Source: Leucoraja ocellata (lineage: Eukaryota). Taken from it: 64,000 nucleotides of DNA. Below are positions 1 to 64,000 of the stretch, one piece after another. Location: contig JAWMAR010000079.1 of the NCBI GenBank assembly GCA_036785375.1, positions 5,022,001 to 5,086,000 of the forward strand. Reading direction: 5' to 3'. Numbering within the stretch: position 1 is the first letter of the stretch; every line of letters starts with the position of its first letter. The notes below the pieces were generated by a model, which saw only the letters and a list, made by a program, of their open reading frames with translations, was not told the DNA's origin and did not search any database. A program made the translations under genes and the position numbers.

Positions 1-492
1 ATTAACTTGGATAATCAAACTTTGCGCATCTTTCCAGCACAGCACATAACTGCACGCTTGTGATTTGATCTCATCAGCTAGCAATAATTCAAGAATGTCC
101 TCTGTGAAACGGAGTAATTGCTGACTCCATTTGAGAATTCTCCTCGTTTCATTGGGGTTAATTGAATACTTTTCATTCTGTTAGCCAGATCCCGATGGCT
201 GCCTGAGGGTGTTTTGTTCCGTTCCTCAGTATCACGTGACATATGTGTCTAATACCACCACCTAGTGCGCGAATTATTTAGCTATTTTACAGCCATAACT
301 TCCCAAACCTGCACCAGATTTACTGGCAAATGTGGCATTCGTCCTTCCTTGCAGAAAATATTCCCATGATTGCACCTAAGAAGCAATAGTGATTGTTCTT
401 TATTTTGTTCAAATTAATTTGATGTGTAAAGGAGGGAAATTATTTAATATATGTTGTAAATTTTATCTGAATGAGAATTTTTTCTCTTTTAG

Positions 493-810
493 GTTCCTGA
501 CAAACTCATGTGGCATCAATGCTTAGAAGTTTCAAAGCAATATATTATCACAAAAGTCTTCATTTCCAGCATCCAAGGCACCAATTATAAGGTGTTTGTA
601 GTGTCGTCATCCTCCGACTTCTATAATTATAACGAGGGAATTGTGAAAGAACAAACATTGGCAGAATTTATGCAGGCTACAAGTACAAGTCTGGTGCCAC
701 TTCCTCCCAATGAAGGATCTTTTCAGAGGAGACCGTCAATGAGCCAGTCACCTGAAAGCACCATGGAAGAGGTTCTTGAGAGCAAAGAATCTAAAATAAT
801 ATCGTACCAT
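493..810 (+). CDS. CTC1: CTC1 coding exon 1 of 19 in window (VPDKLMWHQC...ESKIISYH)
   Basis: tttttAG acceptor at 491-492, GTGAGT donor at 811; 318 nt, phase 0-0. Ends in SKIISYH, matching the human CTC1 'LLSYS|GAVTGVL' junction. The 5' exons lie upstream of the window. Confidence 0.9.
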
Positions 811-2096
811 GTGAGTATTCTATGCATGGGGATAATATTACATTTATAGAGGTCTGAAAGTAAACCTTTCTGGGTCACCTTGAAGTTTCCTTCCGCATGA
901 TCTCTTGTACGGTTTGACTTTGAAGGCATACATTTAAGGTGAGTGGGGAAAGATTTAATGGGAAGATGAAGGGTAACTGTTTCATGGAACGAGCTGCCAA
1001 AGTAGTTGAAGCGGGTTCAGTTTGGACTGGTACATGAATGGAGTAGGTTTAGATGTAGATACAAGACAAAAGTGGGGGGAAAGGGGACTAGCTGAGGTGG
1101 GGTAACTTGGTCGGCATGGACGAGTTGGGCCACTGGGCCTGTTTCCGCGCTGTACCACTCTGAGGAGCCTCTTTTGTTCGTTTAAAAGACGTTTGTGGAT
1201 CCACTTGCAGTTTTCCTCACTGTTTTCCCCGAGTTAAGGGAAAATTACGCCTTGAATGTTGGCCATTTTATCATTGCCTATGCAATGTTACTTGGTGTTC
1301 ACCAGTCACAAGGTGAGAATTTAAAGTTGAATTGAGTGAGCAAAATGTTTTCAGAAAAAAATGATCCTGATTTTTCTGTTTTATCCCATTCTCCTTTTCA
1401 TCTTCTGATCGTGACGTACTCTGGGGGTCTTCTACAAGTGGTTATCCATTATATTCACGTTATTCCCTTTATCATGTATCTATACACTGGATGGCTCGGT
1501 TGTAATATGTATTGTCTTTCCGCCCACCGGTTGCACGCAACAAAACCTTTTCACTGGACCTCTGTACACGTGACAATAAACAAAACTCAAACTCAACTAG
1601 TGTGAGCTTTGTTAGAAAGCTGGCAGGTTGTTGAACCATATGAAACATCACAGGGTGATTATTGCTGTTGTGGTCTGGTGTCCTTATGAGGGCACTTCAT
1701 AATAGAGATTTCTGGATAACTCTCTAGAATGAAAAAACAACCAGCTTTCCTTTCTAATTCAAGATGTGCTGAACCACGATCCATATCGTCCACCCAATTT
1801 CTGACCTTGCCAATCCTGAATGTAAGGTACTGGACAGAAGTTCATGACTGAGGGTGCCTTAACTTGTCAGATTCTTATGTTAAGCTCCATACAACATGCA
1901 ATCAACAAGGTCCAAAATAACTTTAACAGAGGGAATTATATTCAAAGAGGATTTTTTGCATAGATAGAGGCAAATTGCTGGAATAACTCAGTAGGTCAGG
2001 CAGTATCTATGGAGAAAAGGAATAGGCGAAGTTTTGGGTCAGAAGGCTTCTTCAGACTGAAAGTTAGAGAAGGGCAGAACAAAACAGGGCCGGCAA

Positions 2097-2260
2097 CAGA
2101 TGACCTCAGGAAGGGTGTAGTCCATAATGGCCCATTGTTGTCTGGGGAAGATGTGTGAACAACAGGAATACAAGGATACATCCTTGTATCCCTGTTGTTC
2201 ACACATCTTCCCCAGACAACAATGGGCCATTATGGACTACACCCTTCCTGAGGTCATCTG
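2097..2260. repeat. 164-bp near-perfect palindrome
   Basis: 81-bp arms (2097-2177 and 2180-2260), 2-nt spacer, one mismatch. Confidence 0.95.
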
Positions 2261-2449
2261 ATACATCCTTGTATCCCTGAGTTTGAGAATGTGCAAACTC
2301 CACACAGACAGCACCCAAGATCAGGATCTGATGCTGTGAGGCAGCAGCTCTATCAGCTACGTCACTGTGCCACCATCTTGGTATGACTTGAAAGATTGTT
2401 TGTGAACGATCGGCTAGTCAATTAATTGCATATTTCTTTTAAATTTCAG

Positions 2450-2578
2450 GGTGTGATAAGTAAAGTATTGAATTGTAGAGCAGGCCTTTATGAACTGGAT
2501 GGCAAATTGGGTCTCTGTGTAGCCTACCAGCAGTTAGTGAATTATGGACGAGGTTTACGTCCGGGAGCACAAGTGGAG
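2450..2578 (+). CDS. CTC1: CTC1 exon 2/19 (GVISKVLNCRAGLYELDGKLGLCVAYQQ...RPGAQVE)
   Basis: tttcAG acceptor, GTAAG donor; 129 nt. Near-identical to the diagnostic CTC1 motif AGLYELDGQLGLCLAYQ. Confidence 0.97.
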
Positions 2579-3749
2579 GTAAGAAAATCAACTTTTTAAC
2601 TTCTTTAATGTCTACATTTTCCTTGTGTTTTATAATGGACTCCTGTTTCATCTAGAAAGATTATTGGAGATGTTCTGCACCAAAGGCAGTATCTGCTGAT
2701 TGTCCAATATATCTCCAATTAGATCAAAGAATGATTGGAATTTTATTTCTGATCTGATCTAAACCTTTTGGTTTAAAGGAACGGCAGGTGCTGGTTTCTA
2801 CCGAGGATCGACACAACATGCATACTGGAGGTCGGGCATCATCTCTGGTGAAAATGGACAATGAGGGAACCCCTCAGACTGATGATGCCTGACCCACTGA
2901 GTTACTCCAGCATTTTGTGTCAACCTTCCAGTTTGTTGGTATAGTTTTACGTGTATAAGTGGAACTATAAAACAACCTTGTGTAAATGTGATAATTTAAT
3001 GTGCAAATTGCTGAAAGATGATTTACTGCTGGAAGTTCAACAGGACGTCTTAGGAAAAAAAAATCACAGTGCTGGAGTAACTCAGCGGGCCAAGCAGCTT
3101 CTCTGGAGAACATCGATGTGCAGCATTTTGGGTTGGGATCATTCTTCAGACTTCCTAGGGTCCAACATTTATTGTTTGCTCGGAACATGAGCTCTTTAGT
3201 ATGTTATTTTACACTGGAAGGGAAAGGAAGGGGAGCCATGTGTTTTTGTAAAACTGCTTTGAAGAGCACTTCAATCATAATTCAATCATTTTTGTTTCCT
3301 GAATATGCCTTGGTCATATTTCTCCAGGGATACTCGTGGGCATTGGTTGCTGACCAGCTGACAGAACATTGACACTGGTTTAATTTGTTTGTTTTCCATT
3401 GAGGATTGTGCCCTTGTGGCCTAGTCAGGAATTTGCAAAACTATGTTTGCTGACTTGGGACCAAGTGTTTTGAGTCAATTATGTTTTTCTCCCATTTTGC
3501 TCGTTTATAAGTATTAGAAATTTAAATACATGATAACACATAACAGTTCATGACCATTTCATTATGGTGTTGGTTGTATAACACTTGAATCATATTTCTG
3601 TGCATACGTCTTTTTTAATTAATTAAGAAGGAATGCAGATGCTGCTTTATGCCAAAGATGGATACAAAATGCTGGAGTATTTTATATCATTGGGAGGTGG
3701 ATTGGACATAGGGGTCTAAAGAAGGGTTATCACCTGAAAAACTTCACCT

Positions 3750-3984
3750 TGTAGCGGCACCTACTGGTGCCTTGGGGTAGTCGAACCCTCGGAGTGGCTA
3801 CCCCAGTCAAGTGGGCGCAGGGAGGTGGTTTTGCGTGCTTTTGATTGAACATCCATTCATTCTGAGCACCACCCTTGTGGTAGCAACATCGTTTATTTAG
3901 CCGTCTCACAGACTCGCGTTGTTCTTTATTTCACCGTTTGCAATAAAGTTTGTTAAATAAACTCACGGTCTCGACTCCGCTAAA
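3750..3984 (+). mobile_element. Solo LTR (Gypsy-like, 235 bp)
   Basis: Termini TGTAGCGG...CCGCTA(A)A, 4-bp TSD ACCT at 3746-3749 and 3985-3988, AATAAA at 3942. Splits a Penelope-derived repeat. Confidence 0.75.
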
Positions 3985-4167
3985 ACCTTTTCTCTTTTTC
4001 TCCAGAGATGCTCCCTGACCTGCTGATTTACTCCAGCATTTTGTGTCTATCTTTTCAAAAAAATATTTTTTCAGTAAAGTACAATTCAATATGGACTTTT
4101 GGTACCATATTCACTGCAAATGTAAAATAACCAACTGATCAAGTACAGTTCTGTCCACTGAACTTGG

Positions 4168-4312
4168 ATAGACAAAAAATGCTGGAGTAACTCAGTGGGA
4201 CAGGCAGCATCCCTGGGGACTGAAGAAGGGTCTCGACCTGAAGCGGCACCCATTCCTTCTCTCCATAGATGCTGCTTCACCTGCTGAGTTACTCCAGTAT
4301 TTTGTGTCTATC
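4168..4312. mobile_element. Penelope-derived fold-back repeat (representative copy)
   Basis: tgctggagtaactcag...ctgagttactccag inverted arms around ctgaagaagggtctcgacctgaa. Same family at about 1965, 2780, 3060, 3630, 9955, 12000, 12610, 26975, 31500, 33385, 33960, 35585, 36330, 42500, 45420, 46095, 46450, 47215, 48290, 52010 and 55283. Confidence 0.75.
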
Positions 4313-4641
4313 TATAGTTCCTTCCTACACTCTGAACCTGGATGGCATGTTGATAGTGTATAATATAATGCCATGACAAAATGCAGGTCACTGCAGTTGT
4401 GATATTACAGTCCAGTTACAAGATATGAAAGCACAATGAAGAACATTTAAACATTTTAGCTGAAACTAGGCTTTCAACCATCTATGCTCCCTTAACGAAC
4501 AGAACTTGATCAGAAGGGTTGACATGAACATCTTTTAAAGCTCCCAAACTGCAGTGTTCTGCTTTGTTCACTAATTGTCAGCAACTTGTCTGTACATTTG
4601 CCAACAACAGTGTTTTTGTTACAAGTGGATTATTTTTTCAG

Positions 4642-4868
4642 GTCTTTGACGCCCACGTGCATGTGAAGGTCTCAGACCATCTCCCACGCATCATGCTTTG
4701 CTGCTGTCTCAGGAGCATCTTGCAAATCACACAATTTTCTCGGCTGAGTACAGAATATCATCCTTTCTCTCCCAGCTGCAACATATATATCTACTTGCTG
4801 TTCAAGTATAACCTGGATCTGCCCAGTTACTTGTGGCTAGTGCACATTATAGACACATTTGTACAAAG
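4642..4868 (+). CDS. CTC1: CTC1 exon 3/19 (VFDAHVH...LDLPSYLWLVHIIDTFVQR)
   Basis: ttttttcAG acceptor, GTAAAA donor; 227 nt, phase 0-2. CCLRS and YLWL motifs resemble CTC1. Confidence 0.93.
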
Positions 4869-5169
4869 GTAAAACTTGGAACAAGTTTTTGTTGAATTGA
4901 ACAAATAAGCCTCCATCTGTGAGTGCATGCGTATAGATAAATTGGAGGTTAAGATATAGATAAATGGCAAATTGTATAGATAAATTGATATATAAATACA
5001 TAATTAAATGGATACACTGAGATAAATTGTGCAAATTAGGCTCTTTCCGCCATAGTTTATTAAATTTCCAATGCATAAATTTACTTCCTATAATTTTGTT
5101 CCTTGAAAGTTCTGATTTTAACCCTATTGTCGTTTGACTGTTGGATTTGGATGTGGAGAATGTACAGTC

Positions 5170-5580
5170 AGAGTCATGCAATGTGGAAACAGGCCCTATG
5201 AACCAACTTACCCAGACCGACCATCATGTCCCAACTACGCTCGTCCCACCTGCCTGCATTTGGCCCATATCCCTCTAAACCTGTGTGCATGTACTTGCCC
5301 AATTGTTTTATAAACATTGCAATAGTCACTGCCTCAACAACCTCCTCTGGCAGCTCACTTTGTGTGAAAATGTTACCCCTCAGATTCCTATTAAATCTTT
5401 TCCCTTTCACCTTAAACCTATGTCCTCTGGTCCTTGACTCCCCTACTCCGGGCAAAAAGCTCTGCATCTACCCGATCTAATCCTCTCATGATTTTATGCA
5501 TCCCTCTAAGATCACCTCTCATCATCCTGTGCTCCAAGGAAGTCCAAGCTTGCTCAACCTCTCCCTATAGCTCAGACCTA
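5170..5580 (-). mobile_element. CR1 LINE 3' fragment
   Basis: ESRTRGHRFKVKGKRFNRNLRGNIFTQ..ELPEEVVEA is the CR1 ORF2 C-terminus; (catgactct) tail. Confidence 0.88.
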
Positions 5581-6522
5581 ATGTATTGGTATAAAATTGA
5601 AGTATATTGCTTGCACTGGAAGTTGAGACTTTTTATTCATCTTTCAAATTGTAAGATAGTTTTAGTCACTGCTGTGACAGCTGCCAGTATGGCATCTGTG
5701 TATTCTGCTGCTGTCACATTCTTTTGTCAGTGTTCTCATACCTATCTACCCTCACTTCACTGTTTTCATGAACAAGGGACAGTATTCTTTCTCTAACTGG
5801 CCTGGTTGTCTGATGAGGTTGTTTATAGCACATCCCCGATACAGCTTTGGCCATGCCCTTTCTACCATCCATCCATCAAAGGAAATATTCCCTTTCTACC
5901 ATCCATCCATTTGTCCCTGCAACTTCATGCCAATTTATTTTCTCCACCGTTCTGACCAAGAGTCTGAAACCTGAAACTTTCATTCAGTTTCTTGCTCCAC
6001 AAACGTTGCCTGAAATGCTGACATGTTTCCAGCATTTTGTTTTTATCTCTAAATTTGGTGCATATCCAATAACAATGTATTCTTTGTTCCCCCGCTAGAC
6101 TTGTGAACACATCCAAGTAGTTGCATGACTAGTGGAGCAGAATTAATACATTCTGGCTTTGGATATGTACCAATATTTAAAAACACAAACAGAAAATGGT
6201 GGAAGCACTCGGCATGACAGACAGCATCTTGTTCTTAACCAACATATTTTACTTCGCTGTCTAAATAATGTTTCTCTCCTTCTTTCGGTGTTTTCCAAAT
6301 GTTTGTAAATCCGTGCTTCTCACAAAGATTAGTTTTGTGTAAACCAGATCACTTCATTGTTATATTTAACTTTTATACTTTTGCAAAAACAGTAAGATCT
6401 TTCTTTGCTTCCCCATTATCCATTTTGTTTGATGAAAGCATGTTAATTAAAGGCAGAAATGAAAATAAATCTGTTACCATACATTGGTGTACACAGTCAC
6501 TTTGTTTTGTTCTATACTGTAG

Positions 6523-6697
6523 ATTTTGCCCTTGCTATACTTCACAGCAGCACATGTTAAAGTGTGGAACCAATGCTGGCATCATTGGAACATTGTTTAA
6601 CTGTATTCTTGACTGTACGAAGTGGAATTCACCTCGACCAACAAGGGACATATACCAGGAGATACTGGCGGAGATGCATAAGTGTCCTGTTATGGAG
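6523..6697 (+). CDS. CTC1: CTC1 exon 4/19 (FCPCY...RDIYQEILAEMHKCPVME)
   Basis: ctgtAG acceptor, GTAGTT donor; 175 nt, phase 2-0. Matches human RNAHNEILEEPHHCPLQ. Confidence 0.93.
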
Positions 6698-8263
6698 GTA
6701 GTTCTGCACTGTTTTGTCGGGTTGCTGTATGCTGTTTATGTAACGTCTTTGAACTTGGGGACAATGCAGCACAAAAACAAACCCTTAGGGCCCACAATGT
6801 CTATGCTGAAGATCATGCCAAGAATAACTCCCATCTGTTTGCATGTAATTTATATCCCTGGATCATTGATACTTTTTGAACAATGATTTCTGTGTTTCTG
6901 ATCATTTCCTCTCTCTCCTATCGACTACACCCCAACCATGCCAACCCGACCGCATTCTTCATTTTCCTCCGCTAACATGATTTAACATAGTGGTTGGTTC
7001 CATGGGTCATAATAGCTCTTTAATACTGTACTGCTTTGATTGCTCTTGGCCATGCATCTTGGTTAAGCAAGCTCATAAGAACTGAGACCAGACCTGTTGT
7101 CTTTTAGATAAACTAGAATTCCCAGATACAGACATGCTGCTAATCCTCAACTTCATCAGTTGCACATTGAAGGAATTGATCTTGTGTGAGCTGCATTTGT
7201 AAAGAGTAACTTTGTAGAATTTGAATCTGTTTCAGCAAAAGCTGTTTGGTATTTTTTGATTATTTTCTTCCTTCAGTACTTGCCACAGTTTAGACATGTG
7301 TTTGTTTATTCAATGGATTTGAAACAAAGGGATGACAATTTTAAATTGAGATATTGAAATACCAGGAAAAATTGCGCCTGCCTCCATCTCTTTAATCTCC
7401 TCATGCCCTCGTTTAATCAGTTCCCGCACTCTCTGCCGTTGACCGGTCTCACCTTTGATTCTGCCCTATTCCTTCACCTGCCTGAACCTGTCCCTTATAC
7501 CTTCACACATCTTGATTCCTTTTCTGGAGTTTTGATCCTAAAGCGTTCCACCTCCCCTCTTCTCCAAGAATATCCTTAAAACGTATCTCCCTGCAGCTTC
7601 TTCCATGATATGCACCTCCTGAAATGTTCCTGTTTACTGCATGATAAATTCTGGTCATATCCTGTACAGGATATTGAGCTAATCGGTGATTTCCTTCTGC
7701 AGATAATTTATTAGCATTTACCAAGCCTTGTTTTTGGAAGTTCTGTTTGAGATTTCCATTTTTGATCACGATTAAATGATCCCAGATCTTTCTAAACTCT
7801 TGCCCCTGCTTTCAAATAGAAAATAGGTGCAGGGGGAGGCCATTCGGCCCTTCAAGCCAGCACTACCATTCATTGTGATCATGGCTGATCGTCCCCAATC
7901 AATAACCCGAACGAAATGGTTTTGACCTGCTCTACACTTTTATCTGTTCCCATATCTAACTACCTCCATACCATTGAGTATCTCCACCCGCCTCCATTCA
8001 CCTGCTGCAGAAAACTGTTCTACTGTTTAATTCCCTTGGTTTCCAGATCAGACCTTCATTGCTGCCCTACATGCCAGGAGGCATAATAGCCTCCTGGCAC
8101 TAGTGGCCCTAGTGAGACCACACCTGGAGATTCACTAGATAAAAGCTGTCCAGGCTGACTTGCACACCAGTCTGCATCCCCTAACCCTAATACTAAAGGA
8201 CCTGCTGTGTCTCTGATATTTTCAATATCCGTGTCTGATTTCCAGACTTTATTGAATGGTGTT

Positions 8264-8856
8264 CATAAGGTCATAAGTGATAGGCGCAGAATTTGGTCAT
8301 TCAGACCATCGAGTCTACTCCACCATTCTATCATGGATGTTCCATCTCTTCTTCCCAACTACATCCTTGGTTCTTGGTTTCTTGGCACTCCAAAATATTC
8401 CAAATGGAATTTAAAATGGAGGTGATTCTCCTGCCTTATCCCCATAACCCTTTACTTTTCTTTTTCATCGGTTGGAGCTGCATACTAAATCTCGTTGCAC
8501 TGGCGTGCAATGACAATAAAATATATTATTATTATTATTATTATTATTGAAACCCATACTAATCAATAATCTATTTACCTCTGCCTTAAAAATATCAATT
8601 GACTTGACCTCCACAGCGTTCTGTGGCAAAGAATTCCACAGTTTCACCGCTGACTAAAGAAATTCCTCCTCATCTCCTTCCTAAAGAACGTCCTTTAATT
8701 CTGAGGCTATGACCCCTGGTCTTAGACTCTCTCACTAGTGGAAACATCCCCTCCACATCCACTCTATCCAAGTCTTTCACTATTTGGGAGGTTTTGATAA
8801 GTTTCCCCCCTCATCTTTCTAAACTCCAGCGAGTACAGGCCCAGTGCTGTCAAACG
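8264..8856 (-). mobile_element. CR1 LINE 3' fragment, interrupted by a (TAT)n-tailed insert at about 8462-8548
   Basis: LWNSLPQNAVEVKSIDIFKAEVNRLLI and ESKTRGHSLRIKGRS motifs. Confidence 0.8.
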
Positions 8857-8978
8857 CCTGTTGTGCTCGCAGCGCTCCACCACACGTTCACAGTGCCGTT
8901 AGCACATTACCTTTCCTTCTGTAGTTTTTGCTCAATGTGTTTTGAACAATCTGTGATAATCATTTCATTTTTCTCCAG

Positions 8979-9179
8979 ATCTCACGTCTGAATATTCCAT
9001 GCCAGATGCCAACTTTGGCAGAACTGTTATCCATGGCTGAAGAACAAGCGTGGAACTCTCTCGACTTGTCCTCCTTGTTGCCAGATAATGAGATAAGACA
9101 CTTGGTAGCTTCGCAGCTTAATAGTAAGCTTGCCTGGTCGTTTGATGTTTTAGGACCTGAAGATTTCCAACCCCAAATG
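8979..9179 (+). CDS. CTC1: CTC1 exon 5/19 (ISRLNIPCQMPTL...QLNSKLAWSFDVLGPEDFQPQM)
   Basis: ttctccAG acceptor, GTACTT donor; 201 nt, phase 0-0. Matches human QLNRRLAWSW. Confidence 0.95.
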
Positions 9180-9269
9180 GTACTTTTATGTTTAATTGAT
9201 ATTAATGTTACTTGTGCCTTATTCTGATGATTTGCATTAATAGTTTGATACATTTTCAAAGTCAGCTCA

Positions 9270-9790
9270 AATTAGTTTATTGTCGCGTGTACCGAGGTAC
9301 AGTGAAAAGCTTTTGTTGTGTGCTAATCAGTCAGCAAAAAAATATATGGTTACAATCAAGCCATTTACAGTGTACAGATACATGATAAGGTGGTGCAAGT
9401 TAAAGCTAGTAAAGATAGTCGGAGGGTCACCAATGAGGTAGATAGCAGTTCAGGACTGCTCTCTAGTTGTGATAGGATAATTCAGCTGCCCGATAACAGC
9501 TGGGAAGAATCTGTCCCTGAATCTGGAGATGTGCGTTTTTACATTTCTATACCTTTTGCCCGATGGGAGAGGAGCGAAGAGGGAGTGGCCAGGATGCGAC
9601 TCATCCTTGATTATGCTGCTGGCTTTGCCAAGGCAGCTTGAGGTATAAATGAAAGGGAGGTTGGTTTGTGTGATGGTCTGGGCTGCGTCCACAATTCGCT
9701 GCAATTACTTGCGGTCTTGGATGGAGCTGTTCCCAAGCCAAGCTGCGGTGCATCCCGATAAAATGCTTTTTATGGGACGTCTGTAGAAGC
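9270..9790 (-). mobile_element. Rex1/Babar-like LINE 3' fragment
   Basis: Minus-strand peptide LQRIVDAAQTIT...KASSIIKDESHPGHSLFAPLPSGKRYR...RFFPAVI (DUF1891-type RT C-terminus) plus a gacaataaa tail. Confidence 0.8.
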
Positions 9791-10018
9791 GCAAAAGAAC
9801 AGTACTAAAGAAGCTAAACACAGCGTCTGTCTGGTATCTCATCTGCCACCAAAAATGTTTATTGTCTCCACCATTGGCATAACAATATATTGCACCTCAA
9901 CAAAATGCCCTGAAACAACCGCCTTGTCTACTCAACAATACCCCTTCAATTCATGTGTAGGAATGAACTGCAGATGCTGGTTTAAACTGAAGATAGACAC
10001 AAAAAAGCTGGAGTAACT

Positions 10019-10463
10019 GGAAAAGACTGCAAAAAGTTCTAAACACTGCCCAGTCCATCATCGGCTCTGACCTCCCTACTATCGAGGGGATCTACCACAG
10101 TCGCTGCCTCAAAAAGGCTGGCAGCATCATCAAGGACCCACACCATCCTGGCCACACACTCTTCTCTCCGCTGCCTTCATGTAGAAGGTACAGGAGCCTG
10201 AAATCTGCAACATCCAGGTTCAGGAACAGCTGCTTCCCCACAGACATCAGACTATTAAACTCAACTCAAACAAAAATCTGAACGTTAATAGCCTATTGCA
10301 CTTTATATGCTTATTTATGTGTGTGTGTATATATATATTCAATGGTATAAGGACACACTGATCCGTTCTGTATTTATTTATGCCTACTATAATCTGTTGT
10401 GCTGAAACAATGCAAGAATGTCATTGTCCTATCTGGGACACATGACAATAAACTCTTGAATCT
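10019..10463 (+). mobile_element. Rex1/Babar-like LINE 3' fragment nested in a Penelope-derived repeat
   Basis: KAGSIIKDPHHPGHTLFSPLPSCRRYRSL motif; gacaataaa tail; TAACT duplication at 10014-10018 and 10464-10468. Confidence 0.82.
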
Positions 10464-10539
10464 TAACTCAGCTGGTCAGACAGCATCTCTAGGGAATAGG
10501 AATAGGTGACGTTTCAGCTCAAGACCCTTGGTGACCTTG

Positions 10540-10650
10540 GTAGAAATATAAATCTATATTTATATCTCTTGATAGAAACATAAACCTATATGTATATTTG
10601 GTGGAAATCTTGGTAGTAATACAAATACAAATCTTTCGGTAGAATCTTAC
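10540..10650. repeat. Degenerate tandem repeat (unit about 30 bp)
   Basis: ggtagaaatataaatctatattta / gatagaaacataaacctatatgta / ggtggaaatc variants. Confidence 0.5.
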
Positions 10651-11092
10651 TTGAAATTTAAACTTGCAGTAGCTTATTTTTGTCACAGGGTGGCTCTGAA
10701 GTGAATTCCTCTGGCTTTGTTACAGAGCTGGATTCACCAGAAATCCAAATCATGTGCTTGTTTGGTGTGCAGTGATTGAATTGAGTACAAAGCTGTCACG
10801 TGCCTCTATAGAGCTTTGTAATGGCTGGCGGACTGGCACCAAATTCTGCAGGGAAAACAAAATGTAATCCTAGTGGAAATAATAGCCTGTAGAAATGTTT
10901 AATAGAGGAAAGTAAGAAATAGAAGTATGATTAGATCATGTGTTGCTTTGAACCTACTCATTCACTCGGATTTTAATGGTCTTTCTCAGTGCTATTTTCT
11001 TGCACTAATGCCATATCCCTTGAAACCAGACTACCCTTATTATCCAGAATAAATCAATCCTTGTTTTGAAAGAACTATCAGTCTCCACAACC

Positions 11093-11376
11093 GGACGACA
11101 TCCGTGACAGCGGTACAGTTGCTGCCTCACCGCCAGAGACTCGGGTTCGATCCTACGCACGGCTGCTGTCTGTGCAGAGTTTGCAAGTTCTCCCCATGAC
11201 CGCGTGGGTTTCCCCCGTGTGCTCCGGTTTCTTCCCACACTCCAAAAACGCTCAGGCTTGTAGATTAATTGGCTTCTGTAAAATGTCCCTAGTGTGTAGG
11301 ATAGAACTAGATAGGTGGTCAGCATGGACTCGCTGGGCTGAAGGGCCTGCTCCCATGCTCTATCTCTAAACTAAAC
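11093..11376 (+). mobile_element. tRNA-derived V-type (HE1-like) SINE
   Basis: B-box ggttcgatcc, central tgcagagtttgcaagttctcccc..ggtttcttcccacactccaaa, CR1-like tail (taaac)n. Confidence 0.85.
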
Positions 11377-13627
11377 CATGTGAGGTAGAAAATACCAAAC
11401 ATCTGACATCATCTGTGTGAATAATTTTCTTATTATCCCAGTCCTAAATGATCTCCGACATTCTGATATAATGATATCGTGTTCTGAACTCCTCTGACAG
11501 GGAAAATATGCTCTCTGCCATCAGCCAGTTGAGCCCTGATGGAAATTTGTATGTTTCAATGAGCTCCCCCACGTTTTCAATTACGCAGAATACAATCCTA
11601 GCCACTTCAATCTCTCCTTAAATGGAAAACACTTCATAGAAAGAATGCAACCAGGTTCAATAGCACCAAATCCTCTTGTATGTAAGAAGATCAAACTGCA
11701 CACAATAGTCCAGGTGCAGTCTTACCAAGGCCCCTTTAGAATTGCTGTGAGATATCATTACTCCTGTATTCAAATGTTCTCCGATTAAAGACCAACATAT
11801 CGTCTATATAATTGCTGCAAGTTATCATTACTCCTTTATTTAAATGTTTTCACAATAAAGGCCAGCAAATCATTTGCCTACCTTCTCAAACGCTATGACA
11901 CCTGTACATTGCCGTTTTATGATCTATGTGCAAGGAAACCTAAGCTCCCCATTGAACTGAGTTCAAAATAACTGAGTCTGTCAATATTTATAAATAGAGA
12001 CACAGGAGACGGCAGGCGCTGGAATCTTGAGCAAAAAAACTAAATGCTGGAGGAAACCAGCGGGCCAGGCAGTATCCGTGGAGGGTAACGAACACTCTTC
12101 TTCAGAATGGTGGGAAAGGGATGGAAAGCTGGGGCAGAGAGGTGAGGGGGAAATCAAGAATTGGGAAGGGATAGGTAGATACAGTTGAGGAGGGGTTGAT
12201 TGGGAGATGGCACTCTTGGCCTGAAGAAGAGTCTCGACCTGAAATGTCACCTATTGCTTCTCTCCAGAGATGCTTCCTGACTTACTCCAGCATTTGGTGT
12301 CCATCTTTGATTGGTAGAGGGGTCGGGTGGGGGAAGTGACAAGTGAAGAAGAACAAAGGATGTAGAGGGAGAATCTGATGAAGATGGACGATGGGCAGTG
12401 AAATGTAGAACCAGAAGAGGGATAGTGGATGGAAAGGAAACGGGAGGGGGTTGGTGAAGGAAAATAGGCGACCTGGAATAGGAGGTGATAGTTGCAGATG
12501 GAGGAGTTTAAAGAAACTGGGCGTCGCGGACAGGGGGAGTAGAAGGGAAGGTGTGTAGGGGCAGGGTTGGGGGGGGGGGGGGGGGGTTGTGGTGAGAACT
12601 GGGTAGATGAGGAAGAGACACAAAATGCTGGAGTAACTCAGCAGGACAGCAAGCATCTCTGGAGAGAAGGAATAGGTGATGTTTCGGGTCGAGACCCTTC
12701 TTCAGATGTGGAGGAGAGACGGGGTATCTAATATTAGAAACACTCTAATTTTCTGTCTTGTGAAAGTCAATAATATTACATTTTTCCACATTATATTGCA
12801 TTTGCACTGTTCTTGGCCTCTCACTCAACTTGCCTCTATCCCCTTTCGATTCATACGCTCCCCTCCCTTCTCAGAGACCCATCAGGGTCAGGATCGAACC
12901 CAGGGTGTGACCCCGTGGGTTATCTCCAGGAGGTCCAGTTTCCTCCCACACTCCAAAGAAGTACAGGTTTGTCGGTAAATTGGCTTGATAACATTTTAAA
13001 TTGTGTGGGGTTCGTAGGCAGGCGAGGACTCGGTGGGCCGAAGGGCCTGTTTCCGCACTGTATCTCTAAGCTAAACACCTGTTCCCACCACAGTGAGAAA
13101 TCTGCTGCTGCAAGATAAACAAGATTGCAAAAATGCTGCAACCTTATTTACCCCACCAACATTTTGCAAAACCCCACATCCTGCCGCTCCCCCACCTTTA
13201 AACATCTGGTTCAAATAGATATCTCGGACCAATTTGGTGTTGAAGTGACATGAGAAATACTCTTGTTGCACAAAGATCATTTTGATTCTGCCATAAAATT
13301 AATTGGTAACAATTTTTAAAACGGTTAGCTTGTCGCCAGAGACCATCTATGTTCCATGAGTGGTAATCACCGCACATACATTTAAAAATAGTAACGTGCT
13401 TCTTTGTTAGTTCACGGGCCGAGGTTGGACTCGGTATATGCTATAACCAGCATCAGATGTCATTTAGAGACGGAGAGAATATTGTCCCTTGTTCATGAAA
13501 ACTATGAAGCGAGAGTAGATAGGTATGAGAAAGATTTGTACTTTCACTCTGCACACCATCTGTATAATTCTCAACTCAGCTGTGGGGAATGAACAATGGT
13601 TAACTTGTTCAAATTATCCCTTTCCAG

Positions 13628-13760
13628 ATATTGAATGGGGTGTTCCAGGCTAATTCAGTGACAGGTCATTTGCAACTTGTGGATGCATCGGGTTCACTAG
13701 ACTGTGTTTTGCAGAACTCTGAAGAGAGCCAAACAGCATTTAGTGATACCTCATATATAG
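13628..13760 (+). CDS. CTC1: CTC1 exon 6/19 (ILNGVFQANSVTGHLQLVDASGSLDCVL...SDTSYIG)
   Basis: tttccAG acceptor, GTAAGA donor; 133 nt, phase 0-1. Matches human GCLQLRDQSGSLPCLL. Absent from the ORF track. Confidence 0.95.
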
Positions 13761-15542
13761 GTAAGAACTTAAAGTGACAGCACTACTGTGCCTTTCATGT
13801 TATTTAAAAATTACTTCCAAGTAATTAATTTTTTAAAATAAATGATTCCTCTAAGTATATGTGTTTCTTTCATCCTCTTAACTTTTTGCTGTTATTATCT
13901 CACAATAATGTAAAACATTACGTTGATCTTGCAAAATGCATGTACTTTCTTGCGTCAGAGGAAGGAATGATAGGGTCAATTTCTGCGGAAAGAGAAACAA
14001 GACTTTAAACTTGGAGTTAACATTATCAGCATATTCAAGTTGCACCCTCTTGAGATGTCAGGAGTTTATAAGCAGCTGCAGTTTTCTCAATGTGCCTTTC
14101 CAAGTTTGCTTTCTCACTGGGAATGTGTGAACACTGGCCCCAAGTGATACGGTGGGTCGTACTGTGCTTGACCTACCATTCATTCTTCAGACTCGAGTCG
14201 TTTGTTAGTTATTAAGTTATTTCACAGGGGAGTTAGTAATAAATAGACGTTTGACCAAGTTCTGCCATTTCTATTATTAAGAAATTCAGCAAAACTCAGT
14301 TAATCCATTACGCTCACGACTTTGGTGCTGATCTGGCAGATTTTCAGGATTATTGGATCTTATTCCAATTGATGCACCAGCACAGTTTTAATTCGCTTTA
14401 AAAAAAAAAAAGTATCAGAATAATTCATTTGAAAGGTACAAGTTGATGCCAGGTGACTCTTGTGTGCTGTGTCGGTCTAATCTATTCCTACACTCTTGCA
14501 CTTACGTATGATTGTGCTTATGTACAGTAAGACTTTTACTGAACTGTAGTACAAAGAGAGCACTTCAAACAGGGCCATGGGAAGTTTCAAGGGAACCAGG
14601 GCCTCAGTGTGTGGAAGGGAGCACGGGGAAACAGGGCCCTTGTGTTTGAACAGGAGTGCAGGGATCCACACCTGGTGTAGCAGATGCAGACTCATTGTGA
14701 TTTGAGTTACAATGCCCTGTCCATGCTGACCTTTAAGTACCCATCTATACTTGGTCTGTAGTCTTTTATGCCTTGAGGATGGCAATGCGTGTCCCGATCT
14801 AACAGATGGTGAGGCTACCAGGCTCCATCACCCACTCAGGTAATGTTTCAGTTTCCAACCGCACTTGGGTGATGATCCCCGCTAAACCTCTTACTTCTTA
14901 TCAAAACCAATGTTATTCCGATTGTACACCTCTGCAAAGGGGAAAGGTTTTTAATATTTGGCCCATCAATTCCCTCATAATGTTGTCTACTTGCATCAGA
15001 AACACTCCTCATCCTCCTCAACTACAAGAAAGCAAACACATCCTCATCGGTGGGAGTAGTGTAGATGGGACATGTTGGTCGGCGTGAGCATGTTGGGCTG
15101 AAGGGCCTGTTTTCCTGCTGTATGACTCCAGTTTCACCTCCTAACCAAAATAACCCATGTGTAAGAAGTAACTGGATTTTTAATCTGGATTTTTAACTTA
15201 TCTATTGTGTTTTAAAAAAATATATAAATTATGATGTTTTTATAAGTGATATACTAAGATTTTATATGTATTTTATGATATTTAATATGCAACAGAAGGA
15301 TGGAGGGTTGGGTGTTTATGCGTGATATTTTCGTGATATTTATTTTAGTTGTTTATCTTTTAATATTTTACCTTGTATGTATCGTTAGCTTTTAGAAATG
15401 TTTGAATGGTGCACTGACTGGCTGACATTTTTAAATTTCGTTGTACATGGTTCATGTTACAATGACAATAAAGAAACTATTCTAGTCAATGCATTTTTAA
15501 TGTAATGTTGCCCCTTGTCTGGACCTTGAGTCCGTAATTAAG

Positions 15543-15567
15543 TTATTATTATTATTATTATTATTAT
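15543..15567. repeat. (TTA)n microsatellite
   Basis: About 8 tandem tta units; similar tract at 8526-8548. Confidence 0.9.
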
Positions 15568-15584
15568 AACTGCAGACACAATAT

Positions 15585-15950
15585 TTCAGCCTTGCCGAAC
15601 CAAAGTTTTATCTTCCATGTTCTTGTACTCGGTGTCCCAGCTCTTGAAGGCCAGCATCACATGTTCCGCCTTCACTCCTTTATCTTCCTGTGCTGCAACC
15701 TTTGGGGATCTGTGGACTTGTCTATCTCCGTAAAAACGTATCACTTGGCATTTATCAGGATTAAATTCCATTTGCTGATTATGCCCAATTTAACAGCTGA
15801 ACGTTATCATGCTGTGGCTGAAGACTGCTCATCAACAACACCATCATTTTTTGAATCATCTGCAAACTTGCTAATCATAGCTTCTACGTTTGCTTCCAAA
15901 TCATTTATGTGTACAAAGGTTCGATATGGGTCCAAGCACTGATTCCTGGG
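15585..15950 (-). mobile_element. CR1 RT fragment
   Basis: MEFNPDKCQV plus a degenerate SKFADDSK motif on the minus strand. Confidence 0.75.
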
Positions 15951-16307
15951 TTACAGGTTTCCCTCCACCGTCACCATCTGCTACCAGGCCAACATTGGAT
16001 TGTCAGGGATTGTCTCTACGTATGGCTATAATCTCACTGAACTCTATGCAAAATGTATTTCACTGTACCTTTGGTACATGTGACAATAAAAGAAGCATTG
16101 AACCACTGAAAAGTATATTTTAAATAGCTATTTAAGGTCAGAACTGTAACACATACATCAAAGTAATAAAAATCAATGGCTACTCGCTGTTCCACAACCA
16201 GCATGCTAAACTGCTTTTTTTTGTAACTTTTAGCCCGAGTTGCATTTCCTGTGTGTATTCATTACTTTCTATATTTAGTTCCTATTTGTGGTTTTTGTCT
16301 TTTGCAG

Positions 16308-16422
16308 GCTGTCTGGTGCAGCTGCAGAAATACCGAGTGGTTTTGGAGCGATTTATGCACTGTGATTTCCCCTCCTCCAAACACCTTGACGATCCTACAT
16401 TTGTTAAGGAGAAACACACCAG
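16308..16422 (+). CDS. CTC1: CTC1 exon 7/19 (CLVQLQKYRVVLERFMHCDFPS...FVKEKHTR)
   Basis: ttttgcAG acceptor, GTCAGT donor; 115 nt, phase 1-2. Matches human CLVRAERFQLIVER..SSFPS. Confidence 0.95.
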
Positions 16423-16721
16423 GTCAGTGCGCAGGAAATTTAATTGGTGGAGGTCAGAATATTTAGGCCAATCTTGCAAGCTCTTAATCCTATTGTAACA
16501 TGATTTTGCATTCCCTGCGTCCTTGTGAGGACCAAGCTGCATCAACCGCAATATAATGGATTGACTGTAAATATCACTGGTCGTGACCATGTGGTCTTGA
16601 AATTTATAATTTACTGAAGGATCGAGATTGATTGATTTATTAGTGAATCATACAATCTATGTGTGAACCTTACCACGAAGAAAGATTTCCCAATTATAAA
16701 ATGGACTTGTTTCCCTTTAGA

Positions 16722-17005
16722 TGGGTGGCACAGTGGCGCAGCAGTAGACCAACTGCCTTACAGAATAGGAGACCTGGGTTTTACCCTGACTAGGGATGCT
16801 ATCTGTATAGAGTTTGTTTGTTCTCCCCGTGACCTGCATGGGTTTTCTCTCCGCTTTCCTCCCACACTCCAAAGACGTACAGGTTTGTAGGTCAATTGGC
16901 TTGATATAAATGTAAAAAAAATTGTCCCCGGTGTGTGTAGAGTAGTGTTAATGTGCGGAGATTGCTGGTCGGTGCGGACTCGGTGGATTCTAAATTAAAT
17001 TAAAT
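16722..17005 (+). mobile_element. tRNA-derived V-type SINE
   Basis: ggtggcacagtggcgcagcagtaga head and conserved core. Further copies at about 12885-13076 and 34425-34615 (+), and 2280-2375 and 43120-43245 (-). Confidence 0.85.
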
Positions 17006-17309
17006 GAAAATAAAATGTGTAGTGAAATACACTAATTAAAGCCTATCCTGATCTTTTCCAATTAAGTTCAAATTGTCCAAATATTTCCTGGCATGGTTTT
17101 GCAATTCTGAGATTTAAAACTTTCTCTGTCAAATTGTTGAGTTTTGAGATTAACATGCAATTTGATGAAAAAGCATTGGCAAATTCCATAGCTATAACTG
17201 AAAAGTCACCAAATGCATCATATTTTCCTTTCGTCAAAATAATTGTGAAGATATCCATGGCTAAATCTGAACTGAAATAACATTTCTAATCATTCTAATA
17301 ATTCTCCTT

Positions 17310-18025
17310 TCATAATCATAATAGTATTTTATTAGCCAAGGATGTCTTGCAACATACGAGGAATTTGATTTGCCATACAGTCATACCAATAAAGAGCAAC
17401 AAGACATCCAAATAAATTTTTAACATGAACAGCCACCACAGCGACTCCTCCACATTCCTCACTGTGATGGAAGGCAAAAAAAGTTCAATCATCTTCCCTT
17501 CTTTGTTCTCCCGCAGTCGGGGCACTCGAATCTCCCGTTGTCGGGGCTATCTTGGCTCCCGCAACCGGCAGTCGAGCCCTCCGCGTCGGGGCGATCAAGT
17601 TCGCGCATCGGGGGAGTCTCAGCTCCCCGCGCTGGGCGATCGGACCCCGGGTCATGGCTAGTCGAACCTCTTCGAACTTTGGAGCTTCCTGACATCAGTC
17701 TCCACCCGAGACCGCGAGCTCCTCGATGTTGAAATCCGAAATGTTGGAGCATCGATCCCAGGCAAGGGATCACAGGCTCCGATGGTAAGTCCACGGCCCT
17801 GTGGTGGGGCTCAAAGTCTCGAGCAAGGTCGCCAGCTTCATGATGTTGGGCCACAGAGTGACCGGAGAAACGATCTGGAAAATAATTACATCTCCGGCAA
17901 GGTAGGCGATTGCATAAAAGTTTTCCCCCTGACCCCCTCCCCCACCTCCCACATATAACAAACCAGAGAATATTAACACATACTTGTTAAAACACACTAA
18001 AAATAACAAAAAAGACAGACAGACA
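17310..18025 (-). mobile_element. CpG-rich non-autonomous retroposon with LINE-like 3' tail
   Basis: Abrupt GC/CpG-rich 700-bp insert. The minus-strand tail aaattcctcgtatgttgca..ggctaataaa..(attatg)n resembles Rex/L2-type tails. No credible ORF. Confidence 0.55.
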
Positions 18026-18324
18026 CGTGTTTAAATTATCTTTTCTTTTCAAAAAATGGACTTTGACGTCCAGGACAAAAGGAAAAGCAAATTGCTAACT
18101 TGTCTACTTCTGATCTTTGTCCATGGATAATAATATAAGAACAGGTAGGCCAATCAGTGCCTGCTTTACCATTCACTAAAGTCTTGGCCTCAGTGAAAGT
18201 GCTGCTGAGTGATAAAATGATGACAGCATAGATGTTTACTGGACCAAAGATAACTCCAACTCATCTTGTATGTGCTAGTACTTTGGAGTTAACAGAATCT
18301 CACTCCATTGCCCCGTTTTCCTTA

Positions 18325-18610
18325 TGGTGCAGTATGGAAACAGGCCCTTTGGCCCACCGAGTCCATGCCGACAAATCGATCACCTGTTCACACTACTCTG
18401 TTATCCCACTGGCATCCACTCCCAACACGCTAAGTACAATTTTACAGAGACCAATTGACATACAAATCCACACATCTTTGGCATTGAGGAGGAAACCGAA
18501 GCTCCAGGAGGAAATGCGGTCATGGGGAGAACGTACAAGCACCGGGCAAACAGCACCCAAGATTAGGAGTGAACTGGATTTCTGAGCAGCTCTAGCAGCT
18601 GTGCTCTGTG
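18325..18610 (-). mobile_element. Degenerate V-type SINE
   Basis: Reverse-complement core ggaggaaaccgaag..ggggagaacgtacaa..cagcaccc. Confidence 0.75.
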
Positions 18611-18736
18611 TCATTATCTCTATACCTTCCTCATGTATTTATACACTGTTGCCTTAAACATACTTTGCATAATGCAGTGTCTCTTCCCATCCACTGATAA
18701 TTACTCGCCACCCAACTAGAGGAACAAGTTTTTCCG

Positions 18737-19045
18737 TTCAATTCAATTCAATTCAATTCAATTCAACTTTAATGTCAAAGCACAAATACAAGTATGAGTA
18801 CAACGAAATGCAGTTTTGCGTCAGTCCGTAGTAGTTGTGCATAAAGAAATTTAAAAAAAAAATAGAAAAAGAGAAGATACAGAATAATCAAAAAATACAG
18901 AATAATTAAACAAAGGGGACGGAGGGACCGGAGAAATCTATCAGCGGGACTCCGAGTTCAGCAATGTGATTGTATTATTGTAGAAGCTGTTCCTCATCCT
19001 ACTAGTACGTGACCTGAGGCTCCTGTACCGCCTCCCTGATGGGAG
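18737..19045 (-). mobile_element. Rex1/Babar-like 3' end with (TTGAA)n tail
   Basis: Minus strand encodes LPSGRRYRSLRSRTSRMRNSFY; (ttcaa)n microsatellite at 18737-18765. Confidence 0.7.
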
Positions 19046-19868
19046 CAAAAAGCCCTATACAAAGACAAAGATTTATGCTTATTCTCACCTTGGTTACGAC
19101 TGTAATGGGAACAGTCCAGGATGTTGGATCTACTTTCATGACATTTTACTTTACCATCCATGACATCAACTTAATGCACTCACACGATGGACAATCTTTC
19201 TGTATTATGTCAAGATTTAAGAAAGATGCCATTTATGACACACAACTTTTAGTTTAGTTTCTTATTGTCACGTGCACTGAGGTATAGTACAGTTGTAGGT
19301 AAGTAGCAGACAGTGAATAAAAGTTTCAGGAGACATCCTGGATTTGGCCATGATATTTTCTGTTGGCAAAAATGAAAAGGAAGTTGATGATTATTTGTTC
19401 AAAGAATGTAAGAATTAATTTTCCGCCAGGTATTTATTAATCTTTCCTGAGCACTTTGCTTGAGTATTTCAGGAAGCAGGTAAGAGTAAAACACACTTTG
19501 ATTCATCTTTCCTTGGAGGATGTTCATACATTCGATTTTTTGTTTTGGCCAGCTTCATTTTTTAAAATTTGATGCTAATTTTTAATTTAAGATTTTTTTG
19601 TTTAATTACTTGAATTTAAATTCCCTACTTGCCACGCTAGACTTTTAATCAGATCAATTCCGATCAATTTATCAGGTTGTTGCAAACTCAAACTCAACTA
19701 TAGTAGCATAAAGGTCATCAGGTTTCTAAATTATTCAGCTGCTAGAGAATAGTGTGCAGCTGCACAATTCATGTTGTTAATAACTTTGGATGACACGCAG
19801 CACAGTGGTTAATACTGCTGCTTCAAAGCTTTAGAGATATAGGTTTGGTCTTGCCAACTATGTGGAGT

Positions 19869-20125
19869 TTCGCTGAAAATTTGCCTCGGTCTGCCAAGAC
19901 CGAGTGGATCTCTCAGTTGCTGACCATTTTAACTCCTCTTCCCACTCCCACACTGATCTTTCTGCCCTGGGTCGCCTCCATTGTCTGAGTGAGGCTACAT
20001 GAAAACTGGAGGAACTGCACCTTACGTTGTTGTGAGCTGAAGGTCTCGACCTGAAACATCACCCATTCCTTCTCTCCAGAGATGCTGCCTGTCCTGCTGA
20101 GTTACTCAAGCTTTTTTTGTCTATT
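19869..20125 (+). mobile_element. Penelope-like element 3' fragment (GIY-YIG C-terminal remnant plus terminal repeat)
   Basis: Translates DLSVADHFNSSSHSHTDLSALGRLHCLSEAT*KLEELHL, typical of the PLE endonuclease tail, directly followed by the ctgaag..gtctcgacctgaaacatcacc repeat. Confidence 0.8.
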
Positions 20126-20899
20126 GTCTTTATATAATCAATTTCAATGTCTCTGTCACAAAAAAAAACATAGCAGACAATTAAATTCTCAGGTAAACAC
20201 ACTCTTGTGTTAAAGTTAGTGCATCCTCTAGTTGGATGATTATTCTGTATCCAGTAACCCACTGAATAATAACCATAGAAAGTTCCTATAAAACTGCTAG
20301 CACCCTCTTAATTCTGTGGCATACCTGGAGAGGAGGCAAGAAAATGTCAAGGGGTTAAAAAGTAACTGCTGTTTGGAGAAATTGATATATCACGTTTGCT
20401 TAAAAAATTGATTTCATGGATACATAGATAGTAGGTGCAGGAGAAGGCCATTCGGCCCTTCGAGCCAGCACCGCCATTCAATGTGATCATGGCTGATCAT
20501 CCACAATCAGCACCACATTCCTGCCGTATCCCTTGATTCCGCTAGCCCTAAGAGCTCTATTTAACTCTCTTTTGAATGCATTCAGTGAATTGGCTCCTCT
20601 GCCTTCTGTGACAGAGAATTCCACAAATTCACAACTCTGTTATTTCCTTTTGCAGTGCCAGGTGTTTAAATGTAAAGAAAAATAATTCCAGTAACTTGAA
20701 CGAACATATAATTTAATAATATATATTAATATATAATATAATTTATGTATCAACATGTCAAATACTTAGGTTTAATTATATAATTCACAAGTTATATGTT
20801 AATTTGCTCATTTTTAAAGTGGTAAAAATGGTTGTTTATGTAACAAAGTTCTTGTGAGTATTTATGGTAATGCAACATTAAATAAACACGGGGTCCTAG

Positions 20900-22500
20900 T
20901 CAAAATAAGCATTGCACTTGAAATGAAACCATCCCCCCCTCCCTCCTCCCCTAAACCCGTGAAGGGGCATGGCTTCTGTATGAGAGAGGCTCTGCAGTAT
21001 TTTTCCACTGGGTTGTCGACGTGGCAAGGCTTGCTGAGAGCGGGGATGATGGGAATGGTTCAGGAAGACATTAGCGGCTGCAGCCTTTGCGTTGAAACCA
21101 AATGTAGGGAGACTTGTAACCATTGAACGATTTTTTTTTGATAATTAAGAGCAGTAACTGCGATTTTAATTTTCAAATCTAAATAAAAATGCGCCCTGTG
21201 CAAATTTCTGCGCGGCATAAGTAAAATCTGCAGTGTGGAAAGGCGTGAAACGTCCTTGCTTAGGAAGGAGGGCACATTTAGTGGCTATTATCTGCAATGC
21301 ACGTCATTTGTGAAGCCGTGGGGATTTGGTAGGTAGGAATTGGTTCGGGCAGGAAGCGTAGAGGGCGGGGTAGCTCACTGCAGCAGATGTTTTTGTGGTC
21401 GCTGAGAACTCTTCAGTTTCAGCCGGCAGCCAGCTTTGCTTTTTGTTGCTTGTTCCACTGAAACCCCACACTGCAAGCTCATTGCAATTACAAATACTCT
21501 GCAAAAAGCACACACGCCATACCACCTCTAAGTACCATTTTTGTGTGTGTGTGGCTGCGCACAAGTTTGGTAATTTTTAGTTTTAAATCCTATTTTGACA
21601 ATTCCTGCCCCTCTCTGTGTGTTTGGAAATGTTTGTTTTTAAAATCCTATTTTGATCATTTCTCCCCCTCTATGTGTGTGTGTGTGTGTGTGTATGAGAG
21701 AGTGTGCACAATATTGGGTTTTTTTAATTGTTTTTGTTCCTATGTTTCACCATTCCTTCCCCTCGCGCGCTCTCTCTCTCTCTCTCTGTCTGTGCACAAG
21801 ATTGGCATTTTAATCATGTTTAAATCTTGATATTTTGAAACAGGGTCTACGTTGAGTGCTGTGCGGGTGATCTGCAAGTGTTGGGGAAGAGTGCGAGTCC
21901 AGAGAGAGCAAGCCCAACGCCGCCAGCCGCTACTGGAGTGAATGCCCGAACCTGCAGCTGCAATGGTGCATGCAAAAACCATGAGGTCAATAGCATCACA
22001 TCCAATCAGCACCAGCACGGCCCTTCCCTTCCCAAAATGCCTCTGCTGGAGGAAGTTGTGCTGCAAGAAGGCCATGTTGGTGAAAGTAGAAGAACTGTCT
22101 GTTCACACCCATTATGGAGCGGCAGAGCAGCGGCGGCGTCCCCGAGCGTGAAGGAGCAGCAGCGAGGAGCAGCGACTTGCACTGTCCACCCGGCAGCATG
22201 CAAAGGCAAGAGGAAACACAAACGCCGCAGTGTAGGCTGCGTTACACAGTTAATGGTAGTAACTCACAAAGATGCCTTGATGCTCAGGAACTGTCAATAT
22301 GGCAGAAGCGAAGGCTCTGAGCATACTAATGGTTCTGTCGAAGCACTCGGCAAGAGGACTAAGGCAGGGCTGGGGCTTTCTTTCCACGTTACTGCATTTA
22401 CCCTAGAAAGCCCCAGACGCTGGAAAGATGAAGGAAGCATCGAGGGATTGCTGGAACTGGAAACAGACCCCACTCTTTGTTCCGAATACAACAACCGTAC
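20900..22500. promoter_or_regulatory. Intragenic CpG-rich promoter-like island overlapping the large CTC1 exon
   Basis: CRE half-site ACGTCA 21301, reverse CCAAT (ATTGG) 21339, ETS CAGGAAG 21350, GC box GGGCGGGG 21363, Inr-like TCAGTTT 21413, donor TTG|GTAATT 21569/21570, (TG)n and (CT)n tracts, retained CpGs. Confidence 0.6.
21673..21790. repeat. (TG)n and (CT)n microsatellites upstream of the large CTC1 exon
   Basis: tgtgtg.. at about 21673-21693; ctctct.. at about 21770-21788. Confidence 0.9.
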
Positions 22501-22504
22501 ACAA
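21844..22504 (+). CDS. CTC1: CTC1 exon 8/19, large exon (VYVECCAGDLQVL...VVTHKDALMLRN...LSFHVTA...NNRTQ)
   Basis: aacAG acceptor, GTAAGT donor; 661 nt, phase 2-0. Matches human VYVQFFLADALIL, LLCHKEALMKRN and LSFYVLG, with a much longer linker. Confidence 0.93.
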
Positions 22505-24386
22505 GTAAGTGTTATTTTAATTGAACTTTGTCCTTGGAAAAACTAGTGCTGTGATGCAGCACAATTGGAGCTACTTAATTATAGCAGCCATGCCTGTTAC
22601 TGCACTGCTCTAATCTCTGAAATGAAAGTAAATTTGACACAAACTTCTTTTGGTAGATTTGAAAACCTTATTTGGATAAATCTAAACTAAAAGCAAACGA
22701 CCGCATTAACCCTTTAGGTATTTTTTCCCCTTAACACCTTAATACAGCTTGTATGTTTTTTTGCTGTTGCAGAACGACACAGAGGTCAAGCCTTCAACCA
22801 CCGATGGTCTTATTCAAGCGATTAATATGTTGCACAAGGTTAATAATAGAAGAATACTTGTTACTGTTGACCTTCAGTGTGCTAGTTTGCAAGGTTATGG
22901 TCGTGAACAAGTATTGCCTAGGTTGTGATCGATTAACTTGTTTACTGAATACAACTAAAACTGAACTGATGATCCATGAGTTATCAAAAGATTTCTTTGT
23001 TTGGGTGTTGGCTTTGTTAACTCTTTGTGCTGAGGGTTTCATGATTTAATCAACCCCTTTCATGTATTTTGTAATTTTGTATTATGCTTGCTTCTTTGAG
23101 CCTTCGGTGGAGGGAGGTGGTAATTTTTAATCAGCCATCTTAACTATTCTGTATAATTTCAAGTGGGTTTTGTAATAGTAAGTCTCTGCTTCCTTAATTT
23201 TAAATTTTTCATCTTTGCCTTGTAGAACTGAAGCTGCTAATCTGTGGTATAAAAAGATCTTTAAAAAATATCTTTGGCTAACAAACTGCCCTGAGAAGTT
23301 ATACATTTTCATCTGCATTGAATACTGTCATGGTACAAATGCCTCTTTATGCCTGCATACAGTTTAACTCTTGAGAAATTGGTGAACAATTAAGTTTGGT
23401 GGACATAAACAAAAGTTGTGACAATAAAGTGATTGATTGCTAATAACAGTTCAATAGAAGTGTGGTCTCCATGTCTGAACTCTGTGGGTTGTCAGAAAGA
23501 ACACACATACAACTAACTGTTCACCAAGCATTTATTGATTTTTTCAAGAATTCACTTCATGCTCTCTTTAAAGGGTTTAAGATATACCAAATCAAATGTA
23601 TACTAAGCTGTACATAAACCTTCCTCTAACCTTGTTTAAAATAGTTTTACAGGTTAATTCTATTGTGTTCATCATTTTCTGTTTACAGGATAAACACTCA
23701 TTTGGCTTGGTATGGTGGCCTGTTTTCTGAGTGCAAATGTTCTTCTCTGTGTGAAGTTATAGTCATCTGGAAAGAATGGATAATATGAAACATCAAAATT
23801 GTTAATTGGCATCAGTAAAGATGCAATATTTTTTGTTTATACATGGCATTTAAAAAATTTTAGTGATACAATTCATCAAGTTCACGAAGAATATTTTGTA
23901 AATTTGTGCAAAATAATTCAGCCGTCAAAACCAATCCATTTGCAATATTTCCTGAAGGACCAAATGTAAAGCCCCTGTGTGTTTTTATTGGTGAATTAAA
24001 CCCTTATGTACGGACTGAAATTTTGTAGCTATTTTGTTTTTTAACATTCAGAAATGCTTTATTAAAGATATTATTTTCCAGGTTTTTAAGCCCAATTTGT
24101 GGATTTGTCAACATATTGTTCAGCAATTAGAGGTGAAGCAGGAAAATAAGCAACATTTTACTACCAACATTTTAAAGAGTTATTTTGCAATTAAGTTTCT
24201 GTTAATTCAGAATTATTGGGTAGCAAATGCTGAATTTTGGGGGTAGCAAATGCACTTAATATTGTTTGGTGTAATTTAAGAGCTCAGAATTTAGAGACAA
24301 AAATTATTGTCAGCAATTTTGATCAAAATGTTTTGTTTAATCTTTTTAATGTCTGTGGATGAATTACTTTCATATGGCTCATGACA

Positions 24387-24473
24387 TTTCCCGCCAATTT
24401 ATGGGTGCCCGGAAGTAGGTTCAGCTTCTCCTCGTCTTTACAGTGAAGACTAGCTTTGAGGAAGCGCCATTTT
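24387..24473. promoter_or_regulatory. E2F + ETS/GABP + YY1 motif cluster in a CTC1 intron
   Basis: TTTCCCGCCAAT 24387-24398, CCGGAAGT 24409-24416 and CGCCATTTT 24465-24473 in otherwise AT-rich, CpG-poor DNA. Confidence 0.55.
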
Positions 24474-27400
24474 ATTACAAAATTCATTCTTCCTCTTGCA
24501 AAGGTTGAGGCAGCGAGAGAAACCACACAAGGATAGAATTGCCGTGCTTACATGTATATTTCTGCCAGTTGCTGCTTTTGTTAAGCCTTTGGCAGCAACT
24601 GCAGTCTGTCTAACATGTCCTCATTGTTCGTTTGGTGGGCTCTACAGTAAAAGGGTGCAAAATTAACTCTTGCATTCTCGGGTAAATCAAAGATGGAAAA
24701 ATACACTGCCCATTATTTTTTATTTGCCACCAGCGAAGAGAATCTTCCAATGAATCTAGCGTTGTGTACACAATTTCCCTATATATGCCCATTTTATTTT
24801 GGAAATTGTAGTGTTGTAAGTATAAAAACATGTTAAACAGCAACGTAACTTAACATTGAAATAATGCAAATTTATTTTTGTTTGCAATATCCCATCTCCT
24901 GCAATCATGAGGTGGGATATTGTGAAGGTGTGAAGGTTCAACTCCTGGCATTGGAAGAACAATTAGAATAAGGGACCCCAAACTTGTATTTATCACTGTT
25001 TTTGCAGATAGTTTTATTCAAATGCCAATTAATGAATGTAGATGTAATGAAATTCATATGAAAATATTTTGAATATAGGATTAAAAAATTGGTGCGTTGA
25101 ATGACTTCTTTAGAGTTTATTATCTTGGTTAGCCTTTATTCAATCTGAAATTTAAAATTCAAGATAATTCCGAAAACATTTCCAGATATAAAAGTTTAAA
25201 ACATTTTTTAATTCTTCATGATGTCAATCAAAATCTGAAATGAGATTGACATTGGTGTAAATAGCTTTACTAATATTGGTACTATAGTTTTAAAAACACT
25301 ATGACGCATTCTCACTTGACGCATTCTCCTTGAAGTTTCTCCATGAGAATGAAGAAAGACGTGCAGGGTATTGTGCAGTCTCTACTGCTAGTATGTATTC
25401 AAACAATGTACTGGCTAAACACCATGGCACACATTTTAATTGCACTTTGTCACCAAAAATACAATGGAAAATTGTTCTCCAAACATCAAATCTGGTGGCA
25501 AGTGTTTAATCTTACCACTTCTCTTATTTCATGTAGTAAACGTAATGACAATTGTGAAATGGGTTTGTGAATTAAAATTTGGCATTGGATATTTTCGTAA
25601 TAGCCCTATTAGAAAATGTGAAATTTGCAATCCCCAGTCACATAGTAATGACCCACACAAGTTACAGGTATCTAAAGTGCTTATATTTAATATTGGCGTT
25701 CATACAAATGAACATATCTATTTTGCAGTATATATTACTAATGTAAACAAAAATTGTATCTTCGCAAAAATTAAACACAGTTCAAATAGGTAGTTTTACA
25801 GAAAGGGGTTTGCAACAATTGATAATGCTTTCACCAACAAAATGGCTGCCAGTGTGCCTCTTGACATGGTGATGTGGTTAATACAGACTGAAAAAAATTC
25901 TTAATCAGAATTAATACTAAGGATATATTTCAGATAGTTATTAATTGGCAGAAGACAATTCATTTAAATGTCTATTTTGGACAAATTCTTACAAGTACCC
26001 AAAACTCTTTTAATAATTGTTGAAATCACCAATGCTATCTCGTATAGTGGCATTTAAAGGGAATAAAAGATGTGAGCAAAGCCTAAAGATACAATTACAT
26101 TGTGGCCTTTGCTGCACATGGAGGGTGGAATCCATGGTTTTGTATTGGTCAAACCCAACACATTGGACAGATCGTTTTCTATTTCCTGTTCATGGTATTT
26201 TATGGCGACAACTTTATTTTCATCAACGTAGTTGTTCAGATTCTAGTCCCATGGTTTACCACACCCCAGGGATTTTGTAATAGGCAATAGTGTTGTATCA
26301 TAGATTTGTCGATTCTGCATGCTTGACAAAACTGATATTTAGCAAATAAGGCAGGATTGGGAACTTGGGTTTTCAATCATATCTTAATTTTTTGCTGTAA
26401 AATATTGATTGATTAATCACAGATCTTCCAGGTAGTTTCTCTCTTTTTGACACAATTTCCCATTGCAGTAGTGAACTTCCATTTAATTCTCATTTTTGTA
26501 GATCAGCGGTATCAGCATAATATAACACATATTTAAGGAAAATAAGTACCAATAATATAAACAATGGAGAACTCATTAGTGTGAAGCAAGATGAGTAAGC
26601 CTATGGTTTTTCCATTCTAGTTGTAATGAGAACCGTTATAACTGTCCATTTGCATTTGTACATCACCATTCATATTTTACACAACTACTGCACACATTGT
26701 AACTGCTGTTTGGCAATTAGAAGTCCTTGGTTTTGGAAGGAACTGTTTTTGTCCTCATCCCTTCCACAGACCCACAGATTCGCTGAAATCTAGTGATGTT
26801 AACCAAATTGCATTTCAGAATAATGAAGCTTAGTTTCTTCTGTTAGTGTTGCAGTGTTTAGCTCATTGATGTATTCCCGATTTCCATCTTGTAAATAAAG
26901 CAAACATTTGAGATGAGGTGTGGCTTGCATCTCAGGATTGCTCTTCCTTTGACAACAGAAGTATAGTTAATGGAAGGTAGACACAAAGTGCTGGAGTAAA
27001 TCAGTGGGTCAGACAGCATCCCTGGAAGAAAAGAATAGGTGACTTTTCTGGTCGGAACCCTTCTTTCAACTCTGAACTATAAACCAGCATCTTTGATATA
27101 AACCAACATCTGCAGCTCTTTGTTTCTATGGTTAATGAAAGACTCGGTTGTTAGGGTTTATGAATAGAAATTTTACCTTGAATCCAAAATCCTTCTAAAA
27201 TGATTGAATCTCGGTTGTAAATGTCAAGTGAAGCTTAATATCCACGTTTTAAAATTTTTTTTTGTAGAAATTGCGGTCATTGGGTGACAGTTTGAGAAAT
27301 GCCATTGTATTAATTTTAGGGAATTGCATGATCTCAGTTAGCTTTGGTTTGTATGTGGAACTGAAATCATCCATATGTTGTCAGGAAGATCAGATTATTG

Positions 27401-28672
27401 GATCCACAAGTTCTATACTGATTTTCCTTATTGCTTTACTTAAGTATTAATGCAACTGACTCCCAAATGAAATTGATAAACTTGAGAAGAAAAGGTTAAT
27501 TTATAAATTATTTATTTTTTGAACTCCCCATTTTAATTTTCGTTAATTTGAATTAAATGAACTGCAAGCAAAACGTTTTTGCAATCTAGTGCGATCATTA
27601 AATCAGAATGTTTTTGTTTAACATGTTCAACATTAATTTTGGTCCCAACAAATGCACCAAAAATATTTCAATGTTATAAATGCTTGCAAAGCTTAATTTT
27701 GCAAGCATTTGATTCTCATTCTCAGGACTTCCTCTTTTGTTTCTGCAATATGGTTTAGCCAATTAAGTCACTTGAAGCTCTTCTGAGAATTTTTAAAAGT
27801 TTTTTTTTGTTCTTGAACATGCGTGGAAAATCCATTGCATCAAATAGCTGCTGTGTCAACAACACTAATGATAATGCCATGCAGAAGTCCGAATTTGGCA
27901 GATCTTGTTTTAGTAATGGCATGCACAATAAAATCCAGTGGGTTGGAGGATTGGTTGCATCCAAATCTAATGGGTTGGTTGCAGCATTGTTCCTCCATAT
28001 GGCTCCATTTTGTCCTTGTTTCCCTCTTTCAACCCAATTGTGTATGCAGGTGTTCGAAGCAACTGTAGTCAATAAACGTTGACTACAATCATATAACGGT
28101 TTTATCTGCGCTCTGAGGGCAGTGAATACAATTCCACCATTTGGACATGGATATTTTACCCGGATTGTATCTTTAGAGTTTTTTTTATTTCTATGTTTTT
28201 TTGTTTTGCTGTTATCTCTACCATTAGTGAGTTTTCTGCTTCTACACTGTATAACATGAAAACTGAACATTTCCCAGTGATTGCTTCTGAAGCCATAGTT
28301 TATTTAACATTGACATTTTTGCTTAAAACCAATGAACCGTACACCACACAGAGAGTGCTGGATGTATGGAATGAGCTTCTGGTGGCAGAAACTATAACAT
28401 GTAAGAGGCATTTGGACAGGTACATGGATAGGAAAGGCATAGAGGAGAATGGGCCAGACAGGTGTGACGTGTCGCTGGGGCACCTTGGTCGTAATGGGCA
28501 ATCTAGTCCAAATGGCTTGTTTCAGTGCTGTATCACTCTGACTCCATGACCCTAAATTTAGATATTTGAATGAGATGAATACTTGAAGTAATAGTCTCAT
28601 TTTTGCTTGGTCTTTGCACTTGCTAGGGAGGTATAAATATAGTGTGTAACCTTTCCTACAATGTCATTGCAG

Positions 28673-28762
28673 GTGCAGCTGGATTTCATGGGTGAAGCTG
28701 TGAGGTGGTACCATCTGATAAACCACGAGGGAGTTTACCGAGTCATTGGACCAGAACAGGTG
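28673..28762 (+). CDS. CTC1: CTC1 exon 9/19 (VQLDFMGEAVRWYHLINHEGVYRVIGPEQV)
   Basis: ttgcAG acceptor, GTAAGA donor (a tandem GT lies 3 nt upstream); 90 nt. Matches human [27 protein letters not shown]. Confidence 0.95.
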
Positions 28763-29649
28763 GTAAGAGAACAAAAAAATATGATTATGAATGTGATTTT
28801 GTGTGTGTGTGTGGTGCACCTCTCAATAAAATGTAACACAGTTTGTGGTTGGTTTTGAACATCACAGTGAGGGAAGGAAAGATATCACAACCTATTGGTC
28901 CTGATTTTGCTGAAAAATCTTGTCTGTTCTGAAGTAAACCACGAGTATTCAGTTGTTGAAATGTCACTAAATCAGTGTTTGCACATTTGTGGTTGAACAT
29001 GAAAGTTATAAAATTGGTGAATAAAAGATGTGCTTTTTCATTAACACACCTCTATGGAGCCAGCAAGTAGAATGTAATCATGCTGACATTGACAGTATTT
29101 ACACGGCAACATTTCCTCACACTGGATTAAATCTAGGGCAGAATTCCGAACCTCATCAAATTCCATCAGGACTGTGGTGCCGAGGGGAAGGAAGAAAGTA
29201 CTTTCATCTTTTTGTAATTTATTTGTAGGGGTTTTAGATTTAAATTAACATGTTTGTTTACATTCATTTTTATCAGTCTAGATTTTTTAAAACATTTTCT
29301 TATGGTTTTTAATTTTGTGTAAAATGCCCAATGACTGATAGTAGAACTGGGGACAATGAATTTGAAGGAGCTTTGAGGCATAGTTTCTTGAACTCATGGC
29401 TCAGCTGGTCCACAAGCCTCATTGCTGGGATCCAAGATGATTCAGGCAAACAATGTTGTTCTCCACGTCCCTGCTCAGATACATTGATGCTTGCAACTGG
29501 GGATTGCAAGTCCCTGCAAGCAAGACCTGGCCCACAAGAATTTCATCATGATTCCTACTCCGCAGCGGTAAATGCTCGAGCAACTTGATTTTGTGTAATT
29601 TCCACTCCAAAGGTGATTAACATGCTCTTATTTTATTTTACTTATTCAG

Positions 29650-29790
29650 GGAGCATCTGTTTTTGAACAGCACTCTTCCTCCATTCCATTGAAGACTCTA
29701 CAGAGCATGAATTGCCCTCGCTGCCTTGTTGTTCAACCTGACTGGAAGTTCCAGTATATTTCCACGTTCTCTGATTTACGCCAATCCCCA
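29650..29790 (+). CDS. CTC1: CTC1 exon 10/19 (GASVFEQHSS...CPRCLVVQPDWKFQY...RQSP)
   Basis: ttattcAG acceptor, GTAAGC donor; 141 nt, phase 0-0. Matches human CASCLTVQDNWTL. Confidence 0.92.
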
Positions 29791-30080
29791 GTAAGCTGAT
29801 ATTATATAACTCAAAAGTGAATCAAAGATATCTGTTTCCCATTGTACATTATGTTGTCTTGCTAATGAGCTATGGAGAATGGGAAGATTGCCGTTATATG
29901 TAATATATGCTGTGTTGTGCAGTTTGATAGTTTAAGATTTCACCTCAATGACACACTATGACAGACATTGAAAGTAAGCGAGGGAAGATTAGTTTAACAT
30001 TGGTAAATAAAAGATCCATTAGATTATTATGTATGTTATTATTCTGTCAGTAATAACATGGGTTTCATTGTCACTGGTTT

Positions 30081-30500
30081 CATAAGTGATAGGAGTAGAA
30101 TTCGGCCATTCGGCCCATCGTCTACTCCGCCATTCAATCATGGCTGATCTGTCTCTCCCTCTTAACCCCATTCTCCTGCCTTCTCCCGATAACCTATGAC
30201 ACCTGTACTAATCAAGAATCTATCTATCTCTGCCTTAAATATATCCACTGCCTTTGCCTCCACAGCCTTATCTGGCAACGAATTCCACAGATTCACCACC
30301 CTCTGACAAAATAAATTCCTCCATCTCCTTCCTAAGAACGTCCTTTAATTCTGAGGCTATTACCTCTAGTCCTAGACTCTCCCACTAGTGGAAACATCCT
30401 TTTCAAATCCACTCCATCCAAGCCTTTCACTATTCTGTGCATTTCAATTAGGTCCTCCCTCGTTCTTCTAAACTCCAGCGAATATAGGCCCAGTGCCATC
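30081..30500 (-). mobile_element. CR1 LINE 3' fragment
   Basis: LGLYSLEFRRTREDLIEMHRIVKGLD..ESRTRGNSLRIKGRS. Confidence 0.88.
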
Positions 30501-30620
30501 AAGATTTTTATATATTGCATTATTTAATGGACCTTGGCACATGTTGTTAAAGTATCATTGTCGTAAAATGATAGTATTCATGAAAGCTTTTGCTTACTGG
30601 TAAAATTATTTAAATTGCAG

Positions 30621-30715
30621 CTTTCCAAAAAACAAACAAATACATTTGCTTACTTTGAAAAATTGGCCTCAGAAATTCCTCATCCAAGAACTGTTCAAGA
30701 CGTACTCTCTGGCAG
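30621..30715 (+). CDS. CTC1: CTC1 exon 11/19 (LSKKQTNTFAYFEKLASEIPHPRTVQDVLSG)
   Basis: ttgcAG acceptor, GTAAGC donor; 95 nt, phase 0-2. Needed to restore phase before the next exon. TVQDVLSG resembles human SLTDLLSD. Confidence 0.82.
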
Positions 30716-31208
30716 GTAAGCGTATAAATGAAAAAATGAAAATACCCCTTTCCCTGCTCTTTTGATTATTTTTCTATCCTCCATCTCCTGATTTACAATG
30801 TCTCGTTTATGGTCCTCTCAACTGTAGTGAATTTCAGAATCCAAATAGCCATTTTGCAATTGCAAGCTCAAACTCTACGTAAAATAAAGGCTTTGGATTA
30901 TGCACCTTTTTTTGGTGTGTGTTTGAGCTCAATACCATGCTTTCCATGTGTGTGCGCTTTTAATAGGAACACTGGGCATCAAATGGTGTGGGAATCCTAT
31001 GAAGTATTTAGGCATTAGACATTTCCGTCATTAAATTATATTGTTCACCATATTTCTCTTTGAACTTATTTTTTCTAAGTTTAACAGACAAATACTTTAG
31101 ATTAATTCTAACGTATTGTAAAATCCAAAAGAGAAATTTGGCTTTGTTTTAGGAAAGCACATTTTGTGATGTCCTCAATTGGAGTCTTATATTTGGATTA
31201 TCTACCAG

Positions 31209-31318
31209 TTTCTCAGCATCGCTTGTCTCTTTCACGGGAATTATATTGGAAAGAATGTGCTTTGAATCCAAAAGAAGGCCTAACTTTCCATCTTTCATAA
31301 CTGATATCAATACAAAAG
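31209..31318 (+). CDS. CTC1: CTC1 exon 12/19 (FSASLVSFTGIILERMCFE...DINTKG)
   Basis: ctaccAG acceptor, GTAAGA donor; 110 nt, phase 2-1. Matches human FTDSLVSFSAEILSRTLCE. Confidence 0.92.
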
Positions 31319-31972
31319 GTAAGAGTACGGTAAAATTGCAAGCTATACCAGCGAAGTACGTTGCCTGTAATTCTGAAATTAGTGCCCCTAGTCAAATGCT
31401 GTAATATTATAGCAATGTTGGATAATAGCAGGCTGCAGAGTTTTGCCAGAATTTCTTATCTCAGTCACAAATAAGGTTGACCATGGAAGATGCTCTGAAG
31501 CAGAGAGAAAAAGCTGGAGTAGCTCAGCGGGTCAGACAGCATCTCTGGTGAAAAGGAACAGGTGACGTTTCAGGTCGAGACCCTTCCTCAGACTTTGGAG
31601 ACTCGTCCCTGAAGCGGTTCCAGTGCTTTCCCAGTCGTTAAGCGAGAAAACATGCTGATTTCCACAAAATAAAAGATTAAGCATAGGGGTTTTTTTTTTA
31701 AAGTCACTAAGTGGTGGAGTAATGCAGTGAATTAGACAGCAACCCTGGAGAACATAGATAGGTGGATTAGATAGCAACCCTGAAGGAACATAGAGGTTTT
31801 GTCGGCCGGGACCCTTCTTCAGAAAGAGTTATTTTTGGGTGGACAATTTAACTTTTTTGTGCTCTCTTGATGTTTGTCTGGGCACAAGTTGAATAAGGTC
31901 AATTTCTTGAAATATCTCCCAGTGAGTGGGTTTTGTTTTATTTAACATTCCTTGCCTCTTGCTTATCAACAG

Positions 31973-32138
31973 GTGTATTGGTTCCTGGTGACTGGGGTCT
32001 GAAGTTCACCATTGGTCATGTTCAGGATAGAACCATAGCCTTGGATGTCTATGTCGACCTCTCGCAATTAACCTATACCATTGGGATCTTGCCTGGAACC
32101 ATTGTGGCATTCTATAATTTAGAGAGAATTACATCCAG
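31973..32138 (+). CDS. CTC1: CTC1 exon 13/19 (VLVPGDWG...LDVYVDLSQLTYTIGILPGTIVAFYNLERITSR)
   Basis: caacAG acceptor, GTTAGT donor; 166 nt, phase 1-2. Matches human [33 protein letters not shown]. Confidence 0.96.
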
Positions 32139-32216
32139 GTTAGTTTTCTATTAAGGAACAAAAAGTAGCCTTTTGAATCTGCTTTGTCACTCTTGTACCA
32201 TGGCTGGCCTGTTGAC

Positions 32217-32515
32217 TTTGTTTAGTTGAGAGACGCAACATGAAAACAGGCCCTTTGGCCCACCGAGTCCGTTCCGACCAGCGATCCCCACACATACTAA
32301 GATTATCCTACACGCACTAGGGACAATTTTATCAAGCCAATTAACCTGCAAACCTATACATCTTTGGAGTGTGGGAGGAAACTGGAGCTCCCGGGGAAAC
32401 CCCATGCTGTCACGGGGAGAACTTAAAACTCCGTACAGACAGCACCCATGGGTCAGGATCGATCCCAGGTCTCTGGTGTTGTAAGGCAGCAACTCCCCCA
32501 CTGCACCACCCTGTC
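32217..32515 (-). mobile_element. tRNA-derived V-type SINE
   Basis: Full-length reverse-complement copy of the 11093/16722 family. Confidence 0.85.
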
Positions 32516-33796
32516 ACCCAAACCATACATATCACAGCTCCACCTCCCATGACATTCTTACTTTAACTTTATTAACCAATCATAAGTATGGTAATTATCC
32601 CACCTGTTTTGCAAGGTAACTCTTGATTTCCAATCGCCTATGAAGACAAATGTAGTTATGTGGCTTCAGCCCAAATTTTAAGATTGAGTATTATCTTGCA
32701 TGGTTATCTGCCTTGGACACTAATTACCAATTGTTGAGTCTCTGTACCATCTCAAATACCGGAATGAAATCATTTATTAACTTATTTACACTCGAGGATG
32801 CAACCCAAATTGATGCCACCAGTCTTTATCATTTAACCCTCTTAGCTCCAGTATAAATTTGGAGAATGTGTTCTACGTCCCCCATGTTCCGTGTGAGGTA
32901 CGGTGCTCACAATTGAAACCATTTTTTCATGGATCTATACCGAATCCTTGCTACGTTTATGTAATACCGACCCATTGAGATGAAAAGCTGACATTTCATT
33001 TGTGTTGACCATTTTGTATCAATCTGTAGGGTCAAGTGGTTATTGGATTTGTGTTGCCAAATAACTCCATTGAATCCTAACGTTTGACCATTTAGACAAT
33101 ATTTCAGTTAACCTTTGTCAGATTCATAATTTTTGTTTTTTACTGAAGTAACTAGTCTCGCACTCAATCCAAATTAATTTCACATGGGAATTGTGCCTGA
33201 ATGTCATGGTTTTAATTTTATCAATTCAACGGGAATCCGGTATTGAGAGGTGCTTCATACAGCCCTCCAGGGGCCTTTCTGAATGAATTAAAAGGAACAC
33301 TAAAACAAAATAGTTGCAGGTTTGACAGAATAATGAAAACATTTTTGAGTCAATGGCACGGGAAAGGTAGGGTGGATTAACGTGTAGGAAGGAAGTGCGG
33401 ATGCTGGTTTACACTGAAGATAGACATAAAATACTGGAGTAAACTCAGCGGGACAGGCAGCGGCTCTGGTTAGAAGGAATGGGTGATGTTTCGGGTCGAG
33501 ACCCTTCTTCAGACTCGGACTTCAGATTAATTTTGTTTACCGACTGTTCATTTCTTCATAGATAACCTACCCACTGAATGTTTCTGGTATCTTCTGCATT
33601 ATTATTGAGAAATATTTTTTCTTTGAATGTTGATGCATAGCATCCTGCCCTCTGTATCCAACTATACTTTTAAAAGACTGATATCAAATGCAATTGTAAA
33701 GTCTGAGTCACCTTAACTTAGTTCAGACTGTAACCTTGCAAAAACATTTTTCAATGAAATTACCATCTCAGTTTAATTGTTCAAATTGTGTTTCAG

Positions 33797-33874
33797 GCAC
33801 AACAATGTGTACTGCAAATTCGTGCCTCGGAGTAGTGTTTCAGTCCTTGCGTTTTCTTCGTCGGAGGCTAAAAG
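33797..33874 (+). CDS. CTC1: CTC1 exon 14/19 (HNNVYCKFVPRSSVSVLAFSSSEAK)
   Basis: tttcAG acceptor, GTTAGT donor; 78 nt, phase 2-2. Matches human SHNVYCCFRSSTYVQVLSF. Confidence 0.94.
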
Positions 33875-33961
33875 GTTAGTTTGATTTTTCATTTTGTTTA
33901 GTTTGTGTGAAAGCTCAATGTTGAAGAGCCTGTACATCATAATGATAGTCAACTATTCCTC

Positions 33962-34185
33962 GAAGATAGGCACAAAATGCTGGAGTAATTCAGCGTGACA
34001 GGCAGCATCTCTGGATAGAAGGAATGGGTGATGTTTCGGGTTGAAACCCTTCTTCAGGTTGGTGGACAGGTCTCGACCTGAAACGGCACCTATTCCTCCA
34101 CTTCAGAGATGCTGCTTGCCCCGCTGAGTTACTCCAGCATTTTGTGTCTGATATCTGGTTTAAATCGGTATCTGCAGCTCCTTCC
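33962..34185. mobile_element. Penelope-derived fold-back repeat
   Basis: Head-to-head copies of the gctggagtaa..ggtgatgtttcggg..cccttcttcag unit. Confidence 0.75.
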
Positions 34186-34754
34186 GTCAACTGTTCCGTG
34201 CTATTTTACTTCCTCCAATAATTATTTTATAAAACATTCCTACTTGAGAAGATTTAAGTTATTACTTTTAAAAGTGTAACACAGACTGCACATAGAATTC
34301 TTAGAAACAACTTTTTATGATCTTATTATACATTCTTTTCAACTTGGGACCAGAAACTAAAGATTAAAAGCCATTTTAATGTTAAACTGGGTGAAAATAA
34401 GTTAAGTGCAAAAGTCAGATTTAGGAAGTGGTGCAGTGGTAGAGCTGCTTCCTCACAGTGCCAGAGACTTGGGTTTTATTCTAACCTCGGATGCTGTCTG
34501 TATGGAGTTTGCATGTTTTCCCTGTGTCCCTGTGGGGTTGCATAGACCTAGTGCGAATGGGTCGGTGTGGACTTGGTGGGTCAGAGGACCCGTTTCTAAG
34601 CTGTATCTCTAAACTTATAAATGGTCAGAAAAAATGTGATTAATCAGCATTGGTGATGATGTTTGGGGAAGTAACTGGTTAAATTTCGGGGCTAATGACG
34701 TTTAGTTTGATTTTTATCTTAAACCAATGATTTTATTTCTTGATCTGCTTCCAG

Positions 34755-34920
34755 TTCATCGAGAAGTACACTGATTACAGATCGGCCCCATGTCTATCTT
34801 GGAGATTTAATCTCTGGGAAGGAGAGCTGCCGACAGGGCACTGTTTGCTGCCATGTGGTTAACCTTCAATGGATGAAACTACAGTGGGTGTGCAGTCGTT
34901 GCAGCAGTATTTATAAACAG
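34755..34920 (+). CDS. CTC1: CTC1 exon 15/19 (...PHVYLGDLI...CHVVNLQWMKLQWVCSRCSSIYKQ)
   Basis: ttccAG acceptor, GTTTGT donor; 166 nt, phase 2-0. Carries the first CxxC of the zinc ribbon and matches human PHIYLAELL and WVCAYCTSICRQ. Confidence 0.96.
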
Positions 34921-35194
34921 GTTTGTTCTTGTTTTTATTTTAGAATATGTAGGACCATTGCTTGGACACCAGACACTATTTGAAGTTGAAAATGCACAAT
35001 TGCTCTCAACCAAAAATAAATGCCAGGTTTACTCACACAGAAAGGGTCTTCAGTTTAAATGTTTAACACATCTTACACTGGGAAGGTTTCCCTTCAATGT
35101 TGTTCGGTTCAATACCAGATTTAACCATGCCAGTATTCTCCAAATTCAAAGTTAATTTGGGGTTCTTAAAGATCCCCCAATGATCCTCCAAATG

Positions 35195-35478
35195 ATCAAG
35201 AACTAGAGGACATAGGTTTAACGTGAGAAGGAAAAGATTTAATCGAAACCCAAGGGGCAACATTTTCATACGGAGGGTGATGGGAAGATGGAACAAGTTA
35301 CCAGAGGAGGTAGTTGAGGCAAGTACTATAACAGCATGTAAGGCTTTTCGACAGGTATGTGGATGGGAAAGGTTTGGAGGGATATGGGTCAAACGTGGGC
35401 AAGTGAGACTGTAGATGGATCATCTTGGTCGGAAATGGACAAATTGGACCCGTTTCCATGCTGTATGATTCTTTGATC
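35195..35478 (+). mobile_element. CR1 LINE 3' fragment
   Basis: RFNRNPRGNIFIRRVMGRWNKLPEEVVEA. Related pieces at about 930-1160, 28342-28550, 37600-37735 and 38256-38410. Confidence 0.85.
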
Positions 35479-35873
35479 ATACCGGTGTGGAAATAAAAGT
35501 AACTACCTAGAGATATTTCCAACAGCATAAAGCATATGAATACAAATATTTCTACGACAAAGGATCATGTTAAAAAATAATAGGTAGACAAAAAATAGGT
35601 AGGCCGAGACTTATGAAGGGTTTCGGCACGAAACGTTGCCTATTTCCTTCGCTCCATAGATGCTGCTGCACCCCCTGAGTTTCTCCAGCATTTTTGTCTA
35701 CGTTAGATTTTTCAGCATCTGCAGTTCCTTCTTAAACATGTTAAAAATAATAGGCTGGGGATTTAAAATTGAAAAGTCAAATTGGGAGTCGGGGTAATCA
35801 ACCGATGCTTTGATCAATAATTGCACTAGTTAATGCATTTACTAACCAATTGTCATTTGGTTTCTTTGTTTAG

Positions 35874-35938
35874 GGAAGGTGTACGAGAAGTTCTGAACCC
35901 TGCCCGTCTGCAGTCGGTGTATTTCATGCTAATACAAA
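35874..35938 (+). CDS. CTC1: CTC1 exon 16/19 (GRCTRSSEPCPSAVGVFHANTK)
   Basis: tgtttAG acceptor, GTAAGC donor; 65 nt, phase 0-2. Matches human GKCTRLGSTCPT (remaining Zn ligands). Confidence 0.94.
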
Positions 35939-38563
35939 GTAAGCATCAAGTATTTAGGAGCTGATTTTAAAATGAGCACCATGAGTTCATTCTCTGCTTC
36001 GGGGCCTGTTGAAAGTCACAGGAGATTGGCATTATCTTTCAAAATCTGGAATAGGCTTTAGTGGGCCCACAATTTTCTGCTTCCGAACACTCCAGTTTAC
36101 ACACACAGCACTTTTCGAATGATTGTAAAGTAACCAAAACCAGAAGATTAGTTCAGTGTGATTATTGTTTTACCCCATCAGCAATGGAAGCCTAATATTG
36201 GAACACACGTACAAATGACTTTTAGACAGACTGGCTCTCTGTTTTATGCCACAAAAATATTCACAATATTAATTCCATTGCCACACATTGGATTGGGAAA
36301 ACAATGTATCTTTTGTAGCTTATAGACTAAGTGCTGGAGTAACTCAGTGGGTTGGGCAGCACCTCTGGAGCAAAAGGATGGGTGATGTTTTGGGTCGGGA
36401 TCCTACTTCATTAACCAGCATCTGCAGTTCCTTACCACGTATCTATTTTGTGTCTATCAAAAATCTCTGTACAAAATATTGTAGCTATAGAATTACATTT
36501 CTTTTCTGTGATATCTGGTTTTCTTTTTTTTACCCTGTATGCCTTCCTGCTCCTTTTGACAATGCTCTTTACCAGGTTTGCCCATCTTAAAGAGAGTATT
36601 TTCCCTGACACTTGCTTCAGTGAGGACCCCTCGGCACTTGTGATTGCTGCTTCCAATCTTCACTCATAAGACATTATCCCTCTTCATTTGAGCACTTTAG
36701 ACTTGCTCGTGGAGCACTGACTTTCAATCTTCGCCCTCCCAATGGTTTTTAGGATGTAAAAGCCATGTGGACAACAGTGACTCTGGACTTCTTTGGATTC
36801 ATTGTTCTTTTGCCTTACTTTCTGCGCTTCGTCGATCTCAACAGCTTGCGTTTCTTAATAAAAATTTGAAAACAACTTTTCGACTGTCTCCATTTGATTT
36901 GGGATGCAAGTCACTTATGGTGTGTTTTTAATAGATGTGGCTAAATGAAGAGAATAAACAAAGTGTAATGAGCAGTGAAAGTATTTAAACCAATTACTTT
37001 AAAAATGAATGCATAGATTCATGTAATTGAGACCCTGTACAAAAATAAGATGCTGAAATGGAAAATACACAGAAATGCTTCTGAACGGTTGCTATTTCAT
37101 TGCACTTTCCTTCAACAAACCATTATTGTCCTCTGCATTTACTGGCAACACTGCAGAACGTCTTTATTTTGTAACACAAATTGGCATTATACAAGCAGGT
37201 ATTGAAGCAAGGATTTTGTGTTTGTATGGGTATTGTTGAACGTGCCAGCATCTGTGATCCATCCCTTCACGCATGTTGCTGGAACATAATAGGCAAACTG
37301 ATGAAGAGGCCCATTGGAATTGTACATTGGTGTTAGTTTTTATTGATTTAACTTTGAGCTTTGACCAGCAACATTAATTTGCTCCGTATAATTATTTCAT
37401 CATTCATCAAATTTAATTCTATGGTATCTACTTCCTCCTCAACTTTGTGAATGACTGAAGAGCTCATCAGTCATGTTTGTTGACATTAGTGGGTGCTTTC
37501 ACCCCAGACAGTGTAAAGGTTATAATTGCCAAATCCTCTTCAGAAGTCTCCCTCGTTCTCTTTCTCCAGCACTTATTTTCTCTTAAGACATTATGGAATA
37601 AGATACATGGATAGGAAAGGTTTGGAGGGTTATGGGCCAAATTCTGGCAGTTGGGACAAGCTTGGATGGGGCATCTTGGTCCGCATGGACAAGTTGTGCT
37701 GAAGGGTCTCTTTCCATGCCATATGACTCTTAAGTCCATGCAATCCATCTGTCCATCTTGATTGCATTTAATGCCAACCTCACTCTTGACACTGTTCCAT
37801 TAGTAAGTCGTCAATGATATTCTTTGAGGCTGACACGTGCATTGTCATTTCTTGACTCTACAAGGGACTTTGAATAGTCACAATTTTCACTATTGGCTAT
37901 TAAGTCGTTAAGTATAGATTTCTCCTAATTTAATTTATTGAATGTAACTTATTATTCCTGCAATAACTCCTATATAGGTTCCAATGCTTCAAGGCTTCTG
38001 TCTTGTTCTGGGGTAGTGTCTATAAATGCGCAGTATTTAAGGTGAAATTAAGCGCTTTTATTTGGAGCCTGTCAGGAACTCTGCTGAAGTCCTCATTCTT
38101 GTCCCTGCCCTGAATCTTGTTGAAGCTAACTTGTAAGCGTACAGTCCTTGATACCACAGTAAAACTCTGCCAATAGCTTTTACTTTAATTCCTTTTACCT
38201 TGGAAGCATCAATTCCTTCCTCTTTTCAAAACCAAAATCATGAAGAAAGTACCTGTTGACTACTCCAACATTTAAGAAGCAGTTAGGACAGGTTTGGAGG
38301 GAAATGGACCAAATGCATGCAGGTGGGACTAGTGTAGCTGGAACATGTTGGCTAGTGTGGGCAAGTGGAAACGGGCCCTTCGGCCCAACACTGTATCACT
38401 CTATGACTTGCTTTATTTGCCGGTCGTTAACAGCCATGGCAATTGTGGGAGAAAATGTCCAATTTATACCACATGTTGTAGGCATAGTGCGCAGATTTGC
38501 ACCAGATTGGAAGGTGTGTTTGTCCTGATGATTGGGTTAATATTATGAACCATTTTGTTGCAG

Positions 38564-38729
38564 GATTATTGTGGAGGATGGCACGGCAGAGGCTTGGGTG
38601 CACTGTAAAGATAAACAGGTGGCAGACTTGTTGCAACTCAGCTCCACAGAGTGGGAAGGACTGCAGCAACATGTCGGTCAGCGGGGAAATGTGTTTTTCC
38701 AGTACCAGGGTCGCAGTGGACACGAATTG
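38564..38729 (+). CDS. CTC1: CTC1 exon 17/19 (IIVEDGTAEAWVHCKDKQVADLLQLSSTEWEGL...GHEL)
   Basis: ttgttgcAG acceptor, GTGAGT donor; 166 nt, phase 2-0. Contains the diagnostic VEDGTAEA motif. Confidence 0.97.
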
Positions 38730-41287
38730 GTGAGTTGCTTGTCATTTTATCAATGGTGCTTTATTGTCGTGTATACCCAAGTAGAGTGAAATTCTTTTCG
38801 GGCATGCAATTCAGTGACAATCCTGCTATATATTAGGCGCAGTGTACGATAATAGACCCCACTGTGTTAGCACACAAGATTCGCTATGTTTTAGACACCA
38901 TCCTGTACTTGGATCATGGGTGGGGCGGATTTTGTGTGTCTATACACACGCACAATCAAGCTTAATGGCAACCGTATGATTGATTGTGATCTGTATAATT
39001 TGCTTGCAGCTGTCCTGCAGATTTGTGGTGAAATTATCTGCCTTTTATTAGGGGAAGTTGCTCTTTGGGGCTCTTGTTCTTTTTCAAAAATTCAAAAACT
39101 TTCTGGGAAAAATTGACATTGCACGCAGCCTACATTCTAATTCACAGATGAAATAAATTCTCTCGTGTTAAGTTATGATATAAAATCACCATCATGTGGC
39201 TGCCGTTTTGCACACAGTAATGTCCTTCAAAAAGTAACAATGTTGTCAATTAAATCTGGAATGTAATATCTAAATTACATGCGAAGCTCGTAATCTTCTG
39301 GAATGTGAAATACAAACAGAAAAGGCTGGAAATGCTGAGCAGGTCAGTTCACATCAGTGGAATGATAAACAAAACCAACTTTCCGAATCGAAAATCCTTT
39401 GTCACATCAAAACCCATAATCTTGTCCATCCTTGACCTTCCCCTTCCTAATCACGAAGACAAAAAATATGAGTTGTCTCTGCTGTCAAGGCTCATTTATT
39501 TGGGGGAAGTCGGGATAATGGTTTCAACCTTTTGTTTCAGCAATAGTTTTGTGTTGGAACACATTTAATCATTTTTATTGGTGGAATTTATTGTGAAGTA
39601 GAAAACTTCTATTGAGATATTAACAAACGTTGCATTGCTAATGGATGGACTATTTTACAATAACTTGTAGCTATTTTGGTTAATACTTGGAACATCAACT
39701 CTGGAGTTTGAAAATGTAACCTGTGGCTTGGAATTTAAGGGAAGAAAATTAATAAATTTAAAACGTAAGTGATTAAAATAACTTGTTAAAAGGCAAACAG
39801 TTTGAACGCACAATGGATTAAAATATGGTGAAGCGCATTCACTTCCCATTGACTCATTTTGATGCCATTGGATATTTATTTTGGAAAGCAGTCATTTGAT
39901 ATTTCTATTCAATCTTAACACAGCTTGCTCTACAAATTGTTCTCCCATTGACCTAAAACCATTATTTTCCACTTTGTAAATTCAGGAAAAGTAATGAAAA
40001 TTAGGATATCCTCTTCCTTGAATGTTTAAGGCTAATCTGGGTCTAGGTTTTGATATGATCATCCCAATAACTTTAGAACTTGCACCGTGGGTCATGTAAA
40101 TGAATGATTTCTCGGAACAGAATATGTTTACATGTACATTCTCAGCAAAACCCCAGTCCTGATATGGTTTTGCTGTCGTTATCTATTTTTAATGCACTTG
40201 TTTTGGCCATCTTTCTCTTTCCCTTCGCCTTCCATTTCATTCATTCTTAATATTGATCACTTTGTCTAAATCTCTACTTATTTATTTTATTCATGCTGAT
40301 GGAATGTGTTTTCTTTCAATTTGCAATCACTCATTGTACCCAGTTTTTTTTAGAGGAACTATGGATATTTTTCCTTTATATCTAGGTAAGGTCTCGTATC
40401 GGACTAACACGGGTATTGCTGCTTTCTTGTGTTAGTACCATCCCCTTGCACTATTTTGTATCAGTACTCGTATTCATTAAAAAAAAAAAAATGGAAATTT
40501 CACATAAAATAAATTTCAGCTTTTGTGTAAAATGTTACTTTTTGGTGATCTTAGCAAATTATGCTGATAAAATCAAAGGCACCAAGGAATGCCTTGATTA
40601 CATTGGTCAGATACAAATGGAACTTCTTATTTCTTAAGTCCTAAATCCTTCTTGTAGGCTTGTTTTTTGTGTTTTGGTGCTGCTTGAACTGTGTGCACCA
40701 GGACGTTTGTGTTATGAGGACTCGCTCCATTTTAAGCCCCTTTGCCTGTTTTGTTATTACACAACGTCTTTTACTCATTCTCATCTGTGTTGAAGTAGTC
40801 AAAGTTCATAAATGTTTGTCTCTTTTTGTTCCAAACTTCATTTGTGCTACCTTTCCTGTCTAGACCCTTGCTTTGCAGTCTTGTCCCATTATCTCACCTA
40901 TCCAATCTATCTTTCCTCAAATATATTAAATGGTGTATTCTACCTTGCTTAGTCTTTAATTTACAGCCTTCAAACTTGTAAACAGGGAGGTGCTACCAAA
41001 TCACACATTGCCTTTCTTCCTCCGTTGCTCTCCAGCTGTGCGTTCCATAGCACAATAGGCTTGTTTTTTTTCAAACAACATTTATTGTATAGAATTAAAT
41101 GGTATCGTGTTCCCTCTTTGAACCTAATGAATGTGGTCATGATTAATGGATAATAATCAGGTCCTCCTTTTAAAAACAAGATGCTTGGCATCCTCCTAGA
41201 GGAATGAACAGAATATTAAAACAAATGTGAGATTGCTACAAATTGCATACTGCAAGTTTAATTAACATTTGTTTCCCTGATTTGCAG

Positions 41288-41417
41288 CATGAAGAGAATA
41301 CTGGAGATCTCCTAATGCAGTACCTTGGAACCGTCTGTGCCAGCACCATGGTCTGCAGGCCCATTCAGCTTGCCTTCAAAGTTGACTCGAGAGTCAAACC
41401 CAAGTTGGGACACACTG
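41288..41417 (+). CDS. CTC1: CTC1 exon 18/19 (HEENTGDLLMQYLGTVCASTMVCRPIQLAFKVD...)
   Basis: tttgcAG acceptor, GTAAGT donor; 130 nt, phase 0-1. Matches human [21 protein letters not shown]. Confidence 0.94.
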
Positions 41418-44400
41418 GTAAGTTTCCTTGTGGCCATTCTTCTACATTAGTGTTTGAAGCACAATCATGAGAGAGTAAGGGTGTATATTGGTTTAACTGA
41501 CTGCCAACAACAAAATGCACTTGATATAGTTTGTATATTTGACTTGACTATTGCATTTATTTGTATCTGTCATGTTTGTCTGAGCTCTTTGTTAAAGTTA
41601 AATGTTAGTGTAGAATTATTTCCTAGCAATTCAGTCTAATTGGACTTTTATATTTTTACCGTCTCATAAATTTTGGCAGAGTTGAAATTGTAATTTGTTG
41701 TGATTGTGGCAGAAAGCAGCTATATTAGACAAATTCAGGATCCTCTGCATACCCTGGACTAGACTCCTACCATGGGTTAGAAATATTCACAATTGAACAT
41801 GGCTGTCTAAAAATTCAATAGTAGGAGACACTAATCCCTTACTTTAAAACCAAGGCCATTGATAAACGTTGTTGTGGCACGTGTAATGGAGAATATACAT
41901 AAAATACCTTTGTATATGACTCCATTCCTAAAGCGGTTTGGTTGTCTTTTGAATTACCAAAACTTCTTTATTTAAAGTTGCCCGTTTTTAGTTATTTCAT
42001 AACCTGAGCACATTTGTACTTAAATGTCAGACAGAGGAGAAGTTTGCTGTGATTTGCCATGGTGTCAGATAACCATGTGTAGCCCATAATCCTAGGATTG
42101 GCAATATTTGACTACTTGAGATCTTGATTCAACTGTTCAGCGTGTTATTTTTTTTTACTGATACCTTTGTTTTCTGGGGATCATGAAAGGATATTGCAAA
42201 ATCTATTTGATGTGCAGCTGTTAAATTTTGGTTTAGTTGTGACGATCACTCCAACTATTTGAGGACTGATAATATTGTACTGCATGCAGAGGCTAATCTA
42301 GTAAACTCTTAAGAGTAATTGCCCCAGAGTGGCACTCCTTGTTTCAGATCTGCATTAGGGAGATAGGGAAAATGTTGTTCCTTAAGTATTTGCCAAATCA
42401 GTTGCAAAACAGCTATAACCATAAAAGGTATTTGGGCAGTGTGCAACCAACCGTTTAATAGCCTGTCAACAGTGAGATCATGCATTAACATTGGCCAAAA
42501 CACACAGTGCTGGAGCATCTCAGCCAGTCAGGCAGTATCTCTGGAGGACATAGATAGGTGACGATTCAGATCGGAACCCTTCTTCAGATCCTCCATTAAT
42601 GCCCTCCAGCGATGCTGCCTGATCTGCTGATTTACTCCAACACTTTACATTTTACTCAAGATTCCTGTATCTGCCGTTCCTTGTGTTTCCACTAAGATTG
42701 GCCACCAAGTGAGATACAGAGTGCAGTAAATGCCCATGAAACAATAGCAGCAACATTTGCTGCTGAAAAGCAGTAATAGCGCAAAAAGGAGCAAGATAAA
42801 GTTAACTAACATACAGTAATAAATGTCAATATAATCATCAGATAATGTTATGACATTATGGAATCAATAGTTATAATCAAATGTTATAACCAGTAAACTG
42901 GCATTTATCTGCCTTTCTTCCTCATTTGGCAAAGCTATTTTTAACCCAGCATTAACTTTAGCACCTTTTTTTTCACACACGGGTCTATTTAAAGACATTT
43001 CCATATGTCTGTGAATATGTTGCTAAAAGCTTCCCTGCATGAAATGCAATAACTTACATTTGCTGGGAGAGAAAATGAATTTAAAATCTTGTTCCATAAT
43101 GAGCAGTCATTTGTAGCTTAGAGATACAATGTGATAAACAAGCCCACCGAGTCCACGCTGACCAGTGATTCCACACACACTCACACACACCAATTTTTTT
43201 TAACCAAACCAATTAACCTACAAACCTGCTCTACCATTGTGCTACCCTAGGAGGATATGTTTTCCTATTTCCTTCAAATAAATTTAGCAATACCAGTGAC
43301 TCGCAGATTCAATTATCGGTACATCAGCTGTTGTGTGACGCAAATACATAGCAGGGCACTGCAGTGTACTTGCAATAATCTGCTTGATCTTAGTAGGGAC
43401 ACAACATTTATAATAGGAAAAAGTGCTGCATCTTGTGTGATTTCTGCTTTTCAAAATATAATCCTCGGCCAGTCGTCATGGCCTGTTTTTCCAGTTGCTG
43501 AGAATGCGTGAGTTGCACTTAGCCACACTGTTTGGTCCTCTAGAATTTCTCGTCATAAAGTTGAAGGTGGGAGGCTTGGCAAAAATAATGCATTGTGCAC
43601 CAAGATTATTTGTTGGAATTCTTCCAATGCCCAAGTGTCAGCAATGTTGCCCACCATTCAATAGCCAAACCTGAATCTTGGACCAAATTGGTATTCATAA
43701 TACTGGTGAAATGCTTTGGACTGTCTTCAAAGTTTTTTAAAATTAGTTGCTCTTGCAGTAAACACAGCACTTGTATCAATGGGTCACTCGAGCAGAATGC
43801 CAGTGATTAGATGCTGGTTGCATTACCGCATGTAGCAGGACTTAAATGGAATTTAGATATGGCTGTTTAATAGCTGGAAGTATTGGCAGCACACAAGCAA
43901 TGACCATCTCCGATAAGAGGGACTATAACCTACACGGCTTGATATTCAACGTGGTTACCTTTGTTAGTCTGCACCAAAAACTTAAGTTTCTTCTTTGAAC
44001 AGAGCTAAGCACTGAAATACCATGTTTGGAGTGAATAACGTCCTGATTCCCCAATGACTTCTTAACTATCCAGAAACCAACAGTCAACAAGATGATGAAT
44101 GTTTACTATTAAGGGCACCCCACCCATCAACCTGAACATCCACCACCTCTGCTGCTGGTTGTCTGATGCAGCCATATATTAATTCGCAAATTACAATGGA
44201 GCGACTTGCAAAGTCTTTTCCAAACCAACTCAACACTTGGGGATAATTTCAAAGGAAATGGGGGCATCAAACCCAACCCCTCCTCTCAGCCCCACCCCCA
44301 CCACCACAATATCCAGACATGGAAATATGTCACTTGTTTCCTTGCTGCTGGATCTAAATAGAATCCTTCCTGTACAAAAAATACTTCTCCACAGCACAGC

Positions 44401-45419
44401 AGCAGTTCAACAAGGTTGCTCACAAACAAGATGTTTAGGACTTGGCAATAAAAGCTGACTTTGTCACAGATGCTACATTGTAGAACATGTATTTTCAGGG
44501 AATTTTATTTTCATGGTGCTAGTTTTGGAAGGGGAATTGCTCAGGATACACAGTTCAGAGATCTAAAGAAGGTTTAATTACCTATCTTGGTTGGAAGATT
44601 TTCTCTCTCTGATAATGCAGAATTGCGTCAGTACTGCATTAAACGATTGCCTCCTAAATACTTGAAGTCTTCATCTAAGTCTCAAATAACATATGGCGTT
44701 GCTTATGATTAGTGCATAATCCTTCCTGGTTATCCTTGATATTTTAGCAGCCTTTGATTTTCTTAACCTTAGTTGGGTCTCGGGGAAAGAGTACATTTAT
44801 TCCATAAATGTCAAAATTCCATCCAGTAAAACATTGCTTAATATGAAGCCATTGTCTTGGGTTTCAATTACAAATGCAGTTCTTCTAGCACTGAATCTCT
44901 CCCCTATCCCAGGCAGAACTTAAATGTTTGCAACTATGACACCCAGCTAGATCCTCTGCCAGAAACACGGTCAACCACCATAATACTACCACTTCAATCC
45001 ACAGATGAACCCCTCATCCTTCCCATTGCCTGCAGGCACAACTATTTAAATTATCTTCTAATTAGCCTCCTATCTTCAAATCTCTGCAATTGAACTTCTC
45101 CAAAGATCTGCTTCACACATGAGGTTCTGTTCATTTGTTATCCTCCTATATTTGCTGACTTCATTGGATGTTGGTTTGTCAATGTCTCCATTTTCCCTTG
45201 AGTTTAAATTCCTCCCTGACACCTCTTATCTTCACTTTTAATCCCACAGTCTGAGACCTCTGCATTCTACCAACTTTTCTCTTGAGAAAGCCTTACTTTT
45301 CTTGCCCCATGATGAGTGCCTCTGAATTTGGCTATCAAGGCTCTCACCTCTGGAAATCCCTTGGGTTCTGGAGCTCTGTTCTATAAGACATTTCAACACC
45401 TTTTTATCATCTATCCCAA

Positions 45420-45655
45420 CGTAGAAACAGAACTGCAGATGACGGTTACTACCCAAAAGGACACAAAGTGCTGGAGTAACTGAGCAGCTTGGGCAGCATC
45501 TCTGGAAGGCATAGATGGGTGACGTTTAGGTTTGAGATCCATCTTCGAAACTGAAGATGGGCCTCGACACAAAAGGGTCTGAAGAAGGATCTCGACCCAA
45601 AATGTCACCCATCCATCTTCTCCCAGATGCCGCCTGGCCTGAGTTATTCCAACAC
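45420..45655. mobile_element. Penelope-derived fold-back repeat with hammerhead-like core
   Basis: gggt-ctgaagaaggatctcgacccaaaatgtc-accc at about 45576-45611, with inverted arms. Confidence 0.72.
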
Positions 45656-48600
45656 GAGTCTTTTTAGTGTCATCATCATTGGCACATGATTATATTTTGT
45701 GCATAGCAACGTTTTGTTATGGTAAACGCATCACGTCAATGCAAATTGTTCTTGTAATTTGTCATGGATATAAGAATGATTCCAAAATTTGCAATCTTCT
45801 GCTTCTGAGGCAAATGTACCATCATTTGGCCAAAATTGGCACCTTTAAATGATCCATCTTTTGCTGATATGCATAATAAATCCAGGGTCTGTTCCCATTT
45901 TTGATAAATTTAAAGTGTGACTATCGTGCAAGTTGTATTTAAAATAATGTTCCTTAGCCCTATTGTGCAATGGAGGACTAACCCCAGACATAACACAATT
46001 GAACTTGTAGCCCCTGATGTTAACATGCATTGGCATATGTGAAAACTTGGTATTCTGTAGATTATTTTGCTGAGTTCTCCATTTGAGGAAAAAACTAGAT
46101 GCTGGTTTAAATCGCAGGTAGATACAAAATGCTGGAGTAACTCAGCAGGACAGGCAGCATCTCTGGAGAGAAGGAATGGGGACATTTCGGTCTGAAGAAG
46201 GATCTTGACCCGAAAAGTCACCCATTCTTTCTCTTCAGAGATGCTGCCTGTCCCGCTGAGTTAACCCAGCATTTTGTCTACATTTGAGGAGGCAGTTGAA
46301 GAAAATCACCTAATGATGTTGCCAGGTGTATTTCCTCAAAGGGGAAATCAAGAGATTGTGACCCTGTAGCTGATCTTGCAAAATATCTTGGCAAATGGCA
46401 TTGGTAGAAGGCTAAGTACAGTTTACATATCAACCTTTGGGGGGCATAAATGACACAGTGCAGGGGTACTCAGCGGGTCAGGCAGCAACTCTGGAGAACA
46501 TCGGTCAGGACCATTTTTCAGACCGGTTGGGGGATGAGGGTAAGAAAGCTGGAAGAGAGAAGGGGCAAGAATACTTCAAACTTGAAGGGTCTCAACACAA
46601 TGATCTGTAGAAGTGCCGAAACGTCACCTCTTCGTGTTCTCCAGAGATGCTGTCTGACCCGTTGAGTTACTCAAGCACTTTGTGTCTTTTTTGTAAACCA
46701 GCATCTGCAGTTCCTTATTTCCACACCATCTGTAAAATGTGACATGGGAGGCAGCCATTTGGTGCCATTTGCTTTGCTCCAAGATCAAATCCAGCAGGGT
46801 TTTCATGTTCATTCTTGTAGCTCTTTAATGCAAGCCTCATATTTTACATTAAATTGTATATTTAACTGATTTCAAAGCAAACACATTTATAACCTTGGAT
46901 CTAGATGCTTTATGTGCATTTTATCTTTGAAATGTAATGCTGTTTAAATGCAGATGTGTCAAACATTGTTAGGTCATTGGGAGTAGCAATCAAAGACCTG
47001 AGATTTGATTCTGGTGGTGTGGATTGACATAGTATTGTTAATTAAGATATCTGTAGGGGTTCTTATCACCTTGTAATATCATCACTGGATCTTACACGTT
47101 CGCCCAAAACAGTTGCTCCAGGTCCAAAAGCCAAAGCATTTGATAATACTGAAGAACTGTGGCATTGTAGAGATATCTCTGAACTCTTTTTGGAAAGATA
47201 GTTGATGTTATAGGATGTAGAAGGGTTTCAGCCCGAAACGTTGCCTATTTCCTTTGCTCCATAGATGCTGCCGCACCCGCTGAGTTTCTCCAGCACTTGT
47301 GTCTTTAGTAAGCCTCCACCTCCAGACTAGATTGGAGTGCTTTTAAGGGCCAGGAATGGTATTGTTGGATCTTTGAATGGTCAGAGTTGCATTGGCTGTG
47401 AGCTGAAAATATTTCCATCCCTATAACTAGGGTAGCTCAGGATGAGCAGAGTTCATCTGGAAGTCCCCCACAAAACAGAATTCATCAAAACCTCTGGAAC
47501 ATCTGCACCTCTCATTTGTTTATATTTTTGAACCCTTTTCTCCTTCATCTTGGATTGATTGAAGGACACAAAGATTGAGAATAATCGGATATTTTACACA
47601 TTTCTAGATATTGCTGATTGGGTCCCACTGTTATTCACAGTTTTTAACACCTTGGATAGAAAGGTGACAATAATTATACTCAGATTGGCCATTGGTGTAA
47701 ATCTAGGGGGGGGAATGTTTGCTGTGAGGAAAGCTGGGAAATCCAGCAATGTGCATATTAAGCTAATGGCCATGGTAGTGGTGGATGGAGCTCAATATAG
47801 AAAACGTGAGGTTTGATTTGAACATTGGAATTGGGGGGGGGGGGGGGGGGGGGGGTGACCAAATTGAGGATTCAGAGGTGCAGAAGGGTCTTGGTGTGCT
47901 GGTTCATGAAATGCAAAACAATTAATATTCGGGTACAGTAGCAATCTGGAAGGCAAATAATATGTTGATATTGATTGCAAGAGTTGGTATGATATGTTGG
48001 TATTGATTTGACTAGATTAATTCTGGGGTAAGATTTTGTTTTATGAGGAGAGAATAATTAACAAAGACTCCATGGGCCACAGACGAATGAGATGCACGAT
48101 TCCGCGAGCGATTGCTGGAAGCTATTTTCTTTAGATAATGACTATTGGCAATGACGTGAGGTTTTTTTGTTACCTAATTCTCCTCATGGGAAGATTGTGG
48201 ATTCGGAATATTTTAAGGCTAAGAATTTTTCCCGCTAAGAATTGAAGGATACGAGAAATGAATAGGATACAAGGTCAATTGTGAATCTTGTGTGGGAAGA
48301 AACTGCAGATGCTGGTTTACACTGAAGATAGACACAGAGATGGAGTAACTCAGCGGGTCAGGCAGCATCTTTGGAGAAAAGGAATAGGTCGAGACCCTTC
48401 AGACTGAGTGTCGGGAGAGGGAAATCAGAGATATGAAAACGTACATAGAACAAATGAATGAAAGATGTGCAAAAGAATGAATCAAAGCCAGCAAGGATGA
48501 TCAAGGAAAGGTGGAGCCCACTATGGTCCATTGTTGGCTGTGGGAAAGATGATAACGAGTGATAACGAGCAGGACGACAGTAATCTTATTGACTTGAGGG

Positions 48601-51159
48601 GCTCTGGCTGCTTTTACTTGTTATGATCTGTTTATTCATTTTCTACCTCGTGTTCGTTGCTCTCACTTTGTTTGTTCACGCACATCTCAGATCTTTGTCC
48701 ATTCTGCCCAATTGCCGGATCAACTAATTCTTCTCCTCTCCACACATGACAAAATTTCTAAACATGGCTTTTTAATGTCTGTTAATGCTGCCTTGGTGTT
48801 TTTCATAATTAAAATTATTTTTTTGCTTTAAAACCTTATCGTACGGAAATTATTGCTCAGCTTGGAACAGAGTAGTTGGTGAACCATTAAACGTGTGAAA
48901 TTTGACTCATGATTTCCAGTTAGTGTTTTTGCAATGGTATTCATCTGTTTCATTTGATGTGGCATTGTTCAAAGAGTCCTTTGTACTTATGTGCTGTAAG
49001 TACAAATGGGTTGTTCATTTTGTTTTGCTGTGAACACATTAGGTTCTAATTATAGTCTATGACTATAGAACTACAAATATGTGCACTGACTGGTTTGACA
49101 GTAGATGCCCTCATCAGGGACAGTTTTTTTCTTTGTTATATTTTTCTCTGCGGGTTTTACCTATGAAGGAACAATGGTCTTTGTCTCAATTCCTTGTATC
49201 AAACCACTTTGTGTTGTTACAGTGATCCATCTAAAATTGATTTGACCAGATACCCTTTGCCTTTATCAAAATTGTGTCCATTTGCCTTTGACTCGCTGTA
49301 AAAGTCGTTTTATTCTATCAAAGTCGTAATTATAAAATGGTTAAACATTTAATATTTTCTCAGCTCCATGGGTTTCATCCCATTATTTCCAGTTTGCCTT
49401 CTTAACTATGATATTGTATTGTAACTCTGCAGCTTTAACCTCAAACATAGCACAAAAGCCAGCCCAAATGTATTTTCTTTTTAATCCTTCATTGGTGCTA
49501 TTACCTGCTCAGTTCTTTATTTCCTAAAATATATCCACCCGGTCGGTCGCCTATTGCACTGTCCTCTTCATTGTAAAGCCTTTTTCTTTAAAAATACTTC
49601 CTCTCCCTCAAGCAAGTGCTCTCTTGATCCATGAGAAGAAAGTATATGGTAAAGAAAACATGGTTTACTGAAAAACTGTGTTATCTGCCGAATTTAATAG
49701 AGGAGTCGATGCCATTTGGCTCATTCACCTAGTCATAAGTGAGATGAGCAGAATTAGGCTATTCAGCCCATCAAGGCCATTCCGCCATTCAATCATTTCT
49801 TTCCCTCTCAATCCCATTCTCCCCATAACCCATATTAATTAAGAATCTATCAATCCCTGTCTTAAAAATATCAATTGATGGCCTCCACAGCCTTCACCAC
49901 CCTTTGACTAAAGGTAGTCAGTCCTTGATGAGTTGCTCGGCTTCACCGTGTTGGTCTTCCTCATTCAGGACTAGAAAGAGGTGGTGGAAACTAACCCAAG
50001 TAGGGACCATGCATAGCAAGGAAAATGGTTTGGTTCTGGTAGTATTATGGGAAAAAATGCATTAGTTCCAAAGGGAATTCAGAAGCTATTTACCTGTCTG
50101 CTGCCAGAGAATGAGTTGGGGGGAAAAATAGCCAGGCCCTAGTTGTTTGGAACAAAAGAGGTTGAGGGAGCATTTAATCAAGTACGTAAAACGTGAGAGG
50201 CTTGAATAGACTGAACAGAAAGGACTAATTTCTTTAAAAAGCAATGTTAATAATTAGTGACATAGATTAGTAGTTAGTCCTAGGATTAAAGTTGAGGAAA
50301 AATGTTGTCCTGGAGGAGAGTTGTTCTGGACATTTTTTGTGTTAATGTGGAGCTCGGAAAATACTTGGGGGAAACTGCTGTGACCTCGCGCTGCAGATAT
50401 AGAGGTGAAATGTGGGATTCACCTTTAGCTTTTTTTAAAATGGTCATCGTGAACAAAGTGGGATTTTCTGTGATTTTTGCATACATAGAGCACAGAACGA
50501 AAGGTTAAGTTTGTAGAATTCTAAAGGCTATGGAATAAACTCTTTGCAACGTAACTATCCATCTTTTGATCAAAGTTAGCAACTCCATACTCCAGATGCA
50601 GTATATAGTTCTATACATTTTTAAGTGCTGATTGTTGAGGAATGGCAACTGAAGCTGTGTATACTTGGTATGTGAGTAGTAATTGTTGAGGCAGCAACAG
50701 TGCCACTCTGACAATAGTGTTGACAATAATGAGTTAACCTAGTTGTGCATTCCAAAAGCGAGAGTGAAGATAGCGGTTACTTCAGTATGTCCACACTCTC
50801 TTTTGCAATCTCCCGGTGACCTGTGCTAACTTGTAAGTTAAAAGGGTTAATTTAGTTAACATTGATTCAAAAGGGACGTGGCACTTTGACTACAGTGGAA
50901 TTTTTCACTTGTGCCTGCTATTGTGTATCTTGCTCCAGGCGTCCACACTCGCATGATTTACTGCACGCAACTTGTTTAAAGATCCATTAGTCATGTTAAA
51001 TTGTTCTCTATGTATTCCTTTAATTGGAGCAAATGTCAGAAGTGGCCATAAAATTAGTGAATAATAATTACAGCACTTGGATTGATGAAATTGTGAAGGA
51101 TCGTATGTATATCACAGTATCAATTTACTGAAAGTTGTTTAATAACTGAAAGTCGAAAG

Positions 51160-52000
51160 TGAGACTAATTAGGTCTTTGAGTGGGTAGCTAACAAGTGGG
51201 GTGCCACAGAGATCAGTGCCAGGTATTCACCGAACATTATTGATCTTGGATGAACAGATGAATTGTAATATATCTGAATTGGCAGGCTTTATGCAGTTGG
51301 GTAGGAGGGTGATTGTAGAGAAGTCCAGGTTGATTTGGACACGTTCAGGACATGAGCAGATACATAGCAGGCGTGGTTTAATGTAAATACATTTGAGCTC
51401 TTCTACTTTGGTAATAACAGGAAGGTATATTATCTGAATCGATCGATTGGAAAAGGGAGAGGTGCAACAAGACCCGGATGTCCTTCTGCACCAGTCACTG
51501 AAAGTCAGTATGCAGGTAATTAAGAAGGCCTAAATTGCAAGAAGATTAGATTATAAAACAAGGGATATCTTGCTGAAATTGTACAGTACCTTGGTGAGAT
51601 GCGCCTTGAGAATTATGCATGGTTTAGATCTGCTTACCTGCAGGCTTGACTGATATGAAAAGAGAGTGGCTCAATTGGGCTTGTATTCACTAGAGTTTGA
51701 ATTCTGAGAGGGGCTATGGTAGACACCTACATCATTTTAACAGCACTGGCCAGATCAGTTGCTGGAAGGATGCTCTTGAAGGCCAAGTAGCCCAGGGTCA
51801 GGGCTCGCAATGTAAGGATTTGAGCCGATGAAGATGAAAAGCTTGTCAACTAATGTGATTAAACTTGTGGAATTCTCTACCACTGAAGATAGTTGAATCC
51901 AAATCATTAAATTTATTTAAGGAGGCTTTCTTTAGGCTAGAGGAGCCAAGCTATACGTGGAGATAGATCTGGATCATGTTGATTGGTGGAACAGGCTTCA
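51160..52000 (+). mobile_element. Old degenerate CR1 RT/3' fragment
   Basis: SGVPQRSV, LLKLYSTLVR and LGLYSLEF remnants. Confidence 0.65.
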
Positions 52001-52214
52001 AGTTTAAATGAAACACCAAATGCTGGAGTATCTCAGCAGGACAGGCAGCAGCTCTGGGGAGAAGGAATGGGTGATGTTTTGGATCGAGACCCTGCAAGTT
52101 TAAATGTCCTGCCACTGTTTCCATTTGTGCTTGTATGAACAATATCTAGTTTTAATTAAGGTTTGTAATAGCAGTGATGGCATGAGGTGACTAGACTATC
52201 GTAAAACTTGGTTC

Positions 52215-52765
52215 ACATTTAGTTTACCGCCACATGTACCAAGGGTATAGTGAAATGCTTTTTCTTGCGTGCTATCCAGTCAGCGGAAAGACAATACATA
52301 ATTGCAATTGAGATGTCCATAGTGTACAGATACATGATAAGGGAATCATGTTCAGAGCAAGGCAAAGTCAAATTTATAGATTGGCTGAGGGTCTCCAATG
52401 AGGTAGATGGTATCTTCGGATCGCTCTCTAGTTGGTGATAGGATGGTTCAGTTGTCTGATAATAGCTGGAAAGCAACTGTCCTTTAATCTGGAGGTATGC
52501 GTTTTTACAATTCTGTACCTTTTGATGGTGGGAGAGGGAAGAAGAGGGAGTGACGGCGGCTGAGACTCATCCTTGATTAAGCTGGTGGCCTTGTTGAGGT
52601 GAAGTGCAGATGGAGTCGATGGAAGGGAGATTGTTTTTTGTGATGGTCTGGACTGAGTCCTCAATTCTCTGCAATTTCTTGTGGTCTTGGATTTAGCTAT
52701 TCGCAAGCAATACTGTGATGCATCCCAATAAAATGCTTTCTACGGCACATCGGCAGAAGTTGTGA
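52215..52765 (-). mobile_element. Rex1/Babar-like LINE 3' fragment
   Basis: Paralogous to 9270-9790; KATSLIKDES..KRYRIVKTHTSRLKDSCFPAIIRQLN. Confidence 0.8.
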
Positions 52766-54067
52766 GTTCTACAGATGTGCCATAACAAGCGTTTAAATGT
52801 ACCATCGTTGTATGCTGCATCCTATAAATGATGCCAGATTTAATGTGTTCAACTATTAATTGTCTTAATTATTAATTACTGGGACAGTTGAAAGTGGACA
52901 TTAAATGCTGTATTTTCCAGTCATATCCAGTAGGATGATTAGTGCATTGAAGCAACAGTGTAAACTCTATAGAACAATGTTGTCCATAGAAGTCCAAATC
53001 CAAGTCGCAATGGGTTTTGGTGAGGGGAAGCCAAGATCCCAAGAATGTATACTGAAGATTGATTGAGCTTGCTATGTTTTCGTTTCCATTTCTATTTACC
53101 CCTGGTTTTAAAGAAGCTTTGACGGAATTCTGAAAAACAGCTGGCTTCTGTTTGGAATGAAAATAAAATTTTCGCTTGCTGCATCCTGTTTCACCCCTCC
53201 AAAACAAAACTTGAATATTGTGTTTGGAAGTTTGCCAAATGCAACTAAAATTCACTTTGTAACCAGTAATACAGTGAAATTGTATCAATATCTGGATGTT
53301 ATTCTGGTTAGTACGTTGGATCATGCTGTTGTCAGATCATGTTGCAACTGCAATAAAGCTTTCAATCAAGATAGTTTTATCTAACTTGGTGATGTAGAAC
53401 CAATCACTCACCTTTCACTGTGTCTAACAAGCATGCAAATCACCATTATTTGATTAAATCACGAGATCTAGTTTTTGTCATTCTGCGCAGATGCGGATGA
53501 GTTTCTGGGCAGGTAAATCTGAAAAATAGGGCACTTTTTTTTAAATGCCACCTTTTTTGCTTGTGTTCATATTTCTGATTTGCCATGGAGTAATTGGTTT
53601 AAGATAAGCTGGAATTCATATCAGATGTGACCTTGTTTGCATCCCATTGATCTGGTCACAAATGTGCTGATTTCCCCCCCCCCCAGATATATTCATATTT
53701 GGTTAACAAATGCATAGATGTTTGTGGTTGCCATAATGTGTTAAGATGTTAAGGTGTGTGATCAATGGATTATGAAGTGTTTACTGTGTTCAGTTCATTC
53801 TTGGTTAATCTGTAATTAATTTAAATATTATTAAAGTATGAATATTAATATGTATGAAATAGTTTAAATGTGGAAGACAAACTGTACCATAAAAGGTAAG
53901 ATGTTTGATTATTTGATGATGGTGGAAAAAATGTAATTCGTATAACTCTTTGGATCTGTTAATTACAAACAAAAAACAAAGTTCAGCTCAATCAGATTAT
54001 AAAATAACGTCCTGTACCACCCAGAAAATATGGAACTTGTTCTTTATGTGGAATGTGGTGTCATCCA

Positions 54068-55542
54068 CAGTGCCCTCCATAATGTTTGGGACAAAGACCC
54101 ATCATTTAGTTATTTGCCTCGGTACTTCACAATTTGAGATTTGTAATGGGAAAAATCATATATGGCTAAAATGCACATTGTCAGATTTTATTAAAGGCCA
54201 TTTTTATACATTTTGGTTTCACCATGTAGAAATTTTGGCTGTGTTTATACATAGTCCCCCCGATTTCAGGGAACCATAATGTTTGGGACACATGGCTTCA
54301 CACGCATTTGTCCAGGTGTGTTTAATAGTCTTTCCTCCACTTTCCATCACCTTTGGAAACTTTTATTGCTGTTTATCAACATGAGGACCAAAGTTGTGCC
54401 AATGAATGTCAAAGAAGCCATTATGAGACGAGAATCAAGAACAAAACTGTTAGAGACATTAACCAAACCTTAGGCTTACCAAAATCAACTGTTTGGAACA
54501 TCATTAAGAAGAAAGAGAGCACTGGTGAGCTTACTAATCGCTAAGGGACTGGCAGGCAAGAAAGACCTCCACAGCTGATGACAGAAGAGTTCTCTCTAAT
54601 AAAGAAAAATCCCCAAACACCTGTCCGACAGATCAGAAACATTCTTTGAGAGTCAGGAGTGGAATTGTCAATGATGACTGTCCGCAGAAGACTTAATGAA
54701 CAGAATTACAGAGGCTACACTGCAAGATGCAAACCACTGGTTAACTGCAAAAATAGGATGGCCAGGTTAGTTTGCAAGAAGTACTTAAAAGAGCAACCAC
54801 AGTTCTGGAAAAATGTCTTGTGGACAGATGAGACGTAGATTAAATTATATCAGAGTGGAAGTCTGGAGGAGAGAAGGAACTGCCCAAGATCCAAAGCATA
54901 CCACCTCGTCTGTGAAACACGGTGGTGGGGGTGTTATGGCCTAGGCATGTATGGCTGCTGAAGGTACTGGCTCACTTATCTTCATTCATGATATAACTGC
55001 TGATGGTAGTAGCATAATGAATTCTGAAGTATATAGACACATCCTATCTGCTCAAGTTCAAACAAATGCCACAAAACTCATTGGCCAGCAGTTCATTCTA
55101 CAGCAAGACAATGTTCCCAAACATACTGCTAATGCAGCAAAGGAGTTTTTCAAAGTTAAAATTGGTCAATTCTTGAGTGGCCAAGTCAATCACCCAATCT
55201 GAACCCAATTGAGCATGCCTTTTATATGCTGAAGAGAAAACTGAAGGGGACTACCCCCCAAAACAAGCATAAGCTAAAGATGTTCAAGAAGGAACTACAG
55301 ATGCTGGAAGATCGAAGGTACACATAAATGTTGGAGAAACTCAGCGGGTGCAGCAGCATCTATGGAGCGAAGGAAATTGGCAACTTTTCGGGCCGAAACC
55401 CTTCTTCATCAGTTTCACAAATGCTGCTGCACCCGCTGAGTTTCTCCAGCTTTTTTGTGTACCTTCGATTCTCCAGCATCTGCAGTTCCTTCTTAAACAA
55501 TTAAATAATGGGTCTTTGTCCCAGACATTATGGAGGGTACTT
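54068..55542 (+). mobile_element. Decayed Tc1/mariner (DD34E) DNA transposon with IR/DR-type ends
   Basis: TIR cagtgccctccataatgtttgggacaaagacccatcattta at 54068 and its inverse at 55502-55542; internal DR at 54274-54290. Transposase remnants WTDE, KHGGGGVM, QQDNVPKH and WPSQSPNLNPIE carry stops and frameshifts. The 3' part is replaced by a Penelope-derived insert. Confidence 0.93.
55283..55498. mobile_element. Penelope-derived fold-back repeat inserted into the Tc1 element
   Basis: Inverted arms aagaaggaact(a)cagatgctgga...tccagcatctgcagttccttctt. Confidence 0.75.
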
Positions 55543-55627
55543 TTTGTGGTGTCATAATGGTTTTGAACGTGTTTTCATTGCATTGCCTATATCATATGAA
55601 CATCAAGATTTTCTCTTTCTTGTAAAG

Positions 55628-55770
55628 AAACCTTTCAAATGAAGATATTGAGAAGTGGAGATCACCAGTATTGCACCAAGATGGCGCCTGGCTTGTCTTT
55701 GACTTGTTTGCACATAAAGGAAGTGGACTATCGAATGCTTTGCCACTTGGGAAATGATAGACTGATCTGA
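55628..55770 (+). CDS. CTC1: CTC1 terminal coding exon 19/19 (ETFQMKILRSGDHQYCTKMAPGLSLTCLHIKEVDYRMLCHLGNDRLI*)
   Basis: Polypyrimidine tract with an aAG acceptor; phase 1 fits the previous exon; TGA at 55768-55770. Matches human EPPRLQRFQCGE..THVNPRLRLSCLSIRESEY. Absent from the ORF track. Confidence 0.9.
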
Positions 55771-56067
55771 TAGTTATTGGAATTCTTTGACTTGTGCAGC
55801 TGTAGCCTAAGAAATAAGCCCTCGCATGAATCAAGAAATGATTGTCGTTGTTTACAATGTGTTGCTAACAGTGGAATAATTGATACATCGCAGCCCGTTG
55901 AGGGAAAAGAATATTATAATGAATTAAATTGACTGGTTTTACCCAGTGTGTTGTTACAAAACAATACTTTAATTACCATTTGTAATTAACAAAATCCCCA
56001 TTAAATGCAACATGGAATGATTTAAATTGTAAATATTTATTTTGACAATGTACAGTGTATAACTGAA

Positions 56068-56073
56068 AATAAA
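56068..56073 (+). terminator. Probable CTC1 polyadenylation signal AATAAA
   Basis: First AATAAA after the stop, about 300 nt downstream, followed by GT-rich gtgtattgtgtcc at about 56101. Confidence 0.6.
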
Positions 56074-58864
56074 ACTGTTTTATTTCAACATTAATTAGTT
56101 GTGTATTGTGTCCTTGCATTAAATTATGTTTTAGTTTTTTCATGTGGTATAGGAAAAGCCATTGGATTTGAATAGCCAATAATTTGTTGTTGCACTTTCA
56201 GCTCAACAAATGAAAACTGTTTCATCCCTGTTTTGGTACAGATAGTATCCACTATATCCAATGACTTTTTCTGTTAGTTGCCTGTTTACAGCCTAGAAAG
56301 CCTGGTGTTATTTTGTTGTATCTTCCTGCTCCATACTCCCTGCTCACCCTTCCAACGAAACATGGTTGTCAGTGGTGTTATTAATAGAAATGACTTGAGT
56401 CGATGAGTCTGTATCTTTGCAAGTGCTAATATTGAAATAGTTTATGAAATCCATGTTGACCAAAGTTAAAAATGTATTGGAGCAATCTGGCCAAGCAACC
56501 TGGCTTCCTGGCTGATTGTAGTGTTCTTCAGTGCTTTTGTCCTTGTAATGTCAGTTTTCAGTTGAGCTTAAATTGGATCAATTCATGTTTTTATTTGGAT
56601 CTCTGACTTTGAGCAGAGAACTGCCAAATGTTGGGTACAAAATGTGAACCAATACTAATTTTCCTTAAATCTAAAAATCCTATATGCCGACTTGGAAATT
56701 ATGTGAAATTGTTGTAATGACCCCACTTAATATCCATTTGAGGTTATGGGTTTGTGATCATTCCAGGGGAAGATGACTAGATTCATTTTTCATTGGAATT
56801 TGCATGTTGCCTGAAGCCTTTTTCATATTTCTGTGTATATGAATACATTTTTGAACATTGGAGTAGAATGCTTGGCAACTTGTGCATGGAAGTACAATAG
56901 TATTGTTTGCTAAGAGATAGAATATTGAAATTAATATTCTTGAATTCGGGTACTTTGAGTGACAACCTTTTTTTTTACCCAGGTGGCATTTTGTATCCCT
57001 TCGAACTCGAAACTGCTCGAGTTCTGATTTAGCAATTTATTTCATAGATTTTCTTTAATTTTAAAAAAAAGTCTGTTTGTAGAGTAAATTGTGTCACCAG
57101 TTAATGAAACAGTATACACCTCCATCTTGAAAAGGCCCATATATATCATGGTATTGCTCCAAGTATAACAAAGATTTTATTAAATTGATTTAATCTTTAT
57201 GAATTTGTACTATTTCAAAGAGAGCAACTCCATTCTGTTGCTGTAAGATTAAAGATAATTGAGTGTTATTGTCTATGAATAAGTGTTGAGGTTGCAAGGT
57301 TAACTTGAGTTTTGTGGAAGTTGTGTATGAAATTAATTGAATTAATTTTGGAATTCACTACCAAGAAGCCGTGGAAGCTTGGTTGCTGATTATATTCAAG
57401 AGAGCTCAATCGATTTTTCAATGATGGAGGAATTACATAATCTAGGGTTTAGTGAGGAAAATGAGCTGTGGTACAAGACCAGCCATGGTAATAATCAATG
57501 TCAGATCAGGCATAAGAGGGTGAATAGCTTGCACCGTAGGTAGTGTTTTGAGAATGGTTTATGGTGAATGGCACTTGCCTTGTGAAACAAATCTGGGGTT
57601 GAAGTAGGTTAAAATTGCTTCTTTCTTGGAAGGGAATGCAATGAGCACCATTGGAAGGAAAAGGTAGAACCCAATAAAGCTACTGGGTGTTAATACCTGA
57701 AAATAAATACTTGCACTTGTATATAGTGTTTCACAACGTCGGGGCATTCCCAATTGTTTGGCCTATGAAGTGAATTTTTGTTTAAATCTTGCAATGCAGG
57801 AATATGTAATGTGTACAGGAATTAATCATGTGACTTATTGGAATATTAAGTTGCTAAATCCTGCTACTGACCTCGAAGCAATGTATAATTGTTATTGACG
57901 TGATGGATTTCAATGAATTTGGCTGAGAATTATTTAAAAGTGCACTGTAGTTAATGTTATAACCTTTTGATGAAGATGTGTCTTATCAATTTGGTTTGCT
58001 GCTTGACTTTACCTCAATTGGATTTTGAAATGTGTTTCTGGTCTTTTATATTAATTTGGCTTGAATTTAAGATGTATCAAACCTCGAGTGGCACAATGTA
58101 TATGGGGAGAAAATTAAAATATTTTCTACTTAAACTTGCTTTCTGGATTTGCTTATGTAATGGAATTAGTACACGCAAAATTATAAATGTTCTAAATAAG
58201 CAACAAAGAAAAAAATTGCCAATTGTATCTACCCTAAGATACATTATTTATGATATTTGGGAAAATACTGTGTTGAAAAATGTGGTTTCTACTTGGATTT
58301 TTTTCAACCAACTTGGTGCTCTCAAACTGTTACCTAAAATCAATCTGAAAGTTGTCCATTAATGTTCCACGATCATATTTTGGAATGGCCTTTCTTAGAG
58401 AGATTTATAATTGGGTAGCATTCAAAAAGTTGTTAATTTGCACCTTTTAATTTCTGTTCATGAATAATTAATTGTTTAGAATTTGGAAAATGGGAATCTT
58501 GATGACTTGAAGGTATTTTTGGAATATTCACTTGTGCTTCCATAGAAAATTCCTCAGAGAATATGGCTTCTGTGAACATAATGAGGAGCTGTCTGTGGGA
58601 ATTCCATAGAACCAATGAAGTGAAAAGATAAATCATCTTTGTTGATCCCTTCCAAAAGATCCAACTTTGCAAATGCAAGTGACCACATTGATTATCTTCA
58701 TTGAATATTGGGCAGACCAAGTATTGGTTGGAATTTTCGTATGCTATCAAATTCTTCTGCTAAACCACTTTTTTTTAATGGAAATCAAATTGACAGAAAC
58801 TTGCCAATGTTGGAAGAATGAGCAAAAATTGAGAAATCCTAAATCAGATCAGCAAAGGGAAACA

Positions 58865-59127
58865 AACACCTTGGGCAGTCGCACCCTAGCGGCATAAACA
58901 TTGAATTCTCCAATTTCCGGTAGCCCTTGCTGTCTCCTCCCCTTCTCAGCTCTTCCTCAGCCCTCGGGCTCCTCTTCCTTTTTCCTTTCTTCTCCCCGCC
59001 CCCCCCCCCCCCCCCCCCCCCATCTTCCATCAGTCTGAAGAAGGGTTTTGGCCTGAAACGTTGCCTATTTCCTTCGCTCCATAGATGCTGCTGCACCCGC
59101 TGAGTTTCTCCAACATTTTTGTTTACC
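58865..59127 (+). mobile_element. Penelope-like element 3' end with ORF stop, poly-C tract and hammerhead-like motif
   Basis: HPSGINIEFSNFR* (stop 58921-58923); ctgaagaagggttttggcctgaaacgtt at 59035-59062; 16-bp flanking duplication at 58849-58864 and 59128-59143 (1 mismatch). Confidence 0.8.
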
Positions 59128-59387
59128 TCAGCAAATGGAAACATATGTTGAGATACCCATGGTGCCCATGGTGAGAGCTTCCTTTTCATGCCTTTTCCCT
59201 CGGTCATAGTTCTCATTGTCCATGCTTGGTTTCCATCTGCTATACAATTGGTAGGAGGATAATCTTTACATGACTTAAGAGATGCCTCGCATGTCTTCTA
59301 ATTCTTCAAGATGTACCAGATTTGAGGTGCATCCTCAGTTGACATGGACAGTTGTTCTATGCCAACAGGACAATTTACACCATGATT

Positions 59388-59530
59388 ACATAGAAACATA
59401 GAAAATAGGTGCAGAAGTAGGCCATTTGGCCCTTCGAGTATGGCTGATCATCCAAAACCAGTATCCCGTTCCTGCTTTCCCCCCCCCATATCTCTTGATT
59501 CTTTTACCCCTAAGAGCTAAATCTAACTCT
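59388..59530 (-). mobile_element. CR1 3' tail fragment with (acatagaa)n end
   Basis: ataggtgcagaagtaggccatttggcccttcga..atggctgatcatcc. Same family at about 7815-7910 and 20420-20640. Confidence 0.7.
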
Positions 59531-60399
59531 GTGGAGATTTGTCTTGACATTAGAAATGTCGAGAATGGACTCAGCATGCCAAATGGCATGTTAAACTCTA
59601 ATTGTGTTGGATTTAAATATGTGACCATGTTGGATAAAGGTTATTTTGGCACTTAAACCCAATGGCTGTCTGCTGTGTTAAATAATGGACAACAGATTGG
59701 AATTCTTTGCTTCAATTCTCTCCCATTTACCCTGCATCATTGGGATTTTGAAACTTTCGGAAATATTAATGGGAATATTTTTGGAGGCGGGAGAGTAGAA
59801 AAAATAACCTTTTTGAGGAAATGGCGACAGTAAGAAAACAGAAGAAAGTCTAAATTATTTCTCGGGTAAACACAATGGTAAAACATGGAATTCTTAACCA
59901 TTGATTAAAAATGGCCAATCCTTTGAGAACAGGGACTCCATGTGACTTGATCACGAGTTAAATTGAAGCAGCTCCCTTCCCCCTATGTTTAAATTCCATT
60001 CCCTCCTCCCTCCATATTATCTTCATGAAGAAAATAATCCTTGTAAAGCCATTTCCGTCCACGGGAGGAACTATTTTTTCTCTCCCTAACCATGGATGTG
60101 TTTTAATTGTTGGAAGAATAGAGGGGGAAACGACAAAGGAGATTTCCTTGGGGGAACCCCAACTGGGGTTGGGGGGGGGGGGGGGTGGGGGGTTGGAGCA
60201 AGGGTCTCCCTTAGGGGGGGTGAGAACAGGTCCAAAGGCATGCATTCACAACTCCCTCCCCCTTCCCCCCCCAATGGGTCTGTGTGTTTCTGCTGTGGGG
60301 CAAGGGGTGGGTCTAAAGCCTTGGTCCACCACCTGAGTCCAGGGAGGGAGGGGAGGAAAATGTTGCAATTATTTCGCAGCGTCGTTGCTGTCAATCAAA

Positions 60400-60961
60400 G
60401 GGAGCCCGGGCGCCTGTGTGTGAAGAAGCTACATGGCGGCGGCGGTGGTTGCGTGAGATCCACTGCACTTCCAGTACACCTAATGCAACTTTTCACCAAC
60501 TTCCACCACTGCAAGCCAGACTGCGCCTCCTCTCTGTGCAAAAAAAAATCTCCCAGGCAGGAGTCACCCCAGACCTGGGATTGCACAGACACCCCAGCAC
60601 CCCCAAGTGTTTATATATTTTTCTAAATCACCCTTATTTTTTTTCTCTCCTCTGTGGCTCTGTGTGTTTGTGATTTTTTTTTCCTCTCTTTTTCCGGCAA
60701 GCTGGTGTCGTTGTTTTTGAGCTTTGCAGTCATGGCGCACCTCCATTTTTGAGCGACTTTTGTGCGCTTTTCCTTTCCACCCCCAGTGTATGTTTTTTTT
60801 TTAAAAGCCGGGATCAAAAAGGAAAAGAAGCGAGACATGATTTTTTCCAACTCTTCGACTTTTTGGAGGCTTTGAGAAAAAGAAAGGAATCGGTTTCGAT
60901 TTGGCTAAGTTTTTAGTCGACGGTGCGGGGACTAGCTTGCGCCCAGCTCTACATGGAACAG
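60400..60961 (+). other. CHD2: Putative first (mostly non-coding) exon of the CHD2-type gene; 5' end approximate
   Basis: Strong donor CAG|GTATGT at 60961/60962, then a 230-nt intron to a pyrimidine-rich acceptor at 61190-61191. Human CHD2 also has a non-coding exon 1. Confidence 0.6.
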
Positions 60962-61401
60962 GTATGTTTACAGTAATTTTACTCGCCAAAATGTTTATTT
61001 TGAATAAAATATTTAATATAAAGGAGGTTAGTCGGCGATTGCGTAGTTAAAATTAATTGTGTGGATTCGGGGTGACTTTTTATTTGATGCGTTAAGTTTC
61101 AGGCATGGCAATTTCTTGGCATGGCTTTTAGAGAAATGTACCTGTTCGTTTGTTGTTTTTCTGTGTTTTTAACGGGGCTGTTTTTGTGTAGAGCTTGTCG
61201 GAGTGCGACAATGGTATCGAGTGCTTAAACAATGTGGCTGCTGCGTCAGGGTTTTGCAAGTCGAGCAGCGGGCAGCTGCTGAATCCGGCGGACTTGCTCG
61301 CTCGCCGCGAGTTTGACAGGGCTCCACGGCGCTCCCTCGCTACCCATCCACGTGTAGCCCAGGACAAAACCGAGCCCCCAAACTCCCCTGGCCCCAACAC
61401 C

Positions 61402-61460
61402 ATGTCCAGCCAGGGCAAAGACCCAGAAGACGACGGCTCTGAGCACAGCAATGCTTCCAG
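61402..61460 (+). CDS. CHD2: First coding segment of a CHD2-type chromodomain helicase (MSSQGKDPEDDGSEHSNAS|); exon spans 61192-61460
   Basis: ATG in the context caccATG; donor CAG|GTAGGA in phase 2. The peptide aligns with the human CHD2 N-terminus [20 protein letters not shown], which also ends at a phase-2 intron. Only 19 codons are visible, so a CHD1/2-family paralog is not excluded. Confidence 0.75.
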
Positions 61461-64000
61461 GTAGGAGCTCTCAATGTGCGTGCGTGTGTGTGTCTCTCCC
61501 TCTCCAGCTTCCCATGCCCTGTTATTTTGGGGGTTTGAACATTGTTTACCTTCCTATCTATGCTTGCCCCCCCTCGATCTCTCAAGCAATTTTTCACCCT
61601 TTCGACCAAATCTTTAATCGATGACCTTGAGATTCCTAAAAGCCCCACCCTGTTTTTTTGATCGCAGTTTCCCCCAACTTATGATATGCCATTTGGGCCT
61701 ATATTCAGCAATGGAAATACATTGCAAGGCCTTCGATCCTCCTTTATCGTTTATTTTATATTATTTCACCGAATATATTCTTTCCGTTCATGTTGCTGGA
61801 GTAAGATGACCTTGTGATTGCTGTTGCTGCAATGCACCATTTTACTGACAATGCAGACGGCTTTGAGAACTTGAGGATTTGGTGTCCATAGTAAACCATA
61901 GAAGTAAATTGTAGTAAATAATATACAAGAAAAAGTTGCATGAATGAAAAAAAATTCATATTTATAGATAAATTAAGAAATCCCTGTTGGAAAGTTGCTT
62001 CTGGGTCTCTATTTTTATCCCCACCATACCATTTCACTTTATGTCTTCGGGTATTTTGTAAATTTTTATCACAATTTGGTGAAACGTTTACCATGCTGGT
62101 ATCCCTATCTGCTGAATTGAAATAATATGGTACATACTATATACTTAGGCTTCTTGTACCATGCATCCATGCCCCCGTGCTACTAAAAAGGTTTTAGCCT
62201 TTCTGGAAAATAATTTAGTGTCTTGAATGTCCCCTTTTAAAACTTTTTAACTTTTTTAATTGTTTTAATTACTTCACATCATCTTATACCCCTCATGTTA
62301 TATGTATAATCTGTGTATGTTTCTTTCAAGACATGTGGTAGATGCATCCATACTGCAAAAAATAAAATAAATTTCTCAAATGAATTGAAGCTTTACTTTG
62401 AAAGATCACAAAACTTTTTATTAATTGTTGAACTTTTGACAGGTCAATGGATATTGTTGCCTCCTAGACACCTGGCTACAGGTGGTAGTTTTAATAGGAA
62501 AGATGTTAACCTGGATACCGAATATTTTGTTGTGAATTTGTATCTTTAAAACAAAAATAATTAATCTGACAATTTCTGTGACTGTCAATTGAAATATTTG
62601 AATTGCATTTAGTTTTGATTTGAGACTTTTTAATTTAACCATCCTTTAAAGGATTTTTTTAAACTGATATTTATTTACTGTTTCTAATACAATCATTGAA
62701 GATTTTCCTACCTGCCATCACATCACCCGCTCAAGGTATATTGAGACTACAGATCATTTACAAAAGGATGGACTGTTTAATAGTTTGTTAAGAAATTAAT
62801 ATTGAATTGAACTTTCGGTGTTTTCAATTTAAGTGTGAATACATGTTTATTTTTGCGTATTTACGTGAAACATGTCCACCATGGCCATTTTTGGGTTTCA
62901 AATTTGGCTGATCTCTTGGGTGGTCATCTTAGGTTTGATTTTCCATTACTGCCATGCTAAGATTGCCCTTGGGAACACTATAGAACTCTTGACCTACTAA
63001 GACCACTGCCATGGTCCACATGGTGACGTGAACCATTGTCACCATTGACCTTCAAGTGATTGCCCCCTATACCCCTATTTACATGGGCTTTATTGTAATT
63101 CCTTATGTGGATTTCTGGATGACCTCTGAGCTTGCCTGAAAGATTGGTGCCCATCCATCTTGGTCATCTCTACTTTGGGGTGGGAGGAACAGCTTTTTGA
63201 TGGAAAGAGAATCCTTTAGTTTTCCCGTTGTAAAAACTTTCCAGCAATACGGAAATTGGCCATTGAAACAGGCCATCCATAGACCTGGATGATTGAGTTC
63301 CCTCCAGGACATTCTATCTTCAAATATTCTCAAATCAGTCATTAACTGCAAGCAGACATTGATTCCTTCCAGCTGTGCTCCAGAGAAGGGAAGATCCTTG
63401 TCCATGGTGGTGCAATATTTGGAATGGAACATCTGTGTTTTCCATTGAGGCAAAGTATTGGCATTCCAAAGTTGACCTTCACCAATATGCAGCTTTCCTG
63501 TATCTGCCAAATTCCTCACCTCAAAACGGATGCAGATATAGGCATTCCTCCAGATGATGCTTGTTTCAAAATAAATATAAATAAAATCACCTTGCATACC
63601 TCGGGCGTTGGTGTCATCATTACATAGCCTTTAAGAAATTGTCGACAGGTTGATGGTTCATGAGTTTAAAGTTAGTTTGTGTTGCACTGCCTTTAATTGG
63701 GGCAGGTGACTAGTTGCAATGAGTGTCTTCATAACCAGCTCACTTTCATTATCTTCAGAGTACTTAATGTGAATGATATTTTTTCTTCTATGTGTGGTAA
63801 GTGGAGAAACTCTTGATCGTCATTACACGACGCCATTGAACTTGTGGAAAATTAGGTGAAGGGAGCTTTGTTTGTGTCATGACAATTGAGAAGGACAAGG
63901 TTGTGAAGATTGCTTGCACGTTGAAAGCGCTGGTAGATTCACCAAGAATGTCCTAATTTGTTAATGGTAGAGATTGCTTAATCAGATTGCAAGATATTTG

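Follow-up and report, generated by a model that had tools for sequence, protein, structure and literature searches.

A candidate CHASERR-type AUGG cluster ahead of CHD2 in the skate Leucoraja ocellata, possibly reached by CTC1 transcripts

Does a cartilaginous fish carry the long noncoding RNA CHASERR ahead of CHD2 and, if so, in what form? CHASERR (LINC01578; 1810026B05Rik in mouse) lies on the same strand as CHD2, less than 2 kb from it, by synteny (PMC7798263), and was present in every vertebrate its authors examined (PMC6841665). It has a very G/C-rich promoter, an AUG start in TISU context, and five exons, of which exons 1 to 4 are 63% G/C; its last exons contain AAGAUG in 16 of 16 species (usually followed by a purine), AAAUGGA in 11 of 16, and AAUAAA in 16 of 16. 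Its transcript is independent, polyadenylated, and broadly expressed and represses CHD2 in cis; when the motifs are blocked, fusion to CHD2 exon 2 is induced. In mouse, the Chaserr motifs link definition of the last exon to its polyadenylation and hold down fusions with Chd2 exon 2 (bioRxiv 10.1101/2025.05.28.656657). We found no report of CHASERR in cartilaginous fish in the literature searched. A first-pass annotation of 64,000 nucleotides of Leucoraja ocellata DNA (the window) had proposed an ATGG-dense segment, 58,400 to 59,935, as the elasmobranch CHASERR 3' exon, to be compared with, among others, elephant-shark CHASERR; the LncLOOM set contains no cartilaginous fish and hence no such sequence.

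The neighboring genes are those that the annotation had named (Table 1). Upstream, PF15489 matches are ordered across the exons as in the profile (Pfam search), thorny-skate CTC1 (P0006) matches the window with 78 to 100% identity per exon (tblastn), and 18 GT-AG introns were located; the gene, which is also similar to solved CTC1, is thus confirmed as CTC1. It spans 0.5 to 56 kb, runs in the same direction as CHD2, and is expressed in skate fins (baseMean, 1185; PMC10115646 SI Table 5). The context of its poly(A) signal at 56,068 ranks at the 90th/95th percentile of 106 hexamers, with three TGTA upstream, and the GC fraction of unmasked 150-mers in its last intron peaks at 0.49. Downstream, none of the best 120 of 270 matches to the N-terminal region is named CHD1, those with a CHD name being CHD2 or CHD2-like, and on sequence evidence the gene is confirmed as CHD2, not CHD1 or another CHD; neither the RefSeq identity nor the N-terminal matches gave any indication of a paralogue instead of the orthologue. 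The CHD2 protein (P0001) starts with MEQ followed by SLSE, for which the junction after 60,961 is needed, and a CpG island covers about 60.5 to 61.75 kb. A 780-nt stretch in CHD2 intron 2 carries 15 CCAT. The G-run ahead of CHD2 is possibly a Pol II pause element; G/C runs like it are found elsewhere with repeats. In the thorny skate, CTC1 and CHD2 each lie on a 26,768,200-nt contig, and since that species shares the linkage, it is not very recent. Gene identifiers near Ctc1 in the skate annotation (Selenos and Isg20) suggest that the order of genes here differs from the gene desert of mammals.

Table 1. Features of the CTC1-CHD2 interval, in window coordinates
Feature	Position	Strand	Remarks
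CTC1 coding exons to penultimate exon (41,288-41,417, strong donor)	493-41,417	+	Gene 5' end before window
CTC1 last intron, 14,210 nt, longest in window	41,418-55,627	+	No CpG island or G/C-rich stretch
CTC1 last exon, stop ~55,770, strong poly(A) signal AATAAA at 56,068	55,628-56,085	+	Putative 3' end
AT-rich gap	56,086-58,983	+	GC 0.35, CpG o/e 0.26; no repeats detectable in window; internal-exon signals scarce
Young SINE-type repeat with C-run	58,984-59,128		Other in-window copies up to 93.5% identical
Unique spacer, 254 nt	59,129-59,382	+	AAATGGA 59,133, AAGATG 59,308, 4 ATGG, 4 CCAT
Second dispersed repeat fragment	59,383-59,530		Matches 20,409-20,568 and 7,816-7,856
Core AUGG cluster, 384 nt, candidate homologue of CHASERR motif-containing region	59,531-59,914	+	Unique within window
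ATTAAA poly(A) hexamer	59,904-59,909	+	Sole AATAAA/ATTAAA from 58,200 to CHD2
G-run (G4-like)	60,165-60,192	+	250 nt past ATTAAA hexamer
CHD2 exon 1: TISU-like element 60,429, ATG 60,953, donor after 60,961	60,400-60,961	+	Putative start
CHD2 exon 2, in-frame open from first base	61,192-61,460	+	100% identity to Leucoraja erinacea RefSeq CHD2

All 14 ATGG tetramers listed in the annotation over about 780 nt are present, as are AAGATG, AAATGGA, and ATTAAA at the places given for them. The expectation of about 3 ATGG holds for single-base composition (2.9) but not for the window's own rate (3.84) or dinucleotide shuffles (5.55); 14 copies were reached in 2 of 3,000 such shuffles, with P = 0.024 in a one-strand scan of the 64 kb. 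A plus-strand bias over the 780 nt was not borne out (14 ATGG versus 10 CCAT; binomial P = 0.16). The proposed segment in fact shrinks to 384 nt near its end, here called the core, the rest consisting mainly of a stretch with just three ATGG (58,400 to 58,983), two repeats, and a spacer. The second repeat, which we take to be CR1/SINE-like, supplies 1 of the 14 ATGG. AAGATG and AAATGGA, which the annotation had cited among the CHASERR motifs, both lie outside the core, each present once and no more often than chance would give (0.48 and 0.20 expected over 59,129 to 59,914), the former followed by a T and the latter adjoining the SINE-type repeat. The spacer, possibly part of an exon, has acceptor-like sites at 59,311 and 59,369.

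Within the core, AATGG occurs eight times (59,564, 59,582, 59,661, 59,684, 59,768, 59,820, 59,874, and 59,910) against an expectation of 0.76, and no pentamer in the window is in stronger excess; it ranks first of 1,024 pentamers there, and no equally extreme non-simple pentamer is found in any of 332 tiles of 384 nt, the next-best 384-nt window on either strand having five AATGG. The strands differ, with nine ATGG versus three CCAT and eight AATGG versus two CCATT (P = 0.025 for the latter). In a Poisson scan over a prespecified 2-kb range, with AATGG being one of six motif variants examined, P was 1.5e-4 for AATGG, whose eight copies are reached by 0 of 60 other 2-kb tiles, and 0.0074 for ATGG, which 1 of 60 tiles matches. 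RRATGG, of which the CHASERR motif-containing region has multiple copies, is unremarkable (four copies, reached by 10 of 60 other tiles; P = 0.067), and exact-motif counts over 59,531 to 59,914 gave no AAGATG or AAATGGA. Two 7-mers are doubled, AATGGAC (59,564 and 59,684) and TGGAATT (59,698 and 59,886). The cluster ends at the ATTAAA hexamer, which lies ~0.5 kb upstream of CHD2 (exon 1 from about 60,400) and has a weak downstream element (U content at the 11th percentile, GU at the 35th). A good 3' splice site is missing ahead of the core, where the best adjoining acceptor scores 1.1.

The core is non-coding: the longest plus-strand stop-to-stop frame across it has 84 codons, and none of 13 frames from 56.7 to 59.9 kb reaches the Pfam cut-off. 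Other sources of the cluster were considered and rejected. There is no array, and the longest exact internal repeat is 10 nt, as opposed to a degenerate satellite or tandem duplication; a transposon or coding origin finds neither a second copy in the window nor a Pfam match at the curated cut-off; and no known RNA family matches at the Rfam gathering score in 41.4 to 64 kb. The predicted fold of the core (z = -2.24; 2 of 100 shuffles) is too weak for use as evidence.

As for orthologues, the core was compared by eye with one sequence, mouse Chaserr exon 5, which has 7 AUGG in about 330 nt. In the ordered k-mer comparison that the annotation had called for, made with this exon only, the colinear exact chain (68 nt or more at k = 6 and 44 nt at k = 7) looked striking but was rejected as evidence because it is within the null, being reached in 123 to 296 of 1,500 cases and in more than half if the window is left free. 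Two 7-mers are doubled in both sequences in like order (by eye and post hoc), as happens in 41 and 27 of 20,000 null cases with mouse-like ATGG contexts planted, and in 60 and 19 of 4,000 with the window free (also post hoc; P, 0.002 to 0.015). Similarly, a post hoc 7+5-nt match stands directly before the poly(A) hexamer in skate and mouse and is reached by 0 of 268 other pre-hexamer 25-mers; with a 40-nt window, 21 of 268 reach it and significance is gone. Two gapped patterns (1 of 100 and 0 of 100 shuffles) were set aside, having been built after both sequences were viewed, such that these are not fair P values. By-eye k-mer matches are cheap in any case, because the CTC1 last exon does as well against mouse exon 5 (8 matches of at least 8 nt; 291 of 4,000 nulls).

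We consider the core probably homologous to the motif region of the CHASERR last exon, on the strength of its sequence and place: position, strand, AUGG density, and terminal hexamer fit an elasmobranch CHASERR 3' exon for 59,531 to 59,914, but not for 58,400 to 59,935. Like CHASERR, the core lies directly upstream of CHD2 on the same strand, with a 3' end within about 2 kb; it is as dense in AUGG (9 in 384 nt) as mouse exon 5, a poly(A) hexamer ends it, it is without coding signal, and its first AATGGAC is 340 nt from the hexamer, compared by eye with about 300 nt in mouse. Unlike CHASERR, it lacks AAGAUG, has ATTAAA with a weak downstream element where the known genes have AAUAAA, is separated from CHD2 by about 0.5 kb instead of about 2.2 kb, and has the protein-coding CTC1 3.4 kb upstream instead of a gene desert (~200 kb).

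The remainder of a CHASERR gene (G/C-rich promoter, TISU start, and internal exons) is also not visible in the sequence scanned. From 41.4 to 59.9 kb, outside the coding last exon of CTC1, there is neither a CpG island nor a TISU-like site with at most 1 mismatch, and GC exceeds 53% in no unmasked 150-mer; within the gap it stays at or below 43% per 150 nt, in contrast to skate CHD2 with its clear CpG island. A G/C- and CpG-rich patch at 17.4 to 17.9 kb, in a CTC1 intron 42 kb off, was checked as a possible CHASERR promoter and contains no TISU-like site with at most 2 mismatches. No exon-like acceptor/donor pair occurs in 56.09 to 59.0 kb at thresholds that admit 13 of the 18 true exons; three pairs, all in the spacer, compare with 6.8 expected over the gap from the intron background, and one pair in the gap passes a strict threshold, under a splice model that was trained on only 19 to 20 sites and overlooks 5 of those 18. 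Acceptor-like sites are found at 56,983 (score, 11.1), 59,132 (6.7), and 59,369 (5.8).

The reading we favor, with a rough probability of 0.42, is that CTC1 transcripts reach a CHASERR-type core that serves as their distal 3' end and guards the CHD2 promoter, such that CTC1, standing where the front of the CHASERR gene would be expected, may have taken over its role. The core would share its origin with the CHASERR last exon that contains the motifs, and would work at the RNA level, defining a 3' end 0.5 kb before the CHD2 promoter. With no lncRNA promoter of its own visible, it would be reached by CTC1 transcripts that skip the proximal poly(A) site, either in a long 3' UTR, for which the AT-rich gap is a candidate (or else a read-through zone), or by a splice from the donor at 41,417 past the CTC1 last exon. 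The AUGG cluster would promote cleavage at ATTAAA 59,904, stopping read-through and CTC1-CHD2 fusion, for which CHD2 exon 2 would supply the acceptor, and tandem CTC1 transcription ending by the CHD2 promoter would provide the interference that CHASERR provides in mammals. The identities of the genes, their arrangement, the excess of motifs, and the lack of CHASERR-type features on the 5' side are shown; that the core is transcribed, that its hexamer is used, and that CHD2 is affected are inferences, as is homology. The reading gains support because synteny foretold the position of the core, AATGG is in excess, and the density is mouse-like, and because CTC1 is expressed and on the same strand, with a gap poor in promoter and exon signals. 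It is weakened because the proximal CTC1 poly(A) site looks strong and that at 59,904 weak, and because the core has no AAGATG or AAATGGA, RRATGG is unremarkable, and the chains are not significant; additionally, the insertion of two repeats just upstream of the core suggests relaxed constraint.

Alternatively, though in our view this is rather unlikely, the core might be the last exon of an independent CHASERR orthologue, a lncRNA that represses CHD2 in cis as in mouse, its promoter being either of non-CpG type and located in the 3-kb gap or placed within CTC1 introns, the exons then interleaved. Whatever speaks for homology of the core counts here too, as does the occurrence of CHASERR throughout the vertebrates examined for it; the acceptor-like sites could serve such a gene, an exon from 59,132 opening with AAATGGA and including AAGATG, and the splice model is one that overlooks true exons. 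However, the acceptor at 59,132 is a product of the 3' edge of the young repeat, the gap has fewer exon-like signals than an ordinary intron, and its composition is set against the G/C-rich promoter and TISU of CHASERR.

It is improbable that the cluster arose by chance or is a promoter-proximal DNA element unrelated to CHASERR, such as one with YY1-type ATGGC sites. The window has other clusters of similar size (384-nt stretches with 10 CCAT at 62,943 and 9 at 49,629), there are four ATGGC in 59,531 to 59,925, the published motifs are unenriched, the chain test was negative, and the AATGG and doubled-7-mer statistics were picked after looking. Against this stand the AATGG result in the prespecified 2 kb, unmatched by the other tiles, the strand bias of AATGG, and the presence of just one full AANATGGC site. 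Finally, that a rearrangement placing CTC1 by CHD2 deleted the 5' part of CHASERR, leaving an orphan last exon to decay in disuse, would account for the lost AAGATG, the variant hexamer with its weak downstream element, the missing acceptor, the two repeat insertions, and the Selenos and Isg20 neighbors, but is the least probable, given a linkage that is not very recent and a motif excess that is yet sharp in an insertion-free core.

The reading of the core as a distal CTC1 3' end has partial parallels. In DUS4L-BCAP29 and PPT2-EGFL8, tandem pairs separated by short intergenic stretches and giving regulated read-through fusions (bioRxiv 10.1101/2025.05.28.656657), as here, a coding gene precedes on the same strand, no more than 6 kb away, and fusion would link its penultimate exon to downstream exon 2; in contrast, skate CTC1 has a second, CHASERR-like candidate 3' end, and its splice from 41,417 (phase 1) to 61,192 (phase 0) would be out of frame, with a stop after about 40 codons. 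With yeast SRG1-SER3 (PMC6841665), the point in common is that same-strand transcription from upstream could repress a downstream promoter if it ends in, or ~0.5 kb from, that promoter, but SRG1 is a dedicated short noncoding RNA without an RNA motif cluster.

A bolder version, which we regard as doubtful, is that in skates, and perhaps in all cartilaginous fish, CTC1 is the CHASERR transcription unit, with the motif exon as its distal 3' end. If so, either CHASERR of bony vertebrates would be a fossil of an ancestral CTC1 locus, keeping the promoter and 3' regulatory exon while the coding copy moved, or CTC1 would have been captured between the CHASERR promoter and last exon. A hint, though no test of this, is that the only plus-strand AAGATGGC in the window is at 55,678 in the CTC1 last exon, 50 nt past the acceptor, about as in mouse Chaserr exon 5 (0.002 expected per given 100 nt); it reads K-M-A, found in all six complete elasmobranch CTC1 C-termini.

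CHASERR belongs to a very small group of lncRNAs for which a mouse knockout is lethal and a human disorder is known, and it is an antisense oligonucleotide target for CHD2 haploinsufficiency, while it is still debated whether its RNA sequence or mere tandem transcription and termination represses CHD2 (PMC6841665, discussion). Should the skate merely have a compact CHASERR, the finding would be a modest range extension. If the reading through CTC1 is true, a lineage that kept the last-exon motifs but has an ordinary mRNA feed them would amount to a natural experiment, in which the conserved unit would be the motifs plus termination by the promoter, with exons 1 to 4 dispensable, and the element would reach the base of the jawed vertebrates, giving this lncRNA a testable origin.

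Within 58,400 to 59,935, the interval that the first-pass annotation had proposed as a CHASERR-like terminal exon (CHASERR being the lncRNA in tandem upstream of CHD2, with AUGG-type motifs in its last exon), the 14 ATGG tetramers, AAGATG (59,308), AAATGGA (59,133), and the poly(A) hexamer ATTAAA (59,904) were all present as listed. Its expectation of about 3 ATGG in 780 nt holds for single-base composition (2.9) but not for dinucleotide shuffles (5.55); at least 14 were reached in 2 of 3000 dinucleotide shuffles of the ~780-nt span, and the cluster has a P value of 0.024 as a scan over one strand of the window. The anticipated strand bias was absent over the whole span (P = 0.16), since the 14 ATGG are accompanied by 10 CCAT. 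The window's densest 780-nt cluster, 15 minus-strand ATGG (15 CCAT on the plus strand) at 62,626 to 63,405 in CHD2 intron 2, served as a control. Moreover, the interval proved to be a composite of two repeats, a spacer, and a unique segment, the core; only the last retains its CHASERR-like designation and is a real feature, narrower than first noted. AAGATG and AAATGGA are missing from the core, and their spacer copies are at chance level.

Features of the CTC1-CHD2 interval and of CTC1 introns
Feature	Position	Content
Inverted repeat, CTC1 intron	2,097-2,260	81 nt, 99% complementary, 2-nt loop
G/C-rich patch (<=69%), CTC1 intron	17,441-17,850	CpG-rich (o/e ~1); single copy in window; probably a young mobile-element fragment
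Tc1/mariner-like transposase remnant, CTC1 last intron	54,069-55,270 (+)	Sleeping Beauty HTH match below cut-off
Inverted SINE pair	55,277-55,541	hairpin arms 55,281-55,375 and 55,405-55,499, 85% complementary
SINE-type repeat, young	58,984-59,128	other copies in window
Spacer, 254 nt	59,129-59,382	4 ATGG, 4 CCAT
Second repeat	59,383-59,530	other copies in window
Core, unique sequence, 384 nt	59,531-59,914 (+)	9 ATGG vs 3 CCAT; 8 AATGG vs 2 CCATT

AATGG is the most over-represented of the 1024 pentamers in the core (0.76 expected). Elsewhere, 384-nt windows hold at most 5 on either strand, none of 60 other 2-kb tiles reached at least 8, and none of 332 tiles contained a non-simple pentamer as extreme. 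Six motif variants were examined, AATGG among them; scan P values over a pre-chosen 2 kb were 1.5e-4 for AATGG, 0.0074 for ATGG (matched by 1 of 60 tiles), 0.067 for RRATGG (10 of 60), and 0.29 for ATGGA. Origin as a tandem array was ruled out, there being no array; the window holds no further copy of the core, none of 13 frames tested from 56.7 to 59.9 kb matched Pfam at curated cut-offs, and the core had no Rfam match at curated cut-offs.

The core was compared by eye with mouse Chaserr exon 5, as given in a supplement of PMC7798263, against nulls simulated from window sequence; being read by eye, the match values are lower bounds. AUGG density is alike in the two (9 in 384 nt and 7 in ~330 nt). 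In the ordered k-mer comparison, made with mouse exon 5 only, the colinear shared chain was equalled by 123 to 296 of 1500 null queries with the core fixed and by more than half of the nulls with the window free to move, and was not significant. AATGGAC and TGGAATT each occur twice and in the same order in both sequences, a post hoc statistic equalled by 41 and 27 of 20,000 nulls given ATGG contexts like those of mouse, and by 60 and 19 of 4,000 when the window was free. Just 5' of the hexamer, both sequences share a match of 7 nt plus 5 nt; this statistic, likewise post hoc, was equalled by 0 of 268 other pre-hexamer 25-mers, by 21 of 2179 ATGG-containing 25-mers, and, once the window was widened to 40 nt, by 21 of 268. 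By way of caution, the CTC1 last exon gave eight by-eye matches of at least 8 nt to mouse exon 5 (equalled by 291 of 4000 nulls). These doubled 7-mers and the pre-hexamer match lend modest support to homology. Given its pre-specified place, a motif excess that is extreme, favours one strand, and stops at a hexamer, and this modest shared detail, we consider the core likely (roughly 80%) to be homologous to the CHASERR motif region, with the missing canonical motifs and the negative chain test weighed against it.

According to PMC7798263, CHASERR lies <2 kb from the CHD2 start and has five exons and a very G/C-rich promoter, with AAGAUG and AAUAAA in 16 of 16 species and AAAUGGA in 11 of 16, no cartilaginous fish being among the 16. 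PMC6841665 describes Chaserr as an independent transcript, preceded by a ~200-kb gene desert and ending ~2.2 kb ahead of Chd2, that works in cis, probably by transcriptional interference. In a preprint (bioRxiv 10.1101/2025.05.28.656657), clustered RRAUGG motifs link last-exon splicing with polyadenylation, blocking them leads to fusion to Chd2 exon 2, and Chaserr exons 1 to 4 are 63% G/C, with a TISU-context AUG at the start. Because the G/C-rich promoter, the ~200-kb gene desert, and an AAUAAA at the end of the core were each sought in the skate and not found, the core does not qualify for listing as a CHASERR gene. The stretch from 41.4 to 59.9 kb lacks a CpG island, none of its unmasked 150-mers exceeds 53% GC, and TISU-like sites with at most one mismatch are confined to the coding last exon of CTC1. 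At thresholds that 13 of the 18 true exons pass, a splice-site model built from 19 to 20 real sites in the window gave no exon-like acceptor/donor pair in 56.09 to 59.0 kb and three in the spacer, versus 6.8 expected over the CTC1-CHD2 gap. The acceptor closest to the core (59,554) scores 1.1; better acceptor-like sites lie at 59,369 (5.8) and 59,132 (6.7), the latter made by a SINE edge. The hexamer's downstream element is poor. A very strong acceptor-like site at 56,983 in the gap (11.1, 99.7th percentile), with no donor scoring >5 within 500 nt, could be the start of a long terminal exon or chance.

CTC1 (19 exons) lies upstream on the same strand as CHD2, with a 14.2-kb final intron, a last exon beginning at 55,628, and a strong predicted poly(A) site at 56,068. 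Since in mouse the motifs work at the RNA level, some transcript must cover the core, and with no visible promoter the simplest source is CTC1, which is expressed and lies 3.4 kb upstream on the same strand. We tentatively suggest, at somewhat less than even odds, that CTC1 transcripts take in the core, either in a lengthy 3' UTR or as an alternative terminal exon. A separate lncRNA driven by a non-CpG promoter, against which the scarcity of exon-like pairs speaks, seems rather unlikely. A chance cluster or DNA-level element, compatible with the negative chain test, is harder to square with the AATGG excess, and we think it improbable. Least probable is a decaying relic, which would suit the missing canonical motifs but not the dense AATGG.

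The sole plus-strand AAGATGGC in the 64 kb (55,677 to 55,688), 50 nt past the last CTC1 acceptor, resembles motif 1 of mouse exon 5 (~45 nt in there). It is also TISU-like with one mismatch, codes for K-M-A, and is kept in six of six complete elasmobranch CTC1 C-termini; two of eight elasmobranch CTC1 proteins compared have other C-termini. The inverted SINE hairpin, ~130 nt ahead of that acceptor, accounts for a MIR529 match below gathering score. Between one of its arms and the SINE at 59,036 to 59,128 complementarity is 94%, and such pairing could loop out the CTC1 last exon and poly(A) site. Selenos, Isg20, and CHD2 presumably lie together on human 15q26, and CTC1 on 17p13. The skate genome paper lists Ctc1 as LE05223, Selenos as LE05227, and Isg20 as LE05216. 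In thorny skate the contigs given for CTC1 and CHD2 agree in length, which points to one chromosome without itself indicating adjacency. In the literature searched, which takes in few subscription papers, neither a CHASERR from cartilaginous fish nor CTC1 adjoining CHD2 is described; database annotation may already include a lncRNA model for the skate.

The downstream gene is CHD2, as first supposed: the 61,342 to 61,461 frame matches the RefSeq CHD2 of Leucoraja erinacea, the little skate, at 100% identity and the thorny skate protein at 97%, and no CHD1-named protein is among the best 120 of 270 matches to the N-terminal region. The RefSeq protein start (MEQ/SLSE) sets the end of exon 1 (ATG 60,953, donor after 60,961) and exon 2 (61,192 to 61,460), whose acceptor is the weakest of 19 real ones scored (1.7, leave-one-out). 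From a CpG island at ~60.5 to 61.75 kb and a TISU-like element at 60,429, we infer a start site near 60,400. A G-run (60,165 to 60,192) lies 3' of the hexamer; pause sites rich in G that follow a poly(A) signal reportedly help termination, but similar runs occur elsewhere in the window, alongside repeats. Elasmobranch CHD2 models carry a 73-residue N-terminal extension from the exon-1-end ATG (60,953 to 60,961 plus 61,192 to 61,401), kept in skate, manta, and zebra shark; the models compared from elephant shark, gar, bowfin, and frog lack it.

Judged from sequence, the core is a probable new form of the known CHASERR element and may function like the CHASERR last exon. If CTC1 RNA does enter it, the core would be a second cleavage site, shielding the CHD2 promoter and curbing fusion. 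A 41,417-to-61,192 splice would be out of frame, so that CHD2 protein could arise only by re-initiation at 61,402, and a fusion transcript joining at CHD2 exon 2 would lose the ATG of the 73-residue extension.
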